The position numbers and the translations under genes were made by a program. Positions 1 through 64,000 of a stretch of 64,000 bases of DNA are shown here, one piece after another. This stretch comes from an uncultured Candidatus Saccharibacteria bacterium (GTDB lineage Bacteria; Patescibacteriota; Minisyncoccia; Ryanbacterales; GWA2-47-10b): contig CAYHJF010000002.1 of NCBI GenBank assembly GCA_964356915.1, positions 19,982 through 83,981 on the forward strand. The letters are read 5' to 3'. The first letter of the stretch is position 1. Each line of letters begins with the position of its first letter. The notes beneath the pieces were generated by a model. The model had not been told where the DNA came from, did no database searches, and was given only the letters and a program-made list of their open reading frames with translations.

Positions 1-649
1 TATTGATCCCGATACTGTTGCTCCCAGCAATCTTTCTCGGCAGACTTTTTTTGTTGAGGAAGATATCGGGGAGGCTAAGGTAAGGACAGTAAGGAAACGC
101 GGCCTTGCCATTAATAGCAGGATTAGTATTAGGCCTGTGCAACGGTTGATTACTTCACCTCGTGATCTGCGACCGTTTGTAAAAAATACAACTCTTGTGA
201 TTAACTGTTCTGATTATCCTGATGTTTCAGTAACTAATGATATTGTTTCTCGAGCTTGCTTCACATACGGTATCCCGCACATTCTTTGCGGAGGATACGA
301 TGGCCACTTGAGCTTTGTTGGGCAGACGGTTATTCCATATCAAAGCTCTTGCTGGAGATGCTATGTTGAGGGAGGGATTTATGAAAAATATTTGAACGGG
401 TTTACCTACATGGCTATTACCAAAAGTTCCGTCGAGGGGGGAACCCTTGCGCCGATTGCTTCAATGACTGCCAACATTCACGCTTTGGAAGCTTTAAAGG
501 TAATTACGGGTTATGCCGAACCAACAATGCTCAACGCCAAAGCTGAATTGGACTTTTCGTCCCTTGCATTGACTAAAACCACTATTCCAAAAAACAAATA
601 TTGTTCTCTTTGCGGAAAGAGCGTAAAAAAAAGGAGGAGAAAGAAATGA
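1..649 (+). CDS. ThiF/MoeB-family E1-like adenylyltransferase, 5' end outside window
   Basis: In-frame translation from the window edge gives NLSRQTFFVEEDIGEAKV (ThiF motif SNLNRQ...G..K). C-terminal zinc-type cysteine pairs CWRC and CSLCGK are present. The frame is open to position 2, so the first ATG at 137 is not the true start. Confidence 0.7.
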   Translation, partial: IDPDTVAPSNLSRQTFFVEEDIGEAKVRTVRKRGLAINSRISIRPVQRLITSPRDLRPFVKNTTLVINCSDYPDVSVTNDIVSRACFTYGIPHILCGGYDGHLSFVGQTVIPYQSSCWRCYVEGGIYEKYLNGFTYMAITKSSVEGGTLAPIASMTANIHALEALKVITGYAEPTMLNAKAELDFSSLALTKTTIPKNKYCSLCGKSVKKRRRKK

Positions 650-1851
650 GATATCAGGTTTCTCGGTTTGTAGTGGCAACTGATCCCCAGAGTGGAATTA
701 TTCAGCACACGAAGACAGGAAATCGACTATTGGTATCTGAAGAAACATTAAAACTTCTTAGTTTGTTTTCGAAGCCGAAAACTTTTGAAGAAGTTTTATC
801 TCGCACTTCTTCTGATGAGAACGGGAGATTGGAGATAGCTGGGTTTCTAGAGCAGTTGGCTAAGGAAAAAATTCTTGTTCCCGAAGAAGAAACCGAAGAA
901 CGAATAAATTGGGGAGTGCTTACTGACAAAGTTCTTGTCGAGAGCCCTTTGAGAACATTCTTTAGTTGTCCCCGGAGAAGTCTCGCGGCGCTCGAAGATG
1001 AAGATATTGTTTTTCTCGGAGTGCCATTCGACTTGGGTACGACGGGATACCCAGGTGCACGTTTCGGACCTGATAAGATGAGGGAGCTTTCCTCAGATGC
1101 ATTTGAATACCATACGGATATCTTTACAGGGAAATGCAAAGGATGGTTCAGCTCGGGGCGAAACAAGACGATACTTGAAGGCGTGAAAATGGTAGATGTC
1201 GGGAACGTACTTCTTCAAGTAGGGGAGAGCTTTGAAAGGTTCTACAATCGGGTTGATCAAGTGATTCGTCAGATCATTGTTCACGGTTGCTTTCCCGTCA
1301 TTGTCGGTGGTGATCATTCGTGTAGTTACCCAATTCTCCGCGCGATGAAAGAGCAATACGGGAGTGTATCAGTTATTCACATTGATGCACATACAGATCT
1401 CGGAGAAACCATTCCTAATGTTTCAAATAACCATGGGAATGTCTTCACGAGAGTAAGAGAAGAAAACTTAGTACGTCATCTGCATCAGTTTGGAATACGA
1501 GGATGCATCGGCAAGAAACTGATTGCTGCCGATTACTCGCTACACACACTTGAAGATTTAAAACGGGATGGCGTTGAGAAGGTGGTCGCCTCTCTTAATC
1601 AGAGTCAGCCATATTATCTCAGTCTTGATATTGACGTGCTCGATCCCGCGTTTGCTCCAGGAACTGGGACTCCCATAACAAACGGGATGACCCCTGAAAT
1701 GCTTTTCGCTCTTCTATCATCAGTCGCTGGGAGAGTCAAACTAATTGGATGTGATGTTGTAGAGGTAAACCCAATGCTAGACAGAAATAACCAAACAAGC
1801 GAGCTTGCGCTTAGCACCATATTCCATATTTTGAGTGAGGTCTTTAGATGA
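646..1851 (+). CDS. PqqD-like RRE domain fused to arginase/agmatinase-family ureohydrolase
   Basis: Strong SD (aaggagg) sits upstream of the ATG at 646. The N-terminal ~100 aa has a PqqD/RRE-like winged-helix pattern (VVATDPQSGIIQHTKTGNRLLVSEETLKLL...FEEVL). The C-terminus carries arginase-fold Mn motifs: GGDHS, DAHTDL and SLDIDVLDP. Confidence 0.7.
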   Translation: MRYQVSRFVVATDPQSGIIQHTKTGNRLLVSEETLKLLSLFSKPKTFEEVLSRTSSDENGRLEIAGFLEQLAKEKILVPEEETEERINWGVLTDKVLVESPLRTFFSCPRRSLAALEDEDIVFLGVPFDLGTTGYPGARFGPDKMRELSSDAFEYHTDIFTGKCKGWFSSGRNKTILEGVKMVDVGNVLLQVGESFERFYNRVDQVIRQIIVHGCFPVIVGGDHSCSYPILRAMKEQYGSVSVIHIDAHTDLGETIPNVSNNHGNVFTRVREENLVRHLHQFGIRGCIGKKLIAADYSLHTLEDLKRDGVEKVVASLNQSQPYYLSLDIDVLDPAFAPGTGTPITNGMTPEMLFALLSSVAGRVKLIGCDVVEVNPMLDRNNQTSELALSTIFHILSEVFR

Positions 1852-1962
1852 TCTTTATCCGAGGGGCATATACAAATGTATATGCTTTTTTAATATAACG
1901 CATCTTATTTTTTTGAATATCATCCTTCCCAGAGGGGATATATTTTAAACCATGTTATCGGT

Positions 1963-2211
1963 ATGACTCCGGAAGAATGCACGAATCTTTTTCAAAAATT
2001 TGTACGCGGACAAGAACAAAAGAAATCTCATACTGAAGGACTCGGTCTTGGTCTCTATGTTGCAAAGCTTATCGCGCAAGCGCATGGTGGCGATCTTTTT
2101 GCCACCTCGGTGGGTAAAGGAAAGGGGAGTACATTTCATCTCGTACTACCGATCATCCAACCGACCTCTCCTGCAACAACAAAATCCACAGAACCCTTGA
2201 AAAATATATAA
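1963..2211 (+). pseudogene. C-terminal remnant of a sensor histidine kinase (HATPase_c G2 box only)
   Basis: The 82-aa ORF carries GLGLGLYVAKLIAQAHGG and GKGSTF (HK ATP-lid motifs). An in-frame stop at 1891 leaves no HisKA domain upstream. Confidence 0.5.
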
Positions 2212-2259
2212 TTTTGTGTTATCGTAAGTTCTCAAGTTTGTGAGTTTTTTTGACGTTCT

Positions 2260-4041
2260 ATGCAAATACCTAAATTTAATACAACCCGTCTTCACCTTAT
2301 AACAAAATATCTTGCACTTTATAAGCGAGAGGTATCTTTGTTAATCGCACTTTCTTTATTGGCAGCGTTTTTTGGCGCGCTTACTCCATACATTGGCGGC
2401 AAAATTATCGATAGCCTTATCAAGCCAATTAGCACTGTCCGAGGCTATATATTACCCGTAGCTCCTGTATTTTTCTTTTTTGGTCTGTGGCTCACGATGC
2501 AGATTTTAATTAATATCGTGGAGTCAATGCTTGGGTATCGTAATCGAATGCTCGATGAAAAAATCTTTGCTGACTATATCGTTATGGGTACGTCGCACGT
2601 GATCAATTTACCGATGTCATTTCATAAGGCAAAGAAAGTGGGTGAAATCCAAAATCGCCTTCAAACTGCCGCACAGAATCTTTCGACTATCGTGACCAAT
2701 GTCATGGTAACTTTGCTGCCTCAATTTTTGAGTATCGCGATCGCACTCGTAGTCACATTACTTGTGAAGCCTATTTTAACTCTTTTCTTACTTATTTCAG
2801 TTTCGATCTACGTTGTAATTATTTTTAAGTCAGGACCTCACTACAGTAAACTGTTGCGTAAAATGTGGAAAGCCTATAATCAAGCGTTCGGTGATGCTTA
2901 TGACGCCGCGATGAACGCGCATTCAGTCAAACAGGCGGGAGCAGAGCAATACGAGCGTAGACGACTCTACAAGAGCTTTCATCTAAAAGCTCTTCGCTAT
3001 ATGAAAGAAATGACGTTTGTCTGGCAAATCATGAATTCAGCTCAACGAGTTCTTGCGACCCTTACACAGGGAACGATTTATTTAGTTTCAATTTATTTTA
3101 TCAATCAAGGATCTATGACGGTCGGTGAACTCGTCATGTTTAATGGATATGTTGCATTGTTTCTTGGACCCTTTGTCATACTCATGAATAATTGGCATGT
3201 AGTACAAAATGGCCTTGTAACACTTGAGCGCGCCGAAAAGATTTTACGTGAAATACCCGAAGAGTATGATAATGAGAATTCAACTCTTCTACCAGATATT
3301 ACGGGGGCAGTAGAATTCCGTGATGTGAATTTTACCTATGGCCGTAAGCAAAAGGTTGTGTTACAAAACATCTCATTTCAAACTCGTCCAGGAGATGTCA
3401 TAGCACTTGTAGGTGAGTCTGGTGTAGGTAAATCAACGATGATGGATTTGGTATCACGGTATTTCATTGCGAGTAAAGGGAAGGTTTTGGTTGATAACCA
3501 TGATGTTAAAAATCTAAACTTACGCTTCTTACGAAGTAAGATCGCAGTTGTGCCTCAAGAAATCTTACTATTCAACGACACAATCAAGAACAACATTAAA
3601 TATGGCAGTTTTAATGCAAGTGATGAGCAGATAGAAGAAGCGGCACGGCTCGCTTATGCAGATCAGTTTATCACCGAATTTCCCAAGGGATACAAACAAA
3701 TCGTAGGTGAACGTGGAGTAAAACTTTCTGTTGGGCAAAAACAGCGTATCGCGATTGCACGAGCTATTTTACGTAACCCACGAATCCTTATTTTAGATGA
3801 GCCCACCTCAGCACTCGACGCGAAATCAGAAAAACTTGTTGAGGATGCTTTGCGTACACTCATGAAAGGACGTACGACATTTATCATTGCTCATCGTCTC
3901 TCGACTGTACGTCATGCTAATAAAATCCTTGCTCTTGAGAAGGGAAAGATTGTTGAACAGGGGACGCATGACGAACTTATGAAAATTCAAGACGGTGCAT
4001 ACCGTAAACTTTACGAGCTGCAAATCGGACTCACAGGATAG
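2260..4041 (+). CDS. ABC exporter, fused permease and ATPase (MsbA-like)
   Basis: Six-TM N-terminal half. Walker A GESGVGKST, signature LSVGQKQR, Walker B ILILDEPTSALD, H-loop IAHRLS. Confidence 0.9.
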   Translation: MQIPKFNTTRLHLITKYLALYKREVSLLIALSLLAAFFGALTPYIGGKIIDSLIKPISTVRGYILPVAPVFFFFGLWLTMQILINIVESMLGYRNRMLDEKIFADYIVMGTSHVINLPMSFHKAKKVGEIQNRLQTAAQNLSTIVTNVMVTLLPQFLSIAIALVVTLLVKPILTLFLLISVSIYVVIIFKSGPHYSKLLRKMWKAYNQAFGDAYDAAMNAHSVKQAGAEQYERRRLYKSFHLKALRYMKEMTFVWQIMNSAQRVLATLTQGTIYLVSIYFINQGSMTVGELVMFNGYVALFLGPFVILMNNWHVVQNGLVTLERAEKILREIPEEYDNENSTLLPDITGAVEFRDVNFTYGRKQKVVLQNISFQTRPGDVIALVGESGVGKSTMMDLVSRYFIASKGKVLVDNHDVKNLNLRFLRSKIAVVPQEILLFNDTIKNNIKYGSFNASDEQIEEAARLAYADQFITEFPKGYKQIVGERGVKLSVGQKQRIAIARAILRNPRILILDEPTSALDAKSEKLVEDALRTLMKGRTTFIIAHRLSTVRHANKILALEKGKIVEQGTHDELMKIQDGAYRKLYELQIGLTG

Positions 4042-4080
4042 TTTCCAATAAAGCCTTATTTTGCTACCATATAGAGCAAT

Positions 4081-5472
4081 ATGGCTCGTATTCATATCTC
4101 GGAAACTCCAACTCAGATAGGTAAAAGTGTTGAATTAGCAGGGTGGGTAGACAATCGTCGCGATCATGGAAAATTGATCTTTTTAGATTTGCGCGATGAG
4201 TCGGGCATGGTTCAAATGGTTGTCCCCGGACAAAACACCGAGCTTTTTGCCGTGGCAGATAAACTTCGCTCCGAATGGGTCATTCTCATTGAGGGCTTAG
4301 TAAAGGAACGGCCAAAGGGAATGCAAAATGCCAATATTCCAACGGGTACAGTGGAGATTGAAGTTACAAAAGTTGAGATTTTGAGCTCTGCAGAAACCCC
4401 ACCGATAGATATCGCAGGAGATGGATATGAGATAGGGGAAGAGGTACGACTTGAGTATCGCTATTTAGATTTGCGCAGAGCTCGGCTTCAAAAAAATCTT
4501 CGCCTGCGCTCAAAGCTTACCCACGCACTTCGTGAGTACTTAACAGTAAAAGATTTTGTTGAAATCGAAACGCCCTATCTAACAAAATCGACTCCGGAAG
4601 GATCTCGTGACTTTCTAGTGCCTTCCCGCATGCAGCCCGGAAAATTTTATGCGCTTCCACAAAGTCCTCAACAGTACAAACAACTCCTCATGGCGAGTGG
4701 ATTTGAAAAGTATTTTCAATTTGCGCGTGCAATGCGAGACGAAGACTTACGCGCAGATCGTGCCTTTGAGCACACACAGCTCGATATGGAGATGGCATTT
4801 GTTGGGCGTGAAGATGTATTGAAGCTTATCGAGGAGATGATGATTGCAGTTGTAGAAAAACTTGGTTTTACTATTAAAGAAAAACCGTTCCCACGCTTTA
4901 GTTATAAAGAAGCGCTGGAAAAATTTGGTGCAGACAAATTTGATCTCCGTACGCCAGAAGAAAAAGCAGCAAACGTACAAGCATTTGCATGGGTTTTAGA
5001 TTTTCCATTTTTTGAGGCAACTGAGGGAGGATGGACGTTTAGTCACAATCCATTTTCAGCAGCAATGCCAGAGTCACACAAAGACTTGATGGCAAAAACC
5101 AATATTGAAAATATTGTTGCCGCTCAATATGACCTCGTGCTCAATGGATTTGAAGCGGGGGGAGGGAGTGTTCGAGAACATCGTCCGGAGGTGCTCAAAG
5201 CGGCACTTGAAATCATGGGTTTTGCTCCTGAAAAAATTGAATCAGAATACGGTCATATGATGAAAGCATTTTCTCATGGAGTTCCACCGCACGGAGGACT
5301 CGCGGTCGGCCTCGACCGTCTTGTGATGTGCCTTTTGGGTGAGACGGCCATTCGAGAGATCCAAGCATTTCCCATGACAGCGGGCGGCAAGACTGCCGTG
5401 ATGGATGCGCCGTCTGAAGTAACGGACGCGCAGCTTAAAGAAGTCGGTTTAGAATTACGAAAGAAAAAATAA
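4081..5472 (+). CDS. aspS: Aspartyl-tRNA synthetase, short archaeal-type without GAD insertion
   Basis: Class IIb motifs QSPQQYKQLLM, FARAMRDEDLRADRAFEHTQLDMEMAF and GGGSVREH. The 463-aa length fits the non-discriminating type. Confidence 0.8.
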   Translation: MARIHISETPTQIGKSVELAGWVDNRRDHGKLIFLDLRDESGMVQMVVPGQNTELFAVADKLRSEWVILIEGLVKERPKGMQNANIPTGTVEIEVTKVEILSSAETPPIDIAGDGYEIGEEVRLEYRYLDLRRARLQKNLRLRSKLTHALREYLTVKDFVEIETPYLTKSTPEGSRDFLVPSRMQPGKFYALPQSPQQYKQLLMASGFEKYFQFARAMRDEDLRADRAFEHTQLDMEMAFVGREDVLKLIEEMMIAVVEKLGFTIKEKPFPRFSYKEALEKFGADKFDLRTPEEKAANVQAFAWVLDFPFFEATEGGWTFSHNPFSAAMPESHKDLMAKTNIENIVAAQYDLVLNGFEAGGGSVREHRPEVLKAALEIMGFAPEKIESEYGHMMKAFSHGVPPHGGLAVGLDRLVMCLLGETAIREIQAFPMTAGGKTAVMDAPSEVTDAQLKEVGLELRKKK

Positions 5473-5477
5473 TCGCC

Positions 5478-6005
5478 ATGGAAGAGAAATATTTTTCTGC
5501 GAGCATGACAAGCGGGATTAAAATCGGCACATACATCGTATGGGCTTTGGCGCTCGCTGTGCTTGTAGGAAGCATCGTAGCTATTTATTTTATTAATCTT
5601 CAATCTTTCTATCTGGCACCGGCGTTATTATATATTATTTTATTTATTACATACCGATACCGACCTCTCGGTTACGTCGTGACATCAAAGGAAATTCATA
5701 TTAAACGACCAATCGGAGACTATATTCTTTTGCGAGAACAGGTGGCATCTATTGAAAGATATAAAAGCCCGGGCATGTCATTTAGTACAAATAACATGCG
5801 ATTTGCATCGATTCGTCTTTTTGGCTCGGGGGGATTTTATGGCGGATACGGACTTTTTTGGAACAAAGCATGGGGAAAATTTTATGCATATGTAACACGT
5901 ACTGATACGCTTGTACTCATAACACCAAAAGAGGGGAGTGGACAACGAGTTTTAATTTCTCCTGATGATCCTGATGGATTTATTGCTGCCACGCAACAGG
6001 CATAA
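5478..6005 (+). CDS. Membrane protein with possible bacterial PH-like domain
   Basis: Two N-terminal hydrophobic helices. Codon-consistent 175-aa ORF packed tightly between aspS and scpA. Confidence 0.45.
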   Translation: MEEKYFSASMTSGIKIGTYIVWALALAVLVGSIVAIYFINLQSFYLAPALLYIILFITYRYRPLGYVVTSKEIHIKRPIGDYILLREQVASIERYKSPGMSFSTNNMRFASIRLFGSGGFYGGYGLFWNKAWGKFYAYVTRTDTLVLITPKEGSGQRVLISPDDPDGFIAATQQA

Positions 6006-6008
6006 GCT

Positions 6009-6749
6009 ATGTCAAAGGCAAAATATCACGTCAAAGTAAAAGAATTCGAAGGACCACTCGAACTACTTCTTGATTTAATTGAAACTCGCAAACTTTCTAT
6101 CAATGAAGTAGCACTTGGTGTTGTAACAGAAGAATATTTTAAACATCTCAACGTAATCAAGGAAGATCCTGAGAATCCTTATCACGAAGAGATCGCTATA
6201 TTTTTAGTTGTTGCGGCAACGCTCATGCTTATTAAATCTCGCTCTCTTTTGCCTGGCTTTATGGTTACAGATGAGGAAAAGCAAGATATCAGAGAGCTCG
6301 AAGATCGTCTCAAGGCATACAAAATTATTAAAGAGATGTCTCGCCAACTCGGCGAGATTACTGAAAGTCGTAGACCTCTTTTTTCTCGAGCGCCATATGT
6401 CATGATCGCTCCATCATTTTTACCACCATCAAAACCGCTTGATATACAAAAACTCTTTGCTCTTTTACAGAATATCATTGAGACAATTCCAAAAAAGCAT
6501 GAGCTTCCTGAAAAAACCGTAACCCAAGTCATATCTATCGAGGAGAAGATGCAAGAGCTAGAAAAACGTGTACAAGAAGGTCTCGCGCGTACATTCTCAG
6601 AGCTGATCCAAAACAAAGCCGATCGATTTGAGATAGTAGTTAGCTTTCTTGCCATGCTAGAGCTTATCAAAATTGGTAGTGTTGCGGTACAGCAGGGAGG
6701 ATTATTTGGTACAATTCATATCAATCATGGAACTTCCAAAGAAAATTGA
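6009..6749 (+). CDS. scpA: Segregation and condensation protein A
   Basis: N-terminus FEGPLELLLDLIETRKLSINEVALGVVTEEY is the typical ScpA kleisin start. Confidence 0.8.
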   Translation: MSKAKYHVKVKEFEGPLELLLDLIETRKLSINEVALGVVTEEYFKHLNVIKEDPENPYHEEIAIFLVVAATLMLIKSRSLLPGFMVTDEEKQDIRELEDRLKAYKIIKEMSRQLGEITESRRPLFSRAPYVMIAPSFLPPSKPLDIQKLFALLQNIIETIPKKHELPEKTVTQVISIEEKMQELEKRVQEGLARTFSELIQNKADRFEIVVSFLAMLELIKIGSVAVQQGGLFGTIHINHGTSKEN

Positions 6750-7245
6750 AGCACTACTATTTATCTCGGGTGAACCGATTTCAACAAAAGAGATCGCGCG
6801 TCTTGTTGATACCAATAAAGAAACTATCGAGGTTGCACTTGAAGATCTAACAAGCTCACTTAAAGAACGTGGGATACGACTGTTACGCCACAATGATGAG
6901 ATACAACTTGTGACTGCGCCTGAAGCCTCTGACCTTGCGACGAAACTCGCAAAAGAACGCCTTGAGGGGGAGTTATCTCGCGCCACGCTCGAAACACTCG
7001 CGGTTATCTTGTGGAAAGGAAAGGTATCACGATCAAGTATTGACTATATACGAGGAGTGAATTCATCATTCGCACTTCGTACGCTATTGATACGTGGTCT
7101 CGTTGAACGTGAACATGATCCAAATGACTCTCGCGCGTTTCTTTATAGTCCGACGATGGACCTCTTGAAGCACATCGGGATTTCTTCGGTACAAGATTTA
7201 CCTCAATATTCAGTAATACAGGAAGCCCTGAAGGAACATGATTAA
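6727..7245 (+). CDS. scpB: Segregation and condensation protein B
   Basis: MELPKKIEALLFISGEPISTKEIARL is the typical ScpB N-terminus. Start moved to the internal Met of the track ORF. Confidence 0.8.
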   Translation: MELPKKIEALLFISGEPISTKEIARLVDTNKETIEVALEDLTSSLKERGIRLLRHNDEIQLVTAPEASDLATKLAKERLEGELSRATLETLAVILWKGKVSRSSIDYIRGVNSSFALRTLLIRGLVEREHDPNDSRAFLYSPTMDLLKHIGISSVQDLPQYSVIQEALKEHD

Positions 7246-8152
7246 GGGAGCTCTCGCATTACTCATCGCTTTAGCGGGCGCTCTTGATGCGCGCCTCCCT
7301 TCGTTATCACGCGCGACTCTTGCATCCGCAAGCCCGATACTGATGTCCGTTCATACAGAAGTACGTATCCCTAATTCTGTAACGGCAAAAAGTATTTTAA
7401 TAACAGATATCGATACCGATAACGCTGTTGTTGAACGACGTGAACGTGAACGACTCCCTATCGCGAGTCTCACAAAAATCATGCTCGCGCACGTCGCCTT
7501 GAAAAACCTCGATCCCGAACAAGAAATTACCATCAGCAAAACCGCGATCAATACTATCGGAGATGAGATCGGACTTCGAGAGGGGGAGGTCATCACTCTT
7601 CAAGATCTCTTGCGCGCCATGATGATTTCTTCATCAAATGATGCAGCTGTAGCAGTCGCTGAGAGTATCGGAGAGCACTTTGGTGCATCAGATCATGGCA
7701 CTCAAATTAAGCGCACCCTCGAAGAGATGAATGGTGTCGCGCGAGCGTTAAATATGAATCAAACAAGTTATCGAGACGTTGTCGGTCTCGATATTGATTT
7801 TGTTCGTGGAATACCAAGTAATTTTTCAAGTGCTGAAGATTTACTTCGATTAGTCCGCGCAACACTTTCTCAAACACCACTCGTCTGGGATGTATCACGT
7901 GACTCGGAGGCAACTATATATTCTTTAGGTGGCCGAGCGCATCACTTAGTGCATACCAACTCGCTGGCATCACAAATTCCTCATCTTATTGGCACAAAAA
8001 CTGGATCAACACGAAGTTCCGGAGAATCACTTGTTATTTTATATCATCATCCATCGGGTCATCGAGAAGCACTAATTTTACTCGATGCTGAAGAAGGAAA
8101 GCGCATTGAGGAAGCACAATCCCTCCTCGAACAGTTCCTAGATCTGCTATAA
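7238..8152 (+). CDS. D-alanyl-D-alanine carboxypeptidase (S11, PBP5-like)
   Basis: SxxK ASLTK, SxN SSSND, KTG(T/S) KTGST. N-terminal signal peptide. Confidence 0.75.
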   Translation: MIKGALALLIALAGALDARLPSLSRATLASASPILMSVHTEVRIPNSVTAKSILITDIDTDNAVVERRERERLPIASLTKIMLAHVALKNLDPEQEITISKTAINTIGDEIGLREGEVITLQDLLRAMMISSSNDAAVAVAESIGEHFGASDHGTQIKRTLEEMNGVARALNMNQTSYRDVVGLDIDFVRGIPSNFSSAEDLLRLVRATLSQTPLVWDVSRDSEATIYSLGGRAHHLVHTNSLASQIPHLIGTKTGSTRSSGESLVILYHHPSGHREALILLDAEEGKRIEEAQSLLEQFLDLL

Positions 8153-8159
8153 TAAACAT

Positions 8160-9248
8160 ATGGCAGAAAGTCAGGTTTTTCTCGATGTACTTAAAGTTTT
8201 CGGCCTCGTAAGTTTTTCATTTTTTACAGCTTTTTTCTTGACGCCAATTTTAACGCATTACCTCTATAAATATGAACTCTGGCCAAAGAAAACTGATCGC
8301 AATGCGCTTTCTGGTGAACACGCTTCTGTTATTTCAAAACTAGTAAAAGAACGGTCAAAACCTGAGACGCCGCGCATGGGAGGGATCTTGATTTGGGGAA
8401 CAACGATTTTAGTAACACTTTTCTTTTGGCTTCTCGCGGGACTATCTGACCGATCTATTTTCATAAAATTAAACTATCTCTCACGATCTCAAACGTGGCT
8501 TCCATTTGCAGGCCTCATTGCTTCGGCACTCGTCGGACTTGCTGATGATTGGTTTCAGATCAAAGGCAAGGGACGATATGTAGGCGGCGGCATTGAACTA
8601 AGTTTTCGAATCGGACTTGTCTGCATTATCGGAGCAGTCGGTGCATGGTGGTTTTATGGTCCACTTGGCATGCGTGAAATTATGATTCCATTTTATGGAC
8701 CACTCTATCTCGGCATACTCTTCATACCGTTTTTTATGCTTACGATGCTTGCCGTATTTAGTTCAGGTGTCATCGATGGGCTTGATGGTCTTGCAGGGGG
8801 AGTCTTAAGCTCGATTATCGCGGCATATGGTGCCATCGCTTTTTTTCAACAACAGCTCGATCTTGCCGCGTTCCTCGGTGTGATTGGTGGAGCGCTACTA
8901 GCATTTCTCTGGTACAACATTCCTCCCGCACGATTTTACATGGGTGAGTCTGGCATGCTCGGGTTAACAACAGTTTTAACAATCGTTGCTTTTTTAACAC
9001 AAGCGGTTGTCGTACTGCCAATCATCGCATTTCCACTCGTCGTGGAAGCAGGATCTGATATTATACAAGTAGCCTCGAAAAGATGGCGTGGAAAGAAAGT
9101 ATTTCTCGCCGCTCCAATTCACCATCATTTTGAGGCAAAAGGATGGCCACACTATAAGGTAACGATGCGATTTTGGATTGTCAGTACGGTCACAGCAATT
9201 GTTGGTATGGTCGTGCATCTCATTGGTAGCGTAGTTCGTTTTTTCTAA
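8160..9248 (+). CDS. mraY: Phospho-N-acetylmuramoyl-pentapeptide transferase
   Basis: Polytopic membrane protein. DD motif LADDWF. Conserved APIHHHFEAKGW segment. Confidence 0.85.
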   Translation: MAESQVFLDVLKVFGLVSFSFFTAFFLTPILTHYLYKYELWPKKTDRNALSGEHASVISKLVKERSKPETPRMGGILIWGTTILVTLFFWLLAGLSDRSIFIKLNYLSRSQTWLPFAGLIASALVGLADDWFQIKGKGRYVGGGIELSFRIGLVCIIGAVGAWWFYGPLGMREIMIPFYGPLYLGILFIPFFMLTMLAVFSSGVIDGLDGLAGGVLSSIIAAYGAIAFFQQQLDLAAFLGVIGGALLAFLWYNIPPARFYMGESGMLGLTTVLTIVAFLTQAVVVLPIIAFPLVVEAGSDIIQVASKRWRGKKVFLAAPIHHHFEAKGWPHYKVTMRFWIVSTVTAIVGMVVHLIGSVVRFF

Positions 9249-9253
9249 CTTTT

Positions 9254-10843
9254 ATGGCAAGCGCTTCATATCTTTTAAAAGGCGGTACGATCATCGATGG
9301 CTCAGGATTCCCCATGTACAAGGGTGATATTGTTATTGCAGGCGAAACCATTAAAGCAGTTGGTCCAACTCGATACTCAACCGCGAATCGCATCATTGAT
9401 GTTTCTGGAAAATATATTATGCCGGGTGGAATTGATATCACAAATCACTCGGATACGCACTGGACTCTCTTTACCGCGCCATCTCAAGAAAGTATGCTCC
9501 AACAGGGGATTACCACAATTATTGGTGGCGCATGCGGTTCTTCACTTGCTCCGCTTCCAAACATCAACGCAATACGCGGCATCCAAAAATGGGTTGATGT
9601 CTCAACGATCAATGTCAACTGGCGCTCACAGGAAGAATTTTTTACTGAACTTTCAAAACATGGCCTTGGAGTAAATTTCGGTACTTTTGTAGGGCACGGA
9701 ACTCTACGTCGCGGTGTCGTCGGTGATGAATCGCGTCAACTTACAAAAGAAGAACTAGATTCAATGAAGCTTTTATTGCGTCGCTCTCTTGATGAGGGTG
9801 CTATGGGTCTATCGATTGGACTTGCGACAAGTCATGGGAGTTTTGTCCCGCAGGAAGAATTAATCGAACTCGCAAAAGTAGTGCGTGATACAGGGAAAAT
9901 TATCAGTATTCATATGCGTAATGAAGGACGTAAAATTCTTACCTCGGTTGTAGAGGTTATCAATATTGCCCGTTCATCAAATGCGGACGTGCAAATCGCC
10001 CACATGAAAGCAATTGGACGCAAAGGTTGGGAAGATATGAAAAAGGCGCTTCAGATTATCCGTAAGGCGCGTAAAGCTGAAAATCTTTCTATATGGGTTG
10101 ATTTCTTTCCATACCTACGAACTGGCTCTTTGCTCTATACACTATTACCTGAATGGCTCCGCGAGGGAGGTAAGGAAAAAATTCTCGAAACACTCACGAA
10201 CAAAGAACGTCGCCGTGAAGTAATCGAGGGTATCACGAGCCTCACGCTCCATTACGATCATATGACTATTGCGGAAGCTCAAAAAGATAAAAAATCTGTA
10301 GGCAAGACCATCGCGCAACTTGCTCAAGAGTCAGGGTTGCAGCCCGAAGAAGTAATCGTAGAGATTTTGATCGTCAACGGTCTCGGTGTAACGATTTTTG
10401 GTAAGACGCTAAATGGAAAAAATATCGCGATGATCGCCAAAGAAGATTACAGTATGCTCGGATCAGATGGAGTGGGGGAAGGCTCTGAAACAAAACTACG
10501 CAAAGGAGACCTAACGCACCCTCGTTCATACGGCGCTCTTCCGCGCTTTCTCAATCGTGCGGTTACATACGGAAATCTACTGTCATGGGAAGACGCAATT
10601 AAGAAATGTACTTCCATCCCGGCCGCTCGCCTTGGCATGCAAGATTCACGCGGTACACTAAAAAAAGGATACTTCGCAGACGTGGTAGTATTTAGTCCAG
10701 AAGATATTAAAGATACGGCGACTTACTCATCTCCGTATCAACGCCCGAAAGGTATAGATTATGTATTTGTAAATGGACGTCTCACAATCGAAAAAGGAAC
10801 ATTTACGGGAGCTCTTGCGGGAAAAATTCTCCGTCGAGGATAA
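9254..10843 (+). CDS. Amidohydrolase, N-acyl-D-amino-acid deacylase-like
   Basis: D-aminoacylase-like N-terminal pattern (GGTIIDGSG...IMPGGIDITNHSD) and C-terminal ADVVVFSPEDI...VFVNG. The first metal-binding HxH is replaced by TNH. Confidence 0.6.
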   Translation: MASASYLLKGGTIIDGSGFPMYKGDIVIAGETIKAVGPTRYSTANRIIDVSGKYIMPGGIDITNHSDTHWTLFTAPSQESMLQQGITTIIGGACGSSLAPLPNINAIRGIQKWVDVSTINVNWRSQEEFFTELSKHGLGVNFGTFVGHGTLRRGVVGDESRQLTKEELDSMKLLLRRSLDEGAMGLSIGLATSHGSFVPQEELIELAKVVRDTGKIISIHMRNEGRKILTSVVEVINIARSSNADVQIAHMKAIGRKGWEDMKKALQIIRKARKAENLSIWVDFFPYLRTGSLLYTLLPEWLREGGKEKILETLTNKERRREVIEGITSLTLHYDHMTIAEAQKDKKSVGKTIAQLAQESGLQPEEVIVEILIVNGLGVTIFGKTLNGKNIAMIAKEDYSMLGSDGVGEGSETKLRKGDLTHPRSYGALPRFLNRAVTYGNLLSWEDAIKKCTSIPAARLGMQDSRGTLKKGYFADVVVFSPEDIKDTATYSSPYQRPKGIDYVFVNGRLTIEKGTFTGALAGKILRRG

Positions 10844-12119
10844 TGCGGAAATTTTAATTCTTGGGCTTGGCATGCAAGGTGGCGGCGTAGGAGCTGCCCG
10901 CTTTTTTGCGCAACTTGGCTATCGAGTCATTGCAACGGATCTCCGTGATAAAAAGGCACTTACATCATCCCTAAAAACACTTTCAGCTTACCCGATTACA
11001 TTTGTACTTGGAGAGCATCGTTTTGCCGATATTGATCGCGCCTCTCTCATCGTAAAAAACCCCGGCATCCCGGCGCATTCTCCCTTTTTGGAATACGCTC
11101 GAAAACATAAAAAAAGAATAACAAATGACGCGGATCTTTTTTTATCACTTGCCCCTCATGAGCGCATCATCGGCGTAACTGGCACAAAGGGCAAAACGAC
11201 AACAACGATGCTTATCAAACATCTTCTAGGTCCTTCCGCACTTCTTGTTGGTACACCGGGAGTTTCATTCTTTGATTATTTTTTCGCACGTCGAGAACCT
11301 CGATGGATTGTTGGAGAATTTTCAAGCTTTGATCTTGAGTATATACATCAAGGACCGCATATGAGCGTCTACACATCTTTATTCTCCGATCATTTAAATC
11401 GCTACTCTTCTTTTGCTGCATACGCTCGAGCAAAATCAAATCTTTTCCGATATCAATCATCCAATGATCACGCAGTTCTCTTTCGTTCTACGCTCATTAA
11501 GCGTCACTTACCACGCCTTCGAGCACAAATATCGTGGGTAGGGGAGAATGACATCCCTCAAGCAGCGAAGCTCGCTTCTTGGCGTATCGCACGTCCAGCA
11601 ATAGCACTTGCTACGCATGTTGCTCGTACGCTCAACGTTTCTCCGACTCTTATTGCGCGCCGTCTTCGTTCATTTGAAGCACCTCATGGGCGACTTGAGA
11701 TCGTTAGAAAAACAAAAGACATGATATTTATAAACGATACGACGTCTACAAATCCGGGAGCGGCCTGCTATTCGCTACGACGACTTTATGAACAATTTCA
11801 TGAAAAGATGCCACTCACAATCATCGCTGGAGGGGATGATAAATCGCTTCCCGAAAAAGAGATTAAAGAATACGCGATGCTCCTCAAAAAATATCGCGTG
11901 CACGTTCTCTTATTACCCGGGCCCATGACTGACAAACTAAAGCGACATCTTCCACCAAAAACTCCCATCGTTCACTCATTTAACGAAGCAGTAGCTTGGT
12001 TTTTGATACATCAAGGTGTACTCGCACTCATTCCTGGAGCCGCAAGTTTTAATATGTTTTTAAATGAATTTGATCGCGCGGAACATTTTATTCGTGCCGT
12101 AAAGAAACAGCGCGTATGA
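10773..12119 (+). CDS. murD: UDP-N-acetylmuramoylalanine--D-glutamate ligase
   Basis: Rossmann N-terminus ILILGLGMQGGGVGAA. P-loop GVTGTKGKTTTT. The true start is uncertain: the ATG at 10773 overlaps the upstream gene by 70 nt, and no in-frame ATG or GTG lies between the upstream stop and the Gly-rich loop. Confidence 0.8.
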   Translation: MDVSQSKKEHLRELLREKFSVEDNAEILILGLGMQGGGVGAARFFAQLGYRVIATDLRDKKALTSSLKTLSAYPITFVLGEHRFADIDRASLIVKNPGIPAHSPFLEYARKHKKRITNDADLFLSLAPHERIIGVTGTKGKTTTTMLIKHLLGPSALLVGTPGVSFFDYFFARREPRWIVGEFSSFDLEYIHQGPHMSVYTSLFSDHLNRYSSFAAYARAKSNLFRYQSSNDHAVLFRSTLIKRHLPRLRAQISWVGENDIPQAAKLASWRIARPAIALATHVARTLNVSPTLIARRLRSFEAPHGRLEIVRKTKDMIFINDTTSTNPGAACYSLRRLYEQFHEKMPLTIIAGGDDKSLPEKEIKEYAMLLKKYRVHVLLLPGPMTDKLKRHLPPKTPIVHSFNEAVAWFLIHQGVLALIPGAASFNMFLNEFDRAEHFIRAVKKQRV

Positions 12120-13216
12120 AAGCCTTAAGAAAAACAAAATCAATCGACCGTCCTTTGCTCGTCATCATTATCGCACTACTCTTAACAGGTCTTGCGGTAC
12201 TTGCATCAGCATCTTTTTCTTTAGGAGAACGACGCTTTGGTAATCCATATCATTTTTTATATCGACAGATACTCTATGGCGTTATTCCTGGGATTATCTT
12301 ATTTCTTATCGCTCTTCGAGTGCCGACTGCGCGATATCGAGCTCATGCAACAACGCTCCTCATCTCAAGCCTCATACTCCTCGCTTTTGTATTTATCCCT
12401 GGCGTTGGCATTACTATCGGCGGGGCTCATCGATGGATAGGCATTGGATCATTTTCATTCCAACCCTCGGAGATTTTAAAATTTACATTTATTGTGTATT
12501 TGGCAGCATGGCTTGTCGCACGAAAAAAAGAAATCGGTGGATTATGGAGTGGATTCTTTCCATTTCTTATCGTAACGTTTATCGGCACAATCGCACTGGT
12601 GCTCGAACCAGATATTGGAACTCTTGGCGTCTTTGCACTGACTGCACTCATACTTTTTTATCTTGGTGGAGGACGAGCTGCACAAATTTCCGCACTCATT
12701 GGACTTGGTATTTTAGGACTCTGCATTCTTATTTATCTTGAACCATACCGAAAAGATCGTTTATTTATATTTCTTAACCCTGGCTCAGAGTCTCAAGGTA
12801 TCGGATATCAAATCTATCAAGCCCTTGTCGCAATCGGATCAGGAGGATTTTTTGGTCGCGGATGGGGATTGTCACGACAAAAATTCCAATACTTACCTGA
12901 ACCGGCAGGGGATGCCATCTTTGCAATTTTTGCTGAAGAGCTTGGGTTTATTGGTTCTTTCATTCTTCTCGCTCTCTTTGTCGCCTTTTTTGTACGTGGT
13001 ATGATGATTGCAGCACGAGTGCGTGATTTTTTCGCGCGCTACGTAGCAGCAGGCATTACCGCACTCATTACCGTGGAAGTACTCATTAATATCGCCGCAA
13101 TCTCAGGCCTTTTACCACTTACGGGCATCCCATTGCCATTTCTGAGCTATGGAGGAACGGCTTTAGCGCTTTTACTGTTTGAAATGGGCGTGTTGCTCGC
13201 GATCTCTCGGGAATAA
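12116..13216 (+). CDS. ftsW: SEDS-family peptidoglycan polymerase/lipid II flippase FtsW/RodA
   Basis: Ten-TM protein sitting between murD and murG. Confidence 0.85.
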   Translation: MKALRKTKSIDRPLLVIIIALLLTGLAVLASASFSLGERRFGNPYHFLYRQILYGVIPGIILFLIALRVPTARYRAHATTLLISSLILLAFVFIPGVGITIGGAHRWIGIGSFSFQPSEILKFTFIVYLAAWLVARKKEIGGLWSGFFPFLIVTFIGTIALVLEPDIGTLGVFALTALILFYLGGGRAAQISALIGLGILGLCILIYLEPYRKDRLFIFLNPGSESQGIGYQIYQALVAIGSGGFFGRGWGLSRQKFQYLPEPAGDAIFAIFAEELGFIGSFILLALFVAFFVRGMMIAARVRDFFARYVAAGITALITVEVLINIAAISGLLPLTGIPLPFLSYGGTALALLLFEMGVLLAISRE

Positions 13217-13220
13217 CTTT

Positions 13221-14345
13221 ATGAAAATTATACTTTTGGGCGGTGGATCAGGCGGGCACTTTTACCCCCTCATGGCGGTAGCGCGTGCTTTGCATAATAT
13301 CGCGGAAGACGAGCGCATTGTGACGCTTGATCTTACCTACATGGGAGATCGTGTCATCGATCAAGAACTTTTAGACGCGGAAGATATTCGATTTGAACGA
13401 ATTAGCGCTGGCAAAATTAGAAATTATTTTTCGATTCTAAATATTGTCGATCCCTTTAAGACCGCGTGGGGAATCATTACTACACTATGGAAATTTACAT
13501 GGAACCCACCGGACGTTATTTTTTCAAAAGGAGGATATGCGGCATTCCCTGCACTCTTTGTCGCGCGCCTCTACTCAATCCCGGTTGTCATTCATGAATC
13601 AGACTCTGTCCCTGGTAAAACAAATGTATGGGCAGGTAAATTTGCAAAACGTATTGGTGTTGCTTTTCCTGAAGCAGCGGGAGTATTTCCAGCAGATAAA
13701 GTAGCTCTTGTAGGCAATCCTATTCGAAAAGAAATCATCGGAGGGTCTTCCGATGAAGCATACGACATGTTTACCCTTGAGAGTGGTATCCCTGTTGTAC
13801 TTATACTTGGTGGCTCTCAAGGAGCAGAGAAAATTAATGAGATTATACTTGAGGCCCTACCTGATCTCGTTACTCACGTACAAGTCATCCATCAAACGGG
13901 CTCAAAAAATGCCTTAACAGTCGCGTCAGAAGCTCATGTAGTTCTTGAAAAGTCTCCTCACATTCGACGCTACCACTCATATGGTTTTTTAAATCAATCG
14001 CAACTCCGTAATGCATCCTTTGCTGCAACAGTTGCCGTCTCTCGAGCCGGGAGCGGAAGTATCTTTGAACTTGCTGCTTGGGGTATTCCTTCGATTTTAA
14101 TTCCACTTCCACTCGCAGCCCAAGACCATCAAAGAGAAAACGCATACAACTATGCTCGCGAAGGAGCAGCTGAGGTACTAGAAGAAACTAATCTCACACC
14201 ACACGTACTCATTGCTGAAATTTTAAAAATTGCGGAAGACAAAGAGCGACAAACGCGAATGCGAGCTGCTGCACGTACCTTTGCTCGTGTAGATGCAGCA
14301 GAAAAAATTGCACGAGAAATCTTAGCACTAGGAGTACATGAATAA
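13221..14345 (+). CDS. murG: UDP-GlcNAc--MurNAc-pentapeptide-undecaprenol GlcNAc transferase
   Basis: N-terminus MKIILLGGGSGGHFYPLMAVARAL is the MurG G-loop. Start set at the internal Met at 13221. Confidence 0.85.
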   Translation: MKIILLGGGSGGHFYPLMAVARALHNIAEDERIVTLDLTYMGDRVIDQELLDAEDIRFERISAGKIRNYFSILNIVDPFKTAWGIITTLWKFTWNPPDVIFSKGGYAAFPALFVARLYSIPVVIHESDSVPGKTNVWAGKFAKRIGVAFPEAAGVFPADKVALVGNPIRKEIIGGSSDEAYDMFTLESGIPVVLILGGSQGAEKINEIILEALPDLVTHVQVIHQTGSKNALTVASEAHVVLEKSPHIRRYHSYGFLNQSQLRNASFAATVAVSRAGSGSIFELAAWGIPSILIPLPLAAQDHQRENAYNYAREGAAEVLEETNLTPHVLIAEILKIAEDKERQTRMRAAARTFARVDAAEKIAREILALGVHE

Positions 14346-15714
14346 CGCGGTGCGTGTTCGTATGGCTCCGTCACCAACGGGATACTTGCATATTGGCACT
14401 GCAAGAACGGCATTATTTAACTGGCTTTTTGCTCGTCATCACGGCGGGACATTTATTCTTCGCGTCGAAGATACCGATAAAGAGCGTTCAAAAAAAGAAT
14501 TCGAAGATGATATCATACGAGGCTTTGAATGGCTTGGACTTACGTACGATGAATTCCATCGCCAGAGTGAACGTGCATCAGAACATCGAATACTTCTTGA
14601 AAAGCTCCTTGATTCCAAGCTTGCGTTTTACTGCGCTCACACAAAAGAAGAGCTTGAGCATGAATCAAAAGAACAGATGACTCACAAGCAACCTCCGCGA
14701 CATATTTGTGCTCATCGCGACAATAGTCAAAACACTGGGATTCTCCGTCTCCGCAACGACACAACAGAACCAATTATCGTTCGCGACATTATCCGTGGAG
14801 ATGTTTCATTTGACCCGCAGCTCTTAGGCGACATTTCTCTTGCCAAAGGACTTGATGAACCACTCTATAATTTTGTTGTAGTCGCTGATGATGCGTTTAT
14901 GAACATCACACACGTTATCCGAGGTGAAGATCATATTTCAAATACACCAAAACAAATCCTTATCGGTCGAGCACTTTCTGTACCAGAGCCGCAATGGGCA
15001 CACATCCCACTTTTGTTGGGTGCGGATCGCTCAAAATTATCAAAACGCCATGGCGCCGTTTCAGTCTCTGAATACAGGAAGGATTATCTACCTGAAGCAT
15101 TCTTAAATTTCATTGCATTACTGGGATGGCATCCTCACGACGAACTGGGTGAGATACTAAATCGTGAGATACTTATCAAAGAGTTTTCTCTCGAGCGCGT
15201 TCAAAAAGGTGGAGCGATTGTATCGACAGAAAAACTTGATTGGTTCAATAAAGAATATTTGCGCCGATTACCTCTCGAGACATTTTCTCACTACGCAGGA
15301 CCTGCTCCTGAAGGGGTAGGGGAGACGCAATATAATCTCCTCTTAGAAGGCACGAAAAACCGAGTCACAAGACTTGGCGAAATTTCTGAGATGTTCCATG
15401 ACACACTCGTTCAGACGTCTTACAAAAAAGAGCTATTATTATGGAATGGAAAACTTGAAGAGATGGCTGTGCGTGAAACTATTGACTCAATATATAAAAT
15501 ATTGTTTAATATTGAACCTGTTTATTTTACACCTAAAGATCTAACCAGCTCTCTAGAGCCACTCCTAGAGAAACATGGCAAGGGGGCTGTTTTATGGCCT
15601 CTAAGAGCCTCTTTATCAGGGAAAGAAGCCTCGCTTGGACCCTTTGAATTACTCAGTATTTTAGGCAAAACAGAAGCCCTCGCACGTCTTGAGCATGCTC
15701 TGTCTCTCTTCTAA
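14338..15714 (+). CDS. gltX: Glutamyl-tRNA synthetase
   Basis: Class I HIGH region PSPTGYLHIGTARTALFNWLFAR and a KLSKR KMSKS motif. Confidence 0.9.
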   Translation: MNNAVRVRMAPSPTGYLHIGTARTALFNWLFARHHGGTFILRVEDTDKERSKKEFEDDIIRGFEWLGLTYDEFHRQSERASEHRILLEKLLDSKLAFYCAHTKEELEHESKEQMTHKQPPRHICAHRDNSQNTGILRLRNDTTEPIIVRDIIRGDVSFDPQLLGDISLAKGLDEPLYNFVVVADDAFMNITHVIRGEDHISNTPKQILIGRALSVPEPQWAHIPLLLGADRSKLSKRHGAVSVSEYRKDYLPEAFLNFIALLGWHPHDELGEILNREILIKEFSLERVQKGGAIVSTEKLDWFNKEYLRRLPLETFSHYAGPAPEGVGETQYNLLLEGTKNRVTRLGEISEMFHDTLVQTSYKKELLLWNGKLEEMAVRETIDSIYKILFNIEPVYFTPKDLTSSLEPLLEKHGKGAVLWPLRASLSGKEASLGPFELLSILGKTEALARLEHALSLF

Positions 15715-16962
15715 ATGAAACGAATCGTTACTATTATTGTAGGACTCTGTGTTATATTTTTTAGCTTTTCTGCTGCACGTGCGGCTACCGTAGAAAATCT
15801 CAAAAAACAAATCGAGGAACGCGAGTCTCAGATAAAAAAACTCGAAGCAGAAATCGTAGCATACCAAAAATCTCTTGAAACTCAGAGCGGTGTATCATCA
15901 ACACTAAAGGGTGAAATTGCGCGTGTTGAATCTGAAATTAAAAAGCTCGCTTCCGAGGTACGCCTGACGGAAACAAAAATACAAAAAACAGAATTTACCA
16001 TTCAAAGCTTGAGCGGATCGATTGAAGAGAGTCAGCAAACTATTCGAGAAAATCAAAAATCTCTTGCAGAACTCGTACGAAAAATTCGCGATACGGACGG
16101 GGAGTCTCTTATGGAAATTTTGCTCCTTGAGCGCTCCATCTCTGATTTTTTTGACAACGTAGAATCACTCGGAACAGTCAACGAAGGGCTCCAAGGCACC
16201 ATTGATGCTATTCGAATTCATAAAAAGAGTCTCGAAGACGAACGTTTAAAAAAATCAGCGGAAGAACGTAATCTTGAACTTTTGCGCGATGATCTCGTCG
16301 GACGTAAATCAGCAACGCAATCAGTCAACAGTACAAAGAAACAACTTCTTCAAGACAGCAAAAACCAAGAAAGCCGCTATCAAAAGATGCTCAAAGAGCG
16401 CGAGCAACAACGCGCGCTCATCCAGAAAGAAATGGAAACTATCGAAAATGACTTAAAAGCACTCATCGATCAATCTTCAATTCCTAAAAAAGGATCGGGC
16501 GTTCTTGGGTGGCCCGTACCAGAGCCGCTCGTTACTCAACAATTTGGCTTTACCGAATTTGCTACTACATACGGCTCTGACGTATATCGAGGAAATGGGC
16601 ATAACGGCATTGATTTACGTGCGCCTATTGGCACGCGCATTTTAAGCGCCGCTGATGGTATCATAAAAGATTTTGGAAACGCTGACACACTTTGTCCTGG
16701 TGGCTCATACGGCAAGTGGATTCTTATTGAACACCCAAACGGTCTCTCGACACTTTATGCGCATCTTTCATCCATTGATGTAACGCGCGGACAAACTGTA
16801 TCGCGAGGCCAACGGGTTGGATTTTCTGGTAACACAGGCTATGTGACTGGCCCGCACCTGCATTTTACTGTCTACGCATCAAATACCTACCAACTCCGTA
16901 AAACACGAAACTGTGGCTATCTACCAGTTGGAGGCTATCTAAACCCCATTGATTATCTATAA
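15715..16962 (+). CDS. M23-family metallopeptidase with N-terminal coiled coil (EnvC-like)
   Basis: Signal peptide, long heptad-rich region, C-terminal M23 motifs GHNGIDLRAPIGTRILSAADG and HLHF. Confidence 0.8.
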   Translation: MKRIVTIIVGLCVIFFSFSAARAATVENLKKQIEERESQIKKLEAEIVAYQKSLETQSGVSSTLKGEIARVESEIKKLASEVRLTETKIQKTEFTIQSLSGSIEESQQTIRENQKSLAELVRKIRDTDGESLMEILLLERSISDFFDNVESLGTVNEGLQGTIDAIRIHKKSLEDERLKKSAEERNLELLRDDLVGRKSATQSVNSTKKQLLQDSKNQESRYQKMLKEREQQRALIQKEMETIENDLKALIDQSSIPKKGSGVLGWPVPEPLVTQQFGFTEFATTYGSDVYRGNGHNGIDLRAPIGTRILSAADGIIKDFGNADTLCPGGSYGKWILIEHPNGLSTLYAHLSSIDVTRGQTVSRGQRVGFSGNTGYVTGPHLHFTVYASNTYQLRKTRNCGYLPVGGYLNPIDYL

Positions 16963-17191
16963 TAAATCCATGGAACGAGGCTTCGTTCAACTTATTGTTA
17001 TTATCTTGCTCGCAATCGTCATCTTAAGCTTGCTTGGAGTGCAACTTTCAAAGCTGACAGATAACCCAACGTTGCGCGACAACTTGTCATTTGTCTGGCG
17101 TTGGCTTATCTGGATATGGGAAAAAATCGGACCAGCAACCGTGACGAACATAAAAAATGCCTTTCAATCAATTCGATCGTTAGCTTCTTAG
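16949..17191 (+). CDS. Small membrane protein, hypothetical
   Basis: 80-aa ORF with one strong TM helix, in-line after the M23 gene. Confidence 0.3.
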   Translation: MIIYNKSMERGFVQLIVIILLAIVILSLLGVQLSKLTDNPTLRDNLSFVWRWLIWIWEKIGPATVTNIKNAFQSIRSLAS

Positions 17192-17197
17192 TTCTAT

Positions 17198-17457
17198 AAA
17201 AATTACTTACTCTTGCCTGAGGGCCGTTTGACTATCCGTAGTACGAAATGCTTCTTAAGAAATGGAGACGCGTACGTACAAAGCCCGCGGTTAGGGGCAG
17301 ATATGTCCTAGGGTCTTTTCTCGAGCATTATATAAAGTCGACTCTAAGTAAGGCCGACAGATGTTCGATAAAAAGGCTATTTAATTGTTTAAGCTTTTAT
17401 CGACGACACATCCGACGGATAGGACGGCCCTCAGGCAAGAATATTAAAAAATTACTT
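17198..17457. mobile_element. MITE-like non-autonomous element
   Basis: Perfect 16-bp terminal inverted repeat: tcttgcctgagggccg at 17211-17226 and its reverse complement at 17425-17440, extendable with mismatches to ~30 bp. The 11-bp direct repeat aaaaattactt occurs at 17198-17208 and 17447-17457, offset 2 and 6 nt from the repeat ends. The ~200-bp core has no convincing ORF. Confidence 0.4.
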
Positions 17458-17852
17458 TCTAACTCCATTGATAGTACGAACAGAGAAGTCCGCAAGCGTC
17501 ATCACACGGTTTTCGTGTCTAAAGCGTGGAAAAGATGTTGAAAAGGTATGGATAATATCTGTATAAGTAAAAAATAAATTTAATGCGAGGGGAGACCTAC
17601 ACAAACGTCTTGTTTAGATACAGGTCGCAAAATCTATGTTGTGCGACGTTAGAGGATATTATTTAATCCCACATAAAGTGGGCTTCCCTCTCTCGAACGT
17701 ATCAAAAATTAAGTTCGCAGTGCATCAGTCTCAAAAACAATCTTGATCCTGGTGTCACCTATTCTGTTGTCAATGTGCTTGGGGCTTCGGGAGCCTTACC
17801 CATACGATAGACCGTTTGTAAATTTTTGTAAAGTGGGTAAGTGGATAAACTA

Positions 17853-18035
17853 CTAGGGAAGCCTCCCCTGCCCTTCAGTCCTCATAAGCTCGGCTACCCA
17901 TGTGTGGCTTTTTCTTATACCCAATTTTTTAAGCAATAGAGAAACCGCCCGGGTTGAAAAACCCTGTTCGTAGAGTGCGACAGCCTTTCTCTTTTCGTCG
18001 TCTTTTTTCTTTTGTTGATACTGGGATAACTTCAT
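17853..18035 (-). CDS. Small HTH protein downstream of integrase (possible excisionase/regulator)
   Basis: 60-aa ORF from the internal Met of the 150-aa track ORF. The helix-turn-helix-like segment RKAVALYEQGFSTRAVSLLLKKLGI lies wholly outside the integrase CDS. Confidence 0.3.
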   Translation of the reverse strand: MKLSQYQQKKKDDEKRKAVALYEQGFSTRAVSLLLKKLGIRKSHTWVAELMRTEGQGRLP

Positions 18036-18093
18036 AAGCGAACCGATCCATCGTCGCCTTATAAGTCTATCGGCCCATGTATGCTTTTGGCAA

Positions 18094-19080
18094 TCAGGCG
18101 TGCTCAACTTCTGGCATGGACGCCATGAGTGGAGGCAGCACGATAGCTTCTTGACGCTCCTTGAGTCCTCCCTTTCGTTTGTCGCCGACCTTATCGTGAT
18201 ACTCGCGTTCGACTGCATGGTTGCGAACGTTGTAGTAGATTTGCGAACTTGCGAGATGAGCGTGTCCCATGTGTGCCTGGAGGTAGGGCGGATACATTTC
18301 AGCATCGACTGCCCTCATTCCCCATCCGTGCCGGAACCCGTGAGGCTTGATGAGCGTCGGATCGAGACCGGCTTTTCTACAGTATTGTTTTAGGATACGT
18401 TCTACTGCCCGAGTCGTCAGTCGTTTGCCGTGCATGATACTGATGAAGAGAGCTTCGTCTCCGGTGTAGCAGTGCCGGATATCGAGATAAGTTAAGAGAG
18501 CTTTGTGCGTCTCTCGCGTCCAGAACACCTGGCGATGTTTTACTGAGTCTCGTCTTTTTCTAGTTATCACCACTGCGGCTTGCTCTGCTTCTTTGACGCT
18601 TGAGACGTCTAGACTAGTGAGTTCAGATACTCGCATGCCGGTGTCGTAAAGAATTCGGAAGAGGCAAGCGTCACGCGCGAGCAAGAAGCCCTGCGATCCA
18701 TTTATTGCACCTAGCAGATCTCTAAATTCTTCAGGTGTTACCGGCTTATGCGATTTTGCCATGATTCCCTTTTTAACCGGAATCACTCCCCATAAGAATG
18801 GGAGTCTGACCTTGAGTTCGCGCTCAAAACCTGCAAGTGTTTTCCACATCTGTCGCAGCGCGATCATTGAGAGATTAATTGTGTTGTCTGCGACCTGTCG
18901 TTTTTCGAGATGGCGACAGTATCCAATAACGTCTTCAATCACTTTTATCTTTTCGACATCTTTGTTTTCGATGAATCTTTCAAACCGTCTCAGGTGGTCA
19001 ATGTACAATTCGAGCGTTCGTGTTGAGTAATGCCTCTGTCCCCATTCGAGATACTTGTCTACTGCTTTATTGAATTTCAT
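18094..19080 (-). CDS. int: Tyrosine-type site-specific integrase
   Basis: C-terminal catalytic region with R...HGFRHGWG...HLASSQIYY (R-H-R-Y tetrad pattern). Confidence 0.9.
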   Translation of the reverse strand: MKFNKAVDKYLEWGQRHYSTRTLELYIDHLRRFERFIENKDVEKIKVIEDVIGYCRHLEKRQVADNTINLSMIALRQMWKTLAGFERELKVRLPFLWGVIPVKKGIMAKSHKPVTPEEFRDLLGAINGSQGFLLARDACLFRILYDTGMRVSELTSLDVSSVKEAEQAAVVITRKRRDSVKHRQVFWTRETHKALLTYLDIRHCYTGDEALFISIMHGKRLTTRAVERILKQYCRKAGLDPTLIKPHGFRHGWGMRAVDAEMYPPYLQAHMGHAHLASSQIYYNVRNHAVEREYHDKVGDKRKGGLKERQEAIVLPPLMASMPEVEHA

Positions 19081-19561
19081 ATTTTTAAATAACTCAACCC
19101 GTCACCATAGCGAGATGACGGGTTGGACTACCACGAGGAATGGTGCACACGATTCGACGTCGTGTGTGACCATTCCTCATGCAGGTACGCACCTATATCC
19201 CGAGCAAGGAAGTAGGGGTTGCCTGAACGAGCTTTGACCGCCTCCGCTATATGTCTCTTTCGAGACGAGGCGATTAAAACTTGGGTAACAACTACAACAT
19301 GCCGGTTCTGCTTTTTTAAGTCAAACAACCGAAATGTGAACAAAGTGTGAAGAGTCTGTGTATAACTTTCTCAACAGTTTTTTAATTGACAAAGGGGTAT
19401 GGTTATGCTAGAACACCGAACGATTAGGTTGGTGCTTTTTGTCCTTTGAAAGGGGTCCGGTTCTATCTGCCCCGCAAGGGGTTGCTCATCCGGGCCCCTT
19501 TCAGAGGGGAAAAATACCGCTTTAAATAAGGCATTTCCCTACCCTACTGATATGGTAATAC

Positions 19562-19591
19562 AAAAAGCCACCGAAACATCGGTGGTTTTTT
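19562..19591. terminator. Bidirectional intrinsic terminator
   Basis: Hairpin ccaccga-aaca-tcggtgg with an A-tract before it and a T-tract after it. On the minus strand it lies right after the holin stop. Confidence 0.6.
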
Positions 19592-19603
19592 GATTTGCGA
19601 ATA

Positions 19604-19813
19604 CTAGTGTCCGATCTCGCTCTCTTCAATCAGCTTTTGTTCTTTCAAATAGCGTGTGACCGCGTACCAAGTGGCGTTTATGATCGGAATAAGCAGTGCC
19701 CAGCGAGAATCATTCTGCGCGTAAGCTATCAAGATTGGAATGATCGCTGAGACTGCCGAATAAAAGAACACGATGAAGAGGTGTTTGAGTGCCTCTGTTG
19801 TAGGTGATGTCAT
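19604..19813 (-). CDS. Putative holin (two TM helices)
   Basis: 69-aa protein with two hydrophobic helices, immediately downstream of the endolysin. Confidence 0.5.
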   Translation of the reverse strand: MTSPTTEALKHLFIVFFYSAVSAIIPILIAYAQNDSRWALLIPIINATWYAVTRYLKEQKLIEESEIGH

Positions 19814-19818
19814 GATGG

Positions 19819-20388
19819 TTAGATAAACTTTTTTATAATTGCCAGCCCTTCTTCTATCTTCTTAATCCCACTCTCAATCGTTGCGTCCTGCGCCTGCTGG
19901 TCGGAGGCGAGTGCGATCAGTTCGTCGATAATACTTTTGCTTGTCGCCGGACAATTCGGCTTCTGAGAAAAGATTTGGTAGTGCCCGATGATGTGCTGCC
20001 TGTCAATCGGAATCTGCCATCGTTTGCATATCTCTCGTATCAAATTTGCGCTCGTCTGCTTCATTGCATCAATCCAGACGTCGTTTGGTTTTCCTTCGTG
20101 TTCGATTCCAATCGTATAGAGGTTCGGATTGGTGTCCGGCTTTATGAGCTTCCAAGACGGCTTATCGACCCGACCGGCATGCCACGCCGTATCGCCTTCT
20201 TGGACGTATTGATGTATCTCTCCTCCCCTGCCGACCCCATAGTGTGCGCTCACTTGCGAAGTGGGAGTGGCGAACCACGAGTCGGTTCCGACAAGTGTTC
20301 CGTCCATGATATGGATGACGACCGCTTCCGGCCGGTATCCCTTGCGACCGCTCCAAAAATTGGGAGATGGTTTTTGAATTATGTTCAT
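19819..20388 (-). CDS. Endolysin, N-acetylmuramoyl-L-alanine amidase (Amidase_2/PGRP fold)
   Basis: AVVIHIMDGT...SAHYGVGRGGEIHQYV...WHAG, a T7-lysozyme-like zinc amidase signature. Confidence 0.85.
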   Translation of the reverse strand: MNIIQKPSPNFWSGRKGYRPEAVVIHIMDGTLVGTDSWFATPTSQVSAHYGVGRGGEIHQYVQEGDTAWHAGRVDKPSWKLIKPDTNPNLYTIGIEHEGKPNDVWIDAMKQTSANLIREICKRWQIPIDRQHIIGHYQIFSQKPNCPATSKSIIDELIALASDQQAQDATIESGIKKIEEGLAIIKKFI

Positions 20389-20392
20389 GTGT

Positions 20393-20620
20393 TTATTTGC
20401 TAATTGTTAATAGCAGGTTGAGGACCGCAGCAATCAGGCCACCAATGGATGCAGTGGCGACGAGCCAGAAGAAACGTTTGAGCCAATCGACATCAGTGCT
20501 CACTTTAGTGAGATCAGTCTGTATGTGAACGAGGTGGTTGTCTTTGATTTCGTTCACAGTGCTTTCTACGCGATTGAGTCGTTCGTCCTGCATCTTGTTT
20601 TGGTATGTTGATTTGTCCAT
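20393..20620 (-). CDS. XhlA-like lysis-associated membrane protein
   Basis: 75 aa. N-terminal coiled coil plus a single C-terminal TM helix (WLVATASIGGLIAAVLNLLL), adjacent to the amidase. Confidence 0.45.
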   Translation of the reverse strand: MDKSTYQNKMQDERLNRVESTVNEIKDNHLVHIQTDLTKVSTDVDWLKRFFWLVATASIGGLIAAVLNLLLTISK

Positions 20621-20651
20621 GCGATTTTTGCGACCACTCGATCCCGTGGTC

Positions 20652-23600
20652 TTACCTGCTTAAGTCCAATAATTGGTCGGCACTCATCCGTTCATTCGAT
20701 CCTTTCTTCGAAGGGGTTGTCTGTCCGTTTAGCATCTGGCTGAGCGACGGTGTATCCATGAATTGCCGGACTGCCGAAGGTGTGAGTTCCCTCTTCAGTG
20801 AAGTCAGCCCTTTCAGATCGCCTTTTTTGTAATCCTTACCGGAAGTTTTGTACTGTTCGAGTTTTATCAGGAGATCTATTCCTTCCGCAAGCGACTGCAT
20901 GAATTCAAGCGGGCGTACCGAAAGCCAAGTTGACGGGTTCAGCGCAGAAAGGGACGAGGCGGTTTCTCGCACGAAGCGAGCCTTCAATTTGGAAACGAAT
21001 GTATCGTCTTTGGCATCGTCGTCTTCGAATATCGTGTGGAAGAAAGAGTAGATTCCAAGCGCACCGACCGTCAGCTTCATCAGCTGTCGCGCTTCTTCTG
21101 TTTTGAGAGTTGCTGCCTTTTCTTTTAGACTCTCAGCTTCTTTGAAGGCGCGAAGGGTTTTCTTTGCGTTTGATCGCGCTGTCATAAGAAATGGCACAGC
21201 CCAGGATTTATACATCGTCACGAATTGCACTTCCGGTGTGCTTCCGAGTACTGACCGCGTGTCGTCTACCGGATGAAATTTCGCCATGTTGAGCTTGATC
21301 TGCGCGAGCCTCTGCGTCGTTACGTTGCCCGATTTCCACTCTTCAGAGGTAAGCGATCCGAGGAAGAATTGTCGCTTTGCTCGGTATGCGATGTCTTGCA
21401 TGATGCCGAAGGCACCGGCAAGGAAGGTGTCTCCAATATCGTTCGATGCGGAGATAATGTTTTCGAATGTCGGCTCTCCGACTACGCCGTTGTATTTCAC
21501 TGCAAGTATCTTTCCTTGCTTTGTGAGCGCGCGACCGACGCCTTTCGCATATGATCTTGTGGTCAGTCCGACGTAATTTGAGATTGCTGCGCCTCCTGCA
21601 GAAGCCGTGCCAGAAATAACGTTGAAGCCCAGGTCTTTTATGGAGAGGAAGAGCTTGAGTGCACGGAGACGCGCATCCATCTTTCCGCCCTGAGAGATTA
21701 CGAATTCGATACGCCTTCCTTTTTTGTTGTTCAGCCATTCCCTTACAAAGCGTTTCAGTCTGCCGTCTACGTTCAGGCCCGTCGGGTCTTTTATTTTGGT
21801 GCTTCTTTGCAGAGAGAAGGTGTACGCGTCGACCTTTGGAATGATCTGGTCGAGTGCCTGCTTTTTCTCAAACGTGCGCGCGTATGTCATTACTGCCCGC
21901 GCGACGTTTTTACTTGGCACCATTCCCCCCTCTCTTTGCAATGCGTACTTGAAGAATTTTTCGAGGCCGAGCACTTCGCCGGTATCGCCGATAGCTTCGA
22001 AGTCAACACGTTGTTCCACAAGCGACTCCCAATAAGTTTTTATTGCGCTCACAAACCCGTCGTCTTTCCATCGCTCGAAGAATGATCGTGTCGTATGGGT
22101 GATGTAATCTTTGCGATATCTTTTTAGTGTCCCCTTCTCAATCAGTATGTCTCTATAGCCTCTGAAGAGACCTTCTACAAAATCACCGAATTCGGCCTCC
22201 GCCTTTGTCATTCGCTGAAGCATGAAGTGTTTTTCCACAGCTGCAGTTTCGAGATAATCAAAGACCAGTTTGTCTTGCGGTACGAGCATGTCTGCGAGGC
22301 TACGCTTTCGGGACTTTCGTGCTGCGAATGCAAGCTCGTCGATTCGTTTCTTTACGAGCATGACTTTCTGATCGGCCTCTACTTTTTTTGCCGTCCATGC
22401 AGTGACCATATATTTGTAAAGGGGATTCTCTTCAGCCAGCGCAGGATCGTAGAGGAATTTATCGCCCCATTTTCCTGCTACGTTGGTCAGCTCGAGGTTG
22501 CTTACGCCGACCTGCTTTGCGAGCGACTCTCTTATCTCACGGACCGTTTTTACTGGCCCTATGTCGGTGTTGATTATTGTTTGAATCATTCGTGGACCGA
22601 GGAACGTATCGTTGAATTTGAATTGAGACAGCGACTCATCAAATTGGAAGAGTTGCTCGAGCGACATCTCTTTTATGGGTGGGAGCTTTAGTGCGAGACG
22701 GAGATTGTCTACTTTATTCAGTTCTTTTTCTTTAACGATGGCATCCACGATTACCTTTTCGTCCATCCACCTCCTTTCTCCGATCGCTTTCGTTTCAAGG
22801 TCTGTGTACCATGTGTCGAATTCTTTAGCGTCCATGAATCGTGGGTCTGCGTTGCCACGGATTTTACGCATTTGCACATCGTCCAAGTTGAAGGCGTGCT
22901 TGATTGCGTTTATTTTTGAGCGTCTGTCCTTGAGTCGCTTGATCATGCTCTGCAGACGCTGGCTTCCCTCCGTGAGTCCCTTGCGGTATCCAGCGCGTTC
23001 AGCACTTTCGACGAGGCCTTTTAATGATTTGACATCTTTTGCAACCTGTCGCGCTATGACATCTTTAGCCTGCCCGACGAAGAGGTCGCGCTGCTTTGCG
23101 AGACGAATTTCTGCTCTAATTCGCCCCAAATTGCCCTGTACGCGCGTCAATTCCCCCTTCTGCGCCACATATGCCTGATACGCCTCCCTAGCCTGCTCAG
23201 AGTCCTGAAAGCCGAGCTCGGTTATTATGCTGTCGCCTTTCCTGCCGAAGATGGAAGTGCCTTTGCCGAGCACCTCCGGAAGCTCTCCTGTGCGCTTGTT
23301 GGCATACTTGGAGAGTTGTCGCGCGGGATTATCCATTACCATTTCGACTGCGATATCGTAGTGTGCTTTTGCCTGTTCCAAATCTTCAGGAGTGAATGAG
23401 GTTTTCAAATCTTCAACTTTGACACCTTTCAGGTCGGCAAATACTGAGTCGAGATTGGAGGCTAGTTTTTCCTGTTCGACTGCTGATGGCCTTGTAGCAA
23501 ATCGCGCTTGATCCGCCTGTTTTGCCATGAGTTCAAAACTTTCTATCTCGCTTATCGGCTTCTTTACTTCCTTGAGAATGTTTTTTGCTGCGCTCGCCGG

Positions 23601-24116
23601 TTTGATAACATCCTCTGCTGCCTCCGCTAGATTCTTCACACCTTTAACAATCTGCGGACCTACTTCATCGACCACTTTGGCAACGTTCTTGGCTCCCTTT
23701 ACAGTCTGTTGTATCCCTTTTTTCGCTCCACTGCCTCCCGGTATCGCATCAGCCAATCCAAAAAAGAGCCCGAGAGTTGGATCAATCGCTTTGAATATCC
23801 CCTCGCTTTTTCCTTCAGGATCGGCACCGCGACTCTCACGACCGAACGACATTATGGAGATTGGTTTGTCAGTACCGTAGAGTTCCTTTTGGAATTCACC
23901 CTCCGGTACGAACGGCTTGCCAGTGATGAGTGAGGCTACTGACGCAAACCCGCGCCATGAAGCCTGCCCCATGTCCTGAAGCACATCGAGCGTCGCTTTT
24001 GGCGTTTCCCTTACCACGTCGCGTATGCGTACTTTCGGAGCAGGCGCGAAATAATCCCCGATCTTCTTGATCGGTTTTTTGAATGGCGATGTAATTTTTT
24101 CCCAGAGTCCTCCCAT
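20652..24116 (-). CDS. Giant virion-associated protein (internal virion/tape-measure-like)
   Basis: Mostly alpha-helical 1150+ aa. Gly/Lys-rich repeat block GAKKGIQQTVKGAKNVAKVVDEVGPQIVKGVKNLAEAA. Start taken at the internal Met at 24116, which removes the overlap with the upstream gene. Confidence 0.45.
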   Translation of the reverse strand: MGGLWEKITSPFKKPIKKIGDYFAPAPKVRIRDVVRETPKATLDVLQDMGQASWRGFASVASLITGKPFVPEGEFQKELYGTDKPISIMSFGRESRGADPEGKSEGIFKAIDPTLGLFFGLADAIPGGSGAKKGIQQTVKGAKNVAKVVDEVGPQIVKGVKNLAEAAEDVIKPASAAKNILKEVKKPISEIESFELMAKQADQARFATRPSAVEQEKLASNLDSVFADLKGVKVEDLKTSFTPEDLEQAKAHYDIAVEMVMDNPARQLSKYANKRTGELPEVLGKGTSIFGRKGDSIITELGFQDSEQAREAYQAYVAQKGELTRVQGNLGRIRAEIRLAKQRDLFVGQAKDVIARQVAKDVKSLKGLVESAERAGYRKGLTEGSQRLQSMIKRLKDRRSKINAIKHAFNLDDVQMRKIRGNADPRFMDAKEFDTWYTDLETKAIGERRWMDEKVIVDAIVKEKELNKVDNLRLALKLPPIKEMSLEQLFQFDESLSQFKFNDTFLGPRMIQTIINTDIGPVKTVREIRESLAKQVGVSNLELTNVAGKWGDKFLYDPALAEENPLYKYMVTAWTAKKVEADQKVMLVKKRIDELAFAARKSRKRSLADMLVPQDKLVFDYLETAAVEKHFMLQRMTKAEAEFGDFVEGLFRGYRDILIEKGTLKRYRKDYITHTTRSFFERWKDDGFVSAIKTYWESLVEQRVDFEAIGDTGEVLGLEKFFKYALQREGGMVPSKNVARAVMTYARTFEKKQALDQIIPKVDAYTFSLQRSTKIKDPTGLNVDGRLKRFVREWLNNKKGRRIEFVISQGGKMDARLRALKLFLSIKDLGFNVISGTASAGGAAISNYVGLTTRSYAKGVGRALTKQGKILAVKYNGVVGEPTFENIISASNDIGDTFLAGAFGIMQDIAYRAKRQFFLGSLTSEEWKSGNVTTQRLAQIKLNMAKFHPVDDTRSVLGSTPEVQFVTMYKSWAVPFLMTARSNAKKTLRAFKEAESLKEKAATLKTEEARQLMKLTVGALGIYSFFHTIFEDDDAKDDTFVSKLKARFVRETASSLSALNPSTWLSVRPLEFMQSLAEGIDLLIKLEQYKTSGKDYKKGDLKGLTSLKRELTPSAVRQFMDTPSLSQMLNGQTTPSKKGSNERMSADQLLDLSR

Positions 24117-24120
24117 AGTT

Positions 24121-25305
24121 TTATACGCCGAGACGGAATGCTCGACCGAGCCAGCCCATGAAGCCCGGCTTCGTCTTGATGCTCCATTCGTCGTCAATAA
24201 CCTCCGTCGGTGTCTTGCCACCCTCGATGGTCACGTCGCCCCATAAGCTCTTGATTTCGTCCGGTGTGCTACTTGTTTCCCATTTCTTACGAACCGCTTT
24301 TCTGAATTCACTCTCCGACATCGTGCCTGTCACTTTCTTTCCGCCACCGCTTCTGAGCCAGCTCATCTCTGCTTCGAGTCGTGAGGCAGTGGTGCCGGAA
24401 TATCCTGCTTCGGTTGGATCGGAGACGCCCTGACTGATGAGTCGCTCAGCTGCGCTTCTTAGTCCTGCATCAGGTTCGACTCCTTGCGCTATGCGATCTG
24501 CAAAGCGTTCTGACTCGCTCGAGCTTCCGGTTCCTGCTGGTGCGTTGCCGAGGGTTTCGCGTCTGACGAGTTCGCCTGTTTCGTTATTGAATACATCGCG
24601 GTAGAGTTTTCCGTCGGCTTCGAATTCACTCACGCTAGTTTTTGCCTTTTTCGCGTCGGCGAGACGTAGGCCAAATTCTGCTTCCCATCTTTCCGCTTCA
24701 GTATCGAAGTTCAGCTGCGATCGGAGTTCGCCACGGTAATCGCTTATCGATTGGTCGTAGCGATTAAGGTCAAAGCGCAAACTTTCTATCTCGCGCGCTT
24801 TGTCTTCAGTCTCTTGAGAGATACGAGTGTTAACTTTTCCCAGCTTGGTGTTGTACTGCTCTGCAAGGGAGTTGCGCTCATCTATAAGATTGCCGATATT
24901 GCGGTTCGCCTGCTGCTCTACCTCCGCAGTCTCGCCAGTGATTGTCGCAGCGGAGTAGAAAGGATTGCGTCGCGTCTTCGAGATCGATGTGTCGCGCGTT
25001 CCTTTTTCTCCTGAGATTTGCCCGTCGAGTGCAGCGAGACGTGATTCGATTTCACCAAGACCCTCCTTTGCATACTCTTCGTCGTATCGCTTCGATTTGT
25101 ATCCTGTCAACGAGTCTTCCGCTTGCTTGAGCTTGGTCTGCGTCGTCGACATATCGGACTGCAACTTTACGGGATCGTAAGTGGAAAGTGGCGCATAGGT
25201 GCTGCTTGCACCGGTTGCTGCATTCGGAGTTGCGCCTCGAAGGTTTCCGAATTGTTTTTCGAATTCTTCCCACGAGACGAATGGTGATGCCGTTTCTGCT
25301 GTCAT
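24121..25305 (-). CDS. Coiled-coil phage structural protein, hypothetical
   Basis: 394 aa with long heptad-like segments, inside the structural module. Confidence 0.35.
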   Translation of the reverse strand: MTAETASPFVSWEEFEKQFGNLRGATPNAATGASSTYAPLSTYDPVKLQSDMSTTQTKLKQAEDSLTGYKSKRYDEEYAKEGLGEIESRLAALDGQISGEKGTRDTSISKTRRNPFYSAATITGETAEVEQQANRNIGNLIDERNSLAEQYNTKLGKVNTRISQETEDKAREIESLRFDLNRYDQSISDYRGELRSQLNFDTEAERWEAEFGLRLADAKKAKTSVSEFEADGKLYRDVFNNETGELVRRETLGNAPAGTGSSSESERFADRIAQGVEPDAGLRSAAERLISQGVSDPTEAGYSGTTASRLEAEMSWLRSGGGKKVTGTMSESEFRKAVRKKWETSSTPDEIKSLWGDVTIEGGKTPTEVIDDEWSIKTKPGFMGWLGRAFRLGV

Positions 25306-25310
25306 AGGTT

Positions 25311-25532
25311 TTATTTTTTGGTTGGTAATACCTCAGAGATTCGACCGCTCTTGAGGTCAATGTTGAATTGCTTGTTCGGATCAAGTCCGTATTTTGGGAA
25401 GAGTTGCTGGATGTATATCTGCTTCTGGTGTTCGAGTGCTTGCGCGGTGAGCCGGTGTTGGTTTACCAACTCGTCGCGCTTTCGGATTTCCTCCAAGTCT
25501 TCCCTACTAAGTTTTTTTGTTCGTGAAAACAT
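25311..25532 (-). CDS. Small phage protein, hypothetical
   Basis: 73-aa ORF in the operon gap. Confidence 0.25.
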   Translation of the reverse strand: MFSRTKKLSREDLEEIRKRDELVNQHRLTAQALEHQKQIYIQQLFPKYGLDPNKQFNIDLKSGRISEVLPTKK

Positions 25533-25541
25533 ACGTTTGGA

Positions 25542-26684
25542 TTAGATATCGTCGAACCACGCGACGTAGTGCCAGCTGAAGCCGTTGTAGACTCGAAGCC
25601 TTCCTCCCGCCCCGGTGCCAGATGGCGATGTTTCGTAGTACATTTCGCCATTCGATGGACTGCTCGGTATGTTCGTGCCGATCCTGAAGGAGGTCTGTAC
25701 ATCAACGAAGCCTCCCGAGACCGCGTTGTTTCCATAGAAGCGGATGATGTCGTTTCCGCTCGACGCTTTGATAAATAACCTATCTTGCAGTGTTGTATCG
25801 ATCACAAGAGGTCGGTTACCCGAGTCGTCGACCCACATTCGGGCGTATCCGTTTGCTCCATCGTCGAGCATGAGGCCATGACCTGGACCGGCCTGTATGC
25901 CATATATTGGCGTTCCACTGATGTCTCGAAGGTAACCGAATCTCAGTCCACCGAATGGCGCAGAAAGGTATCCGGTAGAGGTCAGGTTGAATTGCCCGGC
26001 CGTGATCTTTGCTGCGCTAAGAGAGAGGATTTTTGCTTCCGTCACCGCGAGGTTGTCTATATGTGCCGTCTGTATTGCAGCTGCACCTATCTGTGCTGAA
26101 CCCACAGCGGCATTCGCAATCTTTGCGCCGGTCACCGCGAGGTTTGTGATGTTGGCGTTGTCTACTGCAGCAAGCCCTATCTTTGCGTTGGTGATTTGTG
26201 CGTCCCCAATCTTTGCCGTCTGAATGGTCGCGTCCACTATCTTTGCGTTCGTGACTATGGCATTTGCGAGGTGAGCGTTCTGAATGACGCCAGTTCCGAT
26301 GTGCGCGGAGATAATTGTTGCGTCGTCAATCTGGGCCGATACGGTAATCACTGCTTCTGTTTGAATGAGCTTCGAGGCGGTGACTGCTCCATTTTTTATT
26401 TTTGCGGTGGCAACTGCCGCAGCTGCGAGCTTGTCTTCCGTTACCGCGAGCATTTCGAGATGTTCGGTCAACACTGATTCGGGTATGAGCTTCGTACTTC
26501 CTACCGCCTCATCCGCGATGATGTCAGTTGTGACCGCCCCGCTTCGAATCTGTACGGTGTCCACTGAGTCAGGAGCAAGCAGCTGAGAGTTCTGTCCGTC
26601 ATGCGTGTGCGGAGGGACTTCAGGTAGAGGAAAGTCCTCCACCACTTCATCCGTGAATACTTTTTTGAGACCTGCGACTTTCAT
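25542..26684 (-). CDS. Tail fibre/needle protein with decapeptide beta-helix repeats
   Basis: About 14 tandem 10-aa repeats of the form xAxIxxAKIx (NAIVTNAKIV, DATIQTAKIG, DAQITNAKIG, LAAVDNANIT, ...) across aa 85-230. Gly/Trp-rich C-terminal knob. Confidence 0.6.
   Translation of the reverse strand: MKVAGLKKVFTDEVVEDFPLPEVPPHTHDGQNSQLLAPDSVDTVQIRSGAVTTDIIADEAVGSTKLIPESVLTEHLEMLAVTEDKLAAAAVATAKIKNGAVTASKLIQTEAVITVSAQIDDATIISAHIGTGVIQNAHLANAIVTNAKIVDATIQTAKIGDAQITNAKIGLAAVDNANITNLAVTGAKIANAAVGSAQIGAAAIQTAHIDNLAVTEAKILSLSAAKITAGQFNLTSTGYLSAPFGGLRFGYLRDISGTPIYGIQAGPGHGLMLDDGANGYARMWVDDSGNRPLVIDTTLQDRLFIKASSGNDIIRFYGNNAVSGGFVDVQTSFRIGTNIPSSPSNGEMYYETSPSGTGAGGRLRVYNGFSWHYVAWFDDI
25995..26432 (-). 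repeat. Tandem 30-nt coding repeats inside tail-fibre gene
   Basis: Decapeptide periodicity of the encoded protein, giving ~14 repeat units. Confidence 0.55.
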
Positions 26685-26688
26685 ACAG

Positions 26689-28134
26689 TTATAGAAGCTC
26701 CGCGCTTTCGAAAAGCGTTGTTACCGCCACGATGTCGGGCGTTTCGTTTCCTGTGGGGATGAGCGTGACCGCGACCTCGTATGTCTCGCCCATTCCGTCC
26801 TCTTCATCCTCTTCGTCCGGATCGCCAGTTTCTATCGTGAATACTGCTTTTGTTTTTCCGACCTTGTCGAAACTTTCTGCGCCATCTTCCATCACTGCTT
26901 TGAGCCAATCGCCTGATTCGTTCAGTCGGTAGTAGATTTCAATGGAGCAGTCCTGTGGCAGTGGCTTCGTAAGGAGTTTGACGAAGCGATAGGATTTCTG
27001 CACGAATGGATTTCCTGCGTCGAACACGAGTCCCTCGTATCTACCGATCGCTTTTTTCGTATCGTCGACAGTATCCACTCCGTAGGTACTGCCATCCTTC
27101 CATGCAACGAATGGCGCGTCGCCGTGCACAGTTATTGCGCCGATACTTACGCCCTCCATTTTCCCGTGTGAAGGAATGTACTCGAGGTTCAATGCATACG
27201 GGTCGTTTTTATTCAGTCGGCCGTAGGAATACACTCCGCACTTGTTCGAGCCGGTCACTCCGAGAAGTGGCAGACCTTTGAAGTTCGCAACCGCTCCCGG
27301 CTCGACCCATCCTCCGCCTGGTAATTTCTTAAGTGGTACGAGATTGGCTGTGTCCCAGTAGTAGAGGCTTCCGGAGATGCCTGCCTGTGCGATGATGAAT
27401 TCGCTTTGAATGAGAGCATTGATTCCTTTTTCGGCAATCATTCTTCGCACAATCCACGAGGGCTTTATCTTGTCCCACGTCCACAGCCACCCTTCTTCGA
27501 TTTTCGGACCACGTGTTGAACCGATGATTACCATTGCGTCCTGTGGCAGAAGACATTTCGTTCTGTTGCCCGGCACGATGTCGAGTGCCTTATCGTTGAA
27601 GTTTCCTTCGTAGTCGACAAGCGCGAGATATTGGCCGTCGCAAATCATGAGCACCCCTACCGCCATAGTCATCGTGTGCCATCCTGGATCGCCGTTTAGA
27701 TTTGCGAACGTCGAGACGTCAGTGCTCCAATCTCCCGAGAGTGGAATGCGCTTCAATTTGGTTTCGGTGGCCCAATAGAGGAACGGCACATAGTTGCTTC
27801 CGTTCCAGTTCGTGTACTCGGCCGCGCCGGTTATCGCACCGTCAGGATCGGTATAGACGAGAGACCAGACGCTGTCGCTTCCGTTCCTTCGATATATTTT
27901 TCCGGTATTTCCGAAACCATAGAGGTTGCCGTTTATTGCTGTGACAAAGAACAATATTAGGTCTGTCACTACCGATCCCGAGTCTTTCTTCAGTGCCTGA
28001 TTGCATTTGAGCGTGTCGTTCTCGGACCGAATGTTCAGTCCGTAGCCGAATCTGAAGGAGCCGAGCACGCCTTTGTAAGCATCATCGGCGATGCCTCCTT
28101 TGAATCCGCGTATTTTGTAGGCGTTAAGCTCCAT
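26689..28134 (-). CDS. Putative tail/baseplate protein (beta-rich)
   Basis: 481 aa rich in Gly/Trp/Tyr beta-strand segments, between the fibre and the virion amidase. Acidic C-terminal tail. Confidence 0.4.
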   Translation of the reverse strand: MELNAYKIRGFKGGIADDAYKGVLGSFRFGYGLNIRSENDTLKCNQALKKDSGSVVTDLILFFVTAINGNLYGFGNTGKIYRRNGSDSVWSLVYTDPDGAITGAAEYTNWNGSNYVPFLYWATETKLKRIPLSGDWSTDVSTFANLNGDPGWHTMTMAVGVLMICDGQYLALVDYEGNFNDKALDIVPGNRTKCLLPQDAMVIIGSTRGPKIEEGWLWTWDKIKPSWIVRRMIAEKGINALIQSEFIIAQAGISGSLYYWDTANLVPLKKLPGGGWVEPGAVANFKGLPLLGVTGSNKCGVYSYGRLNKNDPYALNLEYIPSHGKMEGVSIGAITVHGDAPFVAWKDGSTYGVDTVDDTKKAIGRYEGLVFDAGNPFVQKSYRFVKLLTKPLPQDCSIEIYYRLNESGDWLKAVMEDGAESFDKVGKTKAVFTIETGDPDEEDEEDGMGETYEVAVTLIPTGNETPDIVAVTTLFESAELL

Positions 28135-28136
28135 AG

Positions 28137-28772
28137 TTAATTCGACTTATTGAGGAACCGCGTGCTGGTCGCTTTGCCTACGAAGCCAGCCTCGCCAGGT
28201 TCTTCGTCTTCCCTATCCTTGAGGGTTTGGAGAAGTGCGATCGCTTCGGTGATTTCCCTGTCTGCATCCGTGCTTCGGTTTGGCAATTTTTTGAGGCAGA
28301 TTCCGAGCGCAAGTTTTATGATTGGCTCTTCCATTTCTTCAGGGGTTATGGATTCGTCCGTATCGTTCACAAGTGGTATCGGTCGCCTTCGGTAGAAGAG
28401 ATCAATTATCTTTCCGTCCTCTATCGGTGTTGGCTTGAGGAGGTACTGGTCGCCGAGCATACAGAACACGAAGTCACTCGCGTGATTTCCGCTCTGATAG
28501 TTTTCGACTCTCGTTTTTGCATGCTCTATACTGTCGATTTTCAAGAACATCATTCCGCCCGGCTTGTAATCGAATGGGTTGAAGTACGCCTCCACATCCT
28601 TTTCTGTCAGCTGCGTCGAATGGTGGTTCAGGAAGTTCCATCGTGCGAAGTTGCACGCTCGAATGATGGATTTGTTTATCCATCTTTTTTTGTCCGTCTC
28701 GCTCCAAAGCCCCGTCGTCTTTGAGGCGGACATTCGCGCGTTTAGGTCTTGTACGAATTCTTGTAATTGCAT
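28137..28772 (-). CDS. Phage structural module protein, hypothetical
   Basis: 211-aa ORF tightly packed in the operon. Confidence 0.35.
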   Translation of the reverse strand: MQLQEFVQDLNARMSASKTTGLWSETDKKRWINKSIIRACNFARWNFLNHHSTQLTEKDVEAYFNPFDYKPGGMMFLKIDSIEHAKTRVENYQSGNHASDFVFCMLGDQYLLKPTPIEDGKIIDLFYRRRPIPLVNDTDESITPEEMEEPIIKLALGICLKKLPNRSTDADREITEAIALLQTLKDREDEEPGEAGFVGKATSTRFLNKSN

Positions 28773-28778
28773 AATGGT

Positions 28779-30425
28779 TTAAGGCAGTAATTTGCCGGTC
28801 GAGCGATAGCGTTCGATGTAAGGCAAGAGGTTGTCGCCTGGGCAATTGGTCGCGTCCGGCGTCTCGCGGTGACCGAGCACTCGTTCTTTCGGGATGCCTC
28901 GCTCTTTTCTGACCTTGTCGAGAAGCTCTTGCAGGGTCGCCAGCTGCTCTGCGCTCGGCTGTTCGCCTCCGCCGGAAGGATGGAAGGTGCCACAAAGCGC
29001 GATGCCTATCGATCGGTAGTTCATCTTCTGTGTGTCGGCATGCGCTCCGATTTTATTTTCGGGACGGCCGACAATGTGTACCCCGAGGCCATCCAACGCT
29101 CCTGCGATCCAGTGGTGATATGCGACGTCGCCCCAGCCAATTCCTATGTGGTTGTTTCGTATCGTGCTGAAGTGTGTTGAGTCTCGCGGAGTCGCAGAGT
29201 GGTGGACGATGATGTATTCGGGATAGTTTGATTTGTCGAATTTAGGAATGTCTTTTTGTGCGGAATATATAGTGCGTATCGTGTCCCATGCAACGATGAG
29301 CTTTGCTGCAAATTCGCCGGTATTTTTCACATAGTCCCAGATGAGTTTGTACTGCCCATCCCATGAGGAGCGATTTTCGAGGACGACCCCGAGTCTGCTC
29401 GAGGGCGTCCATCCTTCGCGGTCAACAATTTCTTGCACAATTTCTCGCAAATCGGGAGATTCGTATACGCTATTTGCCGTCCAGTGAAGTCCGACGAATA
29501 CTCCTGCCGCCGATTCGCCAATAGTCCATTCCGTTTGCGCTTTTGTTTTCTGTCGCGTCGATGGTCGGTTTGAGCCATCGCTTGCAAATACAGCAGCGTC
29601 GTCTTCGGCAAATCCTTTGATAAGAAGGTTCGGGAAGCGATTGTTCTGATCCGCCTGCGTGATCATCAGGTATGCGCCGATGATATTTGCCTGGCGCGGA
29701 ATGCTCAGTGCACTGAATATCAATCCTCCTTCGTTTATATCCGCGCCATCATCTCCGAGTGTGATCACGTTGCCGGTCGGACTTCCCTGCCACGTCGTTT
29801 TATTTATCTCTACTCCGTCTCGATCATTTCCTGCGATCGTACCGACGCTTACGTTTTTCATCGTGTACCAGACCTCAAGCTCCGCCTGGTACCCGTCGCC
29901 CTTGATTTTGTCGTAGCAGGTTTCCGCCTGCCCCGATGAAGATCCATTATCTTCAATGACGAGGGCGAGAGCGTTGCCCGGTTTCCACCCGCTCTGCGCG
30001 ACGATCTCTTCAATAAGCAGCTGAAGGTTCGGTGTCTGTGCCCATTCGTGCACCTCCCATTTTTTGATGATGTGCCACGCGACAGAGTTCACTGTCTTCG
30101 TGCGCTGGCTCGGCCGAGATGATTGCGAGAATACTTTCGTGTTGGATTCCTTTATGCCTTTGACAATGAGCTTTACGTCCGGGTCTGAGCTATCTGTTAC
30201 TGCAGGTCGAATTTTCAGCCGGGCGAGGGCTATCTTTGCGTTGCGAGGAATATCTACCCCACGGAATCTGAAGGCGGCCGAATAGACCGATCCGCCGGAA
30301 TTGCCGATGGTTATTACGCTACTCGCGTTGCCGTTCCCGTTCCATGTCGTCGCGTCTTGTTCGCGTCCGTCATCAGTTGATTGGGCAACCGTCGTTTTGA
30401 ATTTGGCGACATGGTTCATTGTCAT
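28779..30425 (-). CDS. Virion-associated peptidoglycan hydrolase with C-terminal Amidase_2 domain and duplicated N-terminal domains
   Basis: C-terminus YIIVHHSATPRDSTHF...GIGWGDVAYHHWI...HADTQKMNYRSIGIALCG...TNCPG (PGRP-type amidase). Two internal ~120-aa repeats: W..GNALALVIEDNGSSSGQ and W..SSRLGVVLENRSSWDGQ. Confidence 0.75.
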   Translation of the reverse strand: MTMNHVAKFKTTVAQSTDDGREQDATTWNGNGNASSVITIGNSGGSVYSAAFRFRGVDIPRNAKIALARLKIRPAVTDSSDPDVKLIVKGIKESNTKVFSQSSRPSQRTKTVNSVAWHIIKKWEVHEWAQTPNLQLLIEEIVAQSGWKPGNALALVIEDNGSSSGQAETCYDKIKGDGYQAELEVWYTMKNVSVGTIAGNDRDGVEINKTTWQGSPTGNVITLGDDGADINEGGLIFSALSIPRQANIIGAYLMITQADQNNRFPNLLIKGFAEDDAAVFASDGSNRPSTRQKTKAQTEWTIGESAAGVFVGLHWTANSVYESPDLREIVQEIVDREGWTPSSRLGVVLENRSSWDGQYKLIWDYVKNTGEFAAKLIVAWDTIRTIYSAQKDIPKFDKSNYPEYIIVHHSATPRDSTHFSTIRNNHIGIGWGDVAYHHWIAGALDGLGVHIVGRPENKIGAHADTQKMNYRSIGIALCGTFHPSGGGEQPSAEQLATLQELLDKVRKERGIPKERVLGHRETPDATNCPGDNLLPYIERYRSTGKLLP

Positions 30426-30427
30426 AC

Positions 30428-31015
30428 CTACGCCTTGCGTAAGGCGATAAGGGGCACAGGAAGACTCCAATCAGTCGGGCTTCCGGTTGGGTACGTCGCA
30501 GGCAGTGCGCCATAGGATTGCGTGACCGCATAACCCAAGTACGGCGTGCCTGTAAGTCCGTTATCGAAGCCCATGAATGTGGCGATCGCGTCGGGCGCAG
30601 GAATTGCTGCGACCACGAGGGACGTAGTATCTTGGCCGACAAGTGTGAGCCAATAGAGCTTTCCTCCTTTGAGGGTTAGATCGATCGTGAGTTCTTTCAG
30701 GCCGATCGTATTCACATCTACTTCGCCCGCATCAAGAACGAGCGCGCCCGGATAAACCGTGCCGTCGCCTTTATCCTCGTACACGCCAAGTCGGGCTTTC
30801 GGAGTTGTGCCGGACGCGAGAGTCGTCACACGGATCGCAATGCGATCGAATTTCATCGTCTTTGGAACGAAGAACGGAAACGCTCGGAGCGAGTTGGCCG
30901 AAGCCAACGCTTGGGTCGTAACCGTACCGCCGGTCATGTATGGACCGAAATATCTGCCGGTCTTTCTTATACGCAGGAAGCTAAAGTCTCCCTGTTGTGG
31001 AATGAAGTCAGCCAT
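30428..31015 (-). CDS. Phage structural protein, hypothetical
   Basis: 195-aa beta-rich protein in the head-tail region. Confidence 0.35.
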   Translation of the reverse strand: MADFIPQQGDFSFLRIRKTGRYFGPYMTGGTVTTQALASANSLRAFPFFVPKTMKFDRIAIRVTTLASGTTPKARLGVYEDKGDGTVYPGALVLDAGEVDVNTIGLKELTIDLTLKGGKLYWLTLVGQDTTSLVVAAIPAPDAIATFMGFDNGLTGTPYLGYAVTQSYGALPATYPTGSPTDWSLPVPLIALRKA

Positions 31016-31020
31016 ATACT

Positions 31021-31314
31021 TTATTGCTCAACGATCAGCTCAACCTTGTCGCCACTCACCTCTGCATCGACGTAGCCTTTGTTGGCGTTGCTAATGCGGA
31101 GCTTTACGGCTTCGCCAGGTTCGAGCGTGAATTTTCCGGCTTGCGCTTGCAGTGCCGTATCTCCGACTTTTATTGCACCCTTGTTGGTGCGCTTCGCTTT
31201 CACGACGAGTTCACACGCGCTGCCGACTGGAATGTCGGGAAGCTGCACCGCAGTTCCTGCGGTTGCCACTGTCACATCGTTAACTGCGAATTTTGCTCTA
31301 CTTTCTACTGACAT
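31021..31314 (-). CDS. Small beta-rich phage protein (possible decoration/Ig-like)
   Basis: 97-aa ORF directly downstream of the capsid region. Confidence 0.35.
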   Translation of the reverse strand: MSVESRAKFAVNDVTVATAGTAVQLPDIPVGSACELVVKAKRTNKGAIKVGDTALQAQAGKFTLEPGEAVKLRISNANKGYVDAEVSGDKVELIVEQ

Positions 31315-31365
31315 ATCGTTGTGCCTTTTATTGGTGGATAATGTTCGACCTTTGTGTGAAGCGAT

Positions 31366-31812
31366 TTAGAAGGTCGCCTCTTCCTTTTCTTTTTCCTTGT
31401 CTTTCTCTTTGTCGGCGTCCTTGCCCTGTCCGGCTGTTCTGCCACGGCCGGTGCCCGGCGTGCTCGATCCTTCTTCGTGTCCTTGACCGCGCAATGCCAT
31501 CTCGCGCTTCTCAACGTCGGCTTCGCGTTCCGCGATTTCTTTCTCGCGCTCTTCAAGGGACTGCGCTTCGAGTGCTGAGTCCATTTCGCCGGTGACTTCA
31601 CGGAAGTCACGACCCAATTGCGGACAGGTGTCGAGGAATTTCTGCTCCATCTTGTCGTCCGTCTCGTAGATGCCATTTTCGAATTCGATTGTCTTGCCCG
31701 GTGTGGTCATCGGAGTACCGTTCACAATCTGCGTAACACTCGGCTTCATGACGATGCTGTAATGCAGGCCGTAGCGAGTTGCGTAACGCTTGGATTCTTT
31801 TTTGTCTGACAT
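31366..31812 (-). CDS. Phage head-associated protein, hypothetical
   Basis: 148 aa with an acidic, Lys/Glu-repeat C-terminus. Confidence 0.35.
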   Translation of the reverse strand: MSDKKESKRYATRYGLHYSIVMKPSVTQIVNGTPMTTPGKTIEFENGIYETDDKMEQKFLDTCPQLGRDFREVTGEMDSALEAQSLEEREKEIAEREADVEKREMALRGQGHEEGSSTPGTGRGRTAGQGKDADKEKDKEKEKEEATF

Positions 31813-31821
31813 AATAATTTC

Positions 31822-31905
31822 GTTAATTAATTGGTTAATAAACGTCGACCAAAACCCTCAAGGGCTTCCCTCGATCAGGCGGCTTTGGGAAGCCTTGGCC
31901 GTCCG
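31822..31905 (-). terminator. Possible attenuator/terminator after capsid gene
   Basis: Minus-strand hairpins ggcttccc...gggaagcc and ccctcaaggg, followed by ttttgg. Partial termination after a highly expressed capsid gene is common in phages. Confidence 0.3.
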
Positions 31906-31920
31906 ATCGAGTCTTGAGAA

Positions 31921-33102
31921 TTAAGCGAATTCCACTATCGCGTGTCGCTCAGGCTGTTCGAATTGGAGTCCACATTCAGTCAGGTATTCGTCTACTCGTG
32001 CGTCTTCGCCATTGCCTTGTCGGTTCGTGAGGAGCTTCGTGTCTCGGCTTGCGAGATATCGATAAGTCAGCGTCTCGAGGTCAAGTCCTACTCCGCTCTT
32101 TCCGTAGAGATTTCCTATCAGGAGATCGTGCTTGATGAGATTGAGTGTGCCGTGAGGCGAGAAGTACTTGATGACCGTGAGGCCAAAAGTCTTTTCGTTC
32201 GACACTACCTGCAGCTTGTCCATCGCAAATTCGTTGATCTTGCTAATCACATACGGCGATGCAAAGAGGTACTTTTCGGAGTTTCCGTGGCTGAAGAGAA
32301 GTTCGAGGTATGTCGTGAATTCCGCTCGGGTCGATACGTTGCTCTTCTTCTGCGTGATCCTTGGGAAGAGTCCCTGAGTAAAGCGTTTCGGATGGGTCAG
32401 ACCGCTCGTCAGTTGCTCTTTCTTTCCGAAAAGGAACGCTCGCTCAATGTCTATCAAGTGCTCGGTAGCTTTCTTTTTTGTCTGGAAGTCAAAGTCACTT
32501 TCCTTCGTCCATCCCTTCGTGTTGCGTGCTGTCTCGGTGATACCGATCGGGGTTCGGAAGATTTGCGTGTAGTTCGATACCTGTGCCACAGTCGTCGCCT
32601 TGATCTCGCGTACATCCGCGCCTTCTTGGTTTGCATTGCCGATTATCCAGATGATGTCGTTCGTAAGCAGCAAACCTCCGCCAGTTCCCGCGTCGCCGAT
32701 CTTTCGGAGCACAGTGAGCGTGCTAGTACCCGGCGTTACTGCCGTCACAAGCATCACTTCACCACTCGGATTGTTCGTAACCTGTGTCGTTTTCACGCAC
32801 AGGAGAACATCTCCGACACTGAAGTAGCCGACATTCGTTACCACGAGTGCCGTTGCACCGCCCTGATCTGCCGACACGATGTCCTCGCGCGCGCCATACT
32901 TGTCTTCGAACCATTTGAATTCCGGATCAGTCGTCTCTTTCTTTTTCAGTGCCTTACCCTGCTTTGAAACAGGGTCTTTTCCTGCGTTCGTGAGAATCGC
33001 AAGCATTGGATATCGTTCGACATCAAGCAGTGAGATGACATCCGCGACATCGTACTTGCGTGCGACGCCGAGGTGTCCAGTTCCGCGTATTCCTTCTGTC
33101 AT
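31921..33102 (-). CDS. Putative major capsid protein (HK97-like)
   Basis: 393 aa. Sits just after the scaffold-like acidic protein and upstream of the head-completion ORFs. Composition is typical of capsid proteins. Confidence 0.55.
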   Translation of the reverse strand: MTEGIRGTGHLGVARKYDVADVISLLDVERYPMLAILTNAGKDPVSKQGKALKKKETTDPEFKWFEDKYGAREDIVSADQGGATALVVTNVGYFSVGDVLLCVKTTQVTNNPSGEVMLVTAVTPGTSTLTVLRKIGDAGTGGGLLLTNDIIWIIGNANQEGADVREIKATTVAQVSNYTQIFRTPIGITETARNTKGWTKESDFDFQTKKKATEHLIDIERAFLFGKKEQLTSGLTHPKRFTQGLFPRITQKKSNVSTRAEFTTYLELLFSHGNSEKYLFASPYVISKINEFAMDKLQVVSNEKTFGLTVIKYFSPHGTLNLIKHDLLIGNLYGKSGVGLDLETLTYRYLASRDTKLLTNRQGNGEDARVDEYLTECGLQFEQPERHAIVEFA

Positions 33103-33151
33103 AGAGTTTTTGTGCGGTTAGTTATTAATGCTCTGGAAGGTTCGACCCTGG

Positions 33152-34012
33152 CTATACGCCAAGACCTCCCAATGGGCTTTTTGACCCACCCGTTCCGAAG
33201 ACACTTTCGAGGCGTTTTGTTTCAGCCCCCTTGCCATCGTCAGGTGAAGCGGAGGAGCCACCTCCACGTTCAACAACGGCCTTAGCTTTCTTGAGCCTCG
33301 TTCTCTCTTTTTCGGTAGTAGTGGTTTCGCCCTTGGCAGTACCGGAGAAGGCGTCAACTTTGGCGCACGCCTCTTTGAGGGGCATGTGCACGCCTTTCTG
33401 TGCGGCATTGTCAATCAAGGCAAGGACGAGTTCGCGGTATTCCGCGTTCGTCTTCAGGAGAGGGTGATCCTTCTTGGCTTCCCTAATCTCCTGCGCGACC
33501 GACTGCTGGACCGCGGAGCGTTCCTGCACCGTCGAATCGACTTGAGACTGAATGTGCTTAATCACCCACTCTGCAAATTGCGCTGGACTCATCTTTGAGA
33601 GTTCCTCGTTGCTTGGAATCTCTATCTTGCCTACCTTGGTCTTTTTCTTATCCGTCTCTTTATCTTTTTTCTTGTCGCCACTTTCGCTCTTCCCTTTCTT
33701 TTTTTCGATGGCTTCGATCTCGCGTATTACATCCTCTCGGCTTTTTCCGTGCCACCGTTCCGGATTTTTAATTTTGGGCTTGTCCTTATCTTCTTCGTCC
33801 TCTTCCTCATCCTCCTCTTCGTTATCTTTCTTATCTTTGTCGTCGTCACCTTCCTCTTCTTCCTCGGCTTCGTCTTCGCCCTCTTCGCCTTGCTCGTCCT
33901 TTTCCTCTTCGTCTTTTTCTTCTTCATCGTCAGGCGACTCGTTTTCCATCTCATCATCCTTTTCATTGGGATCGCCGAGTGCGTTATTCAATTCTTGGGT
34001 TCGTTTGTCCAT
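33152..34012 (-). CDS. Putative scaffolding protein (highly acidic N-terminus, Lys-rich middle)
   Basis: Asp/Glu run DDEEEKDEEEKDEQGEEGEDEAEEEEEGDDDKDKKDNEEEDEEEDEEDKD, then a KK-rich helical region. Confidence 0.45.
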   Translation of the reverse strand: MDKRTQELNNALGDPNEKDDEMENESPDDEEEKDEEEKDEQGEEGEDEAEEEEEGDDDKDKKDNEEEDEEEDEEDKDKPKIKNPERWHGKSREDVIREIEAIEKKKGKSESGDKKKDKETDKKKTKVGKIEIPSNEELSKMSPAQFAEWVIKHIQSQVDSTVQERSAVQQSVAQEIREAKKDHPLLKTNAEYRELVLALIDNAAQKGVHMPLKEACAKVDAFSGTAKGETTTTEKERTRLKKAKAVVERGGGSSASPDDGKGAETKRLESVFGTGGSKSPLGGLGV

Positions 34013-34037
34013 GAATAGATTTATTAGATTGGTAAAT

Positions 34038-34319
34038 TTATGAGTCGCGCAGTGCCTTTGCCGCGTCTTCTTTTGCCTCCAGTGCGGTTGCTACCATCGC
34101 GAGTACGCTCTCATATGCGTTGATGTTGGCTCTCATCTGTAAATATTCCGAAGCGATTTTTTCTATCGTCATTCCCTCCACGTTCATCGTCCGGAGTTCT
34201 GCGTTCGTGATACGGAGTTCATCTCGCATCTTCGCTTCGAGCCATTGCCACCCCGAAGATTTCGTCATCTCCAGTACGTTCATTCCGACTTCCAGTTGTT
34301 TTTCGTACTCGTCTTTCAT
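34038..34319 (-). CDS. Small coiled-coil phage protein
   Basis: 93-aa ORF in the head module. Confidence 0.3.
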   Translation of the reverse strand: MKDEYEKQLEVGMNVLEMTKSSGWQWLEAKMRDELRITNAELRTMNVEGMTIEKIASEYLQMRANINAYESVLAMVATALEAKEDAAKALRDS

Positions 34320-34331
34320 AAAAATTAAAGG

Positions 34332-34646
34332 CTATTCCTCTTCCTCTGCGGAAGGTTCACCCTGCTCTCCACTGTCTTCAGGGAGATCCATTTCTGGACC
34401 GCCAACGCCAAGGCCACCGAGCTTGTCATTGGTTTCGTTCTGGAGTGCTGTCAGCGTTTCGATAATAGTTGAGATCACATCAGGGAACGGAGTGCCTTCT
34501 TCGTATGCCTTCTTCGCCGCATTCACGATTGCATCAACTTTCTCCCAATCCTTTTCCATCTCTGGTCCACCTTCTTCTTTCTTCAATCCAACAGCTTCCG
34601 ACTCCGCACCTTCTTCGATTTGCTCTTCTTCGTTTTCTTTTGCCAT
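34332..34646 (-). CDS. Small acidic phage protein
   Basis: 104-aa ORF in the head module. Confidence 0.3.
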   Translation of the reverse strand: MAKENEEEQIEEGAESEAVGLKKEEGGPEMEKDWEKVDAIVNAAKKAYEEGTPFPDVISTIIETLTALQNETNDKLGGLGVGGPEMDLPEDSGEQGEPSAEEEE

Positions 34647-34680
34647 ATATTTAATGGTTAATTGTTAATAATTTCGACCT

Positions 34681-34863
34681 TTATTTTTTGGAGAGCACGA
34701 GCGTTGCTGTATCACCCAGCTCGTACCCTTTCGCCTGATCTCTTGTGAGATGAAGCGTTTGCACCGATCCTCCGACGACCTGCAGCGATACGATGATGTA
34801 TTCGCCGCTTATCGTTTTGCTGAGGACGGTGCACTGTTGGGTGATGATGTCTGTTTTTGCCAT
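34681..34863 (-). CDS. Small phage protein
   Basis: 60-aa ORF between the portal and the acidic protein. Confidence 0.25.
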   Translation of the reverse strand: MAKTDIITQQCTVLSKTISGEYIIVSLQVVGGSVQTLHLTRDQAKGYELGDTATLVLSKK

Positions 34864-34870
34864 ATGCGTT

Positions 34871-36718
34871 TTACTTACCGCCGATAAATGGAAGGCTGTT
34901 TAATGCCCTACGGATAAACGATGGTCGACGTACCACCGCGCTCCCTTCAACATTCGGTTGCCCTGCATTCTCAGGGGTTGCTACAGGTTCGGGAGTCGCC
35001 TGTGGCTGTGGTTTTTTCTTTTCTTCGCCGAAGAACAACGTCTTATACGCTTCTTTGTCAGTCGCCTCGAGGATCATCTCTTCTATCGCTCTCTTTCGCG
35101 TTTTGTAGGCTTTCACTGCGTCGGGGTCGTTCGGATCAGGCTTATCGCCACCTACGAATCGGTCGTGAAGCATGAGGGATTCGTTCAGTCGTGTCTGCTT
35201 GTCGGGAGGAACAGCCGGTTCAATCTCGACCACCGCATCGACCTTCACTTCCTTGTCCTGCTGTTTGAATTCTTTGAATTCAACATCGTCGCCAACTATG
35301 CGGTAGAGTTTGTCTTCAGTCAGGAATTCTTGATTCAACTGCACAAGGTTATTTGCGAGGCGCGTGAGCGCGAAGGCAATATTTCCTGCAAAAGAACCGA
35401 GGCGCATATTGCTTTGGCCGATGAGCATTTCGACTTTGCCTAGTGGTTCTTGCGCCGACTTAGGCTGTCCCGAGGCATACTCGGAGATAGCTAGTGTTCT
35501 CTCGATTTCTTCGCGGAGCATTTTCTCTTCATTAATACCCATCAGGCTTATTTCAGGTGGCCGCTCGATTACGACGTCGTCCATCTTTCGCAGTTCCCAC
35601 TTTGCGCCCGGCCCGAAGACGATGCTGTCTTTCGTTATGCCCGAGTCCTTGCGGATTTTGATTACTGGATCGAGCATGAGAATGACATCGTCCATGCGCT
35701 GATTTCGGAGGTCGGCAATTTCGATAATGGTCGACTCCACCGGCTCGATATGACCGATCGACCAAAACTCCCAGGGCAGATCGTGATCGGGTAGGTCTAT
35801 GAAAATGCGACCGCTGTTCACGCTCTTGTATGGGTTATCGTCGTTTCGGATGAGTGTGTCTTGGTTCGCAATCGTGACGATCTTACACTCTTCAAAGTCC
35901 CAGCATTCCCATAGCTCTATTTGCTTTTCTTTCTCGCTCTTATCACTGCCGACTTTGATGGTCGCTCCTTCGGCCGAATCGCTGCCGACCGCGATCTGCC
36001 CCATCTTTTTCGTGTCGATTTCGTATCGCTCTTTCTTCCAATCATCGACGCTCTTTGATTCGACAAACTTCAGATTCTTGTAAATCTTGTCATCGCCTCG
36101 CGCTTCTTCTTCTTTTTCGAGCTTCGCTTTCGTCTTCGCTATTCGGCGTATGAGCCACGGACAGTCTTCGTGCAGATCGATTGTTTCGGGAGCAATAAGG
36201 ATTTCCCACAGGTCGAGAATGTCGAGTACAGGATCGTCGTAGTCTCCGGACTTCATCCAAGTCGTCATGCCAATGCCGTTGCCATAGATACTCGAAGACT
36301 TCACCCAGTCACGCAGCCGGACCGTGAGCTTAATGATGTCGAAGTCGTAGTTGACCAGATCGTCCCAGGATTGAAGCGAATTAGATTGGAGGTCTTTCTT
36401 TTCTCTCGGGAGGATGCGCGTCTTGCGCTTCGCCGTCGCCATTCGGGAGACCACCGTTTCGATGATCTCGAACGCGATCGGCGGCATCAGACGTGTCTCG
36501 TATGCGTAGTTTTGTCGCTCCTGATAAGCGCGATAGAGCTTGTACATACGGAGATGCTTCGCTCGGTACGGACGCATGAATTCTTCCGCACGAGTGAATC
36601 TTTTCTTCCATTTTTCAACGAGCTTTTTTTCTTCTTCAGACGGCGAATAGACCTCATCATTCGATGATGATTCAGTATCTTCCTGCGTTTGTTTTTCTGT
36701 ATCTTTTTCTTCTGCCAT
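34871..36718 (-). CDS. Putative portal protein
   Basis: 615 aa, first gene of the structural operon, with an acidic N-terminus. Confidence 0.5.
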   Translation of the reverse strand: MAEEKDTEKQTQEDTESSSNDEVYSPSEEEKKLVEKWKKRFTRAEEFMRPYRAKHLRMYKLYRAYQERQNYAYETRLMPPIAFEIIETVVSRMATAKRKTRILPREKKDLQSNSLQSWDDLVNYDFDIIKLTVRLRDWVKSSSIYGNGIGMTTWMKSGDYDDPVLDILDLWEILIAPETIDLHEDCPWLIRRIAKTKAKLEKEEEARGDDKIYKNLKFVESKSVDDWKKERYEIDTKKMGQIAVGSDSAEGATIKVGSDKSEKEKQIELWECWDFEECKIVTIANQDTLIRNDDNPYKSVNSGRIFIDLPDHDLPWEFWSIGHIEPVESTIIEIADLRNQRMDDVILMLDPVIKIRKDSGITKDSIVFGPGAKWELRKMDDVVIERPPEISLMGINEEKMLREEIERTLAISEYASGQPKSAQEPLGKVEMLIGQSNMRLGSFAGNIAFALTRLANNLVQLNQEFLTEDKLYRIVGDDVEFKEFKQQDKEVKVDAVVEIEPAVPPDKQTRLNESLMLHDRFVGGDKPDPNDPDAVKAYKTRKRAIEEMILEATDKEAYKTLFFGEEKKKPQPQATPEPVATPENAGQPNVEGSAVVRRPSFIRRALNSLPFIGGK

Positions 36719-36724
36719 AAACTG

Positions 36725-36748
36725 AAAAAACCGAGCTTAGAAGCTCGG
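36725..36748 (-). terminator. Intrinsic terminator upstream of portal gene (terminates DUF559/RM transcript)
   Basis: Minus-strand hairpin ccgagctt/aagctcgg followed by tttttt. Confidence 0.4.
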
Positions 36749-37018
36749 TTCCTCCAGTAATGGGTAGCACTGCGACACCCATCATTGGAGGAACAGAGCC
36801 TCCAATCGGTGTCGAATCGTGTTTGTCGGGCAAATAAAAAACGAGGCTCCGACTCCTAGCTCTCAAAGCAAAATGCCTTGAGAACAGAAGTCGTAGCCCC
36901 GTGTCGTTTAGTCTCCAGAGGAGACGCCGTCAGGCGACGTTTCTTTACCACATAATTGTAGCATTGAATACCCAGGGACCGTCAAGAGCCGATGTGGATA
37001 GTTTAGTTGCTTAGATTT

Positions 37019-37387
37019 CTACTCTAAATGCAGGTATATCTTTCGCTCTCTTATTTTCGATGCTTCAGCGAGGGCATCTGAAATCTCGGGCAGATGCAAA
37101 CGAATCATCTCATTCGGGATGTGCATTGTATCGAACCCATTTTTATGGGAATAATATCCCCTACTCAAGTCTGCCACGATCTGATCCGCATTCGTAAGGT
37201 GTTGGATGCCGTCAATCTCTACGTTGATTTTTGCTTTTGGAATCGCGAGATCGATATGTTTGTGGCCGTCATGTAGTTCGACCATGACACGGACACCTTT
37301 TCCTTCGAGCGCAGCCTTTAAATCCGCCGCCTCTTTTGTTGGTGTTCGAAATTTCTTTATGACGATTTTTTCTTCGGTTATTTGCAT
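37019..37387 (-). CDS. DUF559-family (Vsr-like) endonuclease domain protein
   Basis: INVEIDGIQH...ADLSRGYYSHKNGFDTMHIPNEMI matches the DUF559 VELDGxQH...D..R...G pattern. Confidence 0.55.
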   Translation of the reverse strand: MQITEEKIVIKKFRTPTKEAADLKAALEGKGVRVMVELHDGHKHIDLAIPKAKINVEIDGIQHLTNADQIVADLSRGYYSHKNGFDTMHIPNEMIRLHLPEISDALAEASKIRERKIYLHLE

Positions 37388-37393
37388 TGAATT

Positions 37394-37556
37394 TTATAGA
37401 CCCTCCTCAGCTACCTCGATTGCATCATCTTCGTCTAAGCCTTCGTCGATGAGTTCCTGCGCTCTCTCGGCCGTGTCCTTATCGAGATCGTGGCTTTTCA
37501 TGATCTCTTTCACATCCTCGTCGATCTCTTCAGGTTTTTCTACTTCATCGTCACTC
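37394..37556 (-). CDS. 54-aa hyper-acidic micro-ORF (not in ORF track)
   Basis: Manual translation: MSDDEVEKPEEIDEDVKEIMKSHDLDKDTAERAQELIDEGLDEDDAIEVAEEGL. 24 of 54 residues are Asp/Glu, net charge about -19. Confidence 0.3.
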
Positions 37557-37561
37557 ATTTT

Positions 37562-39454
37562 TTATTTCAATTGGTAGTAGAAGTACGTACTGTCAGGGAA
37601 TTTTATGTTAGGCACCCACAACGGACGGTCTTCCCATCCTTTGCTTGCTTCGCCCTTGAGTCGATACATTGTAATGACAAGGCGGTCAGGATGCTGCATG
37701 CCGAGAGCGCGGTCAGTCGGAGAAAGGAGCGTACCTGTTCCCCTGCTGATGCTACGGTCGGTGCGTACTACCAACAGACAATCGAATTTCGCATTGTTCT
37801 TGCGGAGAGTTTCTACGCAGTCAGGGAAAGAATGCTGGTTCCATAGATCGGTTTTCTCGACGCCGATCAAGCGCAATATTTTTTCCGCATCTTTCAGGGA
37901 TATGTCGCGTTCGCTGTCTTTCGATCCAAGTTCGGAATCGAGTTCTTTGAGGTTTGCGACAGTCGGCATCAATGGGAAATAGTTTACGCCTCCGGCGACG
38001 ACCATAAGGTCTTCCTTCAGCACAACGCTCATGCGTGTCGGTCTTGTTCCTGCAGGGCTGAGCAGGCTTACTCCCTGCGGTCCCTTGGTTCGGAGAGTTT
38101 CGAAGAGCGAGTTATTTGCGTCGTTCAATTCGCGGAAGAGCTTGATGAGTGGCTTCGGGCTGAATATCCTGCAGAGTCCCTGATCACGGTCATAGCCGAA
38201 TACGCGTGCATGCTGCCAGTACGTGTCTGCTTGTGGCGTCTTTGCGCTTCGGCAGTAGTAGACGACCTGCAGGCCCGGAAAAGTCACGCCTCGGCCGAGG
38301 GTGTTTCCGCCGATCACGATATTTAGTCCCTTGTCGTACACTGCGCCTTCCGGAGTCTTCGAGTTAAGCACCACGATGTTGACGCTCGGCATGCCGGAGC
38401 GAAGGAATTTCATCACTTCTTCGAAGCTCTTTATGTCTTCCTTTGTCTTTGAGAAATCCTCCCATGCATCGCGCAGGTCGAATTCAAGCGTCTGCGAGTT
38501 TGCAATAAGGTCGGTCTTCACGCCCTCGAGAAACTTCTCGACTTTAGTGCGGACTGTGGCGTGTTCGCTTATCTTTGCGCCTGGGTGTATGAGCATGCTG
38601 CATACTGGCTTCTCTTTCGTGAGAAAAAGGTCGGATGATGCAATAAGGAAATGGAGTACTGCTTTGCGGAGACCGATCGGCACATGCTCTGCTTTTAGAA
38701 GGTCGTCGCGCTCGTTGTCCGCAGTCTCGATAAGACATTTCGACTCTTCGCCATAGAAAAAATCTCCACCAAGATAGCCTTCGCCTGGAGGAAGATAAAA
38801 AGAAAATTCAGGCTTCCAGTTTGACTGCGACACTTGAAGCACAAGGGATTGAGGAGTTGCGGTGACGTGAAGATACATGCATGACGGAGCCTGCTCACTG
38901 ATCTTTTCCAAGAGCATGTTTATGGTGCTCTGGTCGTTTTGGTTTACTTTTGTGTTGAGACTCGATGCATCAGCTTCGTCGTCGAGCAGGAAGAGAGGTT
39001 CGTCTTTATAGATAGGATTGCTTGCGATGTTGTTCGCCCATGTCTTGAGGACACTCGAGTTCTTCTTGAGCACCAATATCGTAGGCATCGACAGGCCACG
39101 CGTAAGGAACGCTTCTTCGTCCATTTCGCCGAGCACATTAAACCCTGCCATAAATCCACCGAGGAATAATTTTGTGCGCTCAAGCGTCTGTTTGTGGAGG
39201 AGCACATTATCCGTGGTCACCATTATGAAAAACTTGAAGCCTTTATCGGCGGCTGTGGCTGCGATCGCAAGCATCTGTCCGGTCTTTCCGCTCTGTACAT
39301 GGCCGTAGAGCAGCCCGGAGATGTGGCTGTTGTAATCGAAGGCGTCGATATGCTTTTCAGCAAATTCATCCGCACTTTTTTTGAGCGCGTCGACAAGCCT
39401 CGGACCCTTGGCCTCGCCTACTCGTTTTAGATAATTGTCGAGATATTCGCTCAT
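37562..39454 (-). CDS. DEAD-Z1 ATPase/helicase-like motor subunit of restriction system (H.CglI / R2.NgoAVII-like)
   Basis: Walker A GHVQSGKTG and DEAD box LFLLDDEADASS. 630 aa, close to the ~630-aa H.CglI. Immediately downstream of the PLD nuclease and the C5-MTase. Confidence 0.7.
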   Translation of the reverse strand: MSEYLDNYLKRVGEAKGPRLVDALKKSADEFAEKHIDAFDYNSHISGLLYGHVQSGKTGQMLAIAATAADKGFKFFIMVTTDNVLLHKQTLERTKLFLGGFMAGFNVLGEMDEEAFLTRGLSMPTILVLKKNSSVLKTWANNIASNPIYKDEPLFLLDDEADASSLNTKVNQNDQSTINMLLEKISEQAPSCMYLHVTATPQSLVLQVSQSNWKPEFSFYLPPGEGYLGGDFFYGEESKCLIETADNERDDLLKAEHVPIGLRKAVLHFLIASSDLFLTKEKPVCSMLIHPGAKISEHATVRTKVEKFLEGVKTDLIANSQTLEFDLRDAWEDFSKTKEDIKSFEEVMKFLRSGMPSVNIVVLNSKTPEGAVYDKGLNIVIGGNTLGRGVTFPGLQVVYYCRSAKTPQADTYWQHARVFGYDRDQGLCRIFSPKPLIKLFRELNDANNSLFETLRTKGPQGVSLLSPAGTRPTRMSVVLKEDLMVVAGGVNYFPLMPTVANLKELDSELGSKDSERDISLKDAEKILRLIGVEKTDLWNQHSFPDCVETLRKNNAKFDCLLVVRTDRSISRGTGTLLSPTDRALGMQHPDRLVITMYRLKGEASKGWEDRPLWVPNIKFPDSTYFYYQLK

Positions 39455-39458
39455 ATGT

Positions 39459-40511
39459 TTATACAGAGAAGTCGAGAAGCCACACCTTCGGATCGCTCGT
39501 TTCTTTCAGCGATATGGTTTTGCGACCGTACTTCTGCAGCACTTCGTCCGTTACTGGCTGTCCGACCTTTAGGCAGTTCGCTCGTTCAAGCCTTCCCTTT
39601 ATCCATCGGCCGAGAGTCTTTAAGTCTCCGCCCGAGCGAAAGTTCTTGCCATAGTCTCCCTGAATTTTGCATTCAAATTTCCATCCGTCATCGGTTATAA
39701 CGCTGATCTGTGTATCGCGTGGCGGATAGCCGTCTGCTTCAGTTATTTCTCTCGGTACAATAAGTTCTACTTCGTACCAGTGGCGAGGGCGTATCGCTCC
39801 TGTTGCCGTCGCGAGGCGACCTTTGCCGAAGTATGCATTGAGATTGCTCTTCGCTTCTGTCTTTAGAGGAATGTCGAACACTCGCTCTACTCCTGTTGCT
39901 TCGATAGCCTCATATACATCTTGGTCTGCTTTTTCGACATCGACGCGGTCTTGAAGCAAGTCCGTCATTTCTACGAAATGCTCGGGCTTCGGCATGTCGA
40001 GAATGTCGCGCGACGCCTTTTTGACTAAGTCTTCGTGCAGCGAGTCCAGTTCTGTGAGGACGCTTCCTTCAGTAAAGAGCGCGTCTACCTCGTACTGCCT
40101 GCTGTCGAGAATATTGCCGAGGTTCGATGATCCGAGCATTGCGGAAACTGGTGCCGGTACGCCGTTCTTGCCGAAGACATAAGTCTTGCCGTGGTATTTG
40201 AATGCAGTGCATACGCGCACGCTACCGAGACCGTTTTCACGCAAAAAAGTCGCAAGCTCGATGGCTGCGTCGTATTGAGCGCGAGTGAACCCTTCCCTCC
40301 CGTGCATGCCTATCACTAGGCTGCATGTTTTGGTCTGCTTCTCTTCGAAGTAAAAAAGTAGTATCGACTTGAGTTCAAGGAGAGAATCCTCCGTGATATA
40401 CCCGGTCGCTATCTTTATGATGTCGGAGCCAACGACTCCATTTTCAAATGCTTCGCTGAAGGAAGAGCTATCGTACTCGCAGGGTTTGGTGTTCGAATAA
40501 AGAAGTTGCAT
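39459..40511 (-). CDS. PLD-family restriction endonuclease subunit with B3-like C-terminal domain (R.CglI / R1.NgoAVII-like)
   Basis: HKD-type motif YHGKTYVFGKNG...LGSSNLG, with HxK and GSxN elements. 350 aa. Encoded between the C5-MTase and the DEAD-Z1 gene. Confidence 0.65.
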   Translation of the reverse strand: MQLLYSNTKPCEYDSSSFSEAFENGVVGSDIIKIATGYITEDSLLELKSILLFYFEEKQTKTCSLVIGMHGREGFTRAQYDAAIELATFLRENGLGSVRVCTAFKYHGKTYVFGKNGVPAPVSAMLGSSNLGNILDSRQYEVDALFTEGSVLTELDSLHEDLVKKASRDILDMPKPEHFVEMTDLLQDRVDVEKADQDVYEAIEATGVERVFDIPLKTEAKSNLNAYFGKGRLATATGAIRPRHWYEVELIVPREITEADGYPPRDTQISVITDDGWKFECKIQGDYGKNFRSGGDLKTLGRWIKGRLERANCLKVGQPVTDEVLQKYGRKTISLKETSDPKVWLLDFSV

Positions 40512-40529
40512 GCGAGTTTATCGTACAAA

Positions 40530-41585
40530 TCATAGTTCGTCTAAAAATCTCTTAATCGCCTCTGCGATCGGCTTGATGCCTGCAGGGGGAACCGAGTTCC
40601 CTATCTGCCTGCGTACCTCGGCGATTGAGCCGACAAACTGGAAGTCGTCGGGGTAGCCAAAGAGCCGTGCGCGTTCTCGATTTGTGAGAGGGCGATTTTC
40701 TTCATAATGGTAGCCCCAAGTGCCACCACCACCGCCTGCTATAATTGTAGTTGAAGGCTTGTCAGGATGCAATCGTCGATAGACGTGTGAAATCATACCC
40801 TTGACATAGTGCGGTGAGTTCTTTGGAATGTCCGTAAAGTTTCCGCCTGGAGGAATTATTCTCAATTTTGCGACCGTGCTCGGCGCGATGTTCTGGTGCT
40901 CGTTGTTGAATGGCACTTTCTTCACACCTTTGAGTGCTTCTTTTGCTGTGACGTATGTCTTTGGATTATAGGTAGGTTCTGGCAGTTTGAATTCTTTGTT
41001 GAGATCGTTGCGGACTCCGACGATAAGCACACGCTGACGAAGTTGAGGTGCTCCGTAGTCTGCAAAGTTTATTGGGTATACATCCACTTTGTATCCGGCC
41101 TTTCCGAAGTCGTCCACGATTTGCGTCACTGCCTTACCTTTGTTTGCGCTTAGCAAGCCTCGCACGTTTTCTGCGACGAACATCTTCGGCTTCTTCGCCA
41201 AGACGACGCGGACGAAGTGTCGATATAAATTTCCGCGCTCGGTCTTGAGACCCATGCGCTTCCATATCATTGAAAAATCTTGGCACGGGAATCCGCCCGT
41301 GATGATATCGACTTCTGGGATTGTTTTGTCATCGATCTCGACGATGCTTCCCTCCGCGACAATGCCTTTGAAGTTTTTTCTAAAAGTTTCGCATGCCCAA
41401 TGATTTACATCGTTCGCCCACACCACATCGAAGCCTGCATGTTCGAACCCGAGATCCATTCCGCCGGACCCTGAAAATAGTGACGCTGCGCGATATGGCC
41501 GCCCCCCCACCTTAGATTTGATTGCGATGGAAATCTGTGGCTTAACAGAAGGATTATTTGGCTTTTGAAGTGCTGTTGTACTCAT
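40530..41585 (-). CDS. DNA (cytosine-5)-methyltransferase
   Basis: Motif I FSGSGGMDLGF, motif IV GGFPCQDFS, motif VI ENVRGL, motif X region GNSVPP. Confidence 0.9.
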   Translation of the reverse strand: MSTTALQKPNNPSVKPQISIAIKSKVGGRPYRAASLFSGSGGMDLGFEHAGFDVVWANDVNHWACETFRKNFKGIVAEGSIVEIDDKTIPEVDIITGGFPCQDFSMIWKRMGLKTERGNLYRHFVRVVLAKKPKMFVAENVRGLLSANKGKAVTQIVDDFGKAGYKVDVYPINFADYGAPQLRQRVLIVGVRNDLNKEFKLPEPTYNPKTYVTAKEALKGVKKVPFNNEHQNIAPSTVAKLRIIPPGGNFTDIPKNSPHYVKGMISHVYRRLHPDKPSTTIIAGGGGGTWGYHYEENRPLTNRERARLFGYPDDFQFVGSIAEVRRQIGNSVPPAGIKPIAEAIKRFLDEL

Positions 41586-41645
41586 GTTCTAGATTATACC
41601 CTAAGTGCATGAAAAATGCCGCAACTTTTTGCATGAAAAAAACAC
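41586..41645 (-). promoter_or_regulatory. Candidate leaderless promoter plus direct-repeat operator of the RM operon
   Basis: Minus-strand reading gives gggTATAATctagaacATG, a consensus -10 ending 7 nt before the MTase start codon. Two direct tgcatgaaaaa repeats, 22 bp apart, overlap the -35 region. Confidence 0.35.
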
Positions 41646-41763
41646 ACAAATTCCCAAACGCGGCTTAACTGGGGCCGCAAAATGGGAATAAGTTATCCAC
41701 AGTTGTACAATTTTACTACCGCTTTTTTGCTCAAAAGGTTTGTATTAAAATCGTCGCAAGCGA

Positions 41764-42168
41764 TTATTCTGTGGAAGAAATTTGTGTACCCTTTTGCTTA
41801 GCACGACTTATTAAGTATCCTCCAACGAATGCGACAACACCGAGTACGTCGCCGATTGCGAATGGTCCGAAGGCCGGTGCTACCGAAGGATCAAAAAACG
41901 ATCCACTGAGAAATGTGAATCGTGCGATGACGCTGGCAATTACGACAAGTCCCAAACAGACAAGTCCTGCCTGAAATGGTCTTAAACTCATGGTATTAAT
42001 AATATCACTTTCGGGCGGCCGCATAAATCCCGCCGCCAGGAGCTCGTGCCTTTCGGCCCGAATGCACACCTTTCGATATGCAACCATCCAAGGAACCCTG
42101 ACGACGGGGTTTATACCTTGGATGGATTTACTGCCATGCTCATCAGCAAGCTGAGTGAGTTTAGGCAA
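41764..42168 (-). CDS. Membrane protein, hypothetical
   Basis: C-terminal half has two TM helices (LVCLGLVVIASVIARF, FAIGDVLGVVAFVGGYLI). Start uncertain. Confidence 0.35.
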   Translation of the reverse strand: MPKLTQLADEHGSKSIQGINPVVRVPWMVAYRKVCIRAERHELLAAGFMRPPESDIINTMSLRPFQAGLVCLGLVVIASVIARFTFLSGSFFDPSVAPAFGPFAIGDVLGVVAFVGGYLISRAKQKGTQISSTE

Positions 42169-42215
42169 GATTGTAAGGATATTTTACTATATTTAAAATA
42201 ATTCGGATAGTTTAG

Positions 42216-42265
<50 letters not shown>

Positions 42266-42328
42266 CGACCGCCTGCGGCGGAATTCAAGGGATCAAAAGA
42301 CCCAAGAATTCAAGACCTCAAGGATCGA

Positions 42329-43216
42329 TTACTGCGGGAGGAAGGCCGACGCGGAACCGCAGCTGCCGCTGGCAGAGTCGAACCAGTAGGCGCCGAACCC
42401 CACCCGGTCGCCGCCGAAGTCGAAGAGCGGCGCGAGCGAGAAGTCGCCATCGGCCTCCGGAGCGTACTCGTCACCGGCGCAGTCGACGTAGAGATCGTCG
42501 TAGTTCATCAGCCGCTCGGGATGCGTGAGCAACATGATGCCGACGGCGAACGCGCCGAGACCGAACTCGTTGACCTGCATGACCTCGCGTGCCCGGCGAA
42601 CCGAGCGACCGCGATGCCGCAGACCGAACTGAGCCGCCACGACGAGGATGTCGTGATCCTTCTGCTCGTCGCCGAGCGTCTGGAACACCTTCTCCGTCTT
42701 GGCCGTCTGCTTCAAGTAGTCCGGACCGAGGTTGCCCTCGCGCCAGTTCTTGAACTTGCCCTTGCGCGTCTCGCTGATCTTCGCGAGCACCTTCTCCACG
42801 GCTTCGCCGTAGGTCGGGGCGATCGTCTGCCACTTCGGGATGGCGAACCATCCTTCGGCGTTGGCAGGGACCGGCCGTTCCGCGAGCTTCTCGTCGGCGA
42901 AACCGACGCCCGGGAACAGTTGCCGCAGGATGTTGGTCTGCTCCGTGATGCCCTTCGGCTTGTAGCCGGAGAGATACCCGTAGCTGGACTCCATCTCCTC
43001 GTCCTTGAACTTGTCGGAGACCGACAGATCCTTCAGCGAGGTGATGGCGGCCACGCGGATGGCCTCGGCGAAATCGTCGCCGTGTTCGATGACGCGTTGT
43101 GCGCCGGGGTTGTCGAGGCCGAGCTCAGCGAGAACCTTCTCGATGGCGTCGGAGCCGAACCGGTTGATCTGCTTGACCTGACCGGACGTTGCTGCTGTCT
43201 GAGTAATCGCGTTCAT
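42329..43216 (-). CDS. DGR target (variable) protein, VR in the C-terminal 44 codons
   Basis: 295-aa ORF at ~65% GC, against ~45-48% for the surroundings. The last 132 nt are an A-mutagenized copy of the template repeat (TR). Confidence 0.85.
   Translation of the reverse strand: MNAITQTAATSGQVKQINRFGSDAIEKVLAELGLDNPGAQRVIEHGDDFAEAIRVAAITSLKDLSVSDKFKDEEMESSYGYLSGYKPKGITEQTNILRQLFPGVGFADEKLAERPVPANAEGWFAIPKWQTIAPTYGEAVEKVLAKISETRKGKFKNWREGNLGPDYLKQTAKTEKVFQTLGDEQKDHDILVVAAQFGLRHRGRSVRRAREVMQVNEFGLGAFAVGIMLLTHPERLMNYDDLYVDCAGDEYAPEADGDFSLAPLFDFGGDRVGFGAYWFDSASGSCGSASAFLPQ
42332..42462 (-). repeat. DGR variable repeat (VR)
   Basis: Reverse complement matches TR 43673-43804 at 114 of 132 nt. All 18 mismatches sit where TR has adenine. 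The 26-nt 3' block cggttccgcgtcggccttcctcccg is identical in both copies (IMH-like). Confidence 0.85.
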
Positions 43217-43399
43217 TGCGTTATCTCCTTTTGGATTTCCTGAAACGCTCAGGTGACGGCCTTCCTCTTAGTGAGGCGAGCGCGATAGGCACAAGCAATT
43301 ATGCCGATTGCGCTCACCTCAGTTATTCAAAGAACACTCTTCTATAGTATAACAAAGTCATACGGGCTTGTCAAGTAGTGGGTTTTGTGCCCTATTCCC

Positions 43400-43408
43400 T
43401 GCTATAAT
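43400..43408 (+). promoter_or_regulatory. Extended -10 promoter (TGcTATAAT) oriented toward TR
   Basis: ctgcTATAATtattcg on the plus strand, ~270 nt upstream of TR. No good -35. Confidence 0.3.
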
Positions 43409-43672
43409 TATTCGTGAGTATAGGCTAATGCATGGCCGTCCAAGGATTGCCGTCGCCGAACTCTATCGTTTCAACGATAGCAACCAGAGTCGCGGAGATT
43501 ACGGTTTTCGCGAGCGTGTTGTGTTGAGGGGATACTGCTTGTCTCTGCCTAAGATGGGTTTCGCTCGCTATGCGGATACCGTCGAATTAAATTCAGGAGT
43601 GGGAGCGTATAGTCCTGTTTCCAACAGGAAGTAAGGCTCGAAGTCCGGTGACATGGGTGGGTGGAGACAATT

Positions 43673-43804
43673 CTCCGGAGGCCGATGGCGACTTCTCGAA
43701 CGCGCCGATCTTCAACTTCGACGACGACCGGGTGAAGTTCAACGCCAACTGGTTCGACAATGCCAACGACAACTACGGTTCCGCGTCGGCCTTCCTCCCG
43801 AAGT
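43673..43804 (+). repeat. DGR template repeat (TR)
   Basis: Contains 26 adenines. 17 internal adenines plus 1 boundary adenine are substituted in VR, and no non-A position differs. Seven AAC/AAT codons are in frame with VR. Confidence 0.85.
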
Positions 43805-43816
43805 CTCCCTAGACGC

Positions 43817-43850
43817 AGAAAAGGCATCCTTCTTTCGGATGCCTTTTCTC
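43817..43850. terminator. Bidirectional terminator between TR and avd
   Basis: Stem aaaaggcatcc / ggatgcctttt, loop ttctttc. Sits immediately after the avd stop on the minus strand and after TR on the plus strand. Confidence 0.5.
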
Positions 43851-44207
43851 TTACCCGGTCTTCGTTGAGCGAATCCAACCTCCGAGCATGCGTCCGATTT
43901 CGTCGATGACACCTTCGAGCGCAACATACTTCTTCGCATCGATTGCCTTCACGTCTTTCATCAGACGAACGAACACACGAAGCATGTTGAGCTTTAGGCT
44001 GCATCTCTCAAGCGTGGGAACTTTTACGGATTTCTGTTCGCTGCTTGCCTGCAGAATCGCCTCGAGCACGTCGAGTATCAGCTGCTCACACCTTTCGAAG
44101 ATTGTGAACCTGTCCTGCTTGGGAACGAGTTTCCGATATTCGTGGAAGAGTTTGTAGAGATCGTATGCCTTTTTGAAGATCGGGATATCGAAGTCATTCA
44201 TAACCAT
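43851..44207 (-). CDS. avd: Avd-like accessory variability determinant (four-helix-bundle protein)
   Basis: ~119 aa from the internal Met. Basic, helical. KKAYDLYKLFHEYRKLVPKQDRFTIFERCEQLILDVLEAILQA is typical of the Avd / 23S-IVS four-helix-bundle family. Confidence 0.7.
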   Translation of the reverse strand: MVMNDFDIPIFKKAYDLYKLFHEYRKLVPKQDRFTIFERCEQLILDVLEAILQASSEQKSVKVPTLERCSLKLNMLRVFVRLMKDVKAIDAKKYVALEGVIDEIGRMLGGWIRSTKTG

Positions 44208-45255
44208 GAAGATATATAAGGATTTGTTTAATCGGATAGTCTCACTTGGAAACCTAGTCACAGCCTGGGAGGAATTTCGCAGCGACAAAGGCAAGAAGGC
44301 TGATGTGCTGGAATTCGAGTATTCGCTAGAGCCGAATCTCTTTGCGCTCCGGCGTGAGCTGGGCTCCAAACGCTACTCTCACGGTTCGTATGAGGGTTTT
44401 TATATCCGCGATCCGAAGGTCAGGCATATTCACAAGGCAGCGGTTCGCGACCGTGTCCTGCACCATGCAGTGTTTAGAATTCTGAACCCGATCTTCGAGG
44501 AAACATTCATCGCTAATTCGTTTTCTTGCCGAGTCAATAAAGGTACACACAAGGGAGTGCTTGCCGCCGAGAATATGATTCGAGCGGAGAGCAGGAACTA
44601 CACTATTCCCTGCTTCGCCCTCAAGTGCGATGTGCGTAAGTTCTTCGATTCGATTGATCACGAAATCTTGCTAGCGATTCTCAAGCGACGGATCGCCGAC
44701 CCCGATACGATGTGGTTGTTGCAAGAGATTGTCAGGAGCTTTGAAGTCGGAGGCACGAGCCTTTTTAATCGGCACGGTCTGCCTATCGGCAATCTCACTT
44801 CCCAACTCTTCGCCAACGTCTACATGAACGAATTCGACCAGTTCGTTAAGCACGAGATGAAGGTTAAGAATTACGCACGTTATACCGACGACTTTATAGT
44901 TGTGTCGGCCGACAAGAAGTATTTAGAGGGGTTGCTCGATCCGTTTCAGGAATTCCTCGGGGAACGTCTGAAGCTCTCGCTTCATCCGAAGAAAATCTCT
45001 ATTGGCAATGTGGCGAGGGGAGTCGACTTTCTAGGGTATGTCGCTCTTCCCCACTACAAGGTGCTTCGGACCAAGACAAAACACCGAATATTCCGCAAGC
45101 TCAGGGAACGAGTCATGCAGTACCGGCGTGGTGATATAAGCGAGCACTCTCTCTCACAATCCCTCCATTCCTACTTGGGTGCGCTTTCTCATGCTGACGC
45201 CCACCAACTGACTGAAGATCTAAAGAACCGCTACTGGTTTTGGCTTCACGAGTAA
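44173..45255 (+). CDS. DGR reverse transcriptase
   Basis: GFYIRDPKVRHIHKAAVRDRVLHHAVF...SFSCRVNKGTHKGV. DGR-specific motif 4 GLPIGNLTSQLFANVYMNEF (IGxxxSQ). Catalytic YARYTDDFIVV (YxDD). The start may be the second Met at 44206. Confidence 0.95.
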   Translation: MKIGISKSFITMKIYKDLFNRIVSLGNLVTAWEEFRSDKGKKADVLEFEYSLEPNLFALRRELGSKRYSHGSYEGFYIRDPKVRHIHKAAVRDRVLHHAVFRILNPIFEETFIANSFSCRVNKGTHKGVLAAENMIRAESRNYTIPCFALKCDVRKFFDSIDHEILLAILKRRIADPDTMWLLQEIVRSFEVGGTSLFNRHGLPIGNLTSQLFANVYMNEFDQFVKHEMKVKNYARYTDDFIVVSADKKYLEGLLDPFQEFLGERLKLSLHPKKISIGNVARGVDFLGYVALPHYKVLRTKTKHRIFRKLRERVMQYRRGDISEHSLSQSLHSYLGALSHADAHQLTEDLKNRYWFWLHE

Positions 45256-45406
45256 ACGCAAAAATCCTCGCAGTACCATCTTTCGGCGCATACGCGCGGA
45301 AGAATCCTGTGCGAGGATGGCTTGGATGGTTTTGCGACCGTGCCCGTAGCCGGGGTTAGGTCTTATTCAGTTGTCTAAGTATCTTAGCAAATAAAACAAT
45401 ATTTGA

Positions 45407-45934
45407 TTACTTGTGATCTTTGTCATGGCCGTCGTTACTTAGTCTTTCTATTTCTTCCTGAAGCATTTTTACAATGCACTTGCTCTTATACGTCAAAAAC
45501 TCGATGTGTTTCTCATCAAATGTCGACAGTAGCCGGTAATATTTGTCTGACAGCGGTTTGTAATAAAGCAACACGAGTGCGATTTTTTTAGGCACTGATT
45601 TCACAATGACTTTTCGTTTGTCTTTAGTGTCGCGCACATAAGTCACGCAGCCTTTTTTCTCAAGACGAGTGATCAGCCCCGTGATTGCGCCGGTAGTAAG
45701 ACCGGTAATCTTTGCCAGTTCGCCCGGGGTCGTTTGACCTTTTTCTGCGAGATAGCCAAGGCAGGACATTTCGGTTTGGGTCATCCCCGCTCGTTTCGCT
45801 ACCAGCTCCTTAAATACTCCATCCATTCGGTACTGCTGTCCTCGGACGCGTTTGTATTCTTCATAGAGCCTATCCAGTCGCTTGTTTTTCCTGACTTTCC
45901 CGAGTTTGAATTTTTTCTTGGATTCGGCCTTCAT
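45407..45934 (-). CDS. MarR-family transcriptional regulator
   Basis: Winged-helix core LGYLAEKGQTTPGELAKITGLTTGAITGLITRLEKKGCVTYVRDTKDKRKV. Confidence 0.7.
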   Translation of the reverse strand: MKAESKKKFKLGKVRKNKRLDRLYEEYKRVRGQQYRMDGVFKELVAKRAGMTQTEMSCLGYLAEKGQTTPGELAKITGLTTGAITGLITRLEKKGCVTYVRDTKDKRKVIVKSVPKKIALVLLYYKPLSDKYYRLLSTFDEKHIEFLTYKSKCIVKMLQEEIERLSNDGHDKDHK

Positions 45935-46257
45935 TTCTTGATTTTATCTTATTTTGCGGTGCTTTTCCAGCTTGAGAAAATCTTTACTTTTTCTTTATGT
46001 TTTCTTTAACTTTGGAATGAGTGGACAACTCGATTTGTAATGATTCCCCCACCGAAGCTAACATCTCAACGGTCGCGCCGACGTGCCAATGGATTCGCCT
46101 GATGCATGGCGAAGTGCTTGGCGTTCGATTGATCAAGCGAGGGGCCGTCCGGAAGGGCGGTTTTTCGTTTGCCATAAATAACAAAAGCCCCTGGTTGGTC
46201 GGGGGCTTTTGTGCTCTAAGTTACCTCTATCTCAATCGCCTGGTTATTAATCTTTCT

Positions 46258-46824
46258 CTAGTAGTAGGCACCCTTGAAGGCATCCCACACTACGCTGTAC
46301 CAGCCCACGTTTTCGGTGGTGTCGTCCTGCAGCTCAACTCGAACGATTTCAGTTGAGTCGCCTGCATCGTCATACACCTGAACGAACTGGTTGTAGTACG
46401 CGTATTGGTCGAGACCAATGTTGCAGTACCATTGAGTGTCCTCATACGCGGCGTAAGGCCACGTGTAATGCCACGTCTGCGAGCAGTACGTTGCATGATG
46501 GGTTGTTCCTATCGTCGGGATGAACGGGAATTGATCCGAGTAATTCTGTGGGAAGTACTCGCTGTAGTAGTCATGCGCCGAGTAGAACAGCCATCTGAGC
46601 CAGTTACTTGGAGAGTATTGCTGGTTGTACGACCACTTGCAGGCTCCGCGAGAACCGCAGCTCGAGACGGTCGTGAAGCTTCCACTTTGGGAGTAGAAGC
46701 TGCCGTTCTCTTCGAGCGTGTAGTTCGTCTGAGCATGTGCAGGTGTGCCGAACGCAAACACCGCAATTGCGAATGCAGCAGCCATCACGAATGAGGCGAA
46801 GACGTTTTGTTTAGCTATTGTCAT
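46258..46824 (-). CDS. Secreted Tyr/Trp-rich protein, hypothetical
   Basis: Signal peptide MTIAKQNVFASFVMAAAFAIAVFAFGTPAHA. The mature part is rich in Y/W/S. Confidence 0.45.
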   Translation of the reverse strand: MTIAKQNVFASFVMAAAFAIAVFAFGTPAHAQTNYTLEENGSFYSQSGSFTTVSSCGSRGACKWSYNQQYSPSNWLRWLFYSAHDYYSEYFPQNYSDQFPFIPTIGTTHHATYCSQTWHYTWPYAAYEDTQWYCNIGLDQYAYYNQFVQVYDDAGDSTEIVRVELQDDTTENVGWYSVVWDAFKGAYY

Positions 46825-46827
46825 AGG

Positions 46828-47517
46828 TTATATGCCAACTGTGTTGGAGTAGCTAAGCAAAGTCCCACCCACTGTGAGGCCGATCTGGACGAAGCGCATC
46901 TGTTCGCTGCTGGAAGACGAATCTTCCCAGCGGAAAAAGAATGCCTTTCCGTCTTTTGTACCAATCTGAGGCTTCCCCTCCAGAATGGTTGCATCGGCTC
47001 CCTGAGACTTGGCGAATTCAACGGCGACCGGAAGGAGAGTATCCTTCGTGTATCGCTCAGTGAAATCGTATGAGTCTGACGGGTTGGCGTCGCTTTCCTT
47101 TTCGCGCGATGCCGGACCGATCTGCACGACTTTATTGGTGTCACCATCAATCCAATACGAGTAGCCACGAGCATCGGTGAAGACGAGTACAGCTTTCTTA
47201 TGGAGGTCTACTCCCCTGACTTCATCCCTTTCGGCGATGTAGGGGTTGATAGAAACCTTCTTGTATTCTGTGCTGACGTCACTCTTTGCAAGTGAACGAG
47301 CGGCAGCAGCTGCGGCATTTTGTGCCGAGCTAATGCGCTCTTGCGACACGTTCCGATCAATAAGACCCAGGCCGATCGATGCGTTTGCTGGTGCTTCTTC
47401 CGCCTTTGTCACCTGAGTGGTGACAATGTTGGCGAAGCCGAGCACAGTACCGACGGCAAGGCCTACCATGATCGCTCCTATTGCGAATGTTCTCGCATCT
47501 AAGGTTTTGATGTTCAT
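46828..47517 (-). CDS. Secreted/membrane-anchored protein, hypothetical
   Basis: N-terminal signal/anchor FAIGAIMVGLAVGTVLGFA. 229 aa. Confidence 0.45.
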   Translation of the reverse strand: MNIKTLDARTFAIGAIMVGLAVGTVLGFANIVTTQVTKAEEAPANASIGLGLIDRNVSQERISSAQNAAAAAARSLAKSDVSTEYKKVSINPYIAERDEVRGVDLHKKAVLVFTDARGYSYWIDGDTNKVVQIGPASREKESDANPSDSYDFTERYTKDTLLPVAVEFAKSQGADATILEGKPQIGTKDGKAFFFRWEDSSSSSEQMRFVQIGLTVGGTLLSYSNTVGI

Positions 47518-47921
47518 GTTTGTCGCTTGCTTAGGGTTAGTAATATGCCACTCCTCCGACCGTTCCGTTGATCGGCGTAATAACCAACCCCATACGCCGG
47601 GGAACAGGAGTGGCAGTTTTGAAGTGTCCCGTCGCAGGACGCGCCAGTACCGGCATTAAGGCAAGCTCAGGAAGATAAAGTTTTTCTAAAGTTTTGGTAA
47701 AGAAAAAGTAAAGGACGCCCCATAAAGCAAAATTGCCCCGAAGTTTACACTCTCGGGGCAACGTGAGGCTTGAGCCGTCGCAAAAAAATTTGTACCAGAT
47801 AATAGGTAGCATGGCAGTGCTGAGATATCTGCCTGAGATGATATCTTACCCAGTGGATATCTTAGTGCCTAAAGTATATCAAATACCCCTGCCCCTATCC
47901 AGCGGACCTGTGGATAACGCA

Positions 47922-48758
47922 CTATTGCTTGTTGACTTCGCCAGTGGGCGTGAAGCGTGTAGTTACTGCTGCGTCTATTGCATCACGGCTCGGGTTGCTG
48001 ATAGCCCTCATTGGTAACCCTGCGTGGAAATAGGTGTTGAATGCATCCCAATCATCAGTACGATCCTGATCGGTGACAGACTTCCACCACTCGATGTTCC
48101 GAGCGTCACTCACGTTGAATTGTAACCGCCAATCTTGGTAGCAGTCGGGTGTCTTCTCAACTTCAGGTTTTCCTTCGCACCACGACTCTCCGTAAGCTGC
48201 TCGGGTGTCGCGCAAATACGCTATGGTCGCGTCGCTCTTGATGGGACGCTTTGCGTCCAAGTCAGCCCAAATCTTTTTTGCAATTTCGAATCTGTCCTCT
48301 GCATGGCCTTCCATTTCCTTTTGGATGATTGAGGCGACGATGAGTGCCTGATCCCAATCTTCATTCTTCAGCTTTGATTTGTATTGATAGTGAACCTCTT
48401 GCGCGGATTGACGCATCATCATTGCAACGTCGTATGTCGAAGCGTTAGTCGGAATGTTGTACACGCCCGGTGCTGAATATCCTTCCTGTATTGCAGTCAT
48501 CGGCGAAGTGTCTTTCTCGACAAATTTCTTAACCTGTTCATCGTTCCAACCGAGCTTACCCGCAAGGATGAAAGCGATTTGCTCCTTTCTGAGACCATCC
48601 GGAATTTCGACACGTACTGTCGGTTGCTCTTTTTCACCGAGTCCTGCGGTGACGATAAAGTATCCTCCTATCGCGGTCACCGCCACTAATCCGATACCTA
48701 ATAAAATTTTATTTGTTTGTGACATTGTAATGCTTTGTTTTGCTAATAAATTGGGCAA
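47922..48758 (-). CDS. MltG/YceG-like endolytic transglycosylase (membrane-anchored)
   Basis: N-terminal TM anchor, then a YceG-like fold pattern (GLRKEQIAFILA..., ...IVASIIQKE...). Confidence 0.5.
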   Translation of the reverse strand: MPNLLAKQSITMSQTNKILLGIGLVAVTAIGGYFIVTAGLGEKEQPTVRVEIPDGLRKEQIAFILAGKLGWNDEQVKKFVEKDTSPMTAIQEGYSAPGVYNIPTNASTYDVAMMMRQSAQEVHYQYKSKLKNEDWDQALIVASIIQKEMEGHAEDRFEIAKKIWADLDAKRPIKSDATIAYLRDTRAAYGESWCEGKPEVEKTPDCYQDWRLQFNVSDARNIEWWKSVTDQDRTDDWDAFNTYFHAGLPMRAISNPSRDAIDAAVTTRFTPTGEVNKQ

Positions 48759-49061
48759 CGACTTGTTAATTTAACAACCCTCTACACACATTACCGGTCC
48801 AGCAATTGAAGTCAAACAGGTATCTTAGTAACTAAACTATATCAAATCTTAGGCAGTCAAGCCACCGATTCGGGACTACTGTGTGCATGACCGGAACGGC
48901 CTTTTGTTCTCGACTTTAGGATTTCCCAGCGGTAGATGCGTTTGTCCTGAATGAATATCGTTACGCTCCCGTAGCCATCCACCTTCACTTCTTCAATCGC
49001 TTTGGCGATATCGAGAAGGATGAGTGTCTCTTCTTCGCTCTTATCCCTTTTTGAATTTTGT

Positions 49062-50696
49062 TTATTTGTTTGGTTCATATTTGAGACGTTTTTTAAGAGC
49101 GACGTGCCAGTAGAGAAGTGCATGCCAGAAGTGGTCTTCCCCTGTGGTTGATGCCCATTCTCTTTTTTCTTGACCGAGCTTGTCGGTCACTGTTCTTGCA
49201 TACATGGTCTGCGCGTGCTTGATGAGTAGCTGAAACGAAGGTGAGTCTTTCGGTATGGCGAAGGGTATATTCCCTCTCCGAAGCGACCCGATAGTATCGT
49301 CGATGATACGGTTCCTCGATGTAAGCACTTTGATTTCGTCCTCGAACGGCACGTTTTCCTTCCCCTCTTTTTCATCGTTCCACCGCACGACTTGAAGCAT
49401 CTTCGGATCGTCTTTGTAGAAGTTCACATACACGCGATGTGGGTACTTTCTTGCGAGAGCGAGTGCCTCTTCGGTATAAGGCATCGCGTCCACCACGCAG
49501 ACCCTGATGTCGTAGAATTCGATAAGCTCTTCCATCTGCTGCCACCTGGTGCGAGTGCCGTGGTCTTCGAGCCTTCCCATCCAGAATATTCCGTCCTCGT
49601 TCCCGATGATGACGTGGTTTATAAGGCCAGTGTCTGAACCCATCACGTTCCACTTCCCGCCCTCGGCATTCTTGCCGGTGAGGTTCTTGAGGAAGAGGCT
49701 CTGCGGTATCTTTTGCTCCGCGCTCAGGTATGGAAGTCCGAGCACGAAGTTATAGAAATACTGGAGGTCTTCGGCGTCTCGCTCTTCCTGCAGTAGGTCG
49801 GCGGCAGTGCGCCACGGGCACATCATTTGCGATATCCAATATCCGCTTATCCTTCGGTTCGGATACTTGGCTTCCCACTTCCCCAGCTCCGCAACATCAA
49901 ACGATGTAATTTCTTTTCGACAATTCACGCAGACATAGATTTCCTTTTCCCTGTCGAGGTTCTCTTCCCAATCCATATGCTGTTTGTGCCCACAGTGGGG
50001 ACAGTTGAATCGCCAATGTTTCTGATCGGACTGCTGGAAGAGATGATCTACTCCTGAATTCGGTATCGTCGGAGTGGAGAAGTAGTGCTGACCGCGTATC
50101 TCGGAGTAGCCGAGACGAGAGAGGTAATCGCGGATGACCTCGGGTTTCGACTTGTCGAGTTCGTCGTGGATGTTCCGATCGGAGGAGAGCATGATCGCTT
50201 CCTTTTCTGTGTGAGTGCCCTTGAAGAATAGGAAGCCTTTACCGATCTGTTTTTGCTCTATCGAGTCTACGTCTCTGTGGCTCACGCCCTCCATAATCGA
50301 AGGGTTCACTTTGACGATTCGATTTACTTTCGAGCGGACGAATTCCCCTACGTCGTCTACAGTCGGGAGCGTATAGATTTGATTGATGCCCCAATAGCGT
50401 GCTGCATGCAGGGCACGCAATATCTGCATGGTGCTTGCACCCACCTGCGACGCCTTCCGGATAACGAGCATGTCAGACTCGTCCGTGTAGATGTCGAGCA
50501 GGAAGCGATGATCCCTGAATTCGAGCTTTCGGTCGCTCTCCGTCTTTATCTTCTTATTCTTAATCCAGTACAGGATGCTCGCCTTTTCCCTTTTCTCTTG
50601 GAGTTCCGCGTTTGTCATAGAATTTTTTGATGGTGTCGTTGAGAGCAGCACCCAGGGCTTTCTCTTCTTCATCCGGAGGAGTCTGCTTGCTTTCAT
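49062..50696 (-). CDS. Phage terminase large subunit, GpA-like
   Basis: ATPase segment FLLDIYTDESDMLVIRKASQVGAST. GpA-type zinc finger CPHCGHKQHMDW...CVNCRKEI. The start is uncertain: the track ORF overlaps the upstream gene by ~137 nt, and internal Mets at 50672 and 50618 are alternatives. Confidence 0.7.
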   Translation of the reverse strand: MKASRLLRMKKRKPWVLLSTTPSKNSMTNAELQEKREKASILYWIKNKKIKTESDRKLEFRDHRFLLDIYTDESDMLVIRKASQVGASTMQILRALHAARYWGINQIYTLPTVDDVGEFVRSKVNRIVKVNPSIMEGVSHRDVDSIEQKQIGKGFLFFKGTHTEKEAIMLSSDRNIHDELDKSKPEVIRDYLSRLGYSEIRGQHYFSTPTIPNSGVDHLFQQSDQKHWRFNCPHCGHKQHMDWEENLDREKEIYVCVNCRKEITSFDVAELGKWEAKYPNRRISGYWISQMMCPWRTAADLLQEERDAEDLQYFYNFVLGLPYLSAEQKIPQSLFLKNLTGKNAEGGKWNVMGSDTGLINHVIIGNEDGIFWMGRLEDHGTRTRWQQMEELIEFYDIRVCVVDAMPYTEEALALARKYPHRVYVNFYKDDPKMLQVVRWNDEKEGKENVPFEDEIKVLTSRNRIIDDTIGSLRRGNIPFAIPKDSPSFQLLIKHAQTMYARTVTDKLGQEKREWASTTGEDHFWHALLYWHVALKKRLKYEPNK

Positions 50697-51159
50697 CTAT
50701 GCCCACCGCATGAGTGTGCTTGCCGAGCGTTTCCCCAAGTTCGGTACGGAACATTTCCCATATCAGCTTCACGTCGCCGGTCGTAACGTCGCTGTTTTCT
50801 TTGAGGCTCTTCAGGGCAATGGTCATCGCCTTTTCGAAGTACTCCGCGATTCGGTGCACGCGCTCGGTCTTTATGCGCTTGGTCTTTTCGCGGAGTCCTT
50901 CCAAATCTTCCTGAAGTTTCAGGTCTTTTCGCTCGACCCAGCGGAATTGTTTTGACCACCTTTCTATCGTCGTATCGCTCGGCTTTTTCCCGAGCCGGAC
51001 GGCAAATTCCGCCCCCATTTCACCCACGCTTTGCCCAACCCTTTCCCATAGGCGCAGCGTCTTCTGGAGGCTGCCTGCCTCGCAGTACAAAAGCCAAGCA
51101 GTGTATTGCTGCTCAGTCTCTTTAGGCATCTTTGCTGTGGTGAGTGTGGGTTTCGCCAT
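50560..51159 (-). CDS. Putative terminase small subunit / HTH DNA-binding protein
   Basis: N-terminal HTH-like segment QQYTAWLLYCEAGSLQK. Positioned directly upstream of the large terminase. Confidence 0.35.
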   Translation of the reverse strand: MAKPTLTTAKMPKETEQQYTAWLLYCEAGSLQKTLRLWERVGQSVGEMGAEFAVRLGKKPSDTTIERWSKQFRWVERKDLKLQEDLEGLREKTKRIKTERVHRIAEYFEKAMTIALKSLKENSDVTTGDVKLIWEMFRTELGETLGKHTHAVGIDESKQTPPDEEEKALGAALNDTIKKFYDKRGTPREKGKGEHPVLD

Positions 51160-51165
51160 ACTTGT

Positions 51166-52446
51166 TTATCCCTTTGGCTTCACCTTCTTCCATCGGTTGC
51201 GTATCACGTCGCACCATCGAGGGTCGAGTTCCATAAGATACGCGACGCGTTCGGTTTTGTTGGCTGCGAAGAGTGTGCTTCCGGACCCTCCGAAGAGGTC
51301 GACAACCGTTTGGCCGATCTTGCTCGAGTTCTTGATCGCACGCATGATGAGCCACTCGGGTTTTTCGGTCGGGTGCGCCATCTTGGTTACTGCTTTACGA
51401 GGCAACTCCCATATATCGCTTTCGTTGTTATCGCCGAAGAAGGTATGTCGTTCGCCTTTCTTCCATCCGTACATGATCGGCACTCCCTTTTCTTTGACCT
51501 TCTTCTTTTTCGCCTTGAGCATCTGCTCGTACTGCTTTTTGTAGTCGCCCCAGCTAATCGAGAAAGAGGGTTTTACCCAGACAATCGTTGAGGAGAATTC
51601 TAACCCGGCATTCTGCATCTCGTAATACCAGAGCGGATAGCTCGTATAGCCGGAGCAGACGTATATCGATGAGCCAGGCTTCAGGATGGTGTTGCAGTTT
51701 TGGAACACCTTTTGACTGAAGGTCTTGAATTCTTCGTCTGTCTGAGCGTCGCCGAGAATGCGTCCCTTGTCTGTCGGGAATTTCTTTTTCGTTTCGTGGC
51801 TGGTGTAGTCGACGTTGTATGGCGGATCGGTGAACACCATGTCGGCCTGCGCTCCGTCCATCAGCTTTGCGACATGATCGGGATTGGTTGAGTCGCCACA
51901 CATCAGCCTGTGTCGGCCGAGGACATAGACCTCTCCGAGTTTTGATTCCGGCGTTTTGATCGCCTCTTTCTGATCCTCGAGCGTTTCCTCTTCTTCATCT
52001 TCTGGCTCGAGCACGCGCATATCGAGGAGGTGGCTTATCTCTACGTCATCGAAGCCGGTTAGCTTCATATCGAAGTCGGCGCGGTTTAAGTCCCACATCA
52101 ATTCGGCGAGCTTGTCGTCATTCCAACTGCGACGCTCGGCTACTTTGTTGAGTGCGAGTGAAAGTGCTTTCTCTTCCTTTTCGGGGAGATCCACAAAGTC
52201 GACGTTCTTCTCGGGCAGTACCTCCATCTCCATCTCTCGCAGTGCCATGACCGTCATGTTTCCGCCGACGATCATTCCCTCTCTGCCTTTGTGCACGTTA
52301 ATGGTAATGAGTCCACGCAGTCCGAAGCGTTCGATTGATCGCTTGAGCGCGTCCAAGTCCGGCCGTTTTATATCCCTCGGATTGTAGTCTGGGTGCACGA
52401 GATCTTCGAGCCGGACCGTCTTTGTCTGTTTAGTTATTTTTGCCAT
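51166..52446 (-). CDS. ParB-like nuclease domain fused to N6-adenine/N4-cytosine DNA methyltransferase
   Basis: ParB N-terminus (GLITINVHKGREGMIVGGNMTVMAL). MTase motif IV DPPYNVDY. AdoMet motif I LDLFGGSGSTLFAA. Confidence 0.85.
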   Translation of the reverse strand: MAKITKQTKTVRLEDLVHPDYNPRDIKRPDLDALKRSIERFGLRGLITINVHKGREGMIVGGNMTVMALREMEMEVLPEKNVDFVDLPEKEEKALSLALNKVAERRSWNDDKLAELMWDLNRADFDMKLTGFDDVEISHLLDMRVLEPEDEEEETLEDQKEAIKTPESKLGEVYVLGRHRLMCGDSTNPDHVAKLMDGAQADMVFTDPPYNVDYTSHETKKKFPTDKGRILGDAQTDEEFKTFSQKVFQNCNTILKPGSSIYVCSGYTSYPLWYYEMQNAGLEFSSTIVWVKPSFSISWGDYKKQYEQMLKAKKKKVKEKGVPIMYGWKKGERHTFFGDNNESDIWELPRKAVTKMAHPTEKPEWLIMRAIKNSSKIGQTVVDLFGGSGSTLFAANKTERVAYLMELDPRWCDVIRNRWKKVKPKG

Positions 52447-53648
52447 AGTCTTTTTGCGATTTCTTTTACGACGTTTACTGTCACTGCGTTGCCTATGCAC
52501 TTGTAACGCTGAGTGTCGCTCACGCCTTCCGTCCAGTTGTCAGGAAATCCCTGCAGGCGTTCGCACTCGAGCGGAGTGAGACGGCGCACTTCCATGTCGT
52601 GGAGCGTGTACTGCTGCATGCCGGTGTCGAGTGTCTGCGCGATTCCTTTGCCGACTCTGCCTCGGCGCGTCTTGCTTTTCGGGACCGACAGATTGATTGA
52701 GTCTCCGGCTCGGGCTTGTGCGTATCCTCGCTTGGTTGCTTCAGGCACTTTGACGAACGGCTGTCTTCCGCCTCCCTGCATGGTGCTGAGAGTGGGACTA
52801 ATTCCATCCGCTCCGTAGACCCGATGAGTTGAGTGCCGCGGATTGTTCAATCTCTTTATTTTTTGTGCATTGAGTTTATCTTCAGCAACATACGACCCTG
52901 TCGCGGCCGCTTCGTATCTCGCCGTAAGGGTATTAGAGACTGGTCCTTGTATCCGAGGAGCCTCCGGACCGTGCGCTTCGATAGGAAATACCGACGGTCC
53001 GGGCGTGCCTCTAAGATGTCCGATAATGAACACTCGTTCCCGATTCTGGGGGACTCCGAAATTCTTGCTGTTAAGCACCTGCCATTGGATGTCGTACCCC
53101 AATTCATCAAGCGCGGCGACGATGGTGTAGAACGTTTTTCCGTCGTCGTGAGATAGAAGCCCTTTGACGTTCTCAAGGAGTAGAAGGTGTGGCCGCTTTG
53201 CCCTAACAATTCGAGCGATCTCAAAGAAGAGCGTACCTCTTGTATCTTTGAACCCTTTCCTTTTTCCGGCGATAGAAAACGCCTGGCAGGGAAAGCCTCC
53301 AACAAGGAGGTCAAAGTCCGGTAGCTTCTTCGGGTTGATTGTTCGGATGTCTCCATAGTTTTTGTGGTTGGGAAAGCGACGCTGGTAAACCTCGATCGCA
53401 TGCTTGTCGATTTCGGAGTAGCCCACGCAAGTAGGCGATTCTTGTCTTGGACGGATGCGGTTACTGTGTTGGCGAGGCCGTCGATTCGAAGCGCGAGTGT
53501 CTTCATGTGCCTCGTCGCTTTTTCTATTCCCCGTCGGCGCAACGCTTTCGCTTCTTCCGTTCTGCTTTCTGTTAGCTGAATCCACATATGCTTGCTCAAT
53601 GCCCAGCTCGAACCCTCCGATGCCGCTGAATGTACTTAAGTATCTCAA
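52434..53648 (-). CDS. DNA (cytosine-5)-methyltransferase, second copy
   Basis: Motif I FSGIGGFELG, PCQ motif GGFPCQAFSIAG, ENV motif ENVKGL, and a QxRxR-type region. Confidence 0.9.
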   Translation of the reverse strand: MRYLSTFSGIGGFELGIEQAYVDSANRKQNGRSESVAPTGNRKSDEAHEDTRASNRRPRQHSNRIRPRQESPTCVGYSEIDKHAIEVYQRRFPNHKNYGDIRTINPKKLPDFDLLVGGFPCQAFSIAGKRKGFKDTRGTLFFEIARIVRAKRPHLLLLENVKGLLSHDDGKTFYTIVAALDELGYDIQWQVLNSKNFGVPQNRERVFIIGHLRGTPGPSVFPIEAHGPEAPRIQGPVSNTLTARYEAAATGSYVAEDKLNAQKIKRLNNPRHSTHRVYGADGISPTLSTMQGGGRQPFVKVPEATKRGYAQARAGDSINLSVPKSKTRRGRVGKGIAQTLDTGMQQYTLHDMEVRRLTPLECERLQGFPDNWTEGVSDTQRYKCIGNAVTVNVVKEIAKRLWQK

Positions 53649-53660
53649 GGTGGCGGACGA

Positions 53661-53921
53661 TCATCCGGCCTTCTTCTCTTCGTCTATCATTTTTTCTATC
53701 GTTTCGCGGACCGTATGCAGTCGCGCGATTTCCTTTTCCTGTTCGGCAATGTATTCCTTTTTCGTCACTGAGACGGAACCCACGGGGCTTCTGCGTTCGA
53801 AGCCTTCGAGCACCTCCTCATCCGGCTTTCCATCGTGTATTCGTATTTTTATTTCTGCCCTTACGATATCTTCGAGTGTGAGGTCGTGGAGAGTCTCTAG
53901 CGTTTCCATTCGTGTTTTCAT
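53661..53921 (-). CDS. Small phage protein, hypothetical
   Basis: 86-aa ORF inside the operon. Confidence 0.3.
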   Translation of the reverse strand: MKTRMETLETLHDLTLEDIVRAEIKIRIHDGKPDEEVLEGFERRSPVGSVSVTKKEYIAEQEKEIARLHTVRETIEKMIDEEKKAG

Positions 53922-53925
53922 AGAG

Positions 53926-54285
53926 CTAGTGATCGCTGGTTATGCTGATAATGGTTTTGTCTTCGGGACCGCGGTCGGTTCGGGTGGAGACCCATCCGAC
54001 GTAGCGATGGTCGTCGTTCGGAAGCATGCCGACATCCTTCATGGCGTCGATCCACACTTTCGCGCAGACGTTATCGCTGTCGTATGGCCGTTTCTGAATG
54101 TGCCGTATGTTGATGTTCACTTTCTCTTTGATCGGTTTTATCCGACCGATGAGATATGCCCCTATCGCTTTGCGCTCCCTGTCGACGATGCGCTTGCGCG
54201 TCCAGTAGTTGCCCACTGAATAAATCGAATTCCAGGACGGGGTGACATACGGCACTTCGAGAGTTATTTCCAACCGCTTTCCCAT
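53926..54285 (-). CDS. rusA: RusA-like Holliday junction resolvase
   Basis: 119 aa. RPYDSDNVCAKVWIDAMKD matches the RusA PD.DN..K...DAL catalytic motif. Confidence 0.7.
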   Translation of the reverse strand: MGKRLEITLEVPYVTPSWNSIYSVGNYWTRKRIVDRERKAIGAYLIGRIKPIKEKVNINIRHIQKRPYDSDNVCAKVWIDAMKDVGMLPNDDHRYVGWVSTRTDRGPEDKTIISITSDH

Positions 54286-54288
54286 GCG

Positions 54289-54570
54289 TTAGGAGTTCGA
54301 CTTCTCCTTGTGCACTTCAGGTACATCGAGCTTTACATTCACTCGTGCCTCTTCAGTTCGGCCGACGCTGCGAACGACCCTGCGGATAGCGTCGATGAGC
54401 GCACCCTCCTTGCCGATGATCCTGCCAGCGTCGCCGTCGGCGAGTTTTACTGCAAGCAAAATACCCATGTCGTCACGGGTTCGGGTAATCTCGACGTGGT
54501 CCGGATTGCGGACGAGCGCGGTGAGAATTGTTTTTAATACTGTCACGTACTTCGGTGTATCGTTTTCCAT
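54289..54570 (-). CDS. KH-domain RNA-binding protein (KhpA/YlqC-like)
   Basis: GxxG loop GRIIGKEGALIDAIRRVV in a ~90-aa protein. Start set at the internal Met. Confidence 0.6.
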   Translation of the reverse strand: MENDTPKYVTVLKTILTALVRNPDHVEITRTRDDMGILLAVKLADGDAGRIIGKEGALIDAIRRVVRSVGRTEEARVNVKLDVPEVHKEKSNS

Positions 54571-54574
54571 GTTT

Positions 54575-55234
54575 TTAGTGGTTTTGCAATCCGAGTGGCT
54601 TTGATTTTTTATCGCCATCGTCCTGCCTTAATATGTTGCTAATAGATTCCATTCCTTGTCCCCTTTTTTCAGGGAAGTATTTCCGAGAGACCAGTACAGC
54701 ACTTATGTCAGTGGCTTCCCCACACCACGGGCAGAGTCTTTGTTCGACTCCAAGCTCATCGTAGGCGCAAGACCGACACTTGGTTCTGTTTTTAATTCCA
54801 ACGGAAACATTCTCTTTTTTATTCTTATTTTCTTTATTCTTATTCTGTCCACCCGTGGGTGGATACTTCGTTCCACTTGTGGGTGGAACAGTTCCATTGC
54901 CTGATGGATCGTTTTTGCGTATTCCACCTGCAGCTGGAACCCTTGAGAAGGCAATCAGCGGTATGATTTCTTCCCGATTTCGACGCTGATTGTCTTTGTA
55001 CGTGCGTAAAATATACCCACGTTCTTCGAGCCTGTTCAGCGAATTCGATATCGACTTCGGGCTGGACCTTACGATCTCCGCCAGAGTCAGATTCGATGCC
55101 GTGCATTTCTCGTTCTTCAGCCTCGAAAACCAGTAGACGACCCCATACAGCTTTTGCTCCTGTGCGCCGATCTCGTCATCCTCTAGTAACGGATAGGGGA
55201 TGATGAGGAAGTCGGGCTTGTAGATGTGTCCCAT
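54575..55234 (-). CDS. HTH plus zinc-ribbon DNA-binding protein (possible replication/regulatory protein)
   Basis: N-terminal winged-helix-like region. C-terminal CRSC...CPWC zinc ribbon. Confidence 0.4.
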   Translation of the reverse strand: MGHIYKPDFLIIPYPLLEDDEIGAQEQKLYGVVYWFSRLKNEKCTASNLTLAEIVRSSPKSISNSLNRLEERGYILRTYKDNQRRNREEIIPLIAFSRVPAAGGIRKNDPSGNGTVPPTSGTKYPPTGGQNKNKENKNKKENVSVGIKNRTKCRSCAYDELGVEQRLCPWCGEATDISAVLVSRKYFPEKRGQGMESISNILRQDDGDKKSKPLGLQNH

Positions 55235-55461
55235 AAGTCATGGAGCGTCCCCGCGACAGAGAGCACCGCTTCCGCTTGCCATCGCCAGTAGGGATTCCAA
55301 TAACCTGTGCCTTCTCCTGTCGCTATCTGCGCCAAGGACGCAAAGAGAATCAGAAAATTAAACCCAACGAGAAGCAGGATCGTTCCTCCGATATAGGAGG
55401 CGATCCTTTTTAGCTTTGCCATGTTTTTGCAGTGCGCTTCCGACCGCTTCGGAACACGCAA
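55183..55461 (-). CDS. Small membrane protein
   Basis: 92 aa with one TM helix (IASYIGGTILLLVGFNFLILFASLA). Confidence 0.3.
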   Translation of the reverse strand: MRVPKRSEAHCKNMAKLKRIASYIGGTILLLVGFNFLILFASLAQIATGEGTGYWNPYWRWQAEAVLSVAGTLHDLWDTSTSPTSSSSPIRY

Positions 55462-55790
55462 TTACGTTGTGCTGATAATATTCGACCAAGAGTACGATTC
55501 CGTACTCTGCTCTGGCGGTATTCAGTCGAATCCCATCAGCGCAAAATAAAAAACCTCCTTCCAAACTGGAAGAAGATTGTTTTTAGTTGCTGATATACTG
55601 CGGAGAAGAAGCGTTAGTCGTTACCCATGTTTTAATCGCCTCGACATTGTTAATGTGCGAGATTTCCTGGCCTTTCGGTCCATTGTGCGACGCCTGTTCC
55701 TAAAACTTAATTTGTGCGACCTATGCCTAAACAAAAGCGCCCGCTTCTCTCTTACACAGACGCGGGCTTTTTTATTATCTTTTGACTACT

Positions 55791-56345
55791 CTATACAGGC
55801 GTACGTGGGTTTGATAACTCTTCTAATCTTCTGATATTTTTATCTGTACAGAAATTTTCAAATACCGGCGGATCTTTAATGTGCAAGAATTCACACATTG
55901 GAATACAGACAACACTATCATGGACAAGACTATTACCTTCCCCTACTGGATCCCATAATTTTATCGTGAGATCAGTAGTGCTAACCCAGTATATTTTTCC
56001 TACGTCGTATAATACACCTCCTGGCATAATCGGCACTGGTCGAATATTGATTACAAATAAAACATCGTGACTCTCATGCATTGTCACGGGGTCATCCCAA
56101 AGACAATCAAGTAATGTTGGATCATCATCTTCACTCCAACACTCGATAACGCCAGGATGTGACATGATGTACCGATATCGTTCCTGTACCTCTGTAGGAG
56201 CGTTAATACGCAACATCGGAAAAAAAGAAACACTATATAGTTGTGCGAAAAGAGCAAAAAGAAGACTCGCGCTCATACCTGACACGACATTCTCCTCTCT
56301 ATGAAATGTTTTACCATCGACTGAAAGGATATACAATACATCCAT
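55791..56345 (-). CDS. Hypothetical protein
   Basis: 184-aa ORF with a possible internal signal-like hydrophobic segment. Confidence 0.35.
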   Translation of the reverse strand: MDVLYILSVDGKTFHREENVVSGMSASLLFALFAQLYSVSFFPMLRINAPTEVQERYRYIMSHPGVIECWSEDDDPTLLDCLWDDPVTMHESHDVLFVINIRPVPIMPGGVLYDVGKIYWVSTTDLTIKLWDPVGEGNSLVHDSVVCIPMCEFLHIKDPPVFENFCTDKNIRRLEELSNPRTPV

Positions 56346-57519
56346 GCGCGTTAGCCACTCTACTCTTGAAACGTACCGAAACTGCCCCCAACGATATAAG
56401 TTTCAAGAAATCGACAAAATCAAAGGTAAAAAAGCGAAAGAAGCTGTCTTTGGTACGGCTATTCATAGTGCGCTGGAATACATGTTTTCAAAAGATCCTC
56501 TATTCCCGACACTTGAAGAAATTCTGTCGCGTTTTCGATCAACCGTCCAAGAGAGCACAAGCTTTACCGATGAGCAAAAAATTCGCTATCAGGAGTCCGG
56601 CGAGCGAATTGTAAAATCGTTTTATGCAAAAAATCCACCGTGGAATTTTACGATCGTTGACCTCGAGTCTCGTTTTGAAGTCGCACTTGATGATCCAACT
56701 ACCGGTGAACACCATACGCTCGTCGGTAAGATTGATCGTATCGATAAAGTAGAAGACGACGCATACGAGATTATTGATTACAAAACCTCTTCAAAACTTC
56801 CCTCTCAAGCAACCGTGGATGGCAACGTACAGTTATCACTCTATCAACTCGGGCTTCAACGACGTTGGCCTCATCTCGATCCCTCAAAGGTTAACCTATC
56901 ACTTTATTTTGTAAAAGCTGGCGAAAAACTATCAACAAAACGAACACCTGAAGATCTAAAAAATACTGAAATAGCACTCTTAAAAGACATCCAGACAATT
57001 GAAATAAAAACAAAATCTGGAGATTTCCCTCCCCTTGTATCCCCTCTTTGTGGCTGGTGTCCTTACAAGCCCATATGTCCTGCTTGGCGACATTTATATC
57101 AAAAATCTGAGGAACAGCCTGCTGGAGAAGAAAAAACAGGTGAAGAACTTGTCCAGCAATATTCTCGACTAAAATTAGAAATTGCCGAGAGAGAAAGCGA
57201 GCTTAAAAAACTAACCGGCGAGATTAACGTATATCTCAACACCCACGGCCTCGAACGCTTATTTGGCGATGCTCATATCATCGCTCGAAAAGTTCAAGAG
57301 CGTTCAAGTGTAGATTTTGAGAAGATGCGATCCGTATTAGAACCGATTGGCCTTTGGGAAACTATCTTAGCGCCAGATCAAAAATTAGTAAAAAAGATTC
57401 TAACAACGCTACCACCTGAAACGAAAGCACGCGCCGAAGAAGCTTTGATCATTAAACACTTCACTATGCTCGGACTTTCTAAGAAAAAGATAGACGATCA
57501 AATCGAAGAAAATCTATAA
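56344..57519 (+). CDS. PD-(D/E)xK nuclease, RecB/Cas4-like, with C-terminal cysteine cluster
   Basis: GKIDRIDKVEDDAYEIIDYKTS (the D...E.K core). C-terminal CGWCPYKPICPAW 4-Cys cluster, typical of Cas4/AddB iron-sulfur nucleases. Confidence 0.75.
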   Translation: MRVSHSTLETYRNCPQRYKFQEIDKIKGKKAKEAVFGTAIHSALEYMFSKDPLFPTLEEILSRFRSTVQESTSFTDEQKIRYQESGERIVKSFYAKNPPWNFTIVDLESRFEVALDDPTTGEHHTLVGKIDRIDKVEDDAYEIIDYKTSSKLPSQATVDGNVQLSLYQLGLQRRWPHLDPSKVNLSLYFVKAGEKLSTKRTPEDLKNTEIALLKDIQTIEIKTKSGDFPPLVSPLCGWCPYKPICPAWRHLYQKSEEQPAGEEKTGEELVQQYSRLKLEIAERESELKKLTGEINVYLNTHGLERLFGDAHIIARKVQERSSVDFEKMRSVLEPIGLWETILAPDQKLVKKILTTLPPETKARAEEALIIKHFTMLGLSKKKIDDQIEENL

Positions 57520-57544
57520 ATAAAAAAGACCCGTATTTCGGGTC
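57516..57544 (-). terminator. Intrinsic terminator
   Basis: Minus-strand hairpin gacccg-aaata-cgggtc followed by ttttttattt, right after the 57543..57800 gene. Confidence 0.5.
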
Positions 57545-57800
57545 AGATGGTCGTTGTGGATGCGGGAGGCACCGACTCTTTTGCGAGCTCTCTATCGAGC
57601 CACATGAGATACAGCGTCGCCAAAAGCATACCGATACAGTCCACGATAATCCATAGAAGCTTCATCGCTCCCTGGTTTGTCAAAAGAGCATAAACTGCAA
57701 AGATCACATTCAATGCAGCAAGCAAAATGAAAAGAATTTGACCGTACTTTGCCAAAGGCTTCAATACGGCCGGTGGAACATGCTGGATGAGCGGATCCAT
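57543..57800 (-). CDS. Small membrane protein
   Basis: 85 aa with two TM helices. Confidence 0.4.
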   Translation of the reverse strand: MDPLIQHVPPAVLKPLAKYGQILFILLAALNVIFAVYALLTNQGAMKLLWIIVDCIGMLLATLYLMWLDRELAKESVPPASTTTI

Positions 57801-57841
57801 TCTGAATATACAGCTACCATATTAACTCGCATGAGTCAAGC

Positions 57842-58180
57842 TTATCTACACTGCTTACTCGGAGTAAACCCCGCAAGTTCTGCCTCTTGAACTGAGCTAA
57901 AATATAGACGGTTTTCATCCTTGATACGCCCTACCGCCTTACAGGCCTTTGGATAATAGGTAGATCCATTTTTGCTTGCGATAAAACTCCCCTCGCCCGC
58001 CGAAGAGCCCACCGTACCTGTAGAAAAGGCTTGTTTTTCAAATCGAACAGACGTAATAGGCTTTTTTGTTTGTACAAAACGAATAAACCCAGCTATAAAA
58101 AGAATGCTTAAAAACGTACAAAGACCCCAAAATATTGCTCCTTCCTCCCTCTTGATTTTCTCTCGGATACGTTGTAGCAT
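57842..58180 (-). CDS. Membrane-anchored hypothetical protein
   Basis: N-terminal TM anchor (IFWGLCTFLSILFIAGFI). Confidence 0.4.
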   Translation of the reverse strand: MLQRIREKIKREEGAIFWGLCTFLSILFIAGFIRFVQTKKPITSVRFEKQAFSTGTVGSSAGEGSFIASKNGSTYYPKACKAVGRIKDENRLYFSSVQEAELAGFTPSKQCR

Positions 58181-58212
58181 AGTAGGGTTATTGTTTTAGC
58201 TTAACGTAAATC

Positions 58213-58491
58213 ATGGCACATACAAAAGCCGGCGGATCGACACAAAACCTACGCGACTCAAACCCAAAATATCTTGGTGTTAAGCTTTCTGGCGGCCAAA
58301 AAGCACAAGTAGGATCTATCATCATCCGCCAACGAGGTACTCGTTTTCGAGCAGGTACAAACGTTCGCATGGGCAAAGATCACACACTCTATGCGATGAC
58401 TGACGGTATCGTACAATTTAGCGACAAACGCCGTACTCGATTTGACGGCATGAAAGTTACTCAAAAATTAGTCAGTGTAGTGACAAAGTAA
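58213..58491 (+). CDS. rpmA: 50S ribosomal protein L27
   Basis: [24 protein letters not shown]...[12 protein letters not shown] is a near-canonical L27. Confidence 0.95.
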
Positions 58492-58515
58492 TCTACTCTT
58501 CAACTATATAAAAAA

Positions 58516-58541
58516 GGACCCTCGATCGGGGTTCTTTTTTT
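58516..58541 (+). terminator. rpmA intrinsic terminator
   Basis: Hairpin ggaccc-tcgatcg-gggttc followed by ttttttt. Confidence 0.45.
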
Positions 58542-58807
58542 GTATTAAAAAATTAAATTACTTGCGGTGGGACATGCCCACAACAAAGACAAATGGGTAC
58601 TCGCACACCTCCGCGTGTATACGCTACAGAAGAGCCGCAGCAAGAACTCTGGTGGAATATGCTCCTTAAGCGGAGACGCGGACCTACACCGTTGAGCATC
58701 TGGCGCATGTGACGTACTTCGCGCGCCACAGAGCGAGAAAGTCCTCGGAGCAAGCTCATATGCCAAGCCCTCTTTATTTAGGATACCTCTACTTTATTGG
58801 GATGCAA

Positions 58808-60505
58808 CTATCGTCTCTTCTTTTTCTGTGCTTTCTTTTGTAAACGTGGTTTTTGAGTTTTTTTCGTTGGTTGTTTTGGCAGATCTTTCTTTGCCGCAAC
58901 ACGAATAAACTCACGAAATAACGGGTGGGGATGAAGTGGTCGTGATAAAAATTCTGGGTGAAATTGGATACCGAGAAAAAATGGATGACCTGGAAGCTCT
59001 GCAATTTCTACCAGCTTTCGCTGAGGATTAATACCTGAAACAATAAGCCCCTTCTTTTCAAGCTTGGGAAGTAACGATCCATTAATTTCATAACGATGTC
59101 TATGTCGTTCTTTGATCCGCTCAACGCCATACGCACGCTCAGCTACCGTTCCCTTTATTACCTTACAATCATACAATCCCAATCGCATTGACCCGCCATA
59201 ATTTTTCTGGGCAAGTAGCTGCGCCTGTTCGGGTAAAATATGAACTACTGGAAACGGAGTCTTCTTATTCACCTCTTCTGTATGCGCGTCCTCCATACCA
59301 GCGACGTGGCGAGCAAATTCAACGACCATAAGCTGTAATCCGTAGCAAAGCCCAAAATATGGAATCTTATTCTTTCGGCAAAATTCGATTACATTGATCT
59401 TTCCCTCAATACCTCTTTTACCAAAACCTCCGGGGACTACGATACCGTCAAATTCTTCTATCTCGTATAGCGTGTTTTTATCTTTCTCATACCGTTCCGC
59501 ATCAAGCCACGTTAAGTTAATCTCAACTCCGTGATACCAGCCGGCATGTTTCAAGGCTTCGATAACTGATATATATGAATCCGTAAGTGAAAAATCTCCT
59601 GTAGCAAAATACTTTCCGACGATACCAATACGGACCGTTCGTTTATGTGAATTATGAATTACCGAGACTAGCTTTTTCCATTCAGCAAGATCGGTTTGTC
59701 GACGTTTAAGTCCTAATTTTTTTAAAACTCTATTACCAAGATTATCTTTCTCAAAATTAAGTGGAACCTCGTAAATAGATTTAATATCTGGCGCGGACAC
59801 CACGTCTTCTTCACTTAGATTAGCTGCGATAGAGAGTTTATGCTTGCGCGGCTTATCAAGCGGTACGGAAGATCGTGCAAGAATGATATCGGGCTGGATA
59901 CCGGCAGAGTTAAGTGAGCGAACTGCGTATTGAGTAGGCTTTGTCTTCATCTCCCCAATAATGCCCGGAATAGGTAGATAGCTCACCATGACAAATAACA
60001 CGTCTTGAGGAGCGCGAAGTTTTAGCATACGAGCCGCTTCAAGAAACAGTAAGTTCTGATACTCCCCTACGGTTCCACCTATTTCTACTAACAAAATTTC
60101 CGCATTTACCTTTTCTTGAGCCGCATGGATACGACGAATAATTTCTTCCGGAATATGCGGAACTACTTCAACACACTTACCGTCATACTCAAGATTTCGT
60201 TCTTTAGCAATCACGTGCTGATATACAGCGCCCGTTGTCATGTAATTTACTTTGTGAAGTGACACATTGAGAAAACGCTCGTAGTTACCAATATCCTGGT
60301 CGCACTCAAGACCGTCGTCAGTAACAAAAACCTCACCGTGTTCGGTGGGGTTCATAGTACCTGCATCAACGTTGATATAGGGATCGATTTTCATCGCAGA
60401 GACGCGAAAACCGTAAGACTGAAGGATCTTCCCAAGAGAAGCGGTCGCTACACCCTTCCCAATGCCTGACATCACGCCCCCCGTAACGAAGATAATCTTT
60501 CTCAT
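58808..60505 (-). CDS. pyrG: CTP synthase
   Basis: N-terminus KIIFVTGGVMSGIGKGVATASLG. GATase C-terminal GLCYGLQ. Lys-rich C-terminal tail. Confidence 0.95.
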   Translation of the reverse strand: MRKIIFVTGGVMSGIGKGVATASLGKILQSYGFRVSAMKIDPYINVDAGTMNPTEHGEVFVTDDGLECDQDIGNYERFLNVSLHKVNYMTTGAVYQHVIAKERNLEYDGKCVEVVPHIPEEIIRRIHAAQEKVNAEILLVEIGGTVGEYQNLLFLEAARMLKLRAPQDVLFVMVSYLPIPGIIGEMKTKPTQYAVRSLNSAGIQPDIILARSSVPLDKPRKHKLSIAANLSEEDVVSAPDIKSIYEVPLNFEKDNLGNRVLKKLGLKRRQTDLAEWKKLVSVIHNSHKRTVRIGIVGKYFATGDFSLTDSYISVIEALKHAGWYHGVEINLTWLDAERYEKDKNTLYEIEEFDGIVVPGGFGKRGIEGKINVIEFCRKNKIPYFGLCYGLQLMVVEFARHVAGMEDAHTEEVNKKTPFPVVHILPEQAQLLAQKNYGGSMRLGLYDCKVIKGTVAERAYGVERIKERHRHRYEINGSLLPKLEKKGLIVSGINPQRKLVEIAELPGHPFFLGIQFHPEFLSRPLHPHPLFREFIRVAAKKDLPKQPTKKTQKPRLQKKAQKKKRR

Positions 60506-60942
60506 ATCGGATTAATTATTACATGAAATGCAACGTCCATGCCACCAATTGAAACATGTACGGCATGTTCTCCAATAACTTTTAATGGCTCACTGGTAAT
60601 ATGCTTCTTTGTCAACGCCGGAAAACCATTCTCATGCAATGTCTCTATAAGTTCATCTAGCGAGAGCGCGGCGAACAGATGTCCCTTCTCATTTGCTTTC
60701 TTTGTGTAGGTTAACGTGGTCTTTTCAAGTTTCTCACGATACAAAATTTGTTCTGCTTCTTTTGCAGCTCCTGTACGCGCAATTTTTGCATCACGAGCCT
60801 CGGCTTCCGCGATGGCCTGCTTGTCTGCAATACGCCCAAGACCCTGACGCATCAAAAAATTACGTCCAAAGCCGTCTTTCACATCGACAACGGTGCCCCG
60901 TTGACCGATCTTTGGGACATCTTTTATGAGAAGAATTTTCAT
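60502..60942 (-). CDS. rplI: 50S ribosomal protein L9
   Basis: MKILLIKDVPKIGQRGTVVDVKDGFGRNFL, the typical L9 N-domain. Confidence 0.9.
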   Translation of the reverse strand: MKILLIKDVPKIGQRGTVVDVKDGFGRNFLMRQGLGRIADKQAIAEAEARDAKIARTGAAKEAEQILYREKLEKTTLTYTKKANEKGHLFAALSLDELIETLHENGFPALTKKHITSEPLKVIGEHAVHVSIGGMDVAFHVIINPI

Positions 60943-60946
60943 TATA

Positions 60947-62158
60947 TTAGCGTGTTTTTAAATATTCGAAGGCCTTTTCGAGTTGTGGGTCAGATCCTGG
61001 CTCAAGATTTTCTGGAATCTCAACGGTGATATCAGGAGTCAATCCTTCTTTTGTGATTGATTTTCCACTTGGTGTCAACCACTTCGCAATAGTTACTTTA
61101 ATCGATGTAGAAGGAGTAATCTCTTCAAGCTCCTGTACTGTTCCTTTCCCAAATGTTTTCTCGCCAATAAGAGTTGCTTTCTTATGTTCCTGAAGAGCTC
61201 CGGCAAGAATTTCTGATGCTGAAGCAGACCCCCTGTTTACCAAAATAACTGTCGGTATATTTTCAAGTGCTCGATAACCCACGCTACGATATATGTCTGA
61301 CTCCCGATCACGATACTCTTCTTGAGCAACCACTTCCCCCTCAGGGAGGAACCAGCTTGCAATTTCAACTGCTGAAGTAAAGAAACCTCCTGGATTATTC
61401 CGTAAATCTACAATCAGTTTTTTATTACCCGAATTGAGCATCTCGCGCACCGCTTCAGCAAACTCAAGACTCGATTTTTCAGAAAAACTTGCCAAGCGAA
61501 TAATAAATACTCCGTTTTTTGATTCAGTAGTTAATATAGGAACCTTAATAACATCACGCGCGACAGAAATTTCTCTTGGCTTCTCTTCTCCATTGCGCAA
61601 AATGATTAATTTAACCTGTGTACCCCGCTCCCCTCGAATCTGATGAACTGCCTCATCAAGAGTGAGGTCGCTAGTAAAAGAATCGTTAATTTTTAAAATT
61701 TTATCCCCTGCCTTCAATCCTGCTTTTTCAGATGGAGATCCTTTAATGGGAGCAATGAGTGTTAATACGTCTTTACGCATACCGATCTCAGCACCAATAC
61801 CAGAAAACTCTCCTCTAATTTCAGTCTCGAAATCCTCGAGATCTTTTGGCGGAAAAAAGGTCGTATATGGATCCCCAAGACTCTTGACCATGCCTTCTAT
61901 AGCGCCCCATACGAGCGCCTGACGATCAATTTCCTTCTCTCCGATATGTTTTGCCTCCAAGATACGCCACGCTTTCCAAAACGGCTCAAAATCAACCTCC
62001 TTTGCGAGCGTCGAAGGTGTTGTTTTACTAATAACATTCTCAACGCGCTCAATCTCCGGACTGGAGTTGTAACCATAAAAGACGCCAAGACTAAAAGAGG
62101 CGCCGATCAAAACGAGCGCCGCCACGACAACAGATTGAGTGCGATACCGCTGCATCAT
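60947..62158 (-). CDS. Carboxyl-terminal processing protease (S41)
   Basis: PDZ region plus S41 core LIVDLRNNPGGFFTSAVEIA and a catalytic Ser/Lys region. Confidence 0.85.
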   Translation of the reverse strand: MMQRYRTQSVVVAALVLIGASFSLGVFYGYNSSPEIERVENVISKTTPSTLAKEVDFEPFWKAWRILEAKHIGEKEIDRQALVWGAIEGMVKSLGDPYTTFFPPKDLEDFETEIRGEFSGIGAEIGMRKDVLTLIAPIKGSPSEKAGLKAGDKILKINDSFTSDLTLDEAVHQIRGERGTQVKLIILRNGEEKPREISVARDVIKVPILTTESKNGVFIIRLASFSEKSSLEFAEAVREMLNSGNKKLIVDLRNNPGGFFTSAVEIASWFLPEGEVVAQEEYRDRESDIYRSVGYRALENIPTVILVNRGSASASEILAGALQEHKKATLIGEKTFGKGTVQELEEITPSTSIKVTIAKWLTPSGKSITKEGLTPDITVEIPENLEPGSDPQLEKAFEYLKTR

Positions 62159-62200
62159 AACGTACTCTAGTATCTCAAAAAAATACTCCTAGAGCAAGCT

Positions 62201-63133
62201 GTGTGCTATACTGATACACATATGGATCGTGTATCTTCACGCCACGTGACGTGGACGGATATTGAAAATCCAACCGAAGAAGAAATTGGGGCGATGACGA
62301 AACGCCTTCTTATTCATCCACTCGCAGCACAAGAAATGCGAGTTGTTACGTATCGTCCAAAAGTAGAACAGTACGAAGAGCATCTCTATCTCGTATTACA
62401 CTTCCCTGTTTTTGAACCATCGGCTGATTTTAGTATCAGTCGTGAAATTGATTTTATCATCTTTCCTTATAACCTAATCACTGTTCACTACGATCCCGTA
62501 CCACAGCTCGATGATTTTCTTGAATTACTTGCGAGCCACGAAGCGATTCGTGAACGTAAATTCGGCACATCAGCCGTACAGCTTCTCCACAACATCATTA
62601 GCTTACTTTTTACAGTATCTCGTAAAGATTTGGATAATCTCGAAGGACGTGTACGACGACTCGAAGAAAAAGTATTTAGCGACCAACAAGAATCCGCGCT
62701 TCGCGATATCGCAGTTATGAAGCGCGATATTCTTAATTTTCAAAAAGCCCTCAAACCTCAGCGCGCCGTACTAGAATCCCTAGAACTCCATGGGACACAG
62801 CTCTTCGGGTTAGATACAAAACCTTACTTTAACGATATAAAAGGAGAATATGTCCAACTTTGGGACTCTGTAGAAAATCTGCGCGAGATTCTTGAAACGC
62901 TCTACGATACAAATCTCTCCCTTCTTTCAGCAACTACAAACCGCATCATGAAAACGTTAACAATTTTTACGGTTATTTTAATGCCACTTTCATTCATTGC
63001 ATTCATCTACTCAATGGATATCCCCTGGGTTCCAGGCCGGCAAAATGTAAATGCATTTTGGGTCATTACTTGCTCAATGATTCTCATATCATTTGGCATC
63101 TGGCGTATCTTTAAGTCCCATAAATGGCTCTAA
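62201..63133 (+). CDS. corA: CorA-family divalent-cation transporter
   Basis: Two C-terminal TM helices. [10 protein letters not shown] is a variant of the YGMNF loop, and the overall CorA cytoplasmic-domain pattern is present. Confidence 0.7.
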
Positions 63134-64000
63134 CGCTTTTCAATACTCTTGGGCGTAATTTGCAGATATTTCGTCCTCGACACGGCAAGCAGGTAACGCT
63201 TTATACTTGCGGACCTACTGTCTATCGCTCTCCCCACATTGGGAACTATCGAACATTTATCTTTGAAGATATTCTTGAGCGAACGCTTCGTGCGCAAAAT
63301 TATACAGTCAAACGAGTAATGAACATTACTGATGTCGGCCATCTCACTGACGACGCGGACGCGGGAGAAGACAAGATTGAACAAGAATCAAAAAAAACTC
63401 ATCGAAGCGCTCAGGAAATCGCAAAGTTTTATACAAAAGAACTCCTCGGAGACTTAAAGGCACTCAACATCCTAACTCCGCGCTATCTCCCCCGAGCGAC
63501 TAGCCACGTCAAAGAACAAATAGCGCTCATTAAAACTCTTGAAAAAAAAGGCTTTACATATAAAACTGCGGACGGCATTTACTTTGACACATCAAAATTC
63601 CCATCATATGGAGCACTCGCAAAGCGTGCGGCCAGCAACATTCGCGCAGGAGTAAGAGTAGCGCTTGGTGAAAAAAAACATCCCACAGACTTTGCTCTTT
63701 GGAAGTTTTCTGGTGCACGAAAACGCCAAATGGAATGGAAGTCTCCGTGGGGCACTGGATTTCCTGGCTGGCATATCGAGTGTTCTGCGATGGCAATGAA
63801 ATATCTCGGTAAAACGCTTGATATACACTGTGGTGGTATTGATCATAAAGAAACTCATCATCCTAACGAGATTGCTCAATCGGAAGCCGCAACAGGAAAA
63901 CCGTTTGCGCGTTTTTGGATGCATGGCGCCTTCCTGAATATCAAAGGTGAAAAAATGGCTAAATCAAATCCTGAAACAAATATTACCCTCCAGACACTCC
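63124..64000 (+). CDS. cysS: Cysteinyl-tRNA synthetase, 3' end beyond window
   Basis: Manual translation from the ATG at 63124, which overlaps the corA stop: [20 protein letters not shown] (the HIGH motif), then ...GEKMAKSN (KMSKS). The frame stays open to the window end. Confidence 0.85.

What the first reader, a model, noticed from the sequence alone, without database searches (positions are those of the whole stretch)
1..1851. ThiF-like E1 enzyme adjacent to an RRE-arginase fusion: candidate peptide-arginase (Arg to Orn) RiPP module
The second gene fuses an N-terminal PqqD-like RiPP-recognition-element-type domain to a complete arginase/agmatinase-fold domain with the Mn-binding motifs GGDHS, DAHTDL and DIDVLDP. 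It lies 4 nt after a ThiF/MoeB-family E1-like adenylyltransferase with CxxC zinc motifs. E1-like enzymes and RRE-containing tailoring enzymes are hallmarks of ribosomal-peptide modification. Arginase-fold peptide arginases that convert Arg to ornithine in RiPPs are known, but an RRE fusion would be unusual. The precursor peptide would be upstream of the window.
Basis: inference. Interest (0 to 1): 0.6.

Follow-up and report, generated by a model that had tools for sequence, protein, structure and literature searches.

The report
Arginine-rich peptide modification gene cassette
The two genes are the enzyme half of a small, apparently undescribed gene cassette that most likely modifies a conserved 30-residue arginine-rich peptide, and the gene publicly annotated "agmatinase" is probably a peptide-directed arginase.

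Summary
Window 1..649 is the last 215 codons of a 368-aa ThiF-family gene. Window 646..1851 encodes a 401-aa protein with an N-terminal RRE-fold domain fused to a complete Mn-arginase domain (Pfam PF00491). The genes overlap by 4 nt; they are not 4 nt apart.

I recovered the sequence upstream of the window from the public contig. It carries a 31-aa ORF, MKKIDPKKLSIRKLSALIDKCGLRGLRRPRA, then a hairpin, 77 nt before the ThiF start.

A degenerate DNA pattern for this peptide found 9 places in two public collections. All 9 are followed by ThiF and fused-arginase homologues. Twelve distinct loci share the C-terminal core xRG[LIV][RH]R[PR]RA-stop, with 231 synonymous against 46 non-synonymous codon differences.

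The ThiF model matches MccB and PaaA over its full length, N-terminal peptide-binding domain included. A GNAT acetyltransferase and a C39 peptidase recur nearby.

Best reading: a new ribosomal-peptide (RiPP) family. The ThiF enzyme adenylates the peptide's C-terminal alanine and the fused arginase converts core Arg to Orn. Capture of the adenylate by Orn to form a lactam is my inference only.

The arginase is not OspR-type (PF12640). The nearest precedent is KgrD. I found no description in the searchable literature.

The parts
1..649 (+). C-terminal 215 codons of a 368-aa MccB/PaaA-type ThiF-like adenylyltransferase. The N-terminal RRE-like domain and the GxGxxG motif lie upstream of the window.
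   Evidence: Pfam ThiF E 8.8e-28. The full gene is at L001 8898..10004. The best PDB sequence hit is MccB, E 2e-28. The AlphaFold2 model (pLDDT 92.3) matches MccB over about 365 columns and PaaA over 350, but MoeB and ThiF over only about 263. The Zn CxxC pairs are at nt 350-361 and 602-613.

Upstream of the window, in L001 coordinates (window position = L001 minus 9355): precursor ORF 8726..8821, hairpin about 8840..8876, GNAT gene 8084..8614.
646..975 (+). N-terminal RRE (PqqD-like winged-helix peptide-recognition) domain of the fused protein, aa 1-~110.
   Evidence: AlphaFold2 on a 35-sequence alignment gives E3-5, E9-13, E18-21, E27-29, H32-42, H47-53, H58-73. Foldseek top hits are TbiB1 5v1v (E 3e-3, probability 1.0, target TM 0.73), TigE 8vpo and the MccB clamp. 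A profile against PDB sequences hits the N-terminus of 8vpo at E 1.8e-4. hhalign against the ThiF N-terminal domain gives probability 88%.
1003..1830 (+). Arginase/agmatinase-fold (ureohydrolase) catalytic domain, aa 120-395, with a complete binuclear-Mn ligand set.
   Evidence: Pfam PF00491 E 4.9e-68. TIGR01230 agmatinase scores 187.4 bits against a cut-off of 174.3. H224, D247, H249, D251, D328 and E373 are invariant, and D330 and D333 are conserved in at least 90%, of 55 fused homologues. Motifs: GGDHS nt 1306-1320, DAHTD nt 1384-1398, DIDVLD nt 1627-1644.
1960..2160 (+). Downstream copy of a ~200-nt direct repeat (the 3' end of a histidine-kinase gene) that bounds the four-gene cassette.
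   Evidence: blastn shows 94.5% identity over 201 nt between L001 7650-7850 (the end of the intact 554-aa kinase gene upstream of the GNAT) and L001 11315-11515, which is window 1960-2160. The 82-aa HATPase_c fragment ORF at window 1963..2211 matches Pfam PF02518 profile positions 49-109 only.

Best explanation
The two genes are the enzymes of a compact RiPP (ribosomally synthesised, post-translationally modified peptide) cassette: [GNAT] - precursor peptide - hairpin - ThiF - RRE-arginase.

The precursor is 30-56 aa. It has an N-terminal recognition stretch, consensus (I/L)Dx(K/R)K(L/V)SIxxL, and an almost invariant C-terminal core xRG(L/I/V)(R/H)R(P/R)RA.

Both enzymes carry their own N-terminal RRE domain and so probably both dock on the leader. 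The MccB/PaaA-type ThiF enzyme uses ATP to adenylate the only conserved carboxylate, the alpha-carboxylate of the terminal alanine. The fused Mn-ureohydrolase removes urea from one or more of the invariant core arginines (positions -8, -4, -2), leaving ornithine.

The step I only infer is that an ornithine delta-amine then attacks the C-terminal acyl-adenylate to close a macrolactam. This would parallel the Cys thiolactone (GrcB) and the Trp indolylamide (IndF) made by other RiPP ThiF enzymes.

The GNAT would acetylate an amine of the product, either as tailoring or as self-protection. The small C39 peptidase would remove the leader.

Shown: gene content, domain folds, catalytic residues, peptide conservation and gene linkage. 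Inferred: that the arginase acts on the peptide, that the C-terminus is the adenylation site, the lactam, and the roles of the GNAT and C39.
For: 1. Precursor peptide. A 31-aa ORF with a strong Shine-Dalgarno sequence sits 77 nt upstream of the ThiF start. It was called as a gene on a second assembly of the same sequence.

2. Linkage, peptide to enzymes. A degenerate pattern for the peptide gave 3 hits in genome contigs and 6 in metagenome contigs. All 9 are followed by ThiF (45-100% identity) and fused-arginase (51-100% identity) homologues. My own estimate of chance matches is about 1e-4.

3. Linkage, enzymes to peptide. Look-ups starting from arginase or ThiF homologues down to about 38% identity recover the same triad and the same core.

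4. The peptide is translated and under selection. Over the 8-residue core in 10 loci, codon pairs are 83 identical, 231 synonymous and 46 non-synonymous.

5. A hairpin of differing sequence (-19 to -37 kcal/mol) follows the stop codon in all 10 loci.

6. Both enzymes have RRE-type N-terminal domains.

7. The ThiF looks catalytically competent. GxGxxG, D155, D157, N163 and K179 and four Zn cysteines are invariant, and R166, Q167 and D224 are at least 90% conserved, in 55 homologues. The arginase Mn ligands are conserved in the same way.

8. The L021 precursor has no Asp or Glu at all, so the C-terminus is the only conserved carboxylate. The core has no conserved Cys, Ser, Thr, Lys or Trp, so Arg or Orn is the only conserved side-chain nucleophile.

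9. GNAT recurs in 5 of 11 loci. C39 recurs in 4 of 11, and also in L021 and L022.

10. Precedents. ThiF-like RiPP enzymes adenylate peptide carboxylates that side chains then capture (PMC12596934). A PF00491 arginase, KgrD, acts on a RiPP (PMC12703449).
Against: - There is no biochemical evidence of any kind.
- The catalytic domain scores above NCBI's agmatinase equivalog cut-off, so on sequence alone it looks like a small-molecule enzyme.
- The Pfam PqqD model does not detect the N-terminal domain; only 1 of 35 members matches, at E 0.01. The Foldseek E-values for the RRE are modest (3e-3), although the hit list is homogeneous.
- Ala as the C-terminal residue differs from every characterised ThiF-RiPP substrate.
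- The ring size and the identity of the nucleophile cannot be deduced.
- GNAT and C39 are absent from several loci, although some of those contigs are short.
- No dedicated exporter is conserved.
Confidence: 0.7

Rival explanations
1. It is a RiPP cassette, but with different chemistry, in one of two forms. In the first, the arginase does not act on plain arginine: it acts on an intermediate made by the ThiF enzyme, for example a C-terminal acyl-guanidine formed when Arg(-2) attacks the Ala adenylate, and hydrolysis leaves an N-acyl-urea. In the second, the product is a microcin-C-like peptidyl-nucleotide 'Trojan horse', and the RimJ/RimL-type GNAT serves as the immunity enzyme.
For: - MccB is the closest solved relative of the ThiF by both sequence and fold.
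- The GNAT is of the RimJ/RimL type. Its best NCBIfam hit is the GNAT domain fused to an isoleucyl-tRNA ligase.
- The peptide gene followed by a hairpin recalls the mccA-mccB arrangement, as I remember it.
- KgrD, the only characterised PF00491 peptide arginase, needs a pre-modified arginine (PMC12703449).
Against: - All characterised microcin-C-type precursors end in Asn, whose side-chain amide is required for N-P bond formation. Here the terminal residue is an invariant Ala.
- The PDB sequence search with the GNAT at E <= 0.001 listed no MccE entry.
- No MccC, MccD or MccF equivalents are conserved.
- I know of no precedent for hydrolysis of an acyl-guanidine by an arginase-fold enzyme.
Confidence: 0.17
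2. This is ordinary metabolism. The second gene is a free-substrate agmatinase or guanidino-acid hydrolase for polyamine or nitrogen metabolism, as publicly annotated. The first is a MoeB/ThiF sulfur-carrier activase. The upstream small ORF is meaningless.
For: TIGR01230 (agmatinase equivalog) scores 187.4 bits against a cut-off of 174.3. The best PDB sequence hits are guanidinobutyrase and agmatinases. NCBI names the protein 'agmatinase'.
Against: - Both proteins carry extra N-terminal RRE domains, which are absent from SpeB, MoeB and ThiF.
- No ThiS or MoaD, and no thiamin, molybdopterin or polyamine genes, lie within 10 kb.
- The small ORF is conserved at protein level with a large synonymous excess. 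It predicts the enzyme pair in 9 of 9 pattern hits.
- C39 peptidases recur next to the pair.
Confidence: 0.03
3. The small ORF is a regulatory leader peptide. A run of Arg codons followed by a terminator hairpin would form a ribosome-mediated attenuator that tunes expression of an arginine-catabolic operon to arginine supply.
For: There are four or five Arg codons in the last eight, and a terminator-like hairpin follows directly in every locus.
Against: - In L017 the peptide gene is on the opposite strand, divergent from the ThiF-arginase pair, with its own terminator. It therefore cannot attenuate them in cis.
- Conservation extends well beyond the Arg codons: the leader motif, and the invariant Gly and terminal Ala.
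- The attenuator idea does not explain peptide-binding domains on both enzymes.
Confidence: 0.03
4. The ThiF protein is only a leader-binding scaffold for the arginase and has no catalysis of its own, like the E1-like partner of YcaO cyclodehydratases.
For: ThiF-like proteins recruited purely for their RRE are known in azoline-peptide (LAP) pathways (PMC12596934).
Against: The nucleotide-binding and catalytic residues of the adenylation domain are invariant or conserved in at least 90% of 55 homologues. The arginase already carries its own RRE, so a scaffold would be redundant.
Confidence: 0.05

Closest known systems
KgrD, the PF00491 Mn-arginase of enteropeptin biosynthesis (Enterococcus cecorum). 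Cited through PMC12703449; the primary paper, Clark et al. 2022 Nat Chem, is not held.
   Same: It is a conventional arginase-family (PF00491) enzyme encoded in a RiPP cluster, and it converts a peptide arginine to ornithine.
   Different: KgrD works in a radical-SAM sactipeptide pathway and needs a thiomorpholine-modified arginine. Here there is no radical-SAM gene, the partner is an MccB-like ThiF, and the enzyme carries a fused RRE. I could not obtain the KgrD sequence, so I made no direct comparison and do not know whether KgrD has an RRE.
OspR-type peptide arginases (Pfam PF12640: OspR, FlmR, OhkR, PbsE)
   Same: The proposed reaction is the same (peptidyl-Arg to Orn plus urea), on the same overall ureohydrolase fold, with Mn dependence.
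   Different: It is a different Pfam family. The motifs are DXHXD / EEH(N/H)EAF / LDIDLDYFSC rather than GGDHS / DAHTD / DIDVLDP. OspR has no fused RRE and is a homodimer with a dimerisation domain (PMC10028609, PMC12703449). The window protein gives no PF12640 hit even at E <= 1.
MccB (microcin C7) and PaaA (pantocin A): RiPP ThiF-like adenylyltransferases with an N-terminal RRE 'peptide clamp'
   Same: These are the best sequence and structural matches to the ThiF over its full length. They share the RRE plus adenylation-domain architecture and the Zn CxxC pairs, and their genes lie beside the precursor gene.
   Different: Identity is only about 22%. MccA is a heptapeptide ending in Asn, and PaaP is modified at internal Glu-Glu. 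Here the precursor is 30-56 aa, ends in Ala, and is paired with an arginase.
GrcB (thiolactone), IndF (indolylamide) and EnfB (cyclic imide): ThiF-like macrocyclases (PMC12596934, PMC12150305)
   Same: The logic I propose is the same: adenylation of a peptide carboxylate, then intramolecular capture, in small clusters containing an RRE-ThiF enzyme.
   Different: Their nucleophiles (Cys, Trp, a backbone amide) are present in the ribosomal peptide. Here the only conserved candidate would first have to be made by a second enzyme. I made no sequence comparison with these proteins.
Selidamides (kamptornamide, phaeornamide): RiPPs in which a GNAT acylates ornithine made by a peptide arginase (PMC8784127, cited)
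   Same: An arginase and a GNAT co-occur in a RiPP cluster, with ornithine as a handle for N-acylation.
   Different: Those pathways use OspR-type arginases, proteusin-type or Nif11-type precursors, and fatty-acyl GNATs. Here the GNAT is a small RimJ/RimL-type enzyme and is present in only about half of the loci.

Membership tests
Arginase/ureohydrolase family (Pfam PF00491) | Match to the family HMM above the gathering score | tested here: met
   230.1 bits against a cut-off of 22, E 4.9e-68, profile positions 2-277 of 280.
Arginase/ureohydrolase family (Pfam PF00491) | Six His/Asp ligands of the binuclear Mn centre, in the GGDHS, DAHxD and SxDxDxxDP motifs | tested here: met
   GGDHS, DAHTD and DIDVLDP are present. 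H224, D247, H249, D251 and D328 are invariant, and D330 is conserved in at least 90%, of 55 homologues.
OspR-type peptide arginase (Pfam PF12640) | [quoted passage not shown] | tested here: not met
   No PF12640 hit at E <= 1. The motifs are those of conventional arginases; the family definition is taken from PMC12703449 and PMC10028609.
OspR-type peptide arginase (Pfam PF12640) | Hydrolyses arginine residues within a precursor peptide | not testable with these tools
   This needs an enzyme assay. The genetic context supports a peptide substrate.
Agmatinase SpeB (NCBIfam TIGR01230 equivalog) | HMM score above the curated cut-off | tested here: met
   187.4 bits against a cut-off of 174.3, over residues 112-394 only.
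Agmatinase SpeB (NCBIfam TIGR01230 equivalog) | Single-domain enzyme of about 300 aa in a polyamine or arginine-catabolic context | tested here: not met
   The protein has an extra 110-aa RRE domain. There are no polyamine genes within 10 kb. The gene is always paired with an RRE-ThiF gene and a conserved peptide gene.
RiPP recognition element (PqqD-like RRE) | Fold: a three-stranded antiparallel sheet followed by three helices (winged helix), structurally similar to known RREs | tested here: met
   The predicted topology fits. Foldseek hits at probability >= 0.8 are all RRE-containing RiPP proteins: TbiB1, TigE, MccB, lasso B1 and LynD. CteB and SuiB follow at lower probability.
RiPP recognition element (PqqD-like RRE) | Match to the Pfam PqqD model (PF05402) | tested here: not met
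   Only 1 of 35 family members matches, at E 0.01. A profile search of the PDB does find the TigE N-terminus at E 1.8e-4 and TbiB1 at E 0.2.
RiPP recognition element (PqqD-like RRE) | Binds the leader region of the cognate precursor | not testable with these tools
   This needs a binding assay or a complex prediction. A conserved leader motif does exist.
RiPP ThiF-like adenylyltransferase (MccB/PaaA type) | Two-domain architecture: N-terminal RRE plus an E1-like adenylation domain | tested here: met
   The model (pLDDT 92.3) aligns to MccB over 360-375 columns and to PaaA over 350, but to MoeB and ThiF over only about 263.
RiPP ThiF-like adenylyltransferase (MccB/PaaA type) | Intact nucleotide-binding and catalytic residues, and the Zn CxxC pairs | tested here: met
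   G131, G133, G136, D155, D157, N163, K179, C270, C273, C354 and C357 are invariant. R166, Q167 and D224 are conserved in at least 90%.
Microcin C-type RiPP | Precursor ends in Asn, which is needed for the succinimide and the N-P bond | tested here: not met
   All 12 precursors end in Arg-Ala.
Enteropeptin-type (KgrD) pathway | PF00491 arginase acting after a radical-SAM thiomorpholine-forming step | tested here: not met
   No radical-SAM gene occurs in any of the ThiF-type loci.

The most novel reading that the evidence does not exclude
This is a previously unrecognised RiPP class, found mainly in Patescibacteria (candidate phyla radiation) metagenome bins. A leader-guided conventional-fold arginase manufactures the nucleophile (ornithine) that an MccB-like ThiF enzyme then uses to close a C-terminal macrolactam on an almost invariant cationic core, RGLRRPRA. 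This would be a new two-enzyme macrocyclisation logic and a new reaction type for ThiF-like enzymes. It would also make RRE-fused PF00491 arginases a third, portable family of peptide arginases, used in at least three different cluster types: with ThiF, with radical-SAM and acyltransferase-like genes, and with JmjC.
Probability: 0.3. Interest if true: 0.8.

Novelty: new variant of a known kind. Interest (0 to 1): 0.62.

Why it matters
Ornithine-forming peptide arginases are sought as tools for peptide engineering. So far they are essentially one family (OspR type) plus a single, restricted PF00491 case (KgrD). A leader-guided PF00491 arginase with its own recognition domain would be a new, modular way to install ornithine.

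ThiF-like RiPP enzymes are a small set with five known reaction types, so a new substrate class ending in Ala would extend that chemistry.

The cassette is only about 3.2 kb: the peptide and two core enzymes, plus a GNAT in about half of the loci. It can therefore be tested directly by synthesis and co-expression.

The finding also flags a systematic mis-annotation. These genes are deposited as "agmatinase" and "molybdopterin/thiamine biosynthesis adenylyltransferase".

It would also be one of few defined peptide natural-product pathways in the reduced genomes of Patescibacteria.

Tried and rejected
- **Asp side chain as the adenylation site.** I considered an Asp-Orn isopeptide, as in graspetides. 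I rejected it because the L021 precursor has no Asp or Glu at all, and the Asp position shifts between clades.
- **Cys as the nucleophile (thiolactone).** Rejected because the Cys in DKCG is replaced by Val, Ala, Arg or Tyr in other loci.
- **Microcin-C link through the aspartyl-tRNA synthetase gene.** That gene lies two genes downstream (window 4081..5472). It and the ABC transporter lie outside the repeat-bounded cassette and are absent from the other loci, so I treat the adjacency as coincidence.
- **Pfam scan of the N-terminal domain.** Uninformative.
- **PDB profile search with the ThiF N-terminal domain.** It returned only generic winged-helix regulators (CAP), plus PqqD at E 0.09. The full-length fold search settled the question instead.
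- **Primary enteropeptin paper.** Not held, so KgrD could not be compared directly.
- **Literature searches.** Searches for ThiF plus arginase, E1-like plus ornithine or macrolactam, and RRE plus agmatinase or ureohydrolase found no description of this system. The library lacks most subscription-journal papers, so absence there is not proof of novelty.
Full report
**1. What is in the window**

Frame 2 of the + strand is open from the window edge to a TGA ending at 649. It gives 215 aa that match Pfam ThiF (E 8.8e-28, profile positions 50-237 of 238). The window edge therefore cuts the gene.

An ATG at 646 lies 8 nt downstream of AGGAGG and overlaps that stop codon (ATGA). It opens a 401-aa ORF ending at 1851. 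Residues 120-395 match Pfam Arginase PF00491 (E 4.9e-68), and residues 1-110 match nothing in Pfam.

The only correction is that the genes overlap by 4 nt rather than being separated by 4 nt.

**2. Recovering the missing upstream sequence**

An exact-sequence look-up of the 401-aa protein found the source contig. It is JBBTQU010000010.1 of assembly GCA_038065535.1, a Patescibacteria-group metagenome bin. A second, independent assembly of the same sequence was also found. Window position 1 is L001 position 9356.

Upstream of the window, in order, lie:

- a 554-aa histidine kinase gene;
- a 176-aa GNAT (Acetyltransf_3) gene;
- a 31-aa ORF (L001 8726..8821) with a strong ribosome-binding site, encoding MKKIDPKKLSIRKLSALIDKCGLRGLRRPRA;
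- a 17-bp-stem hairpin;
- the start of the 368-aa ThiF gene at 8898.

No thiamin, molybdopterin, sulfur-carrier or polyamine genes lie within 10 kb on either side.

**3. Is the small ORF real?**

Three independent lines say it is.

(a) Look-ups from fused-arginase homologues at 41-52% identity gave the same order, peptide then ThiF then arginase, with the same C-terminal peptide sequence.

(b) I back-translated the peptide motif into a degenerate DNA pattern and scanned two public collections. That gave 3 hits in 596 Gb of species-representative genomes and 6 in JGI metagenomes. By tblastn, all nine are followed directly by a ThiF homologue (45-100% identity) and a fused-arginase homologue (51-100% identity). 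One hit is the same ENA contig as L002. By my own estimate the pattern carries about 54 bits, so roughly 1e-4 chance matches were expected.

(c) I compared codons across ten loci over the eight core residues. Pairs are 83 identical, 231 synonymous and 46 non-synonymous. The protein sequence is what is being kept.

More distant clusters, with ThiF and arginase at 38-40% identity, carry longer and different leaders but the same core:

- L017: ...VYMRGLRRPRA
- L022: ...IYMRGLRRRRA
- L021: ...VQARGVRRRRA

. In L017 the peptide gene is on the opposite strand.

The core consensus over 12 distinct loci is x-R-G-(L/I/V)-(R/H)-R-(P/R)-R-A-stop. A shared leader motif, (I/L)Dx(K/R)K(L/V)SIxxL, is visible in both leader types.

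A hairpin of unrelated sequence (-19 to -37 kcal/mol) follows the stop codon in all ten loci examined, often with a T-run. This is the arrangement typical of precursor genes that are transcribed in excess over their maturases.

**4. The fused arginase**

About 58 of the best 120 database homologues share the ~400-aa architecture. In an alignment of 55 of them, the Mn ligands and the catalytic Glu are invariant or conserved in at least 90%.

I modelled the N-terminal 112 residues from a 35-sequence alignment. The model has pLDDT 73.7 and strands at 3-5, 9-13, 18-21 and 27-29, followed by helices at 32-42, 47-53 and 58-73.

Foldseek against the PDB returns almost only RiPP recognition elements:

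- the lasso-peptide leader binders TbiB1 (E 3e-3, probability 1.0, target TM 0.73) and 6jx3;
- the radical-SAM maturase TigE;
- the MccB peptide clamp;
- LynD, CteB and SuiB.

A sequence profile also finds the TigE N-terminus (E 1.8e-4) and TbiB1 (E 0.2). The Pfam PqqD model itself does not detect the domain.

The catalytic domain is not of the OspR type. There is no PF12640 hit, and the motifs are the conventional ones. OspR-type enzymes carry DXHXD / EEH(N/H)EAF / LDIDLDYFSC (PMC12703449, PMC10028609). The domain scores above NCBI's agmatinase cut-off, which explains the public name "agmatinase".

An agmatinase-like pocket does not need the substrate's alpha-carboxylate. That is compatible with an arginine side chain presented from a peptide, but this is my inference.

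A search with the RRE profile alone against 1.84 billion representative proteins found 164 proteins at E <= 1e-3. Most are ~400 aa, which is the fusion length, and the rest are stand-alone 85-125-aa proteins. The family is therefore real but small.

**5. The ThiF**

Its best solved relative by sequence is MccB (E 2e-28), ahead of MoeB, ThiF and PaaA.

The full-length AlphaFold2 model has pLDDT 92.3. It aligns to MccB over 360-375 columns and to PaaA over 350 (TM 0.74/0.83). It aligns to MoeB and ThiF over only about 263 columns. The N-terminal ~95 residues are therefore the MccB/PaaA-type peptide-binding domain.

hhalign relates this domain to the arginase RRE (probability 88%, E 3e-6).

The residues that bind nucleotide and Mg, and the four Zn cysteines, are invariant or conserved in at least 90% of 55 homologues. 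This argues for a working adenylyltransferase rather than a scaffold. The subfamily has about 80 clusters at 90% identity, almost all 355-375 aa, and none carries a specific name.

**6. Accessory genes and mobility**

All-against-all comparison of ORFs from 11 loci shows only four recurrent families:

| Family | Loci |
|---|---|
| Fused arginase | 11 of 11 |
| ThiF | 10 of 11 (the eleventh, L003, keeps only a 33-aa ThiF remnant) |
| RimJ/RimL-type GNAT | 5 of 11 |
| Small stand-alone C39 peptidase | 4 of 11, and also L021 and L022 |

The GNAT's solved relatives include PA3944, RimJ and SpeG; the search listed no MccE entry. From memory, PA3944 acetylates a diaminobutyrate of polymyxin.

In the window's genome the four-gene cassette is bracketed by a direct repeat. 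This is 201 nt of the histidine-kinase 3' end at 94.5% identity, at L001 7650-7850 and at window 1960-2160. The repeat leaves the 82-aa HATPase_c fragment ORF at window 1963..2211.

That is a signature of insertion or recombination, and it delimits the cassette. The ABC transporter and aspartyl-tRNA synthetase genes further downstream lie outside it and are not conserved elsewhere.

**7. How it most likely works**

Known RiPP ThiF-like enzymes adenylate a peptide carboxylate, which an internal nucleophile then captures. The known cases are the MccB succinimide and phosphoramidate, the GrcB thiolactone, the EnfB imide and the IndF indolylamide (PMC12596934).

Here the only conserved carboxylate is the C-terminal Ala, because the L021 precursor has no acidic residue at all. 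The core has no conserved Cys, Ser, Thr, Lys or Trp. The only conserved side chains with nucleophilic potential are the arginines.

An arginase with its own leader-binding domain sits in the same operon, translationally coupled to the ThiF. The most economical model is therefore:

1. Both enzymes dock on the leader.
2. The arginase converts one or more of Arg(-8), Arg(-4) and Arg(-2) to ornithine.
3. The ThiF adenylates Ala.
4. An ornithine delta-amine closes a macrolactam. Attack from position -4 would give a 15-membered ring.

I put the RiPP assignment at about 0.85, Arg-to-Orn conversion on the peptide at about 0.7, and the lactam at about 0.3.

Alternatives within the RiPP frame are treated as rivals: the arginase acting on a ThiF-made acyl-guanidine, or a peptidyl-nucleotide product with the GNAT as immunity. 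The invariant terminal Ala argues against the microcin-C mechanism, which needs Asn.

I also considered and largely excluded two non-RiPP readings. The first is ordinary agmatinase plus MoeB metabolism. The second is an Arg-codon attenuator. The opposite-strand peptide gene in L017 and the RRE domains on both enzymes argue against the attenuator.

**8. Comparison with the known, and novelty**

The nearest functional precedent for the arginase is KgrD of the enteropeptin pathway, a PF00491 enzyme acting on a RiPP (PMC12703449). That pathway is radical-SAM based, and I could not compare sequences.

The nearest relatives of the ThiF are MccB and PaaA.

Two 2025 reviews of ThiF-like RiPP enzymes were checked: in one, searches for ornithine, lactam and guanidine terms found nothing, and for the other the arginase count in the search listing was zero. 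A 2025 structure-based RRE survey does not mention arginase, agmatinase or ureohydrolase. Four full-text searches found no description of this combination. The library is incomplete, so this is absence of evidence only.

I rate the finding as a new variant of a known kind: a new candidate RiPP family and a new architecture for a peptide arginase. It is built from known parts and follows known RiPP logic.

Noticed in passing
window 1960..2211, and L001 7650..7850: The 82-aa HATPase_c fragment ORF just after the arginase gene is a near-duplicate (94.5% over 201 nt) of the 3' end of the intact histidine-kinase gene upstream of the GNAT. The four-gene cassette therefore sits between direct repeats, which looks like an insertion or recombination scar.
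   Followed up: partly
L007 3155..6227 and L018 2483..5278: More distant RRE-arginase fusions (33-36% identity) sit in a different cluster type. It has small ORFs with a shared leader motif TELEDRLE and Cys/Arg-containing cores, an uncharacterised 430-460-aa protein, Lip_A_acyltrans-like proteins, and (in L007) a radical-SAM enzyme. This may be a second, lipopeptide-like RiPP family that uses the same fused arginase.
   Followed up: partly
L020 714..4396 and L019 4102..6949: A third context for the fused arginase places it next to JmjC_2 (cupin hydroxylase-like) genes. L020 also has a 58-aa ORF ending ...VGRAVGRSFGGAIGRS, and L019 has a 122-aa DUF8299 protein.
   Followed up: no
L003 4887..6730: In one genome (GCA_003056085.1) the ThiF gene has decayed to a 33-aa remnant matching only its C-terminus, while the fused arginase is intact. 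It is flanked by a methyltransferase and a C39 peptidase. I looked for a precursor ORF only in the ~300 nt just upstream of the arginase and listed none.
   Followed up: partly
window 2260..5472: An MsbA/bacteriocin-exporter-like ABC transporter (593 aa) and the aspartyl-tRNA synthetase gene follow the cassette. This is suggestive, given that microcin C targets AspRS. However, both lie outside the repeat-bounded cassette and are not conserved in the other loci, so the adjacency is probably coincidental.
   Followed up: partly
L009, L010, L005: Near-identical or related cassettes sit in bins labelled Methylococcaceae and Candidatus Woesearchaeota. The Woesearchaeota copy is 88% identical to the Patescibacteria protein. 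L005 has very GC-rich sequence just upstream of the cassette. These could be binning errors, chimeric contigs or horizontal transfer.
   Followed up: no
window 646..1851: The public annotation of this protein is 'agmatinase', and it passes NCBI's TIGR01230 equivalog cut-off (187.4 against 174.3 bits). The homologous ThiF proteins are named molybdopterin/thiamine biosynthesis adenylyltransferases. Both names are probably misleading for this clade.
   Followed up: yes

Follow-up and report, generated by a model that had tools for sequence, protein, structure and literature searches.

The region studied here very probably corresponds to a complete CglI/NgoAVII-type ATP-dependent restriction-modification (R-M) system, which a temperate SU10-like phage integrated in the genome of a member of the Patescibacteria (CPR) would carry as exchangeable cargo. 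The host genome is a Patescibacteria MAG obtained from groundwater at Hainich, and the window, i.e. the whole stretch of DNA that was analysed, comprises 64,000 nucleotides. The gene content of the operon, the order and tight spacing of its genes, its homology to NgoAVII and CglI proteins, its prophage context and the breakpoints of the cargo are direct observations (Table 1). Patescibacteria are ultra-small and mostly CRISPR-less. The present system is a further, well-supported case of complete ATP-dependent restriction carried by one of their temperate phages, and leaves the knowledge of the CglI/NgoAVII family unchanged.

Table 1. Features of the operon, of its borders and of the prophage (positions in the window)
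Feature	Position	Strand	Description
M	40530..41585	-	C5-cytosine DNA methyltransferase, 351 aa; GCSGC specificity predicted
R	39459..40511	-	PLD-family nuclease (H107, K109) and C-terminal B3-like DNA-binding domain, 350 aa; predicted GCCGC reader
H	37562..39454	-	DEAD-Z1 SF2 translocase subunit with CglI-type C-terminal domain, 630 aa
54-aa acidic ORF	37394..37558	-	present in the gene calls of the source contig
DUF559-like small nuclease	37019..37387	-	122 aa; Vsr-like PD-(D/E)xK fold; PF04480 E 2e-4
M promoter (predicted)	41583..41625	-	TTGCGGC at -35 position, TATAAT 41598-41593, ATG at 41585
Hairpin	41640..41690	-	GCGGC and GCCGC in arms, then U-rich tract; folding energy -18.2 kcal/mol, z -3.6
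CTGTGGATAACTT motif, DnaA-box-like	41690..41702	-	5' border of the M-R-H module; alignment of CPR loci
Intrinsic-terminator-like hairpin and U-run ending the operon	36838..36902	-	folding energy -43.5 kcal/mol, z -8.7
Variable cargo segment	37002..45473	.	blastn breakpoints versus closest phage L011 (45474, 37001)
Prophage, approximate limits	18000..55500	.	SU10-like head genes; Patescibacteria chromosome

Components of the operon

M, R and H are separate and co-directional genes arranged in the order M-R-H, i.e. the CglI/NgoAVII architecture. The gaps along the operon are 18 nt between M and R, 4 nt between R and H, 3 nt between H and a 54-aa open reading frame (ORF) and 6 nt between this ORF and a DUF559-like gene. 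M displays the motifs FSGSGGMD (37-44), PCQ (100-102), ENV (139-141) and QIGNSVPP (327-334), and matches PF00145 (1.4e-81 in a profile search) and TIGR00675 (2.6e-73). R harbours the motifs YHGKTYVF (106-113) and GSSNLG (127-132); it associates an N-terminal PLD domain including catalytic His and Lys residues (PF09565, 8.9e-24) with a C-terminal B3-like domain (PF20731, 4.5e-33), and matches the sequence of the R.NgoAVII crystal structure (4RCT) with an E value of 1.5e-72.

H carries the motifs GHVQSGKTG (51-59), DDEAD (158-162) and QHAR (motif VI, 414-417). It consists of a DEAD N-core, a Z1 C-core (PF10593, 1.5e-34) with a QxxR motif VI and a CglI-type C-terminal domain, residues 472-626 matching the C-terminal domain of H.CglI (6F1S) with an E value of 4.8e-19. 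The PADLOC model 'Type II helicase domain protein' (PDLC03202) matches the protein over its full length (6.5e-184). The motifs named in the literature are a Walker A Gln, DDEAD, a QxxR motif VI and C-terminal Asn, Arg, Trp and Pro residues (PMC5861437). All of them are present in H and show no variation across the family alignment, with a Q-variant Walker A and QHAR as motif VI; the comparison with 6F1S indicates that H keeps the equivalents of N493, R562, W609 and P622.

A sequence-only reading of this DNA had proposed a CglI/NgoAVII-type M-R-H operon lying in a prophage beside a diversity-generating retroelement (DGR), and comparison with characterised proteins supports it. The methyltransferase motifs FSGSGGMD, PCQ and ENV that it had named are all found in the translated ORF, the nuclease motif and B3-like domain claimed for R are borne out by the two domain profiles and by 4RCT, and the motor of about 630 aa with its Walker A and DEAD box is confirmed by the motifs and the Z1 profile. 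The two matches whose absence it had said would count against it, Z1 in the 630-aa protein and PLD in the 350-aa protein, were both found.

The system displays the same M-R-H order as NgoAVII from Neisseria gonorrhoeae FA1090 (PDB 4RCT, 4RD5, 4RDM) and similar protein lengths (351/350/630 aa for M/R/H here versus 374/345/629 aa). Identity to the NgoAVII proteins reaches 60% for M (over 321 aa, variable region included), 41% for R (52% in the B3 domain) and 38% for H (full-length alignment with N.NgoAVII, E 1e-144). The R proteins of both systems share the catalytic His/Lys pair (H107/K109 align with H104/K106 of NgoAVII), the clamp lysines and the arginine of the central base pair: K212, K275, R285 and the 241/243 pair of NgoAVII are kept as K217, K282, R292 and E247/E249. 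Unlike NgoAVII, the present system lies on a prophage in a Patescibacteria host, has a diverged B3 N-arm tip and is followed by two added genes. The three-gene architecture is also that of CglI from Corynebacterium glutamicum ATCC 13032 (cglIM, cglIR, cglIIR); this comparison was made through 6F1S and the literature, C. glutamicum not being among the best 80 loci of the genome scan. The stand-alone type IIS enzyme BfiI has the same plan as R, a PLD nuclease and a B3-like reader (PMC4267654), but needs no ATPase partner, whereas here a DEAD-Z1 motor gene immediately follows R.

By analogy with published work on CglI and NgoAVII (PMC4267653, PMC4267654, PMC5737866, PMC5861437), transcription would begin with M, at a predicted promoter of its own that is apparently leaderless, and M would methylate a cytosine in GCSGC. 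Two R subunits would pair by their PLD domains and share a single nuclease active site, their B3-like domains reading unmethylated GCCGC, and two H subunits would complete the R2H2 complex. The DEAD-Z1 motor, powered by ATP hydrolysis, would translocate on DNA, mostly downstream, and the encounter with a second site-bound complex would trigger cleavage on the 3' side of the site, a few nucleotides away. A system of this type is expected to form an R2H2 complex in which cleavage 6-7 nt 3' of GCCGC requires NTP hydrolysis; the indirect signs of this here are the avoidance of GCCGC in the phage backbone and the conserved contact residues. In the lysogen, incoming unmethylated phage and other DNA would be restricted, and the system may stabilize the prophage. 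Progeny phages would leave the cell methylated at GCSGC and therefore be protected against the same system, a common one among related CPR hosts.

Genes downstream of H

The gap between H and the DUF559-like gene is filled by the 54-aa ORF, which the earlier reading had overlooked. The encoded protein is highly acidic and has 33 homologues; the ORF recurs as the last gene of differing restriction cassettes, both on CPR mobile elements and in phages.

The last gene of the operon had been described as encoding a DUF559 Vsr-like endonuclease. Its match to PF04480 is marginal (21.5 bits) but lies above the gathering cutoff (20.6), several of its relatives are annotated as PF04480, and the fold agrees: the best Foldseek matches of the AF2 model (pLDDT 75.5) are 3r3p, 3hrl and PvuRts1I. 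The support for this fold is moderate, since the probability reaches 1.00 for 3hrl (NGO0050) and 3r3p yet E is only about 1e-2. The family is restricted to CPR (65-96% identity). The protein has this Vsr-like nuclease fold but is not a Vsr orthologue, and its family, judging from three homologues, shows no fixed association with C5 methyltransferases. The orthologue is ruled out by three comparisons: there is no match to PF03852 (Vsr) in a profile search, BLASTP yields no alignment with the true Vsr of L004, and E. coli Vsr (1cw0) comes only 13th in the Foldseek list, with an E value of 2.6.

The gene could still be the functional Vsr of the system, nicking the T:G mismatches that deamination of 5-methylcytosine produces at GCSGC. 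A true Vsr gene lies beside the cassette in about 32 of 80 related M-R-H loci, a Vsr gene stands in the sister phage L066 exactly where the 54-aa ORF and the DUF559-like gene stand here, the fold is that of a Vsr-like PD-(D/E)xK nuclease, and JGI labels family members 'very-short-patch-repair endonuclease'. This role is nevertheless doubtful: besides the negative profile and BLASTP results and the low rank of E. coli Vsr, the three homologues examined adjoin type I or type IIG adenine-methylating systems without any C5 methyltransferase gene within 6 kb, and the DUF559-like gene is absent from all 80 of the other M-R-H loci. We rather infer that the 54-aa protein and the DUF559-like nuclease form an accessory tail, distinct from the components of the CglI/NgoAVII family, at the place held by Vsr or Mrr in sister cassettes. 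More largely, the 54-aa protein, with or without the nuclease, may be an unrecognised accessory or regulatory tail of unrelated CPR restriction cassettes.

Recognition sequence and promoter region

M would methylate GCSGC (m5C), working without the other subunits, and R is predicted to read GCCGC; the specificity is deduced from homology, at 41-60% identity to the NgoAVII proteins. A system of the same family could instead recognize another sequence, such as the GCWGC of BceSIV (PMC4267653) or another 5-mer, with a matched methyltransferase. The B3 N-arm tip of R is just 38% identical to that of NgoAVII, and the authors of the NgoAVII structure consider base contacts of B3 domains hard to foresee from sequence (PMC4267654). 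This alternative is improbable: the identity of M to M.NgoAVII extends through the variable region and is on par with that between M.CglI and M.NgoAVII, which are 62% identical and share GCSGC specificity (PMC4267653), and the equivalents of R285, of the 241/243 pair and of both clamp lysines are conserved in R. Furthermore, GCSGC is conserved in the M promoter, and the 5-mer most depleted in the phage backbone, among 512, is GCCGC (23 observed against an expectation of 52) rather than GCWGC. In related phages it ranks second among the 512 (68 versus 122), and no such avoidance is seen in the host flank; the avoidance could also stem from other GC-rich restriction targets.

The M promoter was identified by alignment and the operon terminator by folding. 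A generic scan for sigma-70 promoters and terminators flagged neither, the promoter escaping because TTGCGG and TATAAT are 20 nt apart. The GCSGC site within TTGCGGC (41622-41618) lies at the -35 position, and only 7 nt separate TATAAT from the ATG of M, which implies a predicted leaderless mRNA. TATAAT, the ATG and GCGGC are invariant or nearly so across eight CPR loci. Directly upstream of M, the pattern GCSGC-N14-20-TAnAAT occurs in 7 of 10 close loci (0.01 expected) and in 6 of 64 distant ones (0.04 expected); GCSGC over the -35 region may be a feature conserved from CPR to distant phyla.

This position suggests a methylation-dependent feedback on the operon promoter by analogy with CfrBI, in which the promoter region contains the site that the system itself recognizes (bioRxiv 10.64898/2025.12.04.692298). 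The M and R genes of CfrBI are divergent and share one promoter region, whereas the genes studied here form a single co-directional operon. GCSGC-specific CglI-type operons may thus be controlled by methylation of their own site over the -35 of a leaderless M promoter. The Neisseria NgoAVII locus carries upstream of M a GCGTT pentanucleotide repeat that is absent from the present system; as this repeat splits the TTGCGGC of NgoAVII from M, that locus has no bearing for or against the idea.

The hairpin upstream of the M promoter, which includes two further GCSGC sites (41674 and 41660), is probably an insulating terminator. Its palindrome is retained in most CPR loci, and changes in its outer stem are apparently paired, as judged by eye. 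GC-rich hairpin stems frequently hold GCGGC or GCCGC, so two of the three GCSGC sites of the promoter region may be incidental. Beyond this hairpin, the GTGGAnA core of the CTGTGGATAACTT motif is invariant in eight CPR loci with diverged flanks, and DNA homology to phage L066 begins at 41701. Over the whole window, the DnaA-box-like 7-mer is at chance level (10 observed, roughly 8 estimated), and only its positions are notable. At the other end, the terminator hairpin belongs to the phage backbone, homology to L011 resuming at 37001.

The prophage, its cargo slot and related loci

The prophage differs from its flanks in GC content (0.50 versus 0.43). It encodes an integrase, a tail fibre, an amidase, a major head protein, a portal and TerL, with host housekeeping genes on either side. 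No convincing direct att repeats were found across its ends (the best exact match is an AT-rich 13 nt), so its limits are approximate; no tRNA gene is present. The cargo segment, located between a MarR-like gene and the portal gene (the terminase-portal gap), comprises the DGR, a gene for a small membrane protein, M-R-H, the 54-aa ORF and the DUF559-like gene. Among related phages, this gap holds other cassettes, of restriction type, in L011 and L015, TerL adjoins the portal gene in L016 and L018, and L066 carries M-R-H-Vsr at the same place. The M-R-H genes and those of L066 are 75% identical at the DNA level as one block, from the promoter to the stop codon of H. In this phage family, the terminase-portal gap is thus a slot for the exchange of defence cassettes. 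This is helpful in studying how phages compete with one another and how genes flow within CPR communities of groundwater.

Orphan methyltransferases are common in phages. The prophage holds two more methyltransferase genes (51166-52500 and 52434-53648), and C5 methylase genes are on record from Paceibacteria prophages (PMC12455944), but the view that only M serves the phage, in self-protection against host restriction, with R and H as inactive passengers or silenced in the lysogen, is highly improbable, as R and H are full length with every catalytic motif, share 73-95% identity with many CPR homologues in which M-R-H stay together, and belong to a tightly spaced, operon-like block conserved as a unit with L066.

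The complete R-M cassette may be a discrete mobile unit bounded by the DnaA-box-like motif (TGTGGATAA ... TATCCACA), and it may swap with other restriction cassettes at the slot upstream of the portal gene in this family of CPR phages. Together with the methylation-controlled promoter and the accessory-tail protein, this makes three linked readings whose joint truth is put forward only tentatively; the observations on the promoter site and the cassette borders are leads on the regulation and movement of such systems.

The architecture had been called rare and its carriage by a prophage notable. The first statement is contradicted by 387 CglI/NgoAVII-type loci confirmed by tblastn in GTDB species representatives, by 2400 proteins at E<=1e-5 and by the 36 of 40 IMG/VR loci that have M, R and H together; the order M-R-H is kept in about 74 of 80 related genome loci. 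The second is weak, the prototype CglI being itself located in a prophage, CGP3 (PMC4267653), although the phage described here, with its SU10-like head genes and CPR host, is unrelated to that of CglI. The find is therefore fairly ordinary, the founding system being prophage-borne and its relatives widespread. Among INPHARED phages, megablast with the operon gave no match and tblastn retrieved solely unannotated gut 'Bacteriophage sp.' fragments.

The DGR next to the operon is real. It encodes a reverse transcriptase (RVT_1, 6.2e-24) and a bAvd protein (2.8e-18), and its TR (43673-43804, + strand) and VR (42462-42331, - strand), in inverted orientation, differ by 18 mismatches over 132 nt, all 18 at adenines of the TR.

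Gene content, family assignment and distribution

The cassette consists of five closely spaced minus-strand genes (41585-37019; ORF search and source-contig gene call), separated by 18, 4, 3 and 6 nt in operon order and closed by a strong terminator hairpin identified by folding (see table).

Profile searches identify M as a C5 methyltransferase (PF00145, 1.4e-81; TIGR00675 also matched). R combines an N-terminal NgoFVII-type PLD domain (8.9e-24) and a C-terminal NgoFVII B3-like domain (4.5e-33), and aligns over its whole length with the R.NgoAVII crystal-structure sequence 4RCT (E 1.5e-72). H carries a Z1 domain (1.5e-34), is covered end to end by the PADLOC model 'Type II helicase domain protein' (6.5e-184) and matches, in its final 155 residues, the H.CglI C-terminal domain 6F1S (4.8e-19). 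The sequence-only reading had proposed a CglI/NgoAVII-type operon; all the motifs that it quoted were found at defined positions and, as the Z1 and PLD domains on which the assignment hinges were both matched, the reading of the locus as an M-R-H system of this type is supported.

The NgoAVII locus was read from the Neisseria gonorrhoeae chromosome NZ_CP119142.1 (L145, 2.17 Mb, mislabelled 'plasmid' in PLSDB). M is 60% identical to M.NgoAVII, R is 41% identical to R.NgoAVII overall and 52% within the B3 domain, and H is 38% identical to its counterpart over 626 residues (E 1e-144). In R, every residue highlighted by the authors of the NgoAVII structure is conserved: the catalytic pair H104/K106, both clamp lysines (K212/K275), the central-G reader R285 and positions 241/243 (PMC4267654). 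Likewise, H displays the Walker A Gln, DDEAD box and QxxR motif VI described as H.CglI signatures (PMC5861437), all three being invariant among ten aligned H homologues with identity down to 44%. Immediately 5' of ngoAVIIM is a tandem array of about 20 GCGTT pentanucleotides, which suggests phase variation.

M.CglI and M.NgoAVII methylate GCSGC, and the family nuclease recognises the asymmetric GCCGC, cleaving about 7 nt 3' of it; R and H build an R2H2 complex with one nuclease active site, which translocates mostly downstream by ATP hydrolysis and requires communication between complexes along DNA for cleavage (PMC4267653, PMC5737866, PMC5861437). As all catalytic residues are intact, the best reading is that this mechanism would also hold here: M would methylate GCSGC, and R, within an R2H2 complex with a single active site, would read GCCGC and cut about 7 nt downstream after ATP-driven, mostly downstream movement and inter-complex communication.

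The architecture, initially considered rare, was confirmed at 387 loci in GTDB species representatives from many phyla, and M, R and H occur together in 36 of the 40 IMG/VR loci retrieved by the H profile. Prophage carriage, considered notable, is already found in the prototype, as the CglI genes are located in prophage CGP3 (PMC4267653); Paceibacteria prophages with C5 methylase genes have also been described (PMC12455944). The locus is therefore less notable than first thought and adds another member to a known family, in a little-studied host and phage group. Close homologues (73-95% identity) are frequent among CPR genomes, where they lie within integrated elements, some of them in split comM-like genes, beside serine recombinases. 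In other CPR genomes (L004-L008), close M-R-H cassettes lie at the edge of elements inserted in a Mg-chelatase/ComM-like gene, with a serine recombinase in L007 and L008, so that comM looks like a site of repeated integration among CPR.

Coordinates of features in the window and in comparison loci
Feature	Position	Strand	Remark
M	41585-40530	minus	351 aa
R	40511-39459	minus	350 aa
H	39454-37562	minus	630 aa
Acidic ORF	37558-37394	minus	54 aa; from source-contig gene call, overlooked by the sequence-only reading
DUF559-like gene	37387-37019	minus	122 aa
Terminator hairpin	36902-36838		closes operon
DnaA-box-like motif TGTGGATAA	41702-41690		5' of first cassette gene
DnaA-box-like motif, other window sites	37000-36993, 47917-47909, 42257-42226, 17847-17841
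DnaA-box-like motif, relatives	L011 9717; L066 3755 and 8312; L146 6963
DGR region	42331-45255
TR	43673-43804	plus	inverted vs VR
VR	42462-42331	minus
DGR avd	~44190-43851	minus
DGR reverse transcriptase gene	44173-45255	plus
Further methyltransferase	51166-52500	minus	near terminase gene
Further methyltransferase	52434-53648	minus	near terminase gene
C5 methyltransferase-SNF2 cassette	L011 3450-9640; L146 1-5995
Acidic family members	L019 4862-5017; L022 4972-5127; L146 6001-6165; L147 6001-6150; L149 958-1125
GCGTT repeats	L145 2636-2740		5' of ngoAVIIM

A variable cargo slot in a probable CPR prophage

The source of the contig is Hainich groundwater (well H41, 0.1 um fraction), and an NCBI entry identical to the H protein is labelled 'Patescibacteria group bacterium' MAG. 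The ~18-55 kb region is a probable prophage, with a GC content of 0.50 vs 0.43 in the flanks and genes encoding an integrase, tail fibre, amidase, SU10-type major capsid and portal, and large terminase. Host genes, including those of a tRNA synthetase and CTP synthase, flank it on both sides; a search of the prophage ends found no att repeats. Two further prophage methyltransferases, one of ParB-domain N6/N4 type and the other a C5 enzyme ~38% identical to M, are likely orphan anti-restriction enzymes.

As proposed, the cassette is phage cargo, with sharp borders and a slot content that differs among relatives. DNA homology to L011, the closest viral contig (portal 85%, capsid 89% identical), ends at 45474 and returns at 37001. 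The intervening 8.5-kb block holds the DGR, a membrane protein gene, M-R-H, the 54-aa ORF and the DUF559-like gene; the same slot in L011 carries another cassette, encoding a C5 methyltransferase, a SNF2 helicase and unknown proteins. This five- to six-gene cassette, also found in L146 (428-aa C5 methyltransferase, 273-aa and 374-aa unknowns, 565-aa SNF2-family helicase, 406-423-aa unknown), could represent a further ATP-dependent restriction-like system. The portal gene directly adjoins the terminase gene in L016 and L018, and in L015 an Eco57I/MmeI-like enzyme fills this gap.

In the related phage L066, M-R-H followed by a true Vsr gene lies immediately upstream of the portal gene, and the stretch homologous to the window starts at 41701 and stops precisely with the H stop codon. 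Therefore, the conserved mobile unit is the promoter plus M-R-H, and the 3' gene is variable. Among 80 loci compared, M-R-H is followed by Vsr in ~32, Mrr in ~10 and nothing in many; it is followed by the 54-aa ORF plus DUF559-like gene in the window lineage alone. The L066 contig (QZIJ01000065.1, 'Anaerolineaceae bacterium SURF_68') carries a CPR-type SU10-like phage whose M-R-H-Vsr genes are 75-85% identical to those of the window; its label may result from a binning error or from a phage or cassette crossing phyla.

The DGR reported beside the cassette is real: all 18 mismatches between its 132-nt TR and VR fall at TR adenines. Its layout is unusual, TR being inverted relative to VR and avd divergent from the reverse transcriptase gene. 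The source-contig gene caller picked a wrong-strand 240-aa ORF instead of the 295-aa DGR target gene.

The two distal genes

The 122-aa protein barely passes the DUF559 threshold in profile searches and belongs to a very conserved, CPR-restricted family. A fold search with its AlphaFold model (pLDDT 75.5) retrieved Vsr-like-fold nucleases, i.e. the I-Bth0305I catalytic domain, the DUF559 protein NGO0050, PvuRts1I and AbaSI. The earlier 'Vsr-like' description thus appears right for the predicted fold. Vsr function is only one possibility, because Escherichia coli Vsr ranks 13th in this search, the protein shares no sequence similarity with the genuine Vsr that the sister cassette encodes, and the three family members examined terminate adenine-methylating systems of type I or type IIG whose surroundings lack a C5 methyltransferase.

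Homologues of the 54-aa ORF lie at the distal end of restriction cassettes that are unrelated to one another, in both islands and phages of CPR. This very acidic family (49-57 aa; common motif ...LD.D.AER..E..DEGLDEDEA.E.AEE) is encoded by the last or near-last gene of cassettes of CglI type, type I, C5 methyltransferase plus SNF2 helicase, and PDDEXK_1; a DNA mimic or a regulator would be a guess.

Predicted promoter, cassette borders and GCCGC avoidance

The region 5' of M, conserved in an alignment of eight CPR loci, includes TGTGGATAA, a hairpin with GCGGC and GCCGC arms (from folding) and a GCGGC at the -35 position, followed by TATAAT. As the ATG lies only 7 nt past TATAAT, a leaderless M mRNA is implied. 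Among close loci, 7 of 10 have GCSGC-N14-20-TAnAAT 5' of M (0.01 expected), as do 6 of 64 distant ones (0.04 expected); these six encode M proteins 60-70% identical to that of the window. This recurrence suggests that the promoter may be under methylation-sensing control, like that described for CfrBI.

In reverse complement, as TATCCACA, the motif coincides with the 3' cargo breakpoint of the window, and in L011, L066 and L146 it is no more than 2-80 nt away from the final cargo gene. This DnaA-box-like motif appears to mark cargo borders, with TGTGGATAA 5' of the first cassette gene and TATCCACA just 3' of the last cargo gene, exactly where homology between related phages breaks off; its overall count is at chance level and its positions alone stand out. 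A terminator hairpin 3' of the DGR target gene is built from both halves.

Under a third-order Markov model, none of the 512 strand-collapsed 5-mers is as under-represented in the phage backbone as GCCGC/GCGGC (23 observed vs 52 expected), avoidance being absent from the host flank (28 vs 23.8). In five related phages pooled, GCCGC/GCGGC takes second place (68 vs 122), and this avoidance fits a long exposure of the phage lineage to GCCGC-specific restriction.

Follow-up and report, generated by a model that had tools for sequence, protein, structure and literature searches.

The reverse transcriptases (RTs) of DGRs form a family which is marked by the motif [I/L/V]GxxxSQ together with a catalytic YxDD. 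In retrons, the msr-msd RNA carries a structured RNA 5′ of the template, and the 5′ region is paired with a strand lying 3′ of the template, which places the priming nucleotide by the 3′ end of the template. Our knowledge of how DGRs choose their template, prime on it and stop rests on one phage element with essential RNA downstream of the template repeat (TR), that of Bordetella phage BPP-1, in which the components are ordered mtd-avd-TR-brt and the RNA comprises the avd 3′ end, TR and a spacer, no more than 20 nt before TR and 140 nt after it being required (Handa et al., 10.1101/2023.10.23.563531). The DGRs of CPR bacteria have been catalogued, and in 90% of those in the set of Wu et al. 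2018 (NAR 46:11, PMC5758913) the order is TR-(avd)-RT, termed 'architecture B3' (see also DGR clade 2 in Roux et al. 2021, PMC8144416). That the target gene may lie on the other strand from TR was already noted in 2012 by Schillinger et al. (PMC3521204), who described 'inverted' DGRs with components split over two strands, in which the TR RNA and the target can differ in orientation and transcript.

CPR bacteria are among the richest carriers of DGRs, and in this work we have analysed one such element in a window of 64 kb, by which we mean the whole stretch of DNA examined. We consider it likely that the locus is an active DGR of a Patescibacteria (CPR) bacterium with the TR-(avd)-RT order typical of the lineage, with its target upstream on the opposite strand and with TR in a separate RNA that begins with a structured leader. 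The useful result is this RNA and not the layout of the genes.

Layout of the cassette and its relatives

The genes, repeats and target-gene signals of the cassette are the following.

42226-42257, both strands: terminator-like hairpin 3′ of the target gene, stem of 12-13 bp with 8 G-C pairs, T-runs on either strand
42329-43216, minus strand: target gene, 295 aa, a hypothetical protein family specific to Patescibacteria, with the variable repeat (VR) at the C-terminus
42331-42462, minus strand: VR, 132 nt, at the 3′ end of the 295-aa target ORF
43346-43374, minus strand: promoter-like site of the target gene, TTGACA-17-TATACT with an upstream TG, 11/12 matches
43673-43804, plus strand: TR, 132 nt, 28 adenines (A = 21%)
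43851-44207, minus strand: avd, 118 aa, Pfam bAvd PF22296 (E = 1e-18) and NCBIfam NF033474
44206-45255, plus strand: DGR RT gene, 349 aa, RVT_1 (E = 5.7e-24), with the motifs IGNLTSQ and YTDD

All ORFs of the cassette are intact. The avd product scores 85.6 bits against NF033474, 'DGR protein Avd', for which the curated cut-off is 80, and we can thus confirm its earlier designation as an Avd homologue. The RT is not retron-like (55.7 bits against the retron St85 model, cut-off 235). The two genes stand head to head with an overlap of 2 nt, their start codons sharing the CATG at 44205-44208, just as the initial annotation had described a minus-strand avd overlapping the start of a divergent, plus-strand RT gene. 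The promoter scan called no promoter for either gene. The sole hint of such signals is that synonymous identity is raised over the opening 8 codons of each of the two genes.

More than 563 relatives of the RT were found, and the best 80 of these loci were fetched as our comparative set; for nearly all of these 80, the record carries a CPR/Patescibacteria name (Paceibacterota, Saccharibacteria and similar MAGs). In every related locus with upstream DNA (77/77) avd is divergent from RT, and the spacing of the two starts among relatives is only -2 to +16 nt. A TR/VR pair could be called in 58 related loci, and in 57 of them TR lies on the RT strand, just past the stop of avd; L060 is the locus with TR on the strand opposite RT. 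The target is on the TR strand in 47/58 callable loci and on the opposite strand in 11/58, among them all the closest relatives (L001-3, L005-7, L064). The inverted layout recurs with the same spacing in 10 independently assembled genomes with RT identities of 59-78%, in each of which TR and VR differ at 14-26 positions, with TR adenines accounting for 86-100% of these.

It was initially proposed that this architecture is unusual. Comparison with the catalogued DGR architectures does not bear this out: the locus falls into architecture B3 (PMC5758913), and TR-(avd)-RT with a divergent avd is the catalogued norm of the lineage, so that the gene layout itself adds nothing new. The observation that the order departs from a co-directional avd-TR-RT is real for this locus, but the departure is not exceptional among its relatives. 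With the CPR B3 DGRs (PMC5758913; PMC8144416) it shares the way in which TR, avd and RT are ordered and oriented, the patescibacterial host, a single target of ~300 aa without a recognisable domain and RT kin that are nearly all CPR/Patescibacteria. We find no difference in layout and regard the locus as a new member. With the inverted DGRs of Schillinger et al. [quoted passage not shown]

TR and VR form an inverted pair in the genome, in agreement with the initial annotation, and this pair is the sole long inverted repeat of the window. They differ at 18 positions over 132 nt, every one of them at a TR adenine, so that 18 of the 28 adenines are changed in VR (11 A>G, 4 A>C, 3 A>T); with adenine making up 21% of TR, the chance that 18 of 18 random mismatches fall on A is ~0.21^18, roughly 1e-12. 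In the VR reading frame, TR contains 8 AAC, 1 AAT and 2 AAG codons. Over the GC-rich IMH/IMH* stretch (43776-43804) TR and VR are identical except for A43801, which is C in VR. A further TR or VR copy, including the second, co-directional TR whose possibility had been raised, was not found in the 64-kb window, either by repeat search or with the covariance model of the leader described below, which also gave a single copy. A GC-rich inverted repeat just 3′ of VR was not found; there is just a 5-bp GC hairpin (42269-42281) ~50 nt downstream, followed by the terminator 42226-42257. Such a repeat is present in only 34% of DGRs and is not a required feature (Wu et al.).

VR makes up codons 253-295 of the 295-codon target ORF. 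The encoded protein is an exact match to a hypothetical protein from a MAG, AAB372_02415 of a Patescibacteria group bacterium, and it has at least 3397 homologues. Sequence and profile searches of Pfam, NCBIfam and PDB gave no match to it. An AlphaFold2 model built with 42 homologues (70-100% identity), in which VR might be expected within a C-type lectin (or Ig) fold, had a mean pLDDT of 60 and ~35 over VR, and a Foldseek search of PDB with this low-confidence model gave nothing below E = 1. Among 5 target homologues of at least 87% identity, 18/19 residues encoded by A-containing TR codons are variable and 1/24 encoded by A-free TR codons; upstream of VR, 32/250 residues vary among homologues at this identity. 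To judge from these sequences, diversification at adenine-coded positions appears to be ongoing in the target family, the evidence being at the level of the family and not of the strain itself.

The probable template RNA and its structured leader

Between the target gene and avd, we found a set of elements which all belong to the region of TR.

43400-43408, plus strand: extended -10 box TGCTATAAT of the TR RNA, without a -35 box, a conserved block in the alignment
43411-43680, plus strand: structured leader preceding TR in its RNA, with ~10 helices over 266 model positions, helices 1-5 within 43414-43525, and with conserved sequence from near 43414
43528-43535, plus strand: leader strand GGGGAUAC, partner of the 3′ edge of TR, separated from the downstream helix 6 by the 3-nt linker UGC
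43539-43550, plus strand: 5′ strand of helix 6, pairing with 43659-43670
43659-43670, plus strand: 3′ strand of helix 6, ending 2 nt before the start of TR/VR homology
43803-43810, plus strand: post-TR strand GUCUCCCU, partner of leader 43528-43535
43817-43849, both strands: 13-bp hairpin AGAAAAGGCAUCC-loop-GGAUGCCUUUUCU, whose 5′ arm carries an A-run and whose 3′ arm carries a T-run, a candidate bidirectional terminator

The leader is supported by strong covariation. RNAalifold predicted 55 pairs, 38 of them compensatory, and with 72 sequences compensatory change was seen at 52 of the 55 base pairs. In the leader alignment 96.8% of cells are paired, compared with 39-49% when the partners are slid, and 0/500 shuffles reach 96.8%. 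A covariance model of the leader finds one copy per locus in 72/81 sources, always adjoining TR; in L060, too, the leader is fused to TR on the TR strand. No Rfam family matches the TR RNA, including RT-1 to RT-19 (gathering threshold over the whole window, E up to 5 over 41600-45400); the only Rfam matches in the window are LOOT and a weak, terminator-like STnc250, an sRNA terminator family whose resemblance falls on the minus strand at hairpin 43817-43849. Neither the leader nor its own promoter nor the pairing that brackets TR is in PMC5758913 or PMC8144416, and Paul et al. 2017 or a 2026 coevolutionary ncRNA-mining preprint might mention the RNA; this conserved folded leader appears to be previously undescribed. 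An 88-aa ORF with a TTG start (43368-43634) was considered as a gene here and rejected. Its tblastn similarity shifts frames within single loci (L005, L007, L002, L003, L017), and since the matches overlapping the ORF break across reading frames, the conservation is not of the protein type.

How is TR held within this RNA? The core of TR/VR homology, 43673-43804, is bordered on one side by the end of helix 6 at 43670 and on the other by the duplex of the leader with the post-TR strand, which starts at 43803; the final A-to-N difference, A43801, is 2 nt inside the bracket boundary. Helix 6 has 12 bp, and compensatory change was seen at 9 of its pairs with 24 sequences and at 11 with 72. The leader/post-TR duplex has a mean energy of -11.4 kcal/mol between cognate strands, compared with -8.4 with permuted partners (z = -10), and compensatory variants occur between clades; in close relatives it is just 8 bp with one mismatch. 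A scan for other helices between the leader and the downstream region gave only a GGAG/CUCC region and short invariant matches.

A -10-like hexamer (at least 4/6 matches) is found 3-13 nt 5′ of the leader-model match in 63/68 related loci, at -7 or -8 in 37 of them, and the -10 box of our locus is immediately 5′ of the point where conservation starts. Back to back with it is the target promoter, whose TTGACA (tgtcaa on the plus strand) keeps its position in those relatives that have an inverted target. At the other end, the hairpin starts 12 nt after TR and ends 1 nt short of the avd stop codon. In 44/60 loci a hairpin with A- and T-runs is present ~12 nt after TR; its stem has 7 bp or more (median 12), and the stem sequences differ between loci and co-vary. 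The promoter/terminator scan called neither the plus-strand promoter nor hairpin 43817-43849, the former because it has no -35 box and the latter because its T-run is partly within the stem. We infer that TR is transcribed separately, from the -10 box (start near 43414) to the hairpin, as an RNA of ~440 nt convergent with avd. The initial suggestion of a separate TR RNA bounded by these two signals thus gains comparative support, except that the RNA would not be short: promoter and TR are ~260 nt apart, a distance filled by the conserved structured leader.

The phage element is useful as a reference. Like BPP-1, our locus combines adenine mutagenesis, Avd and RT; in both, VR closes the target gene at its 3′ end, the repeats share an identical, GC-rich stretch at their 3′ ends, duplexes clamp both TR ends and TR is directly followed by a stem-loop (11-13 bp). 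Hairpin 43817-43849 is at the place of the Avd-binding stem-loop, of about 9-11 bp in DGR RNAs of the BPP-1 type, and by analogy it may bind Avd. It differs from BPP-1 in that avd is encoded on the opposite strand and flanks TR on the opposite side, in that the target is inverted, and in that ~260 nt of conserved structure are upstream of TR, the downstream side offering just ~45 nt up to the stop of avd. We found no structured spacer of the BPP-1 type, bearing the priming site, 3′ of TR: neither a match to an Rfam RT family nor extra synonymous constraint at the avd 3′ end was seen, and the Rfam motif of the BPP-1 spacer, RT-10, had no match at E up to 5 over 41600-45400. The avd 3′ end is the stretch which any downstream spacer would need to occupy. 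A spacer-like RNA antisense to avd was rejected, as synonymous identity is lowest at the avd 3′ end (0.27-0.35 vs 0.39 gene-wide). The CPR clade cannot use the downstream-RNA arrangement of BPP-1.

A model for template copying and its alternatives

In the mechanism which we propose, the template would be the 132-nt loop between helix 6 (43539-43550/43659-43670) and the duplex 43528-43535/43803-43810. The leader would take over the jobs of the 140-nt BPP-1 spacer, providing the scaffold for RT and Avd, a primer:template duplex at the 3′ edge of TR and a stop at its 5′ edge. Synthesis of cDNA, which by analogy may be primed from the leader, would start at ~A43802, beside the invariant ACU of the leader at 43534-43536, and end at ~43671, with adenines mis-copied on the way. 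The cDNA would then replace VR in trans, and for this reason the orientation of the target would be irrelevant. As there is no space between avd and RT for promoters or ribosome-binding sites, expression of each gene would depend on signals within the opening codons of the other, or, for RT, on transcription that reads through the hairpin. We are evenly divided over a broader proposal, that in the large patescibacterial DGR clade the guide RNA is 'permuted' with respect to that of the Bordetella phage. It would then represent an undescribed RNA family of ~266 nt 5′ of TR, with its own promoter and a two-way terminator, which clamps both template ends and, in a retron-like topology, provides the place of priming at the invariant ACU beside 43535. 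On the permuted-RNA reading, the functions of the spacer would have moved upstream of TR because the room downstream of it is taken up by avd in antisense.

Could transcription from 43400 instead cross the hairpin and continue antisense through avd into RT, as a classical TR-RT operon? The hairpin would then be an Avd-binding stem-loop only, with the spacer within the avd-antisense stretch. In the Bordetella phage an 11-bp stem-loop after TR does bind Avd, with ~110 nt more of spacer beyond it (10.1101/2023.10.23.563531); since the RNA continues past a stem-loop at this same position, hairpin 43817-43849 need not terminate transcription. Stem-loops after TR are present in 207/278 avd-containing DGRs, CPR included (Handa et al.). 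The lack of a recognisable RT promoter in the scan also fits read-through, and the spacing of the avd and RT starts leaves no intergenic room for one. However, the stems are perfect, 11-14 bp long and flanked by an A-run and a T-run, which is the shape of a two-way intrinsic terminator between convergent units. The avd 3′ end has the least synonymous constraint in the gene, which argues that no conserved RNA element overlaps it, and both partners of the TR-flanking duplexes are within the 5′ leader. We consider such an operon unlikely. Partial read-through that gives an RT mRNA would be compatible with a separate TR transcript.

The two other explanations concern the integrity of the cassette and the identity of the leader. 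The window is from a metagenome-assembled genome, and most callable relatives have the target on the TR strand, as would be expected if the inverted target were a recent rearrangement or an assembly error in a decaying, inactive cassette. We find this extremely improbable: the 10 independently assembled genomes share the inverted layout and its spacing, the ORFs are all intact, the inverted layout has a strong divergent promoter of its own which is kept in those relatives, and adenine-coded residues differ among near-identical homologues. It is also very doubtful that the leader stands outside the DGR RNA, as a separate regulatory element (a riboswitch-like 5′ UTR or an sRNA) or as the coding sequence of the 88-aa ORF. 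This ORF does overlap the leader and has tblastn similarity in relatives, but the matches are split over frames in single loci and the start is TTG; moreover, the base pairs show very strong covariation, in every case, L060 included, the element is joined to TR and lies on its strand, and one leader strand co-varies with the sequence just 3′ of TR.

Our preferred model, in which TR is carried by its own RNA with a structured leader, resembles the msr-msd RNA of retrons in its mode of working only. Unlike in retrons, Avd and a VR target are present, the RT belongs elsewhere, as its St85 score indicates, and no msDNA-type product is implied. Together, the leader and the helices that bracket TR amount to a concrete and testable model, with an RNA of ~440 nt, defined pairs, a cDNA start at ~43802 and a stop at ~43671. 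The covariance model of the leader, in addition, marks TRs in CPR genomes without the need of any VR.

Cassette components and layout among related loci

The features which the initial annotation had reported for this diversity-generating retroelement (DGR) are all present in the window: the element itself, inverted template and variable repeats (TR and VR), divergent accessory (avd) and reverse transcriptase (RT) genes, a -10 box and a hairpin. The avd-like open reading frame (ORF) is indeed an Avd homologue.

Components of the cassette in the window
42329-43216, minus strand: target ORF, 295 aa
42331-42462, minus strand: VR, the final 43 codons of the target ORF
43374 to 43346, minus strand: strong predicted target promoter, TTGACA-17-TATACT, 11/12 matches, back to back with the -10 box at 43400-43408
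43400-43408, plus strand: -10 box, TGCTATAAT
43673-43804, plus strand: TR, in gapless 132-nt alignment with VR
43817-43849: hairpin, 13 bp, 1 nt separating its end from the avd stop
43851-44207, minus strand: avd, matching Pfam bAvd with E = 1e-18 and scoring above the curated cut-off of NCBIfam NF033474 ("diversity-generating retroelement protein Avd")
44206-45255, plus strand: RT, with an RVT_1 match and the motifs IGNLTSQ and YTDD

TR and VR differ by 18 mismatches, every one at a TR adenine (11 to G, 4 to C and 3 to T), and 18 of the 28 TR adenines are thus altered; as adenine makes up 21% of TR, this all-adenine pattern has a chance probability of about 1e-12. Read in the VR frame, TR contains eight AAC, one AAT and two AAG codons, and no other long repeat of this kind was found within the 64 kb. 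The start codons of avd and RT overlap inside CATG, and the target protein is identical to a hypothetical protein from a Patescibacteria MAG. The family appears to be active: in five target homologues (at least 87% identity), variation affects 18 of the 19 residues whose TR codons contain A, only 1 of the 24 VR residues with A-free codons and 32 of the 250 residues upstream of VR.

The initial annotation also considered this architecture unusual. RT relatives occur at more than 563 genome loci, and the best 80 (48-78% identity) come nearly all from records named as CPR/Patescibacteria lineages. Using tblastn with the window Avd as query, we found an Avd homologue immediately upstream of RT on the opposite strand in 77 of the 77 loci holding upstream DNA; the two starts are nearly always -2 to +16 nt apart. 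A custom caller detected a TR/VR pair in 58 related loci, in 57 of which TR is on the RT strand and ends within about 70 nt (median about 45) of the avd stop; the sole exception, L060, has TR on the strand opposite RT. VR shares the strand of TR in 47 of these 58 loci and is opposite to it in 11. Every one of the window's nearest relatives (L001, L002, L003, L005, L006, L007 and L064) belongs to these 11, and one target family was found in both orientations. The order TR-(avd)-RT is "architecture B3" of Wu et al. 2018, and opposite-strand VRs and two-strand cassettes have been on record since 2012 (PMC3521204) and again in 2024 (PMC11661182). For this lineage the architecture is therefore not unusual: the window cassette is a further member of a catalogued kind of DGR and its layout is the norm in Patescibacteria. 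Inverted loci have 14-26 TR/VR mismatches each, 86-100% of them at TR adenines, so target orientation is no obstacle to retrohoming, as expected for a cDNA acting in trans. Target number and position are fluid across the relatives, TR with its leader, avd and RT being fixed; in several loci (L014, L021, L035 and L038) a single TR serves two VRs located in a tandem pair of target genes, and in L054 VR lies downstream of RT on the opposite strand.

A structured leader and the helices bracketing TR

A conserved structured leader, spanning the roughly 260 nt from the -10 box to TR, was missing from the earlier picture of the TR RNA. Its nucleotide identity is 63-77%, also between loci whose RTs have only about 60% amino acid identity. 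An 88-aa ORF overlaps the leader. Since its matches in relatives switch from one reading frame to another, what is conserved is not a protein. RNAalifold on 24 leader sequences gave 55 pairs, 38 with compensatory changes; 96.8% of cells were paired, as against 39-49% with partners slid by 1-3 columns, and none of 500 shuffles matched the observed values. A covariance model gave matches in 72 of 81 sources, with a single copy at each locus; the sources without a match include loci which end too near the upstream side of RT to hold the TR region. In every case, L060 included, the copy is on the same strand as TR and directly adjoins the TR 5' end, and with 72 sequences 52 of the 55 pairs show compensatory change. 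No Rfam 15 family matched the leader, the RT-associated motifs of Weinberg et al. 2017 included.

Leader and bracketing elements in the window
43411-43680, plus strand: leader copy, covariance model, 253 bits
43528-43535, plus strand: purine-rich leader single strand, GGGGAUAC
43539-43550 with 43659-43670, plus strand: helix 6 of the leader, 12 bp, 11 co-varying, beginning 3 nt after the 43528-43535 strand
43803-43810, plus strand: TR 3'-edge strand, GUCUCCCU, 8 nt, the first two being the final TR bases

The strand at 43528-43535 is complementary to that at 43803-43810, and between clades the leader and TR-edge strands change jointly: GGAUAGAG with CUCUAUCC, GGAUGGAG with CUCCAUCC, AGAUGGAAAU with AUUUCCAUCU and UUUGAGAGA with UCUCUCAAA. 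Cognate duplexes have a mean of -11.4 kcal/mol, compared with -8.4 when permuted (z = -10; 0/10,000 permutations), and a control leader segment gave z = -2. The 3' strand of helix 6 ends 2 nt short of the start of TR/VR homology, and since this helix and the duplex flank the homology, the 132-nt core would be a loop held between both; the final adenine difference, at 43801, is just within the core. As features of the sequence, the leader and the TR bracket are strongly supported. We found no earlier description of them in those DGR papers that were examined; the scan of Handa et al. covered only 40 nt upstream of TR (10.1101/2023.10.23.563531).

What could these elements do? For its RNA the Bordetella phage DGR requires 20 nt before TR and 140 nt after it, and the downstream spacer contains an Avd-binding stem-loop right after TR, the primer strand of the template:primer duplex, an RT-stopping duplex with the upstream strand and RT-binding elements (10.1101/2023.10.23.563531). 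In the window, by contrast, the downstream side of TR is taken by antisense avd, and synonymous-site identity within avd is lowest at its 3' end (0.27-0.35 versus 0.39 overall), so that no conserved RNA element overlaps this end. We therefore propose that the leader here does the work of the spacer. The pairing of 43528-43535 with 43803-43810 would then be the primer:template duplex, the near-invariant ACU at its end (43534-43536) a candidate priming site and helix 6 the stop, while the 3' hairpin might serve as a terminator, an Avd grapple or both. These roles of leader and bracket are our inference. The topology of the TR-leader RNA is similar to that of retron msr-msd RNA, although the window RT is not retron-like.

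Expression of TR, avd and RT

The suggestion that TR is transcribed as its own RNA gains support from comparison. In an alignment of 25 loci from promoter to avd stop, conservation sets in immediately 3' of a -10-like hexamer; such a hexamer (at least 4/6 TATAAT matches) precedes the conserved RNA by 3-13 nt in 63 of 68 loci, 37 of which have it at -7 or -8. In 44 of 60 loci the stretch from TR to the avd stop contains a hairpin with 7 bp or more (median 12), beginning about 12 nt past TR. Its stem sequences vary by locus, with A's opening the 5' arm and T's closing the 3' arm, which is the shape of an intrinsic terminator working in both directions between two convergent units. A simple scan did not call the 43817-43849 hairpin because its T-run is partly within the stem. 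Together, the recurrent hexamer and hairpin point to a separate TR transcript.

At the avd-RT junction (44180-44235) and in 60 related loci the head-to-head starts, -2 to +16 nt apart, leave no space for a ribosome-binding site or promoter. Synonymous identity is raised in the first eight codons of RT (0.62) and avd (0.53) relative to about 0.39, which would fit expression signals lying within each other's coding starts. It may be that promoters are embedded there or that the mRNAs are leaderless, as the junction suggests, and RT expression could also be fed by read-through of the hairpin.

Surroundings of the cassette

In every locus the target gene has a foreign base composition, both in the window (42329-43216) and across L001-L064. 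For the window gene, GC is 64% and GC3, without VR, 0.87; the RT has 50% and 0.61, and the rest of the window 47% GC. Target GC3 exceeded RT GC3 in 22 of 22 loci with the target family (mean excess 0.28), and in L051 the values were 0.71 and 0.27; the excess is not adenine-specific and is independent of orientation. Just downstream of VR the 9-mer CTTGAATTC (minus-strand reading, with an EcoRI site inside) occurs twice within 40 nt (42283-42320), and positions 42269-42281 form a 5-bp GC hairpin. The window sequence after VR has no strong GC-rich inverted repeat.

A LOOT RNA (Rfam RF03000, 75 bits) lies about 160 nt beyond the target stop at 42045-42167 on the minus strand, and a weak LOOT-like match (45257-45362, minus strand, 18.9 bits, E = 2.2) begins 2 nt past the RT stop, so that the two lie in direct orientation on either side of the complete cassette. 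The same pair is present in L064, the closest relative (1826-1950, minus strand, 78.5 bits; 5059-5157, minus strand, 25 bits, E = 0.9), and 16 related DGR loci (140 kb) contain nine LOOT copies, spread over eight of them. LOOT could be a marker of an insertion site or of the edge of an island. A 134-aa ORF (41764-42168, minus strand) extends across the LOOT RNA, and its genuine coding part is probably only a small membrane protein gene starting from the ATG near 41991, which would place LOOT in the 5' region of that gene.

A restriction-modification cluster (37562-41585, minus strand) directly adjoins the cassette.

Genes of the restriction-modification cluster
37562-39454, minus strand: Z1-domain ATPase-like protein
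39459-40511, minus strand: NgoFVII-family endonuclease
40530-41585, minus strand: C-5 cytosine methyltransferase

On the other side of the cassette is a MarR-family regulator (45407-45934), and together with the cluster and the DGR it looks like part of an accessory gene island.
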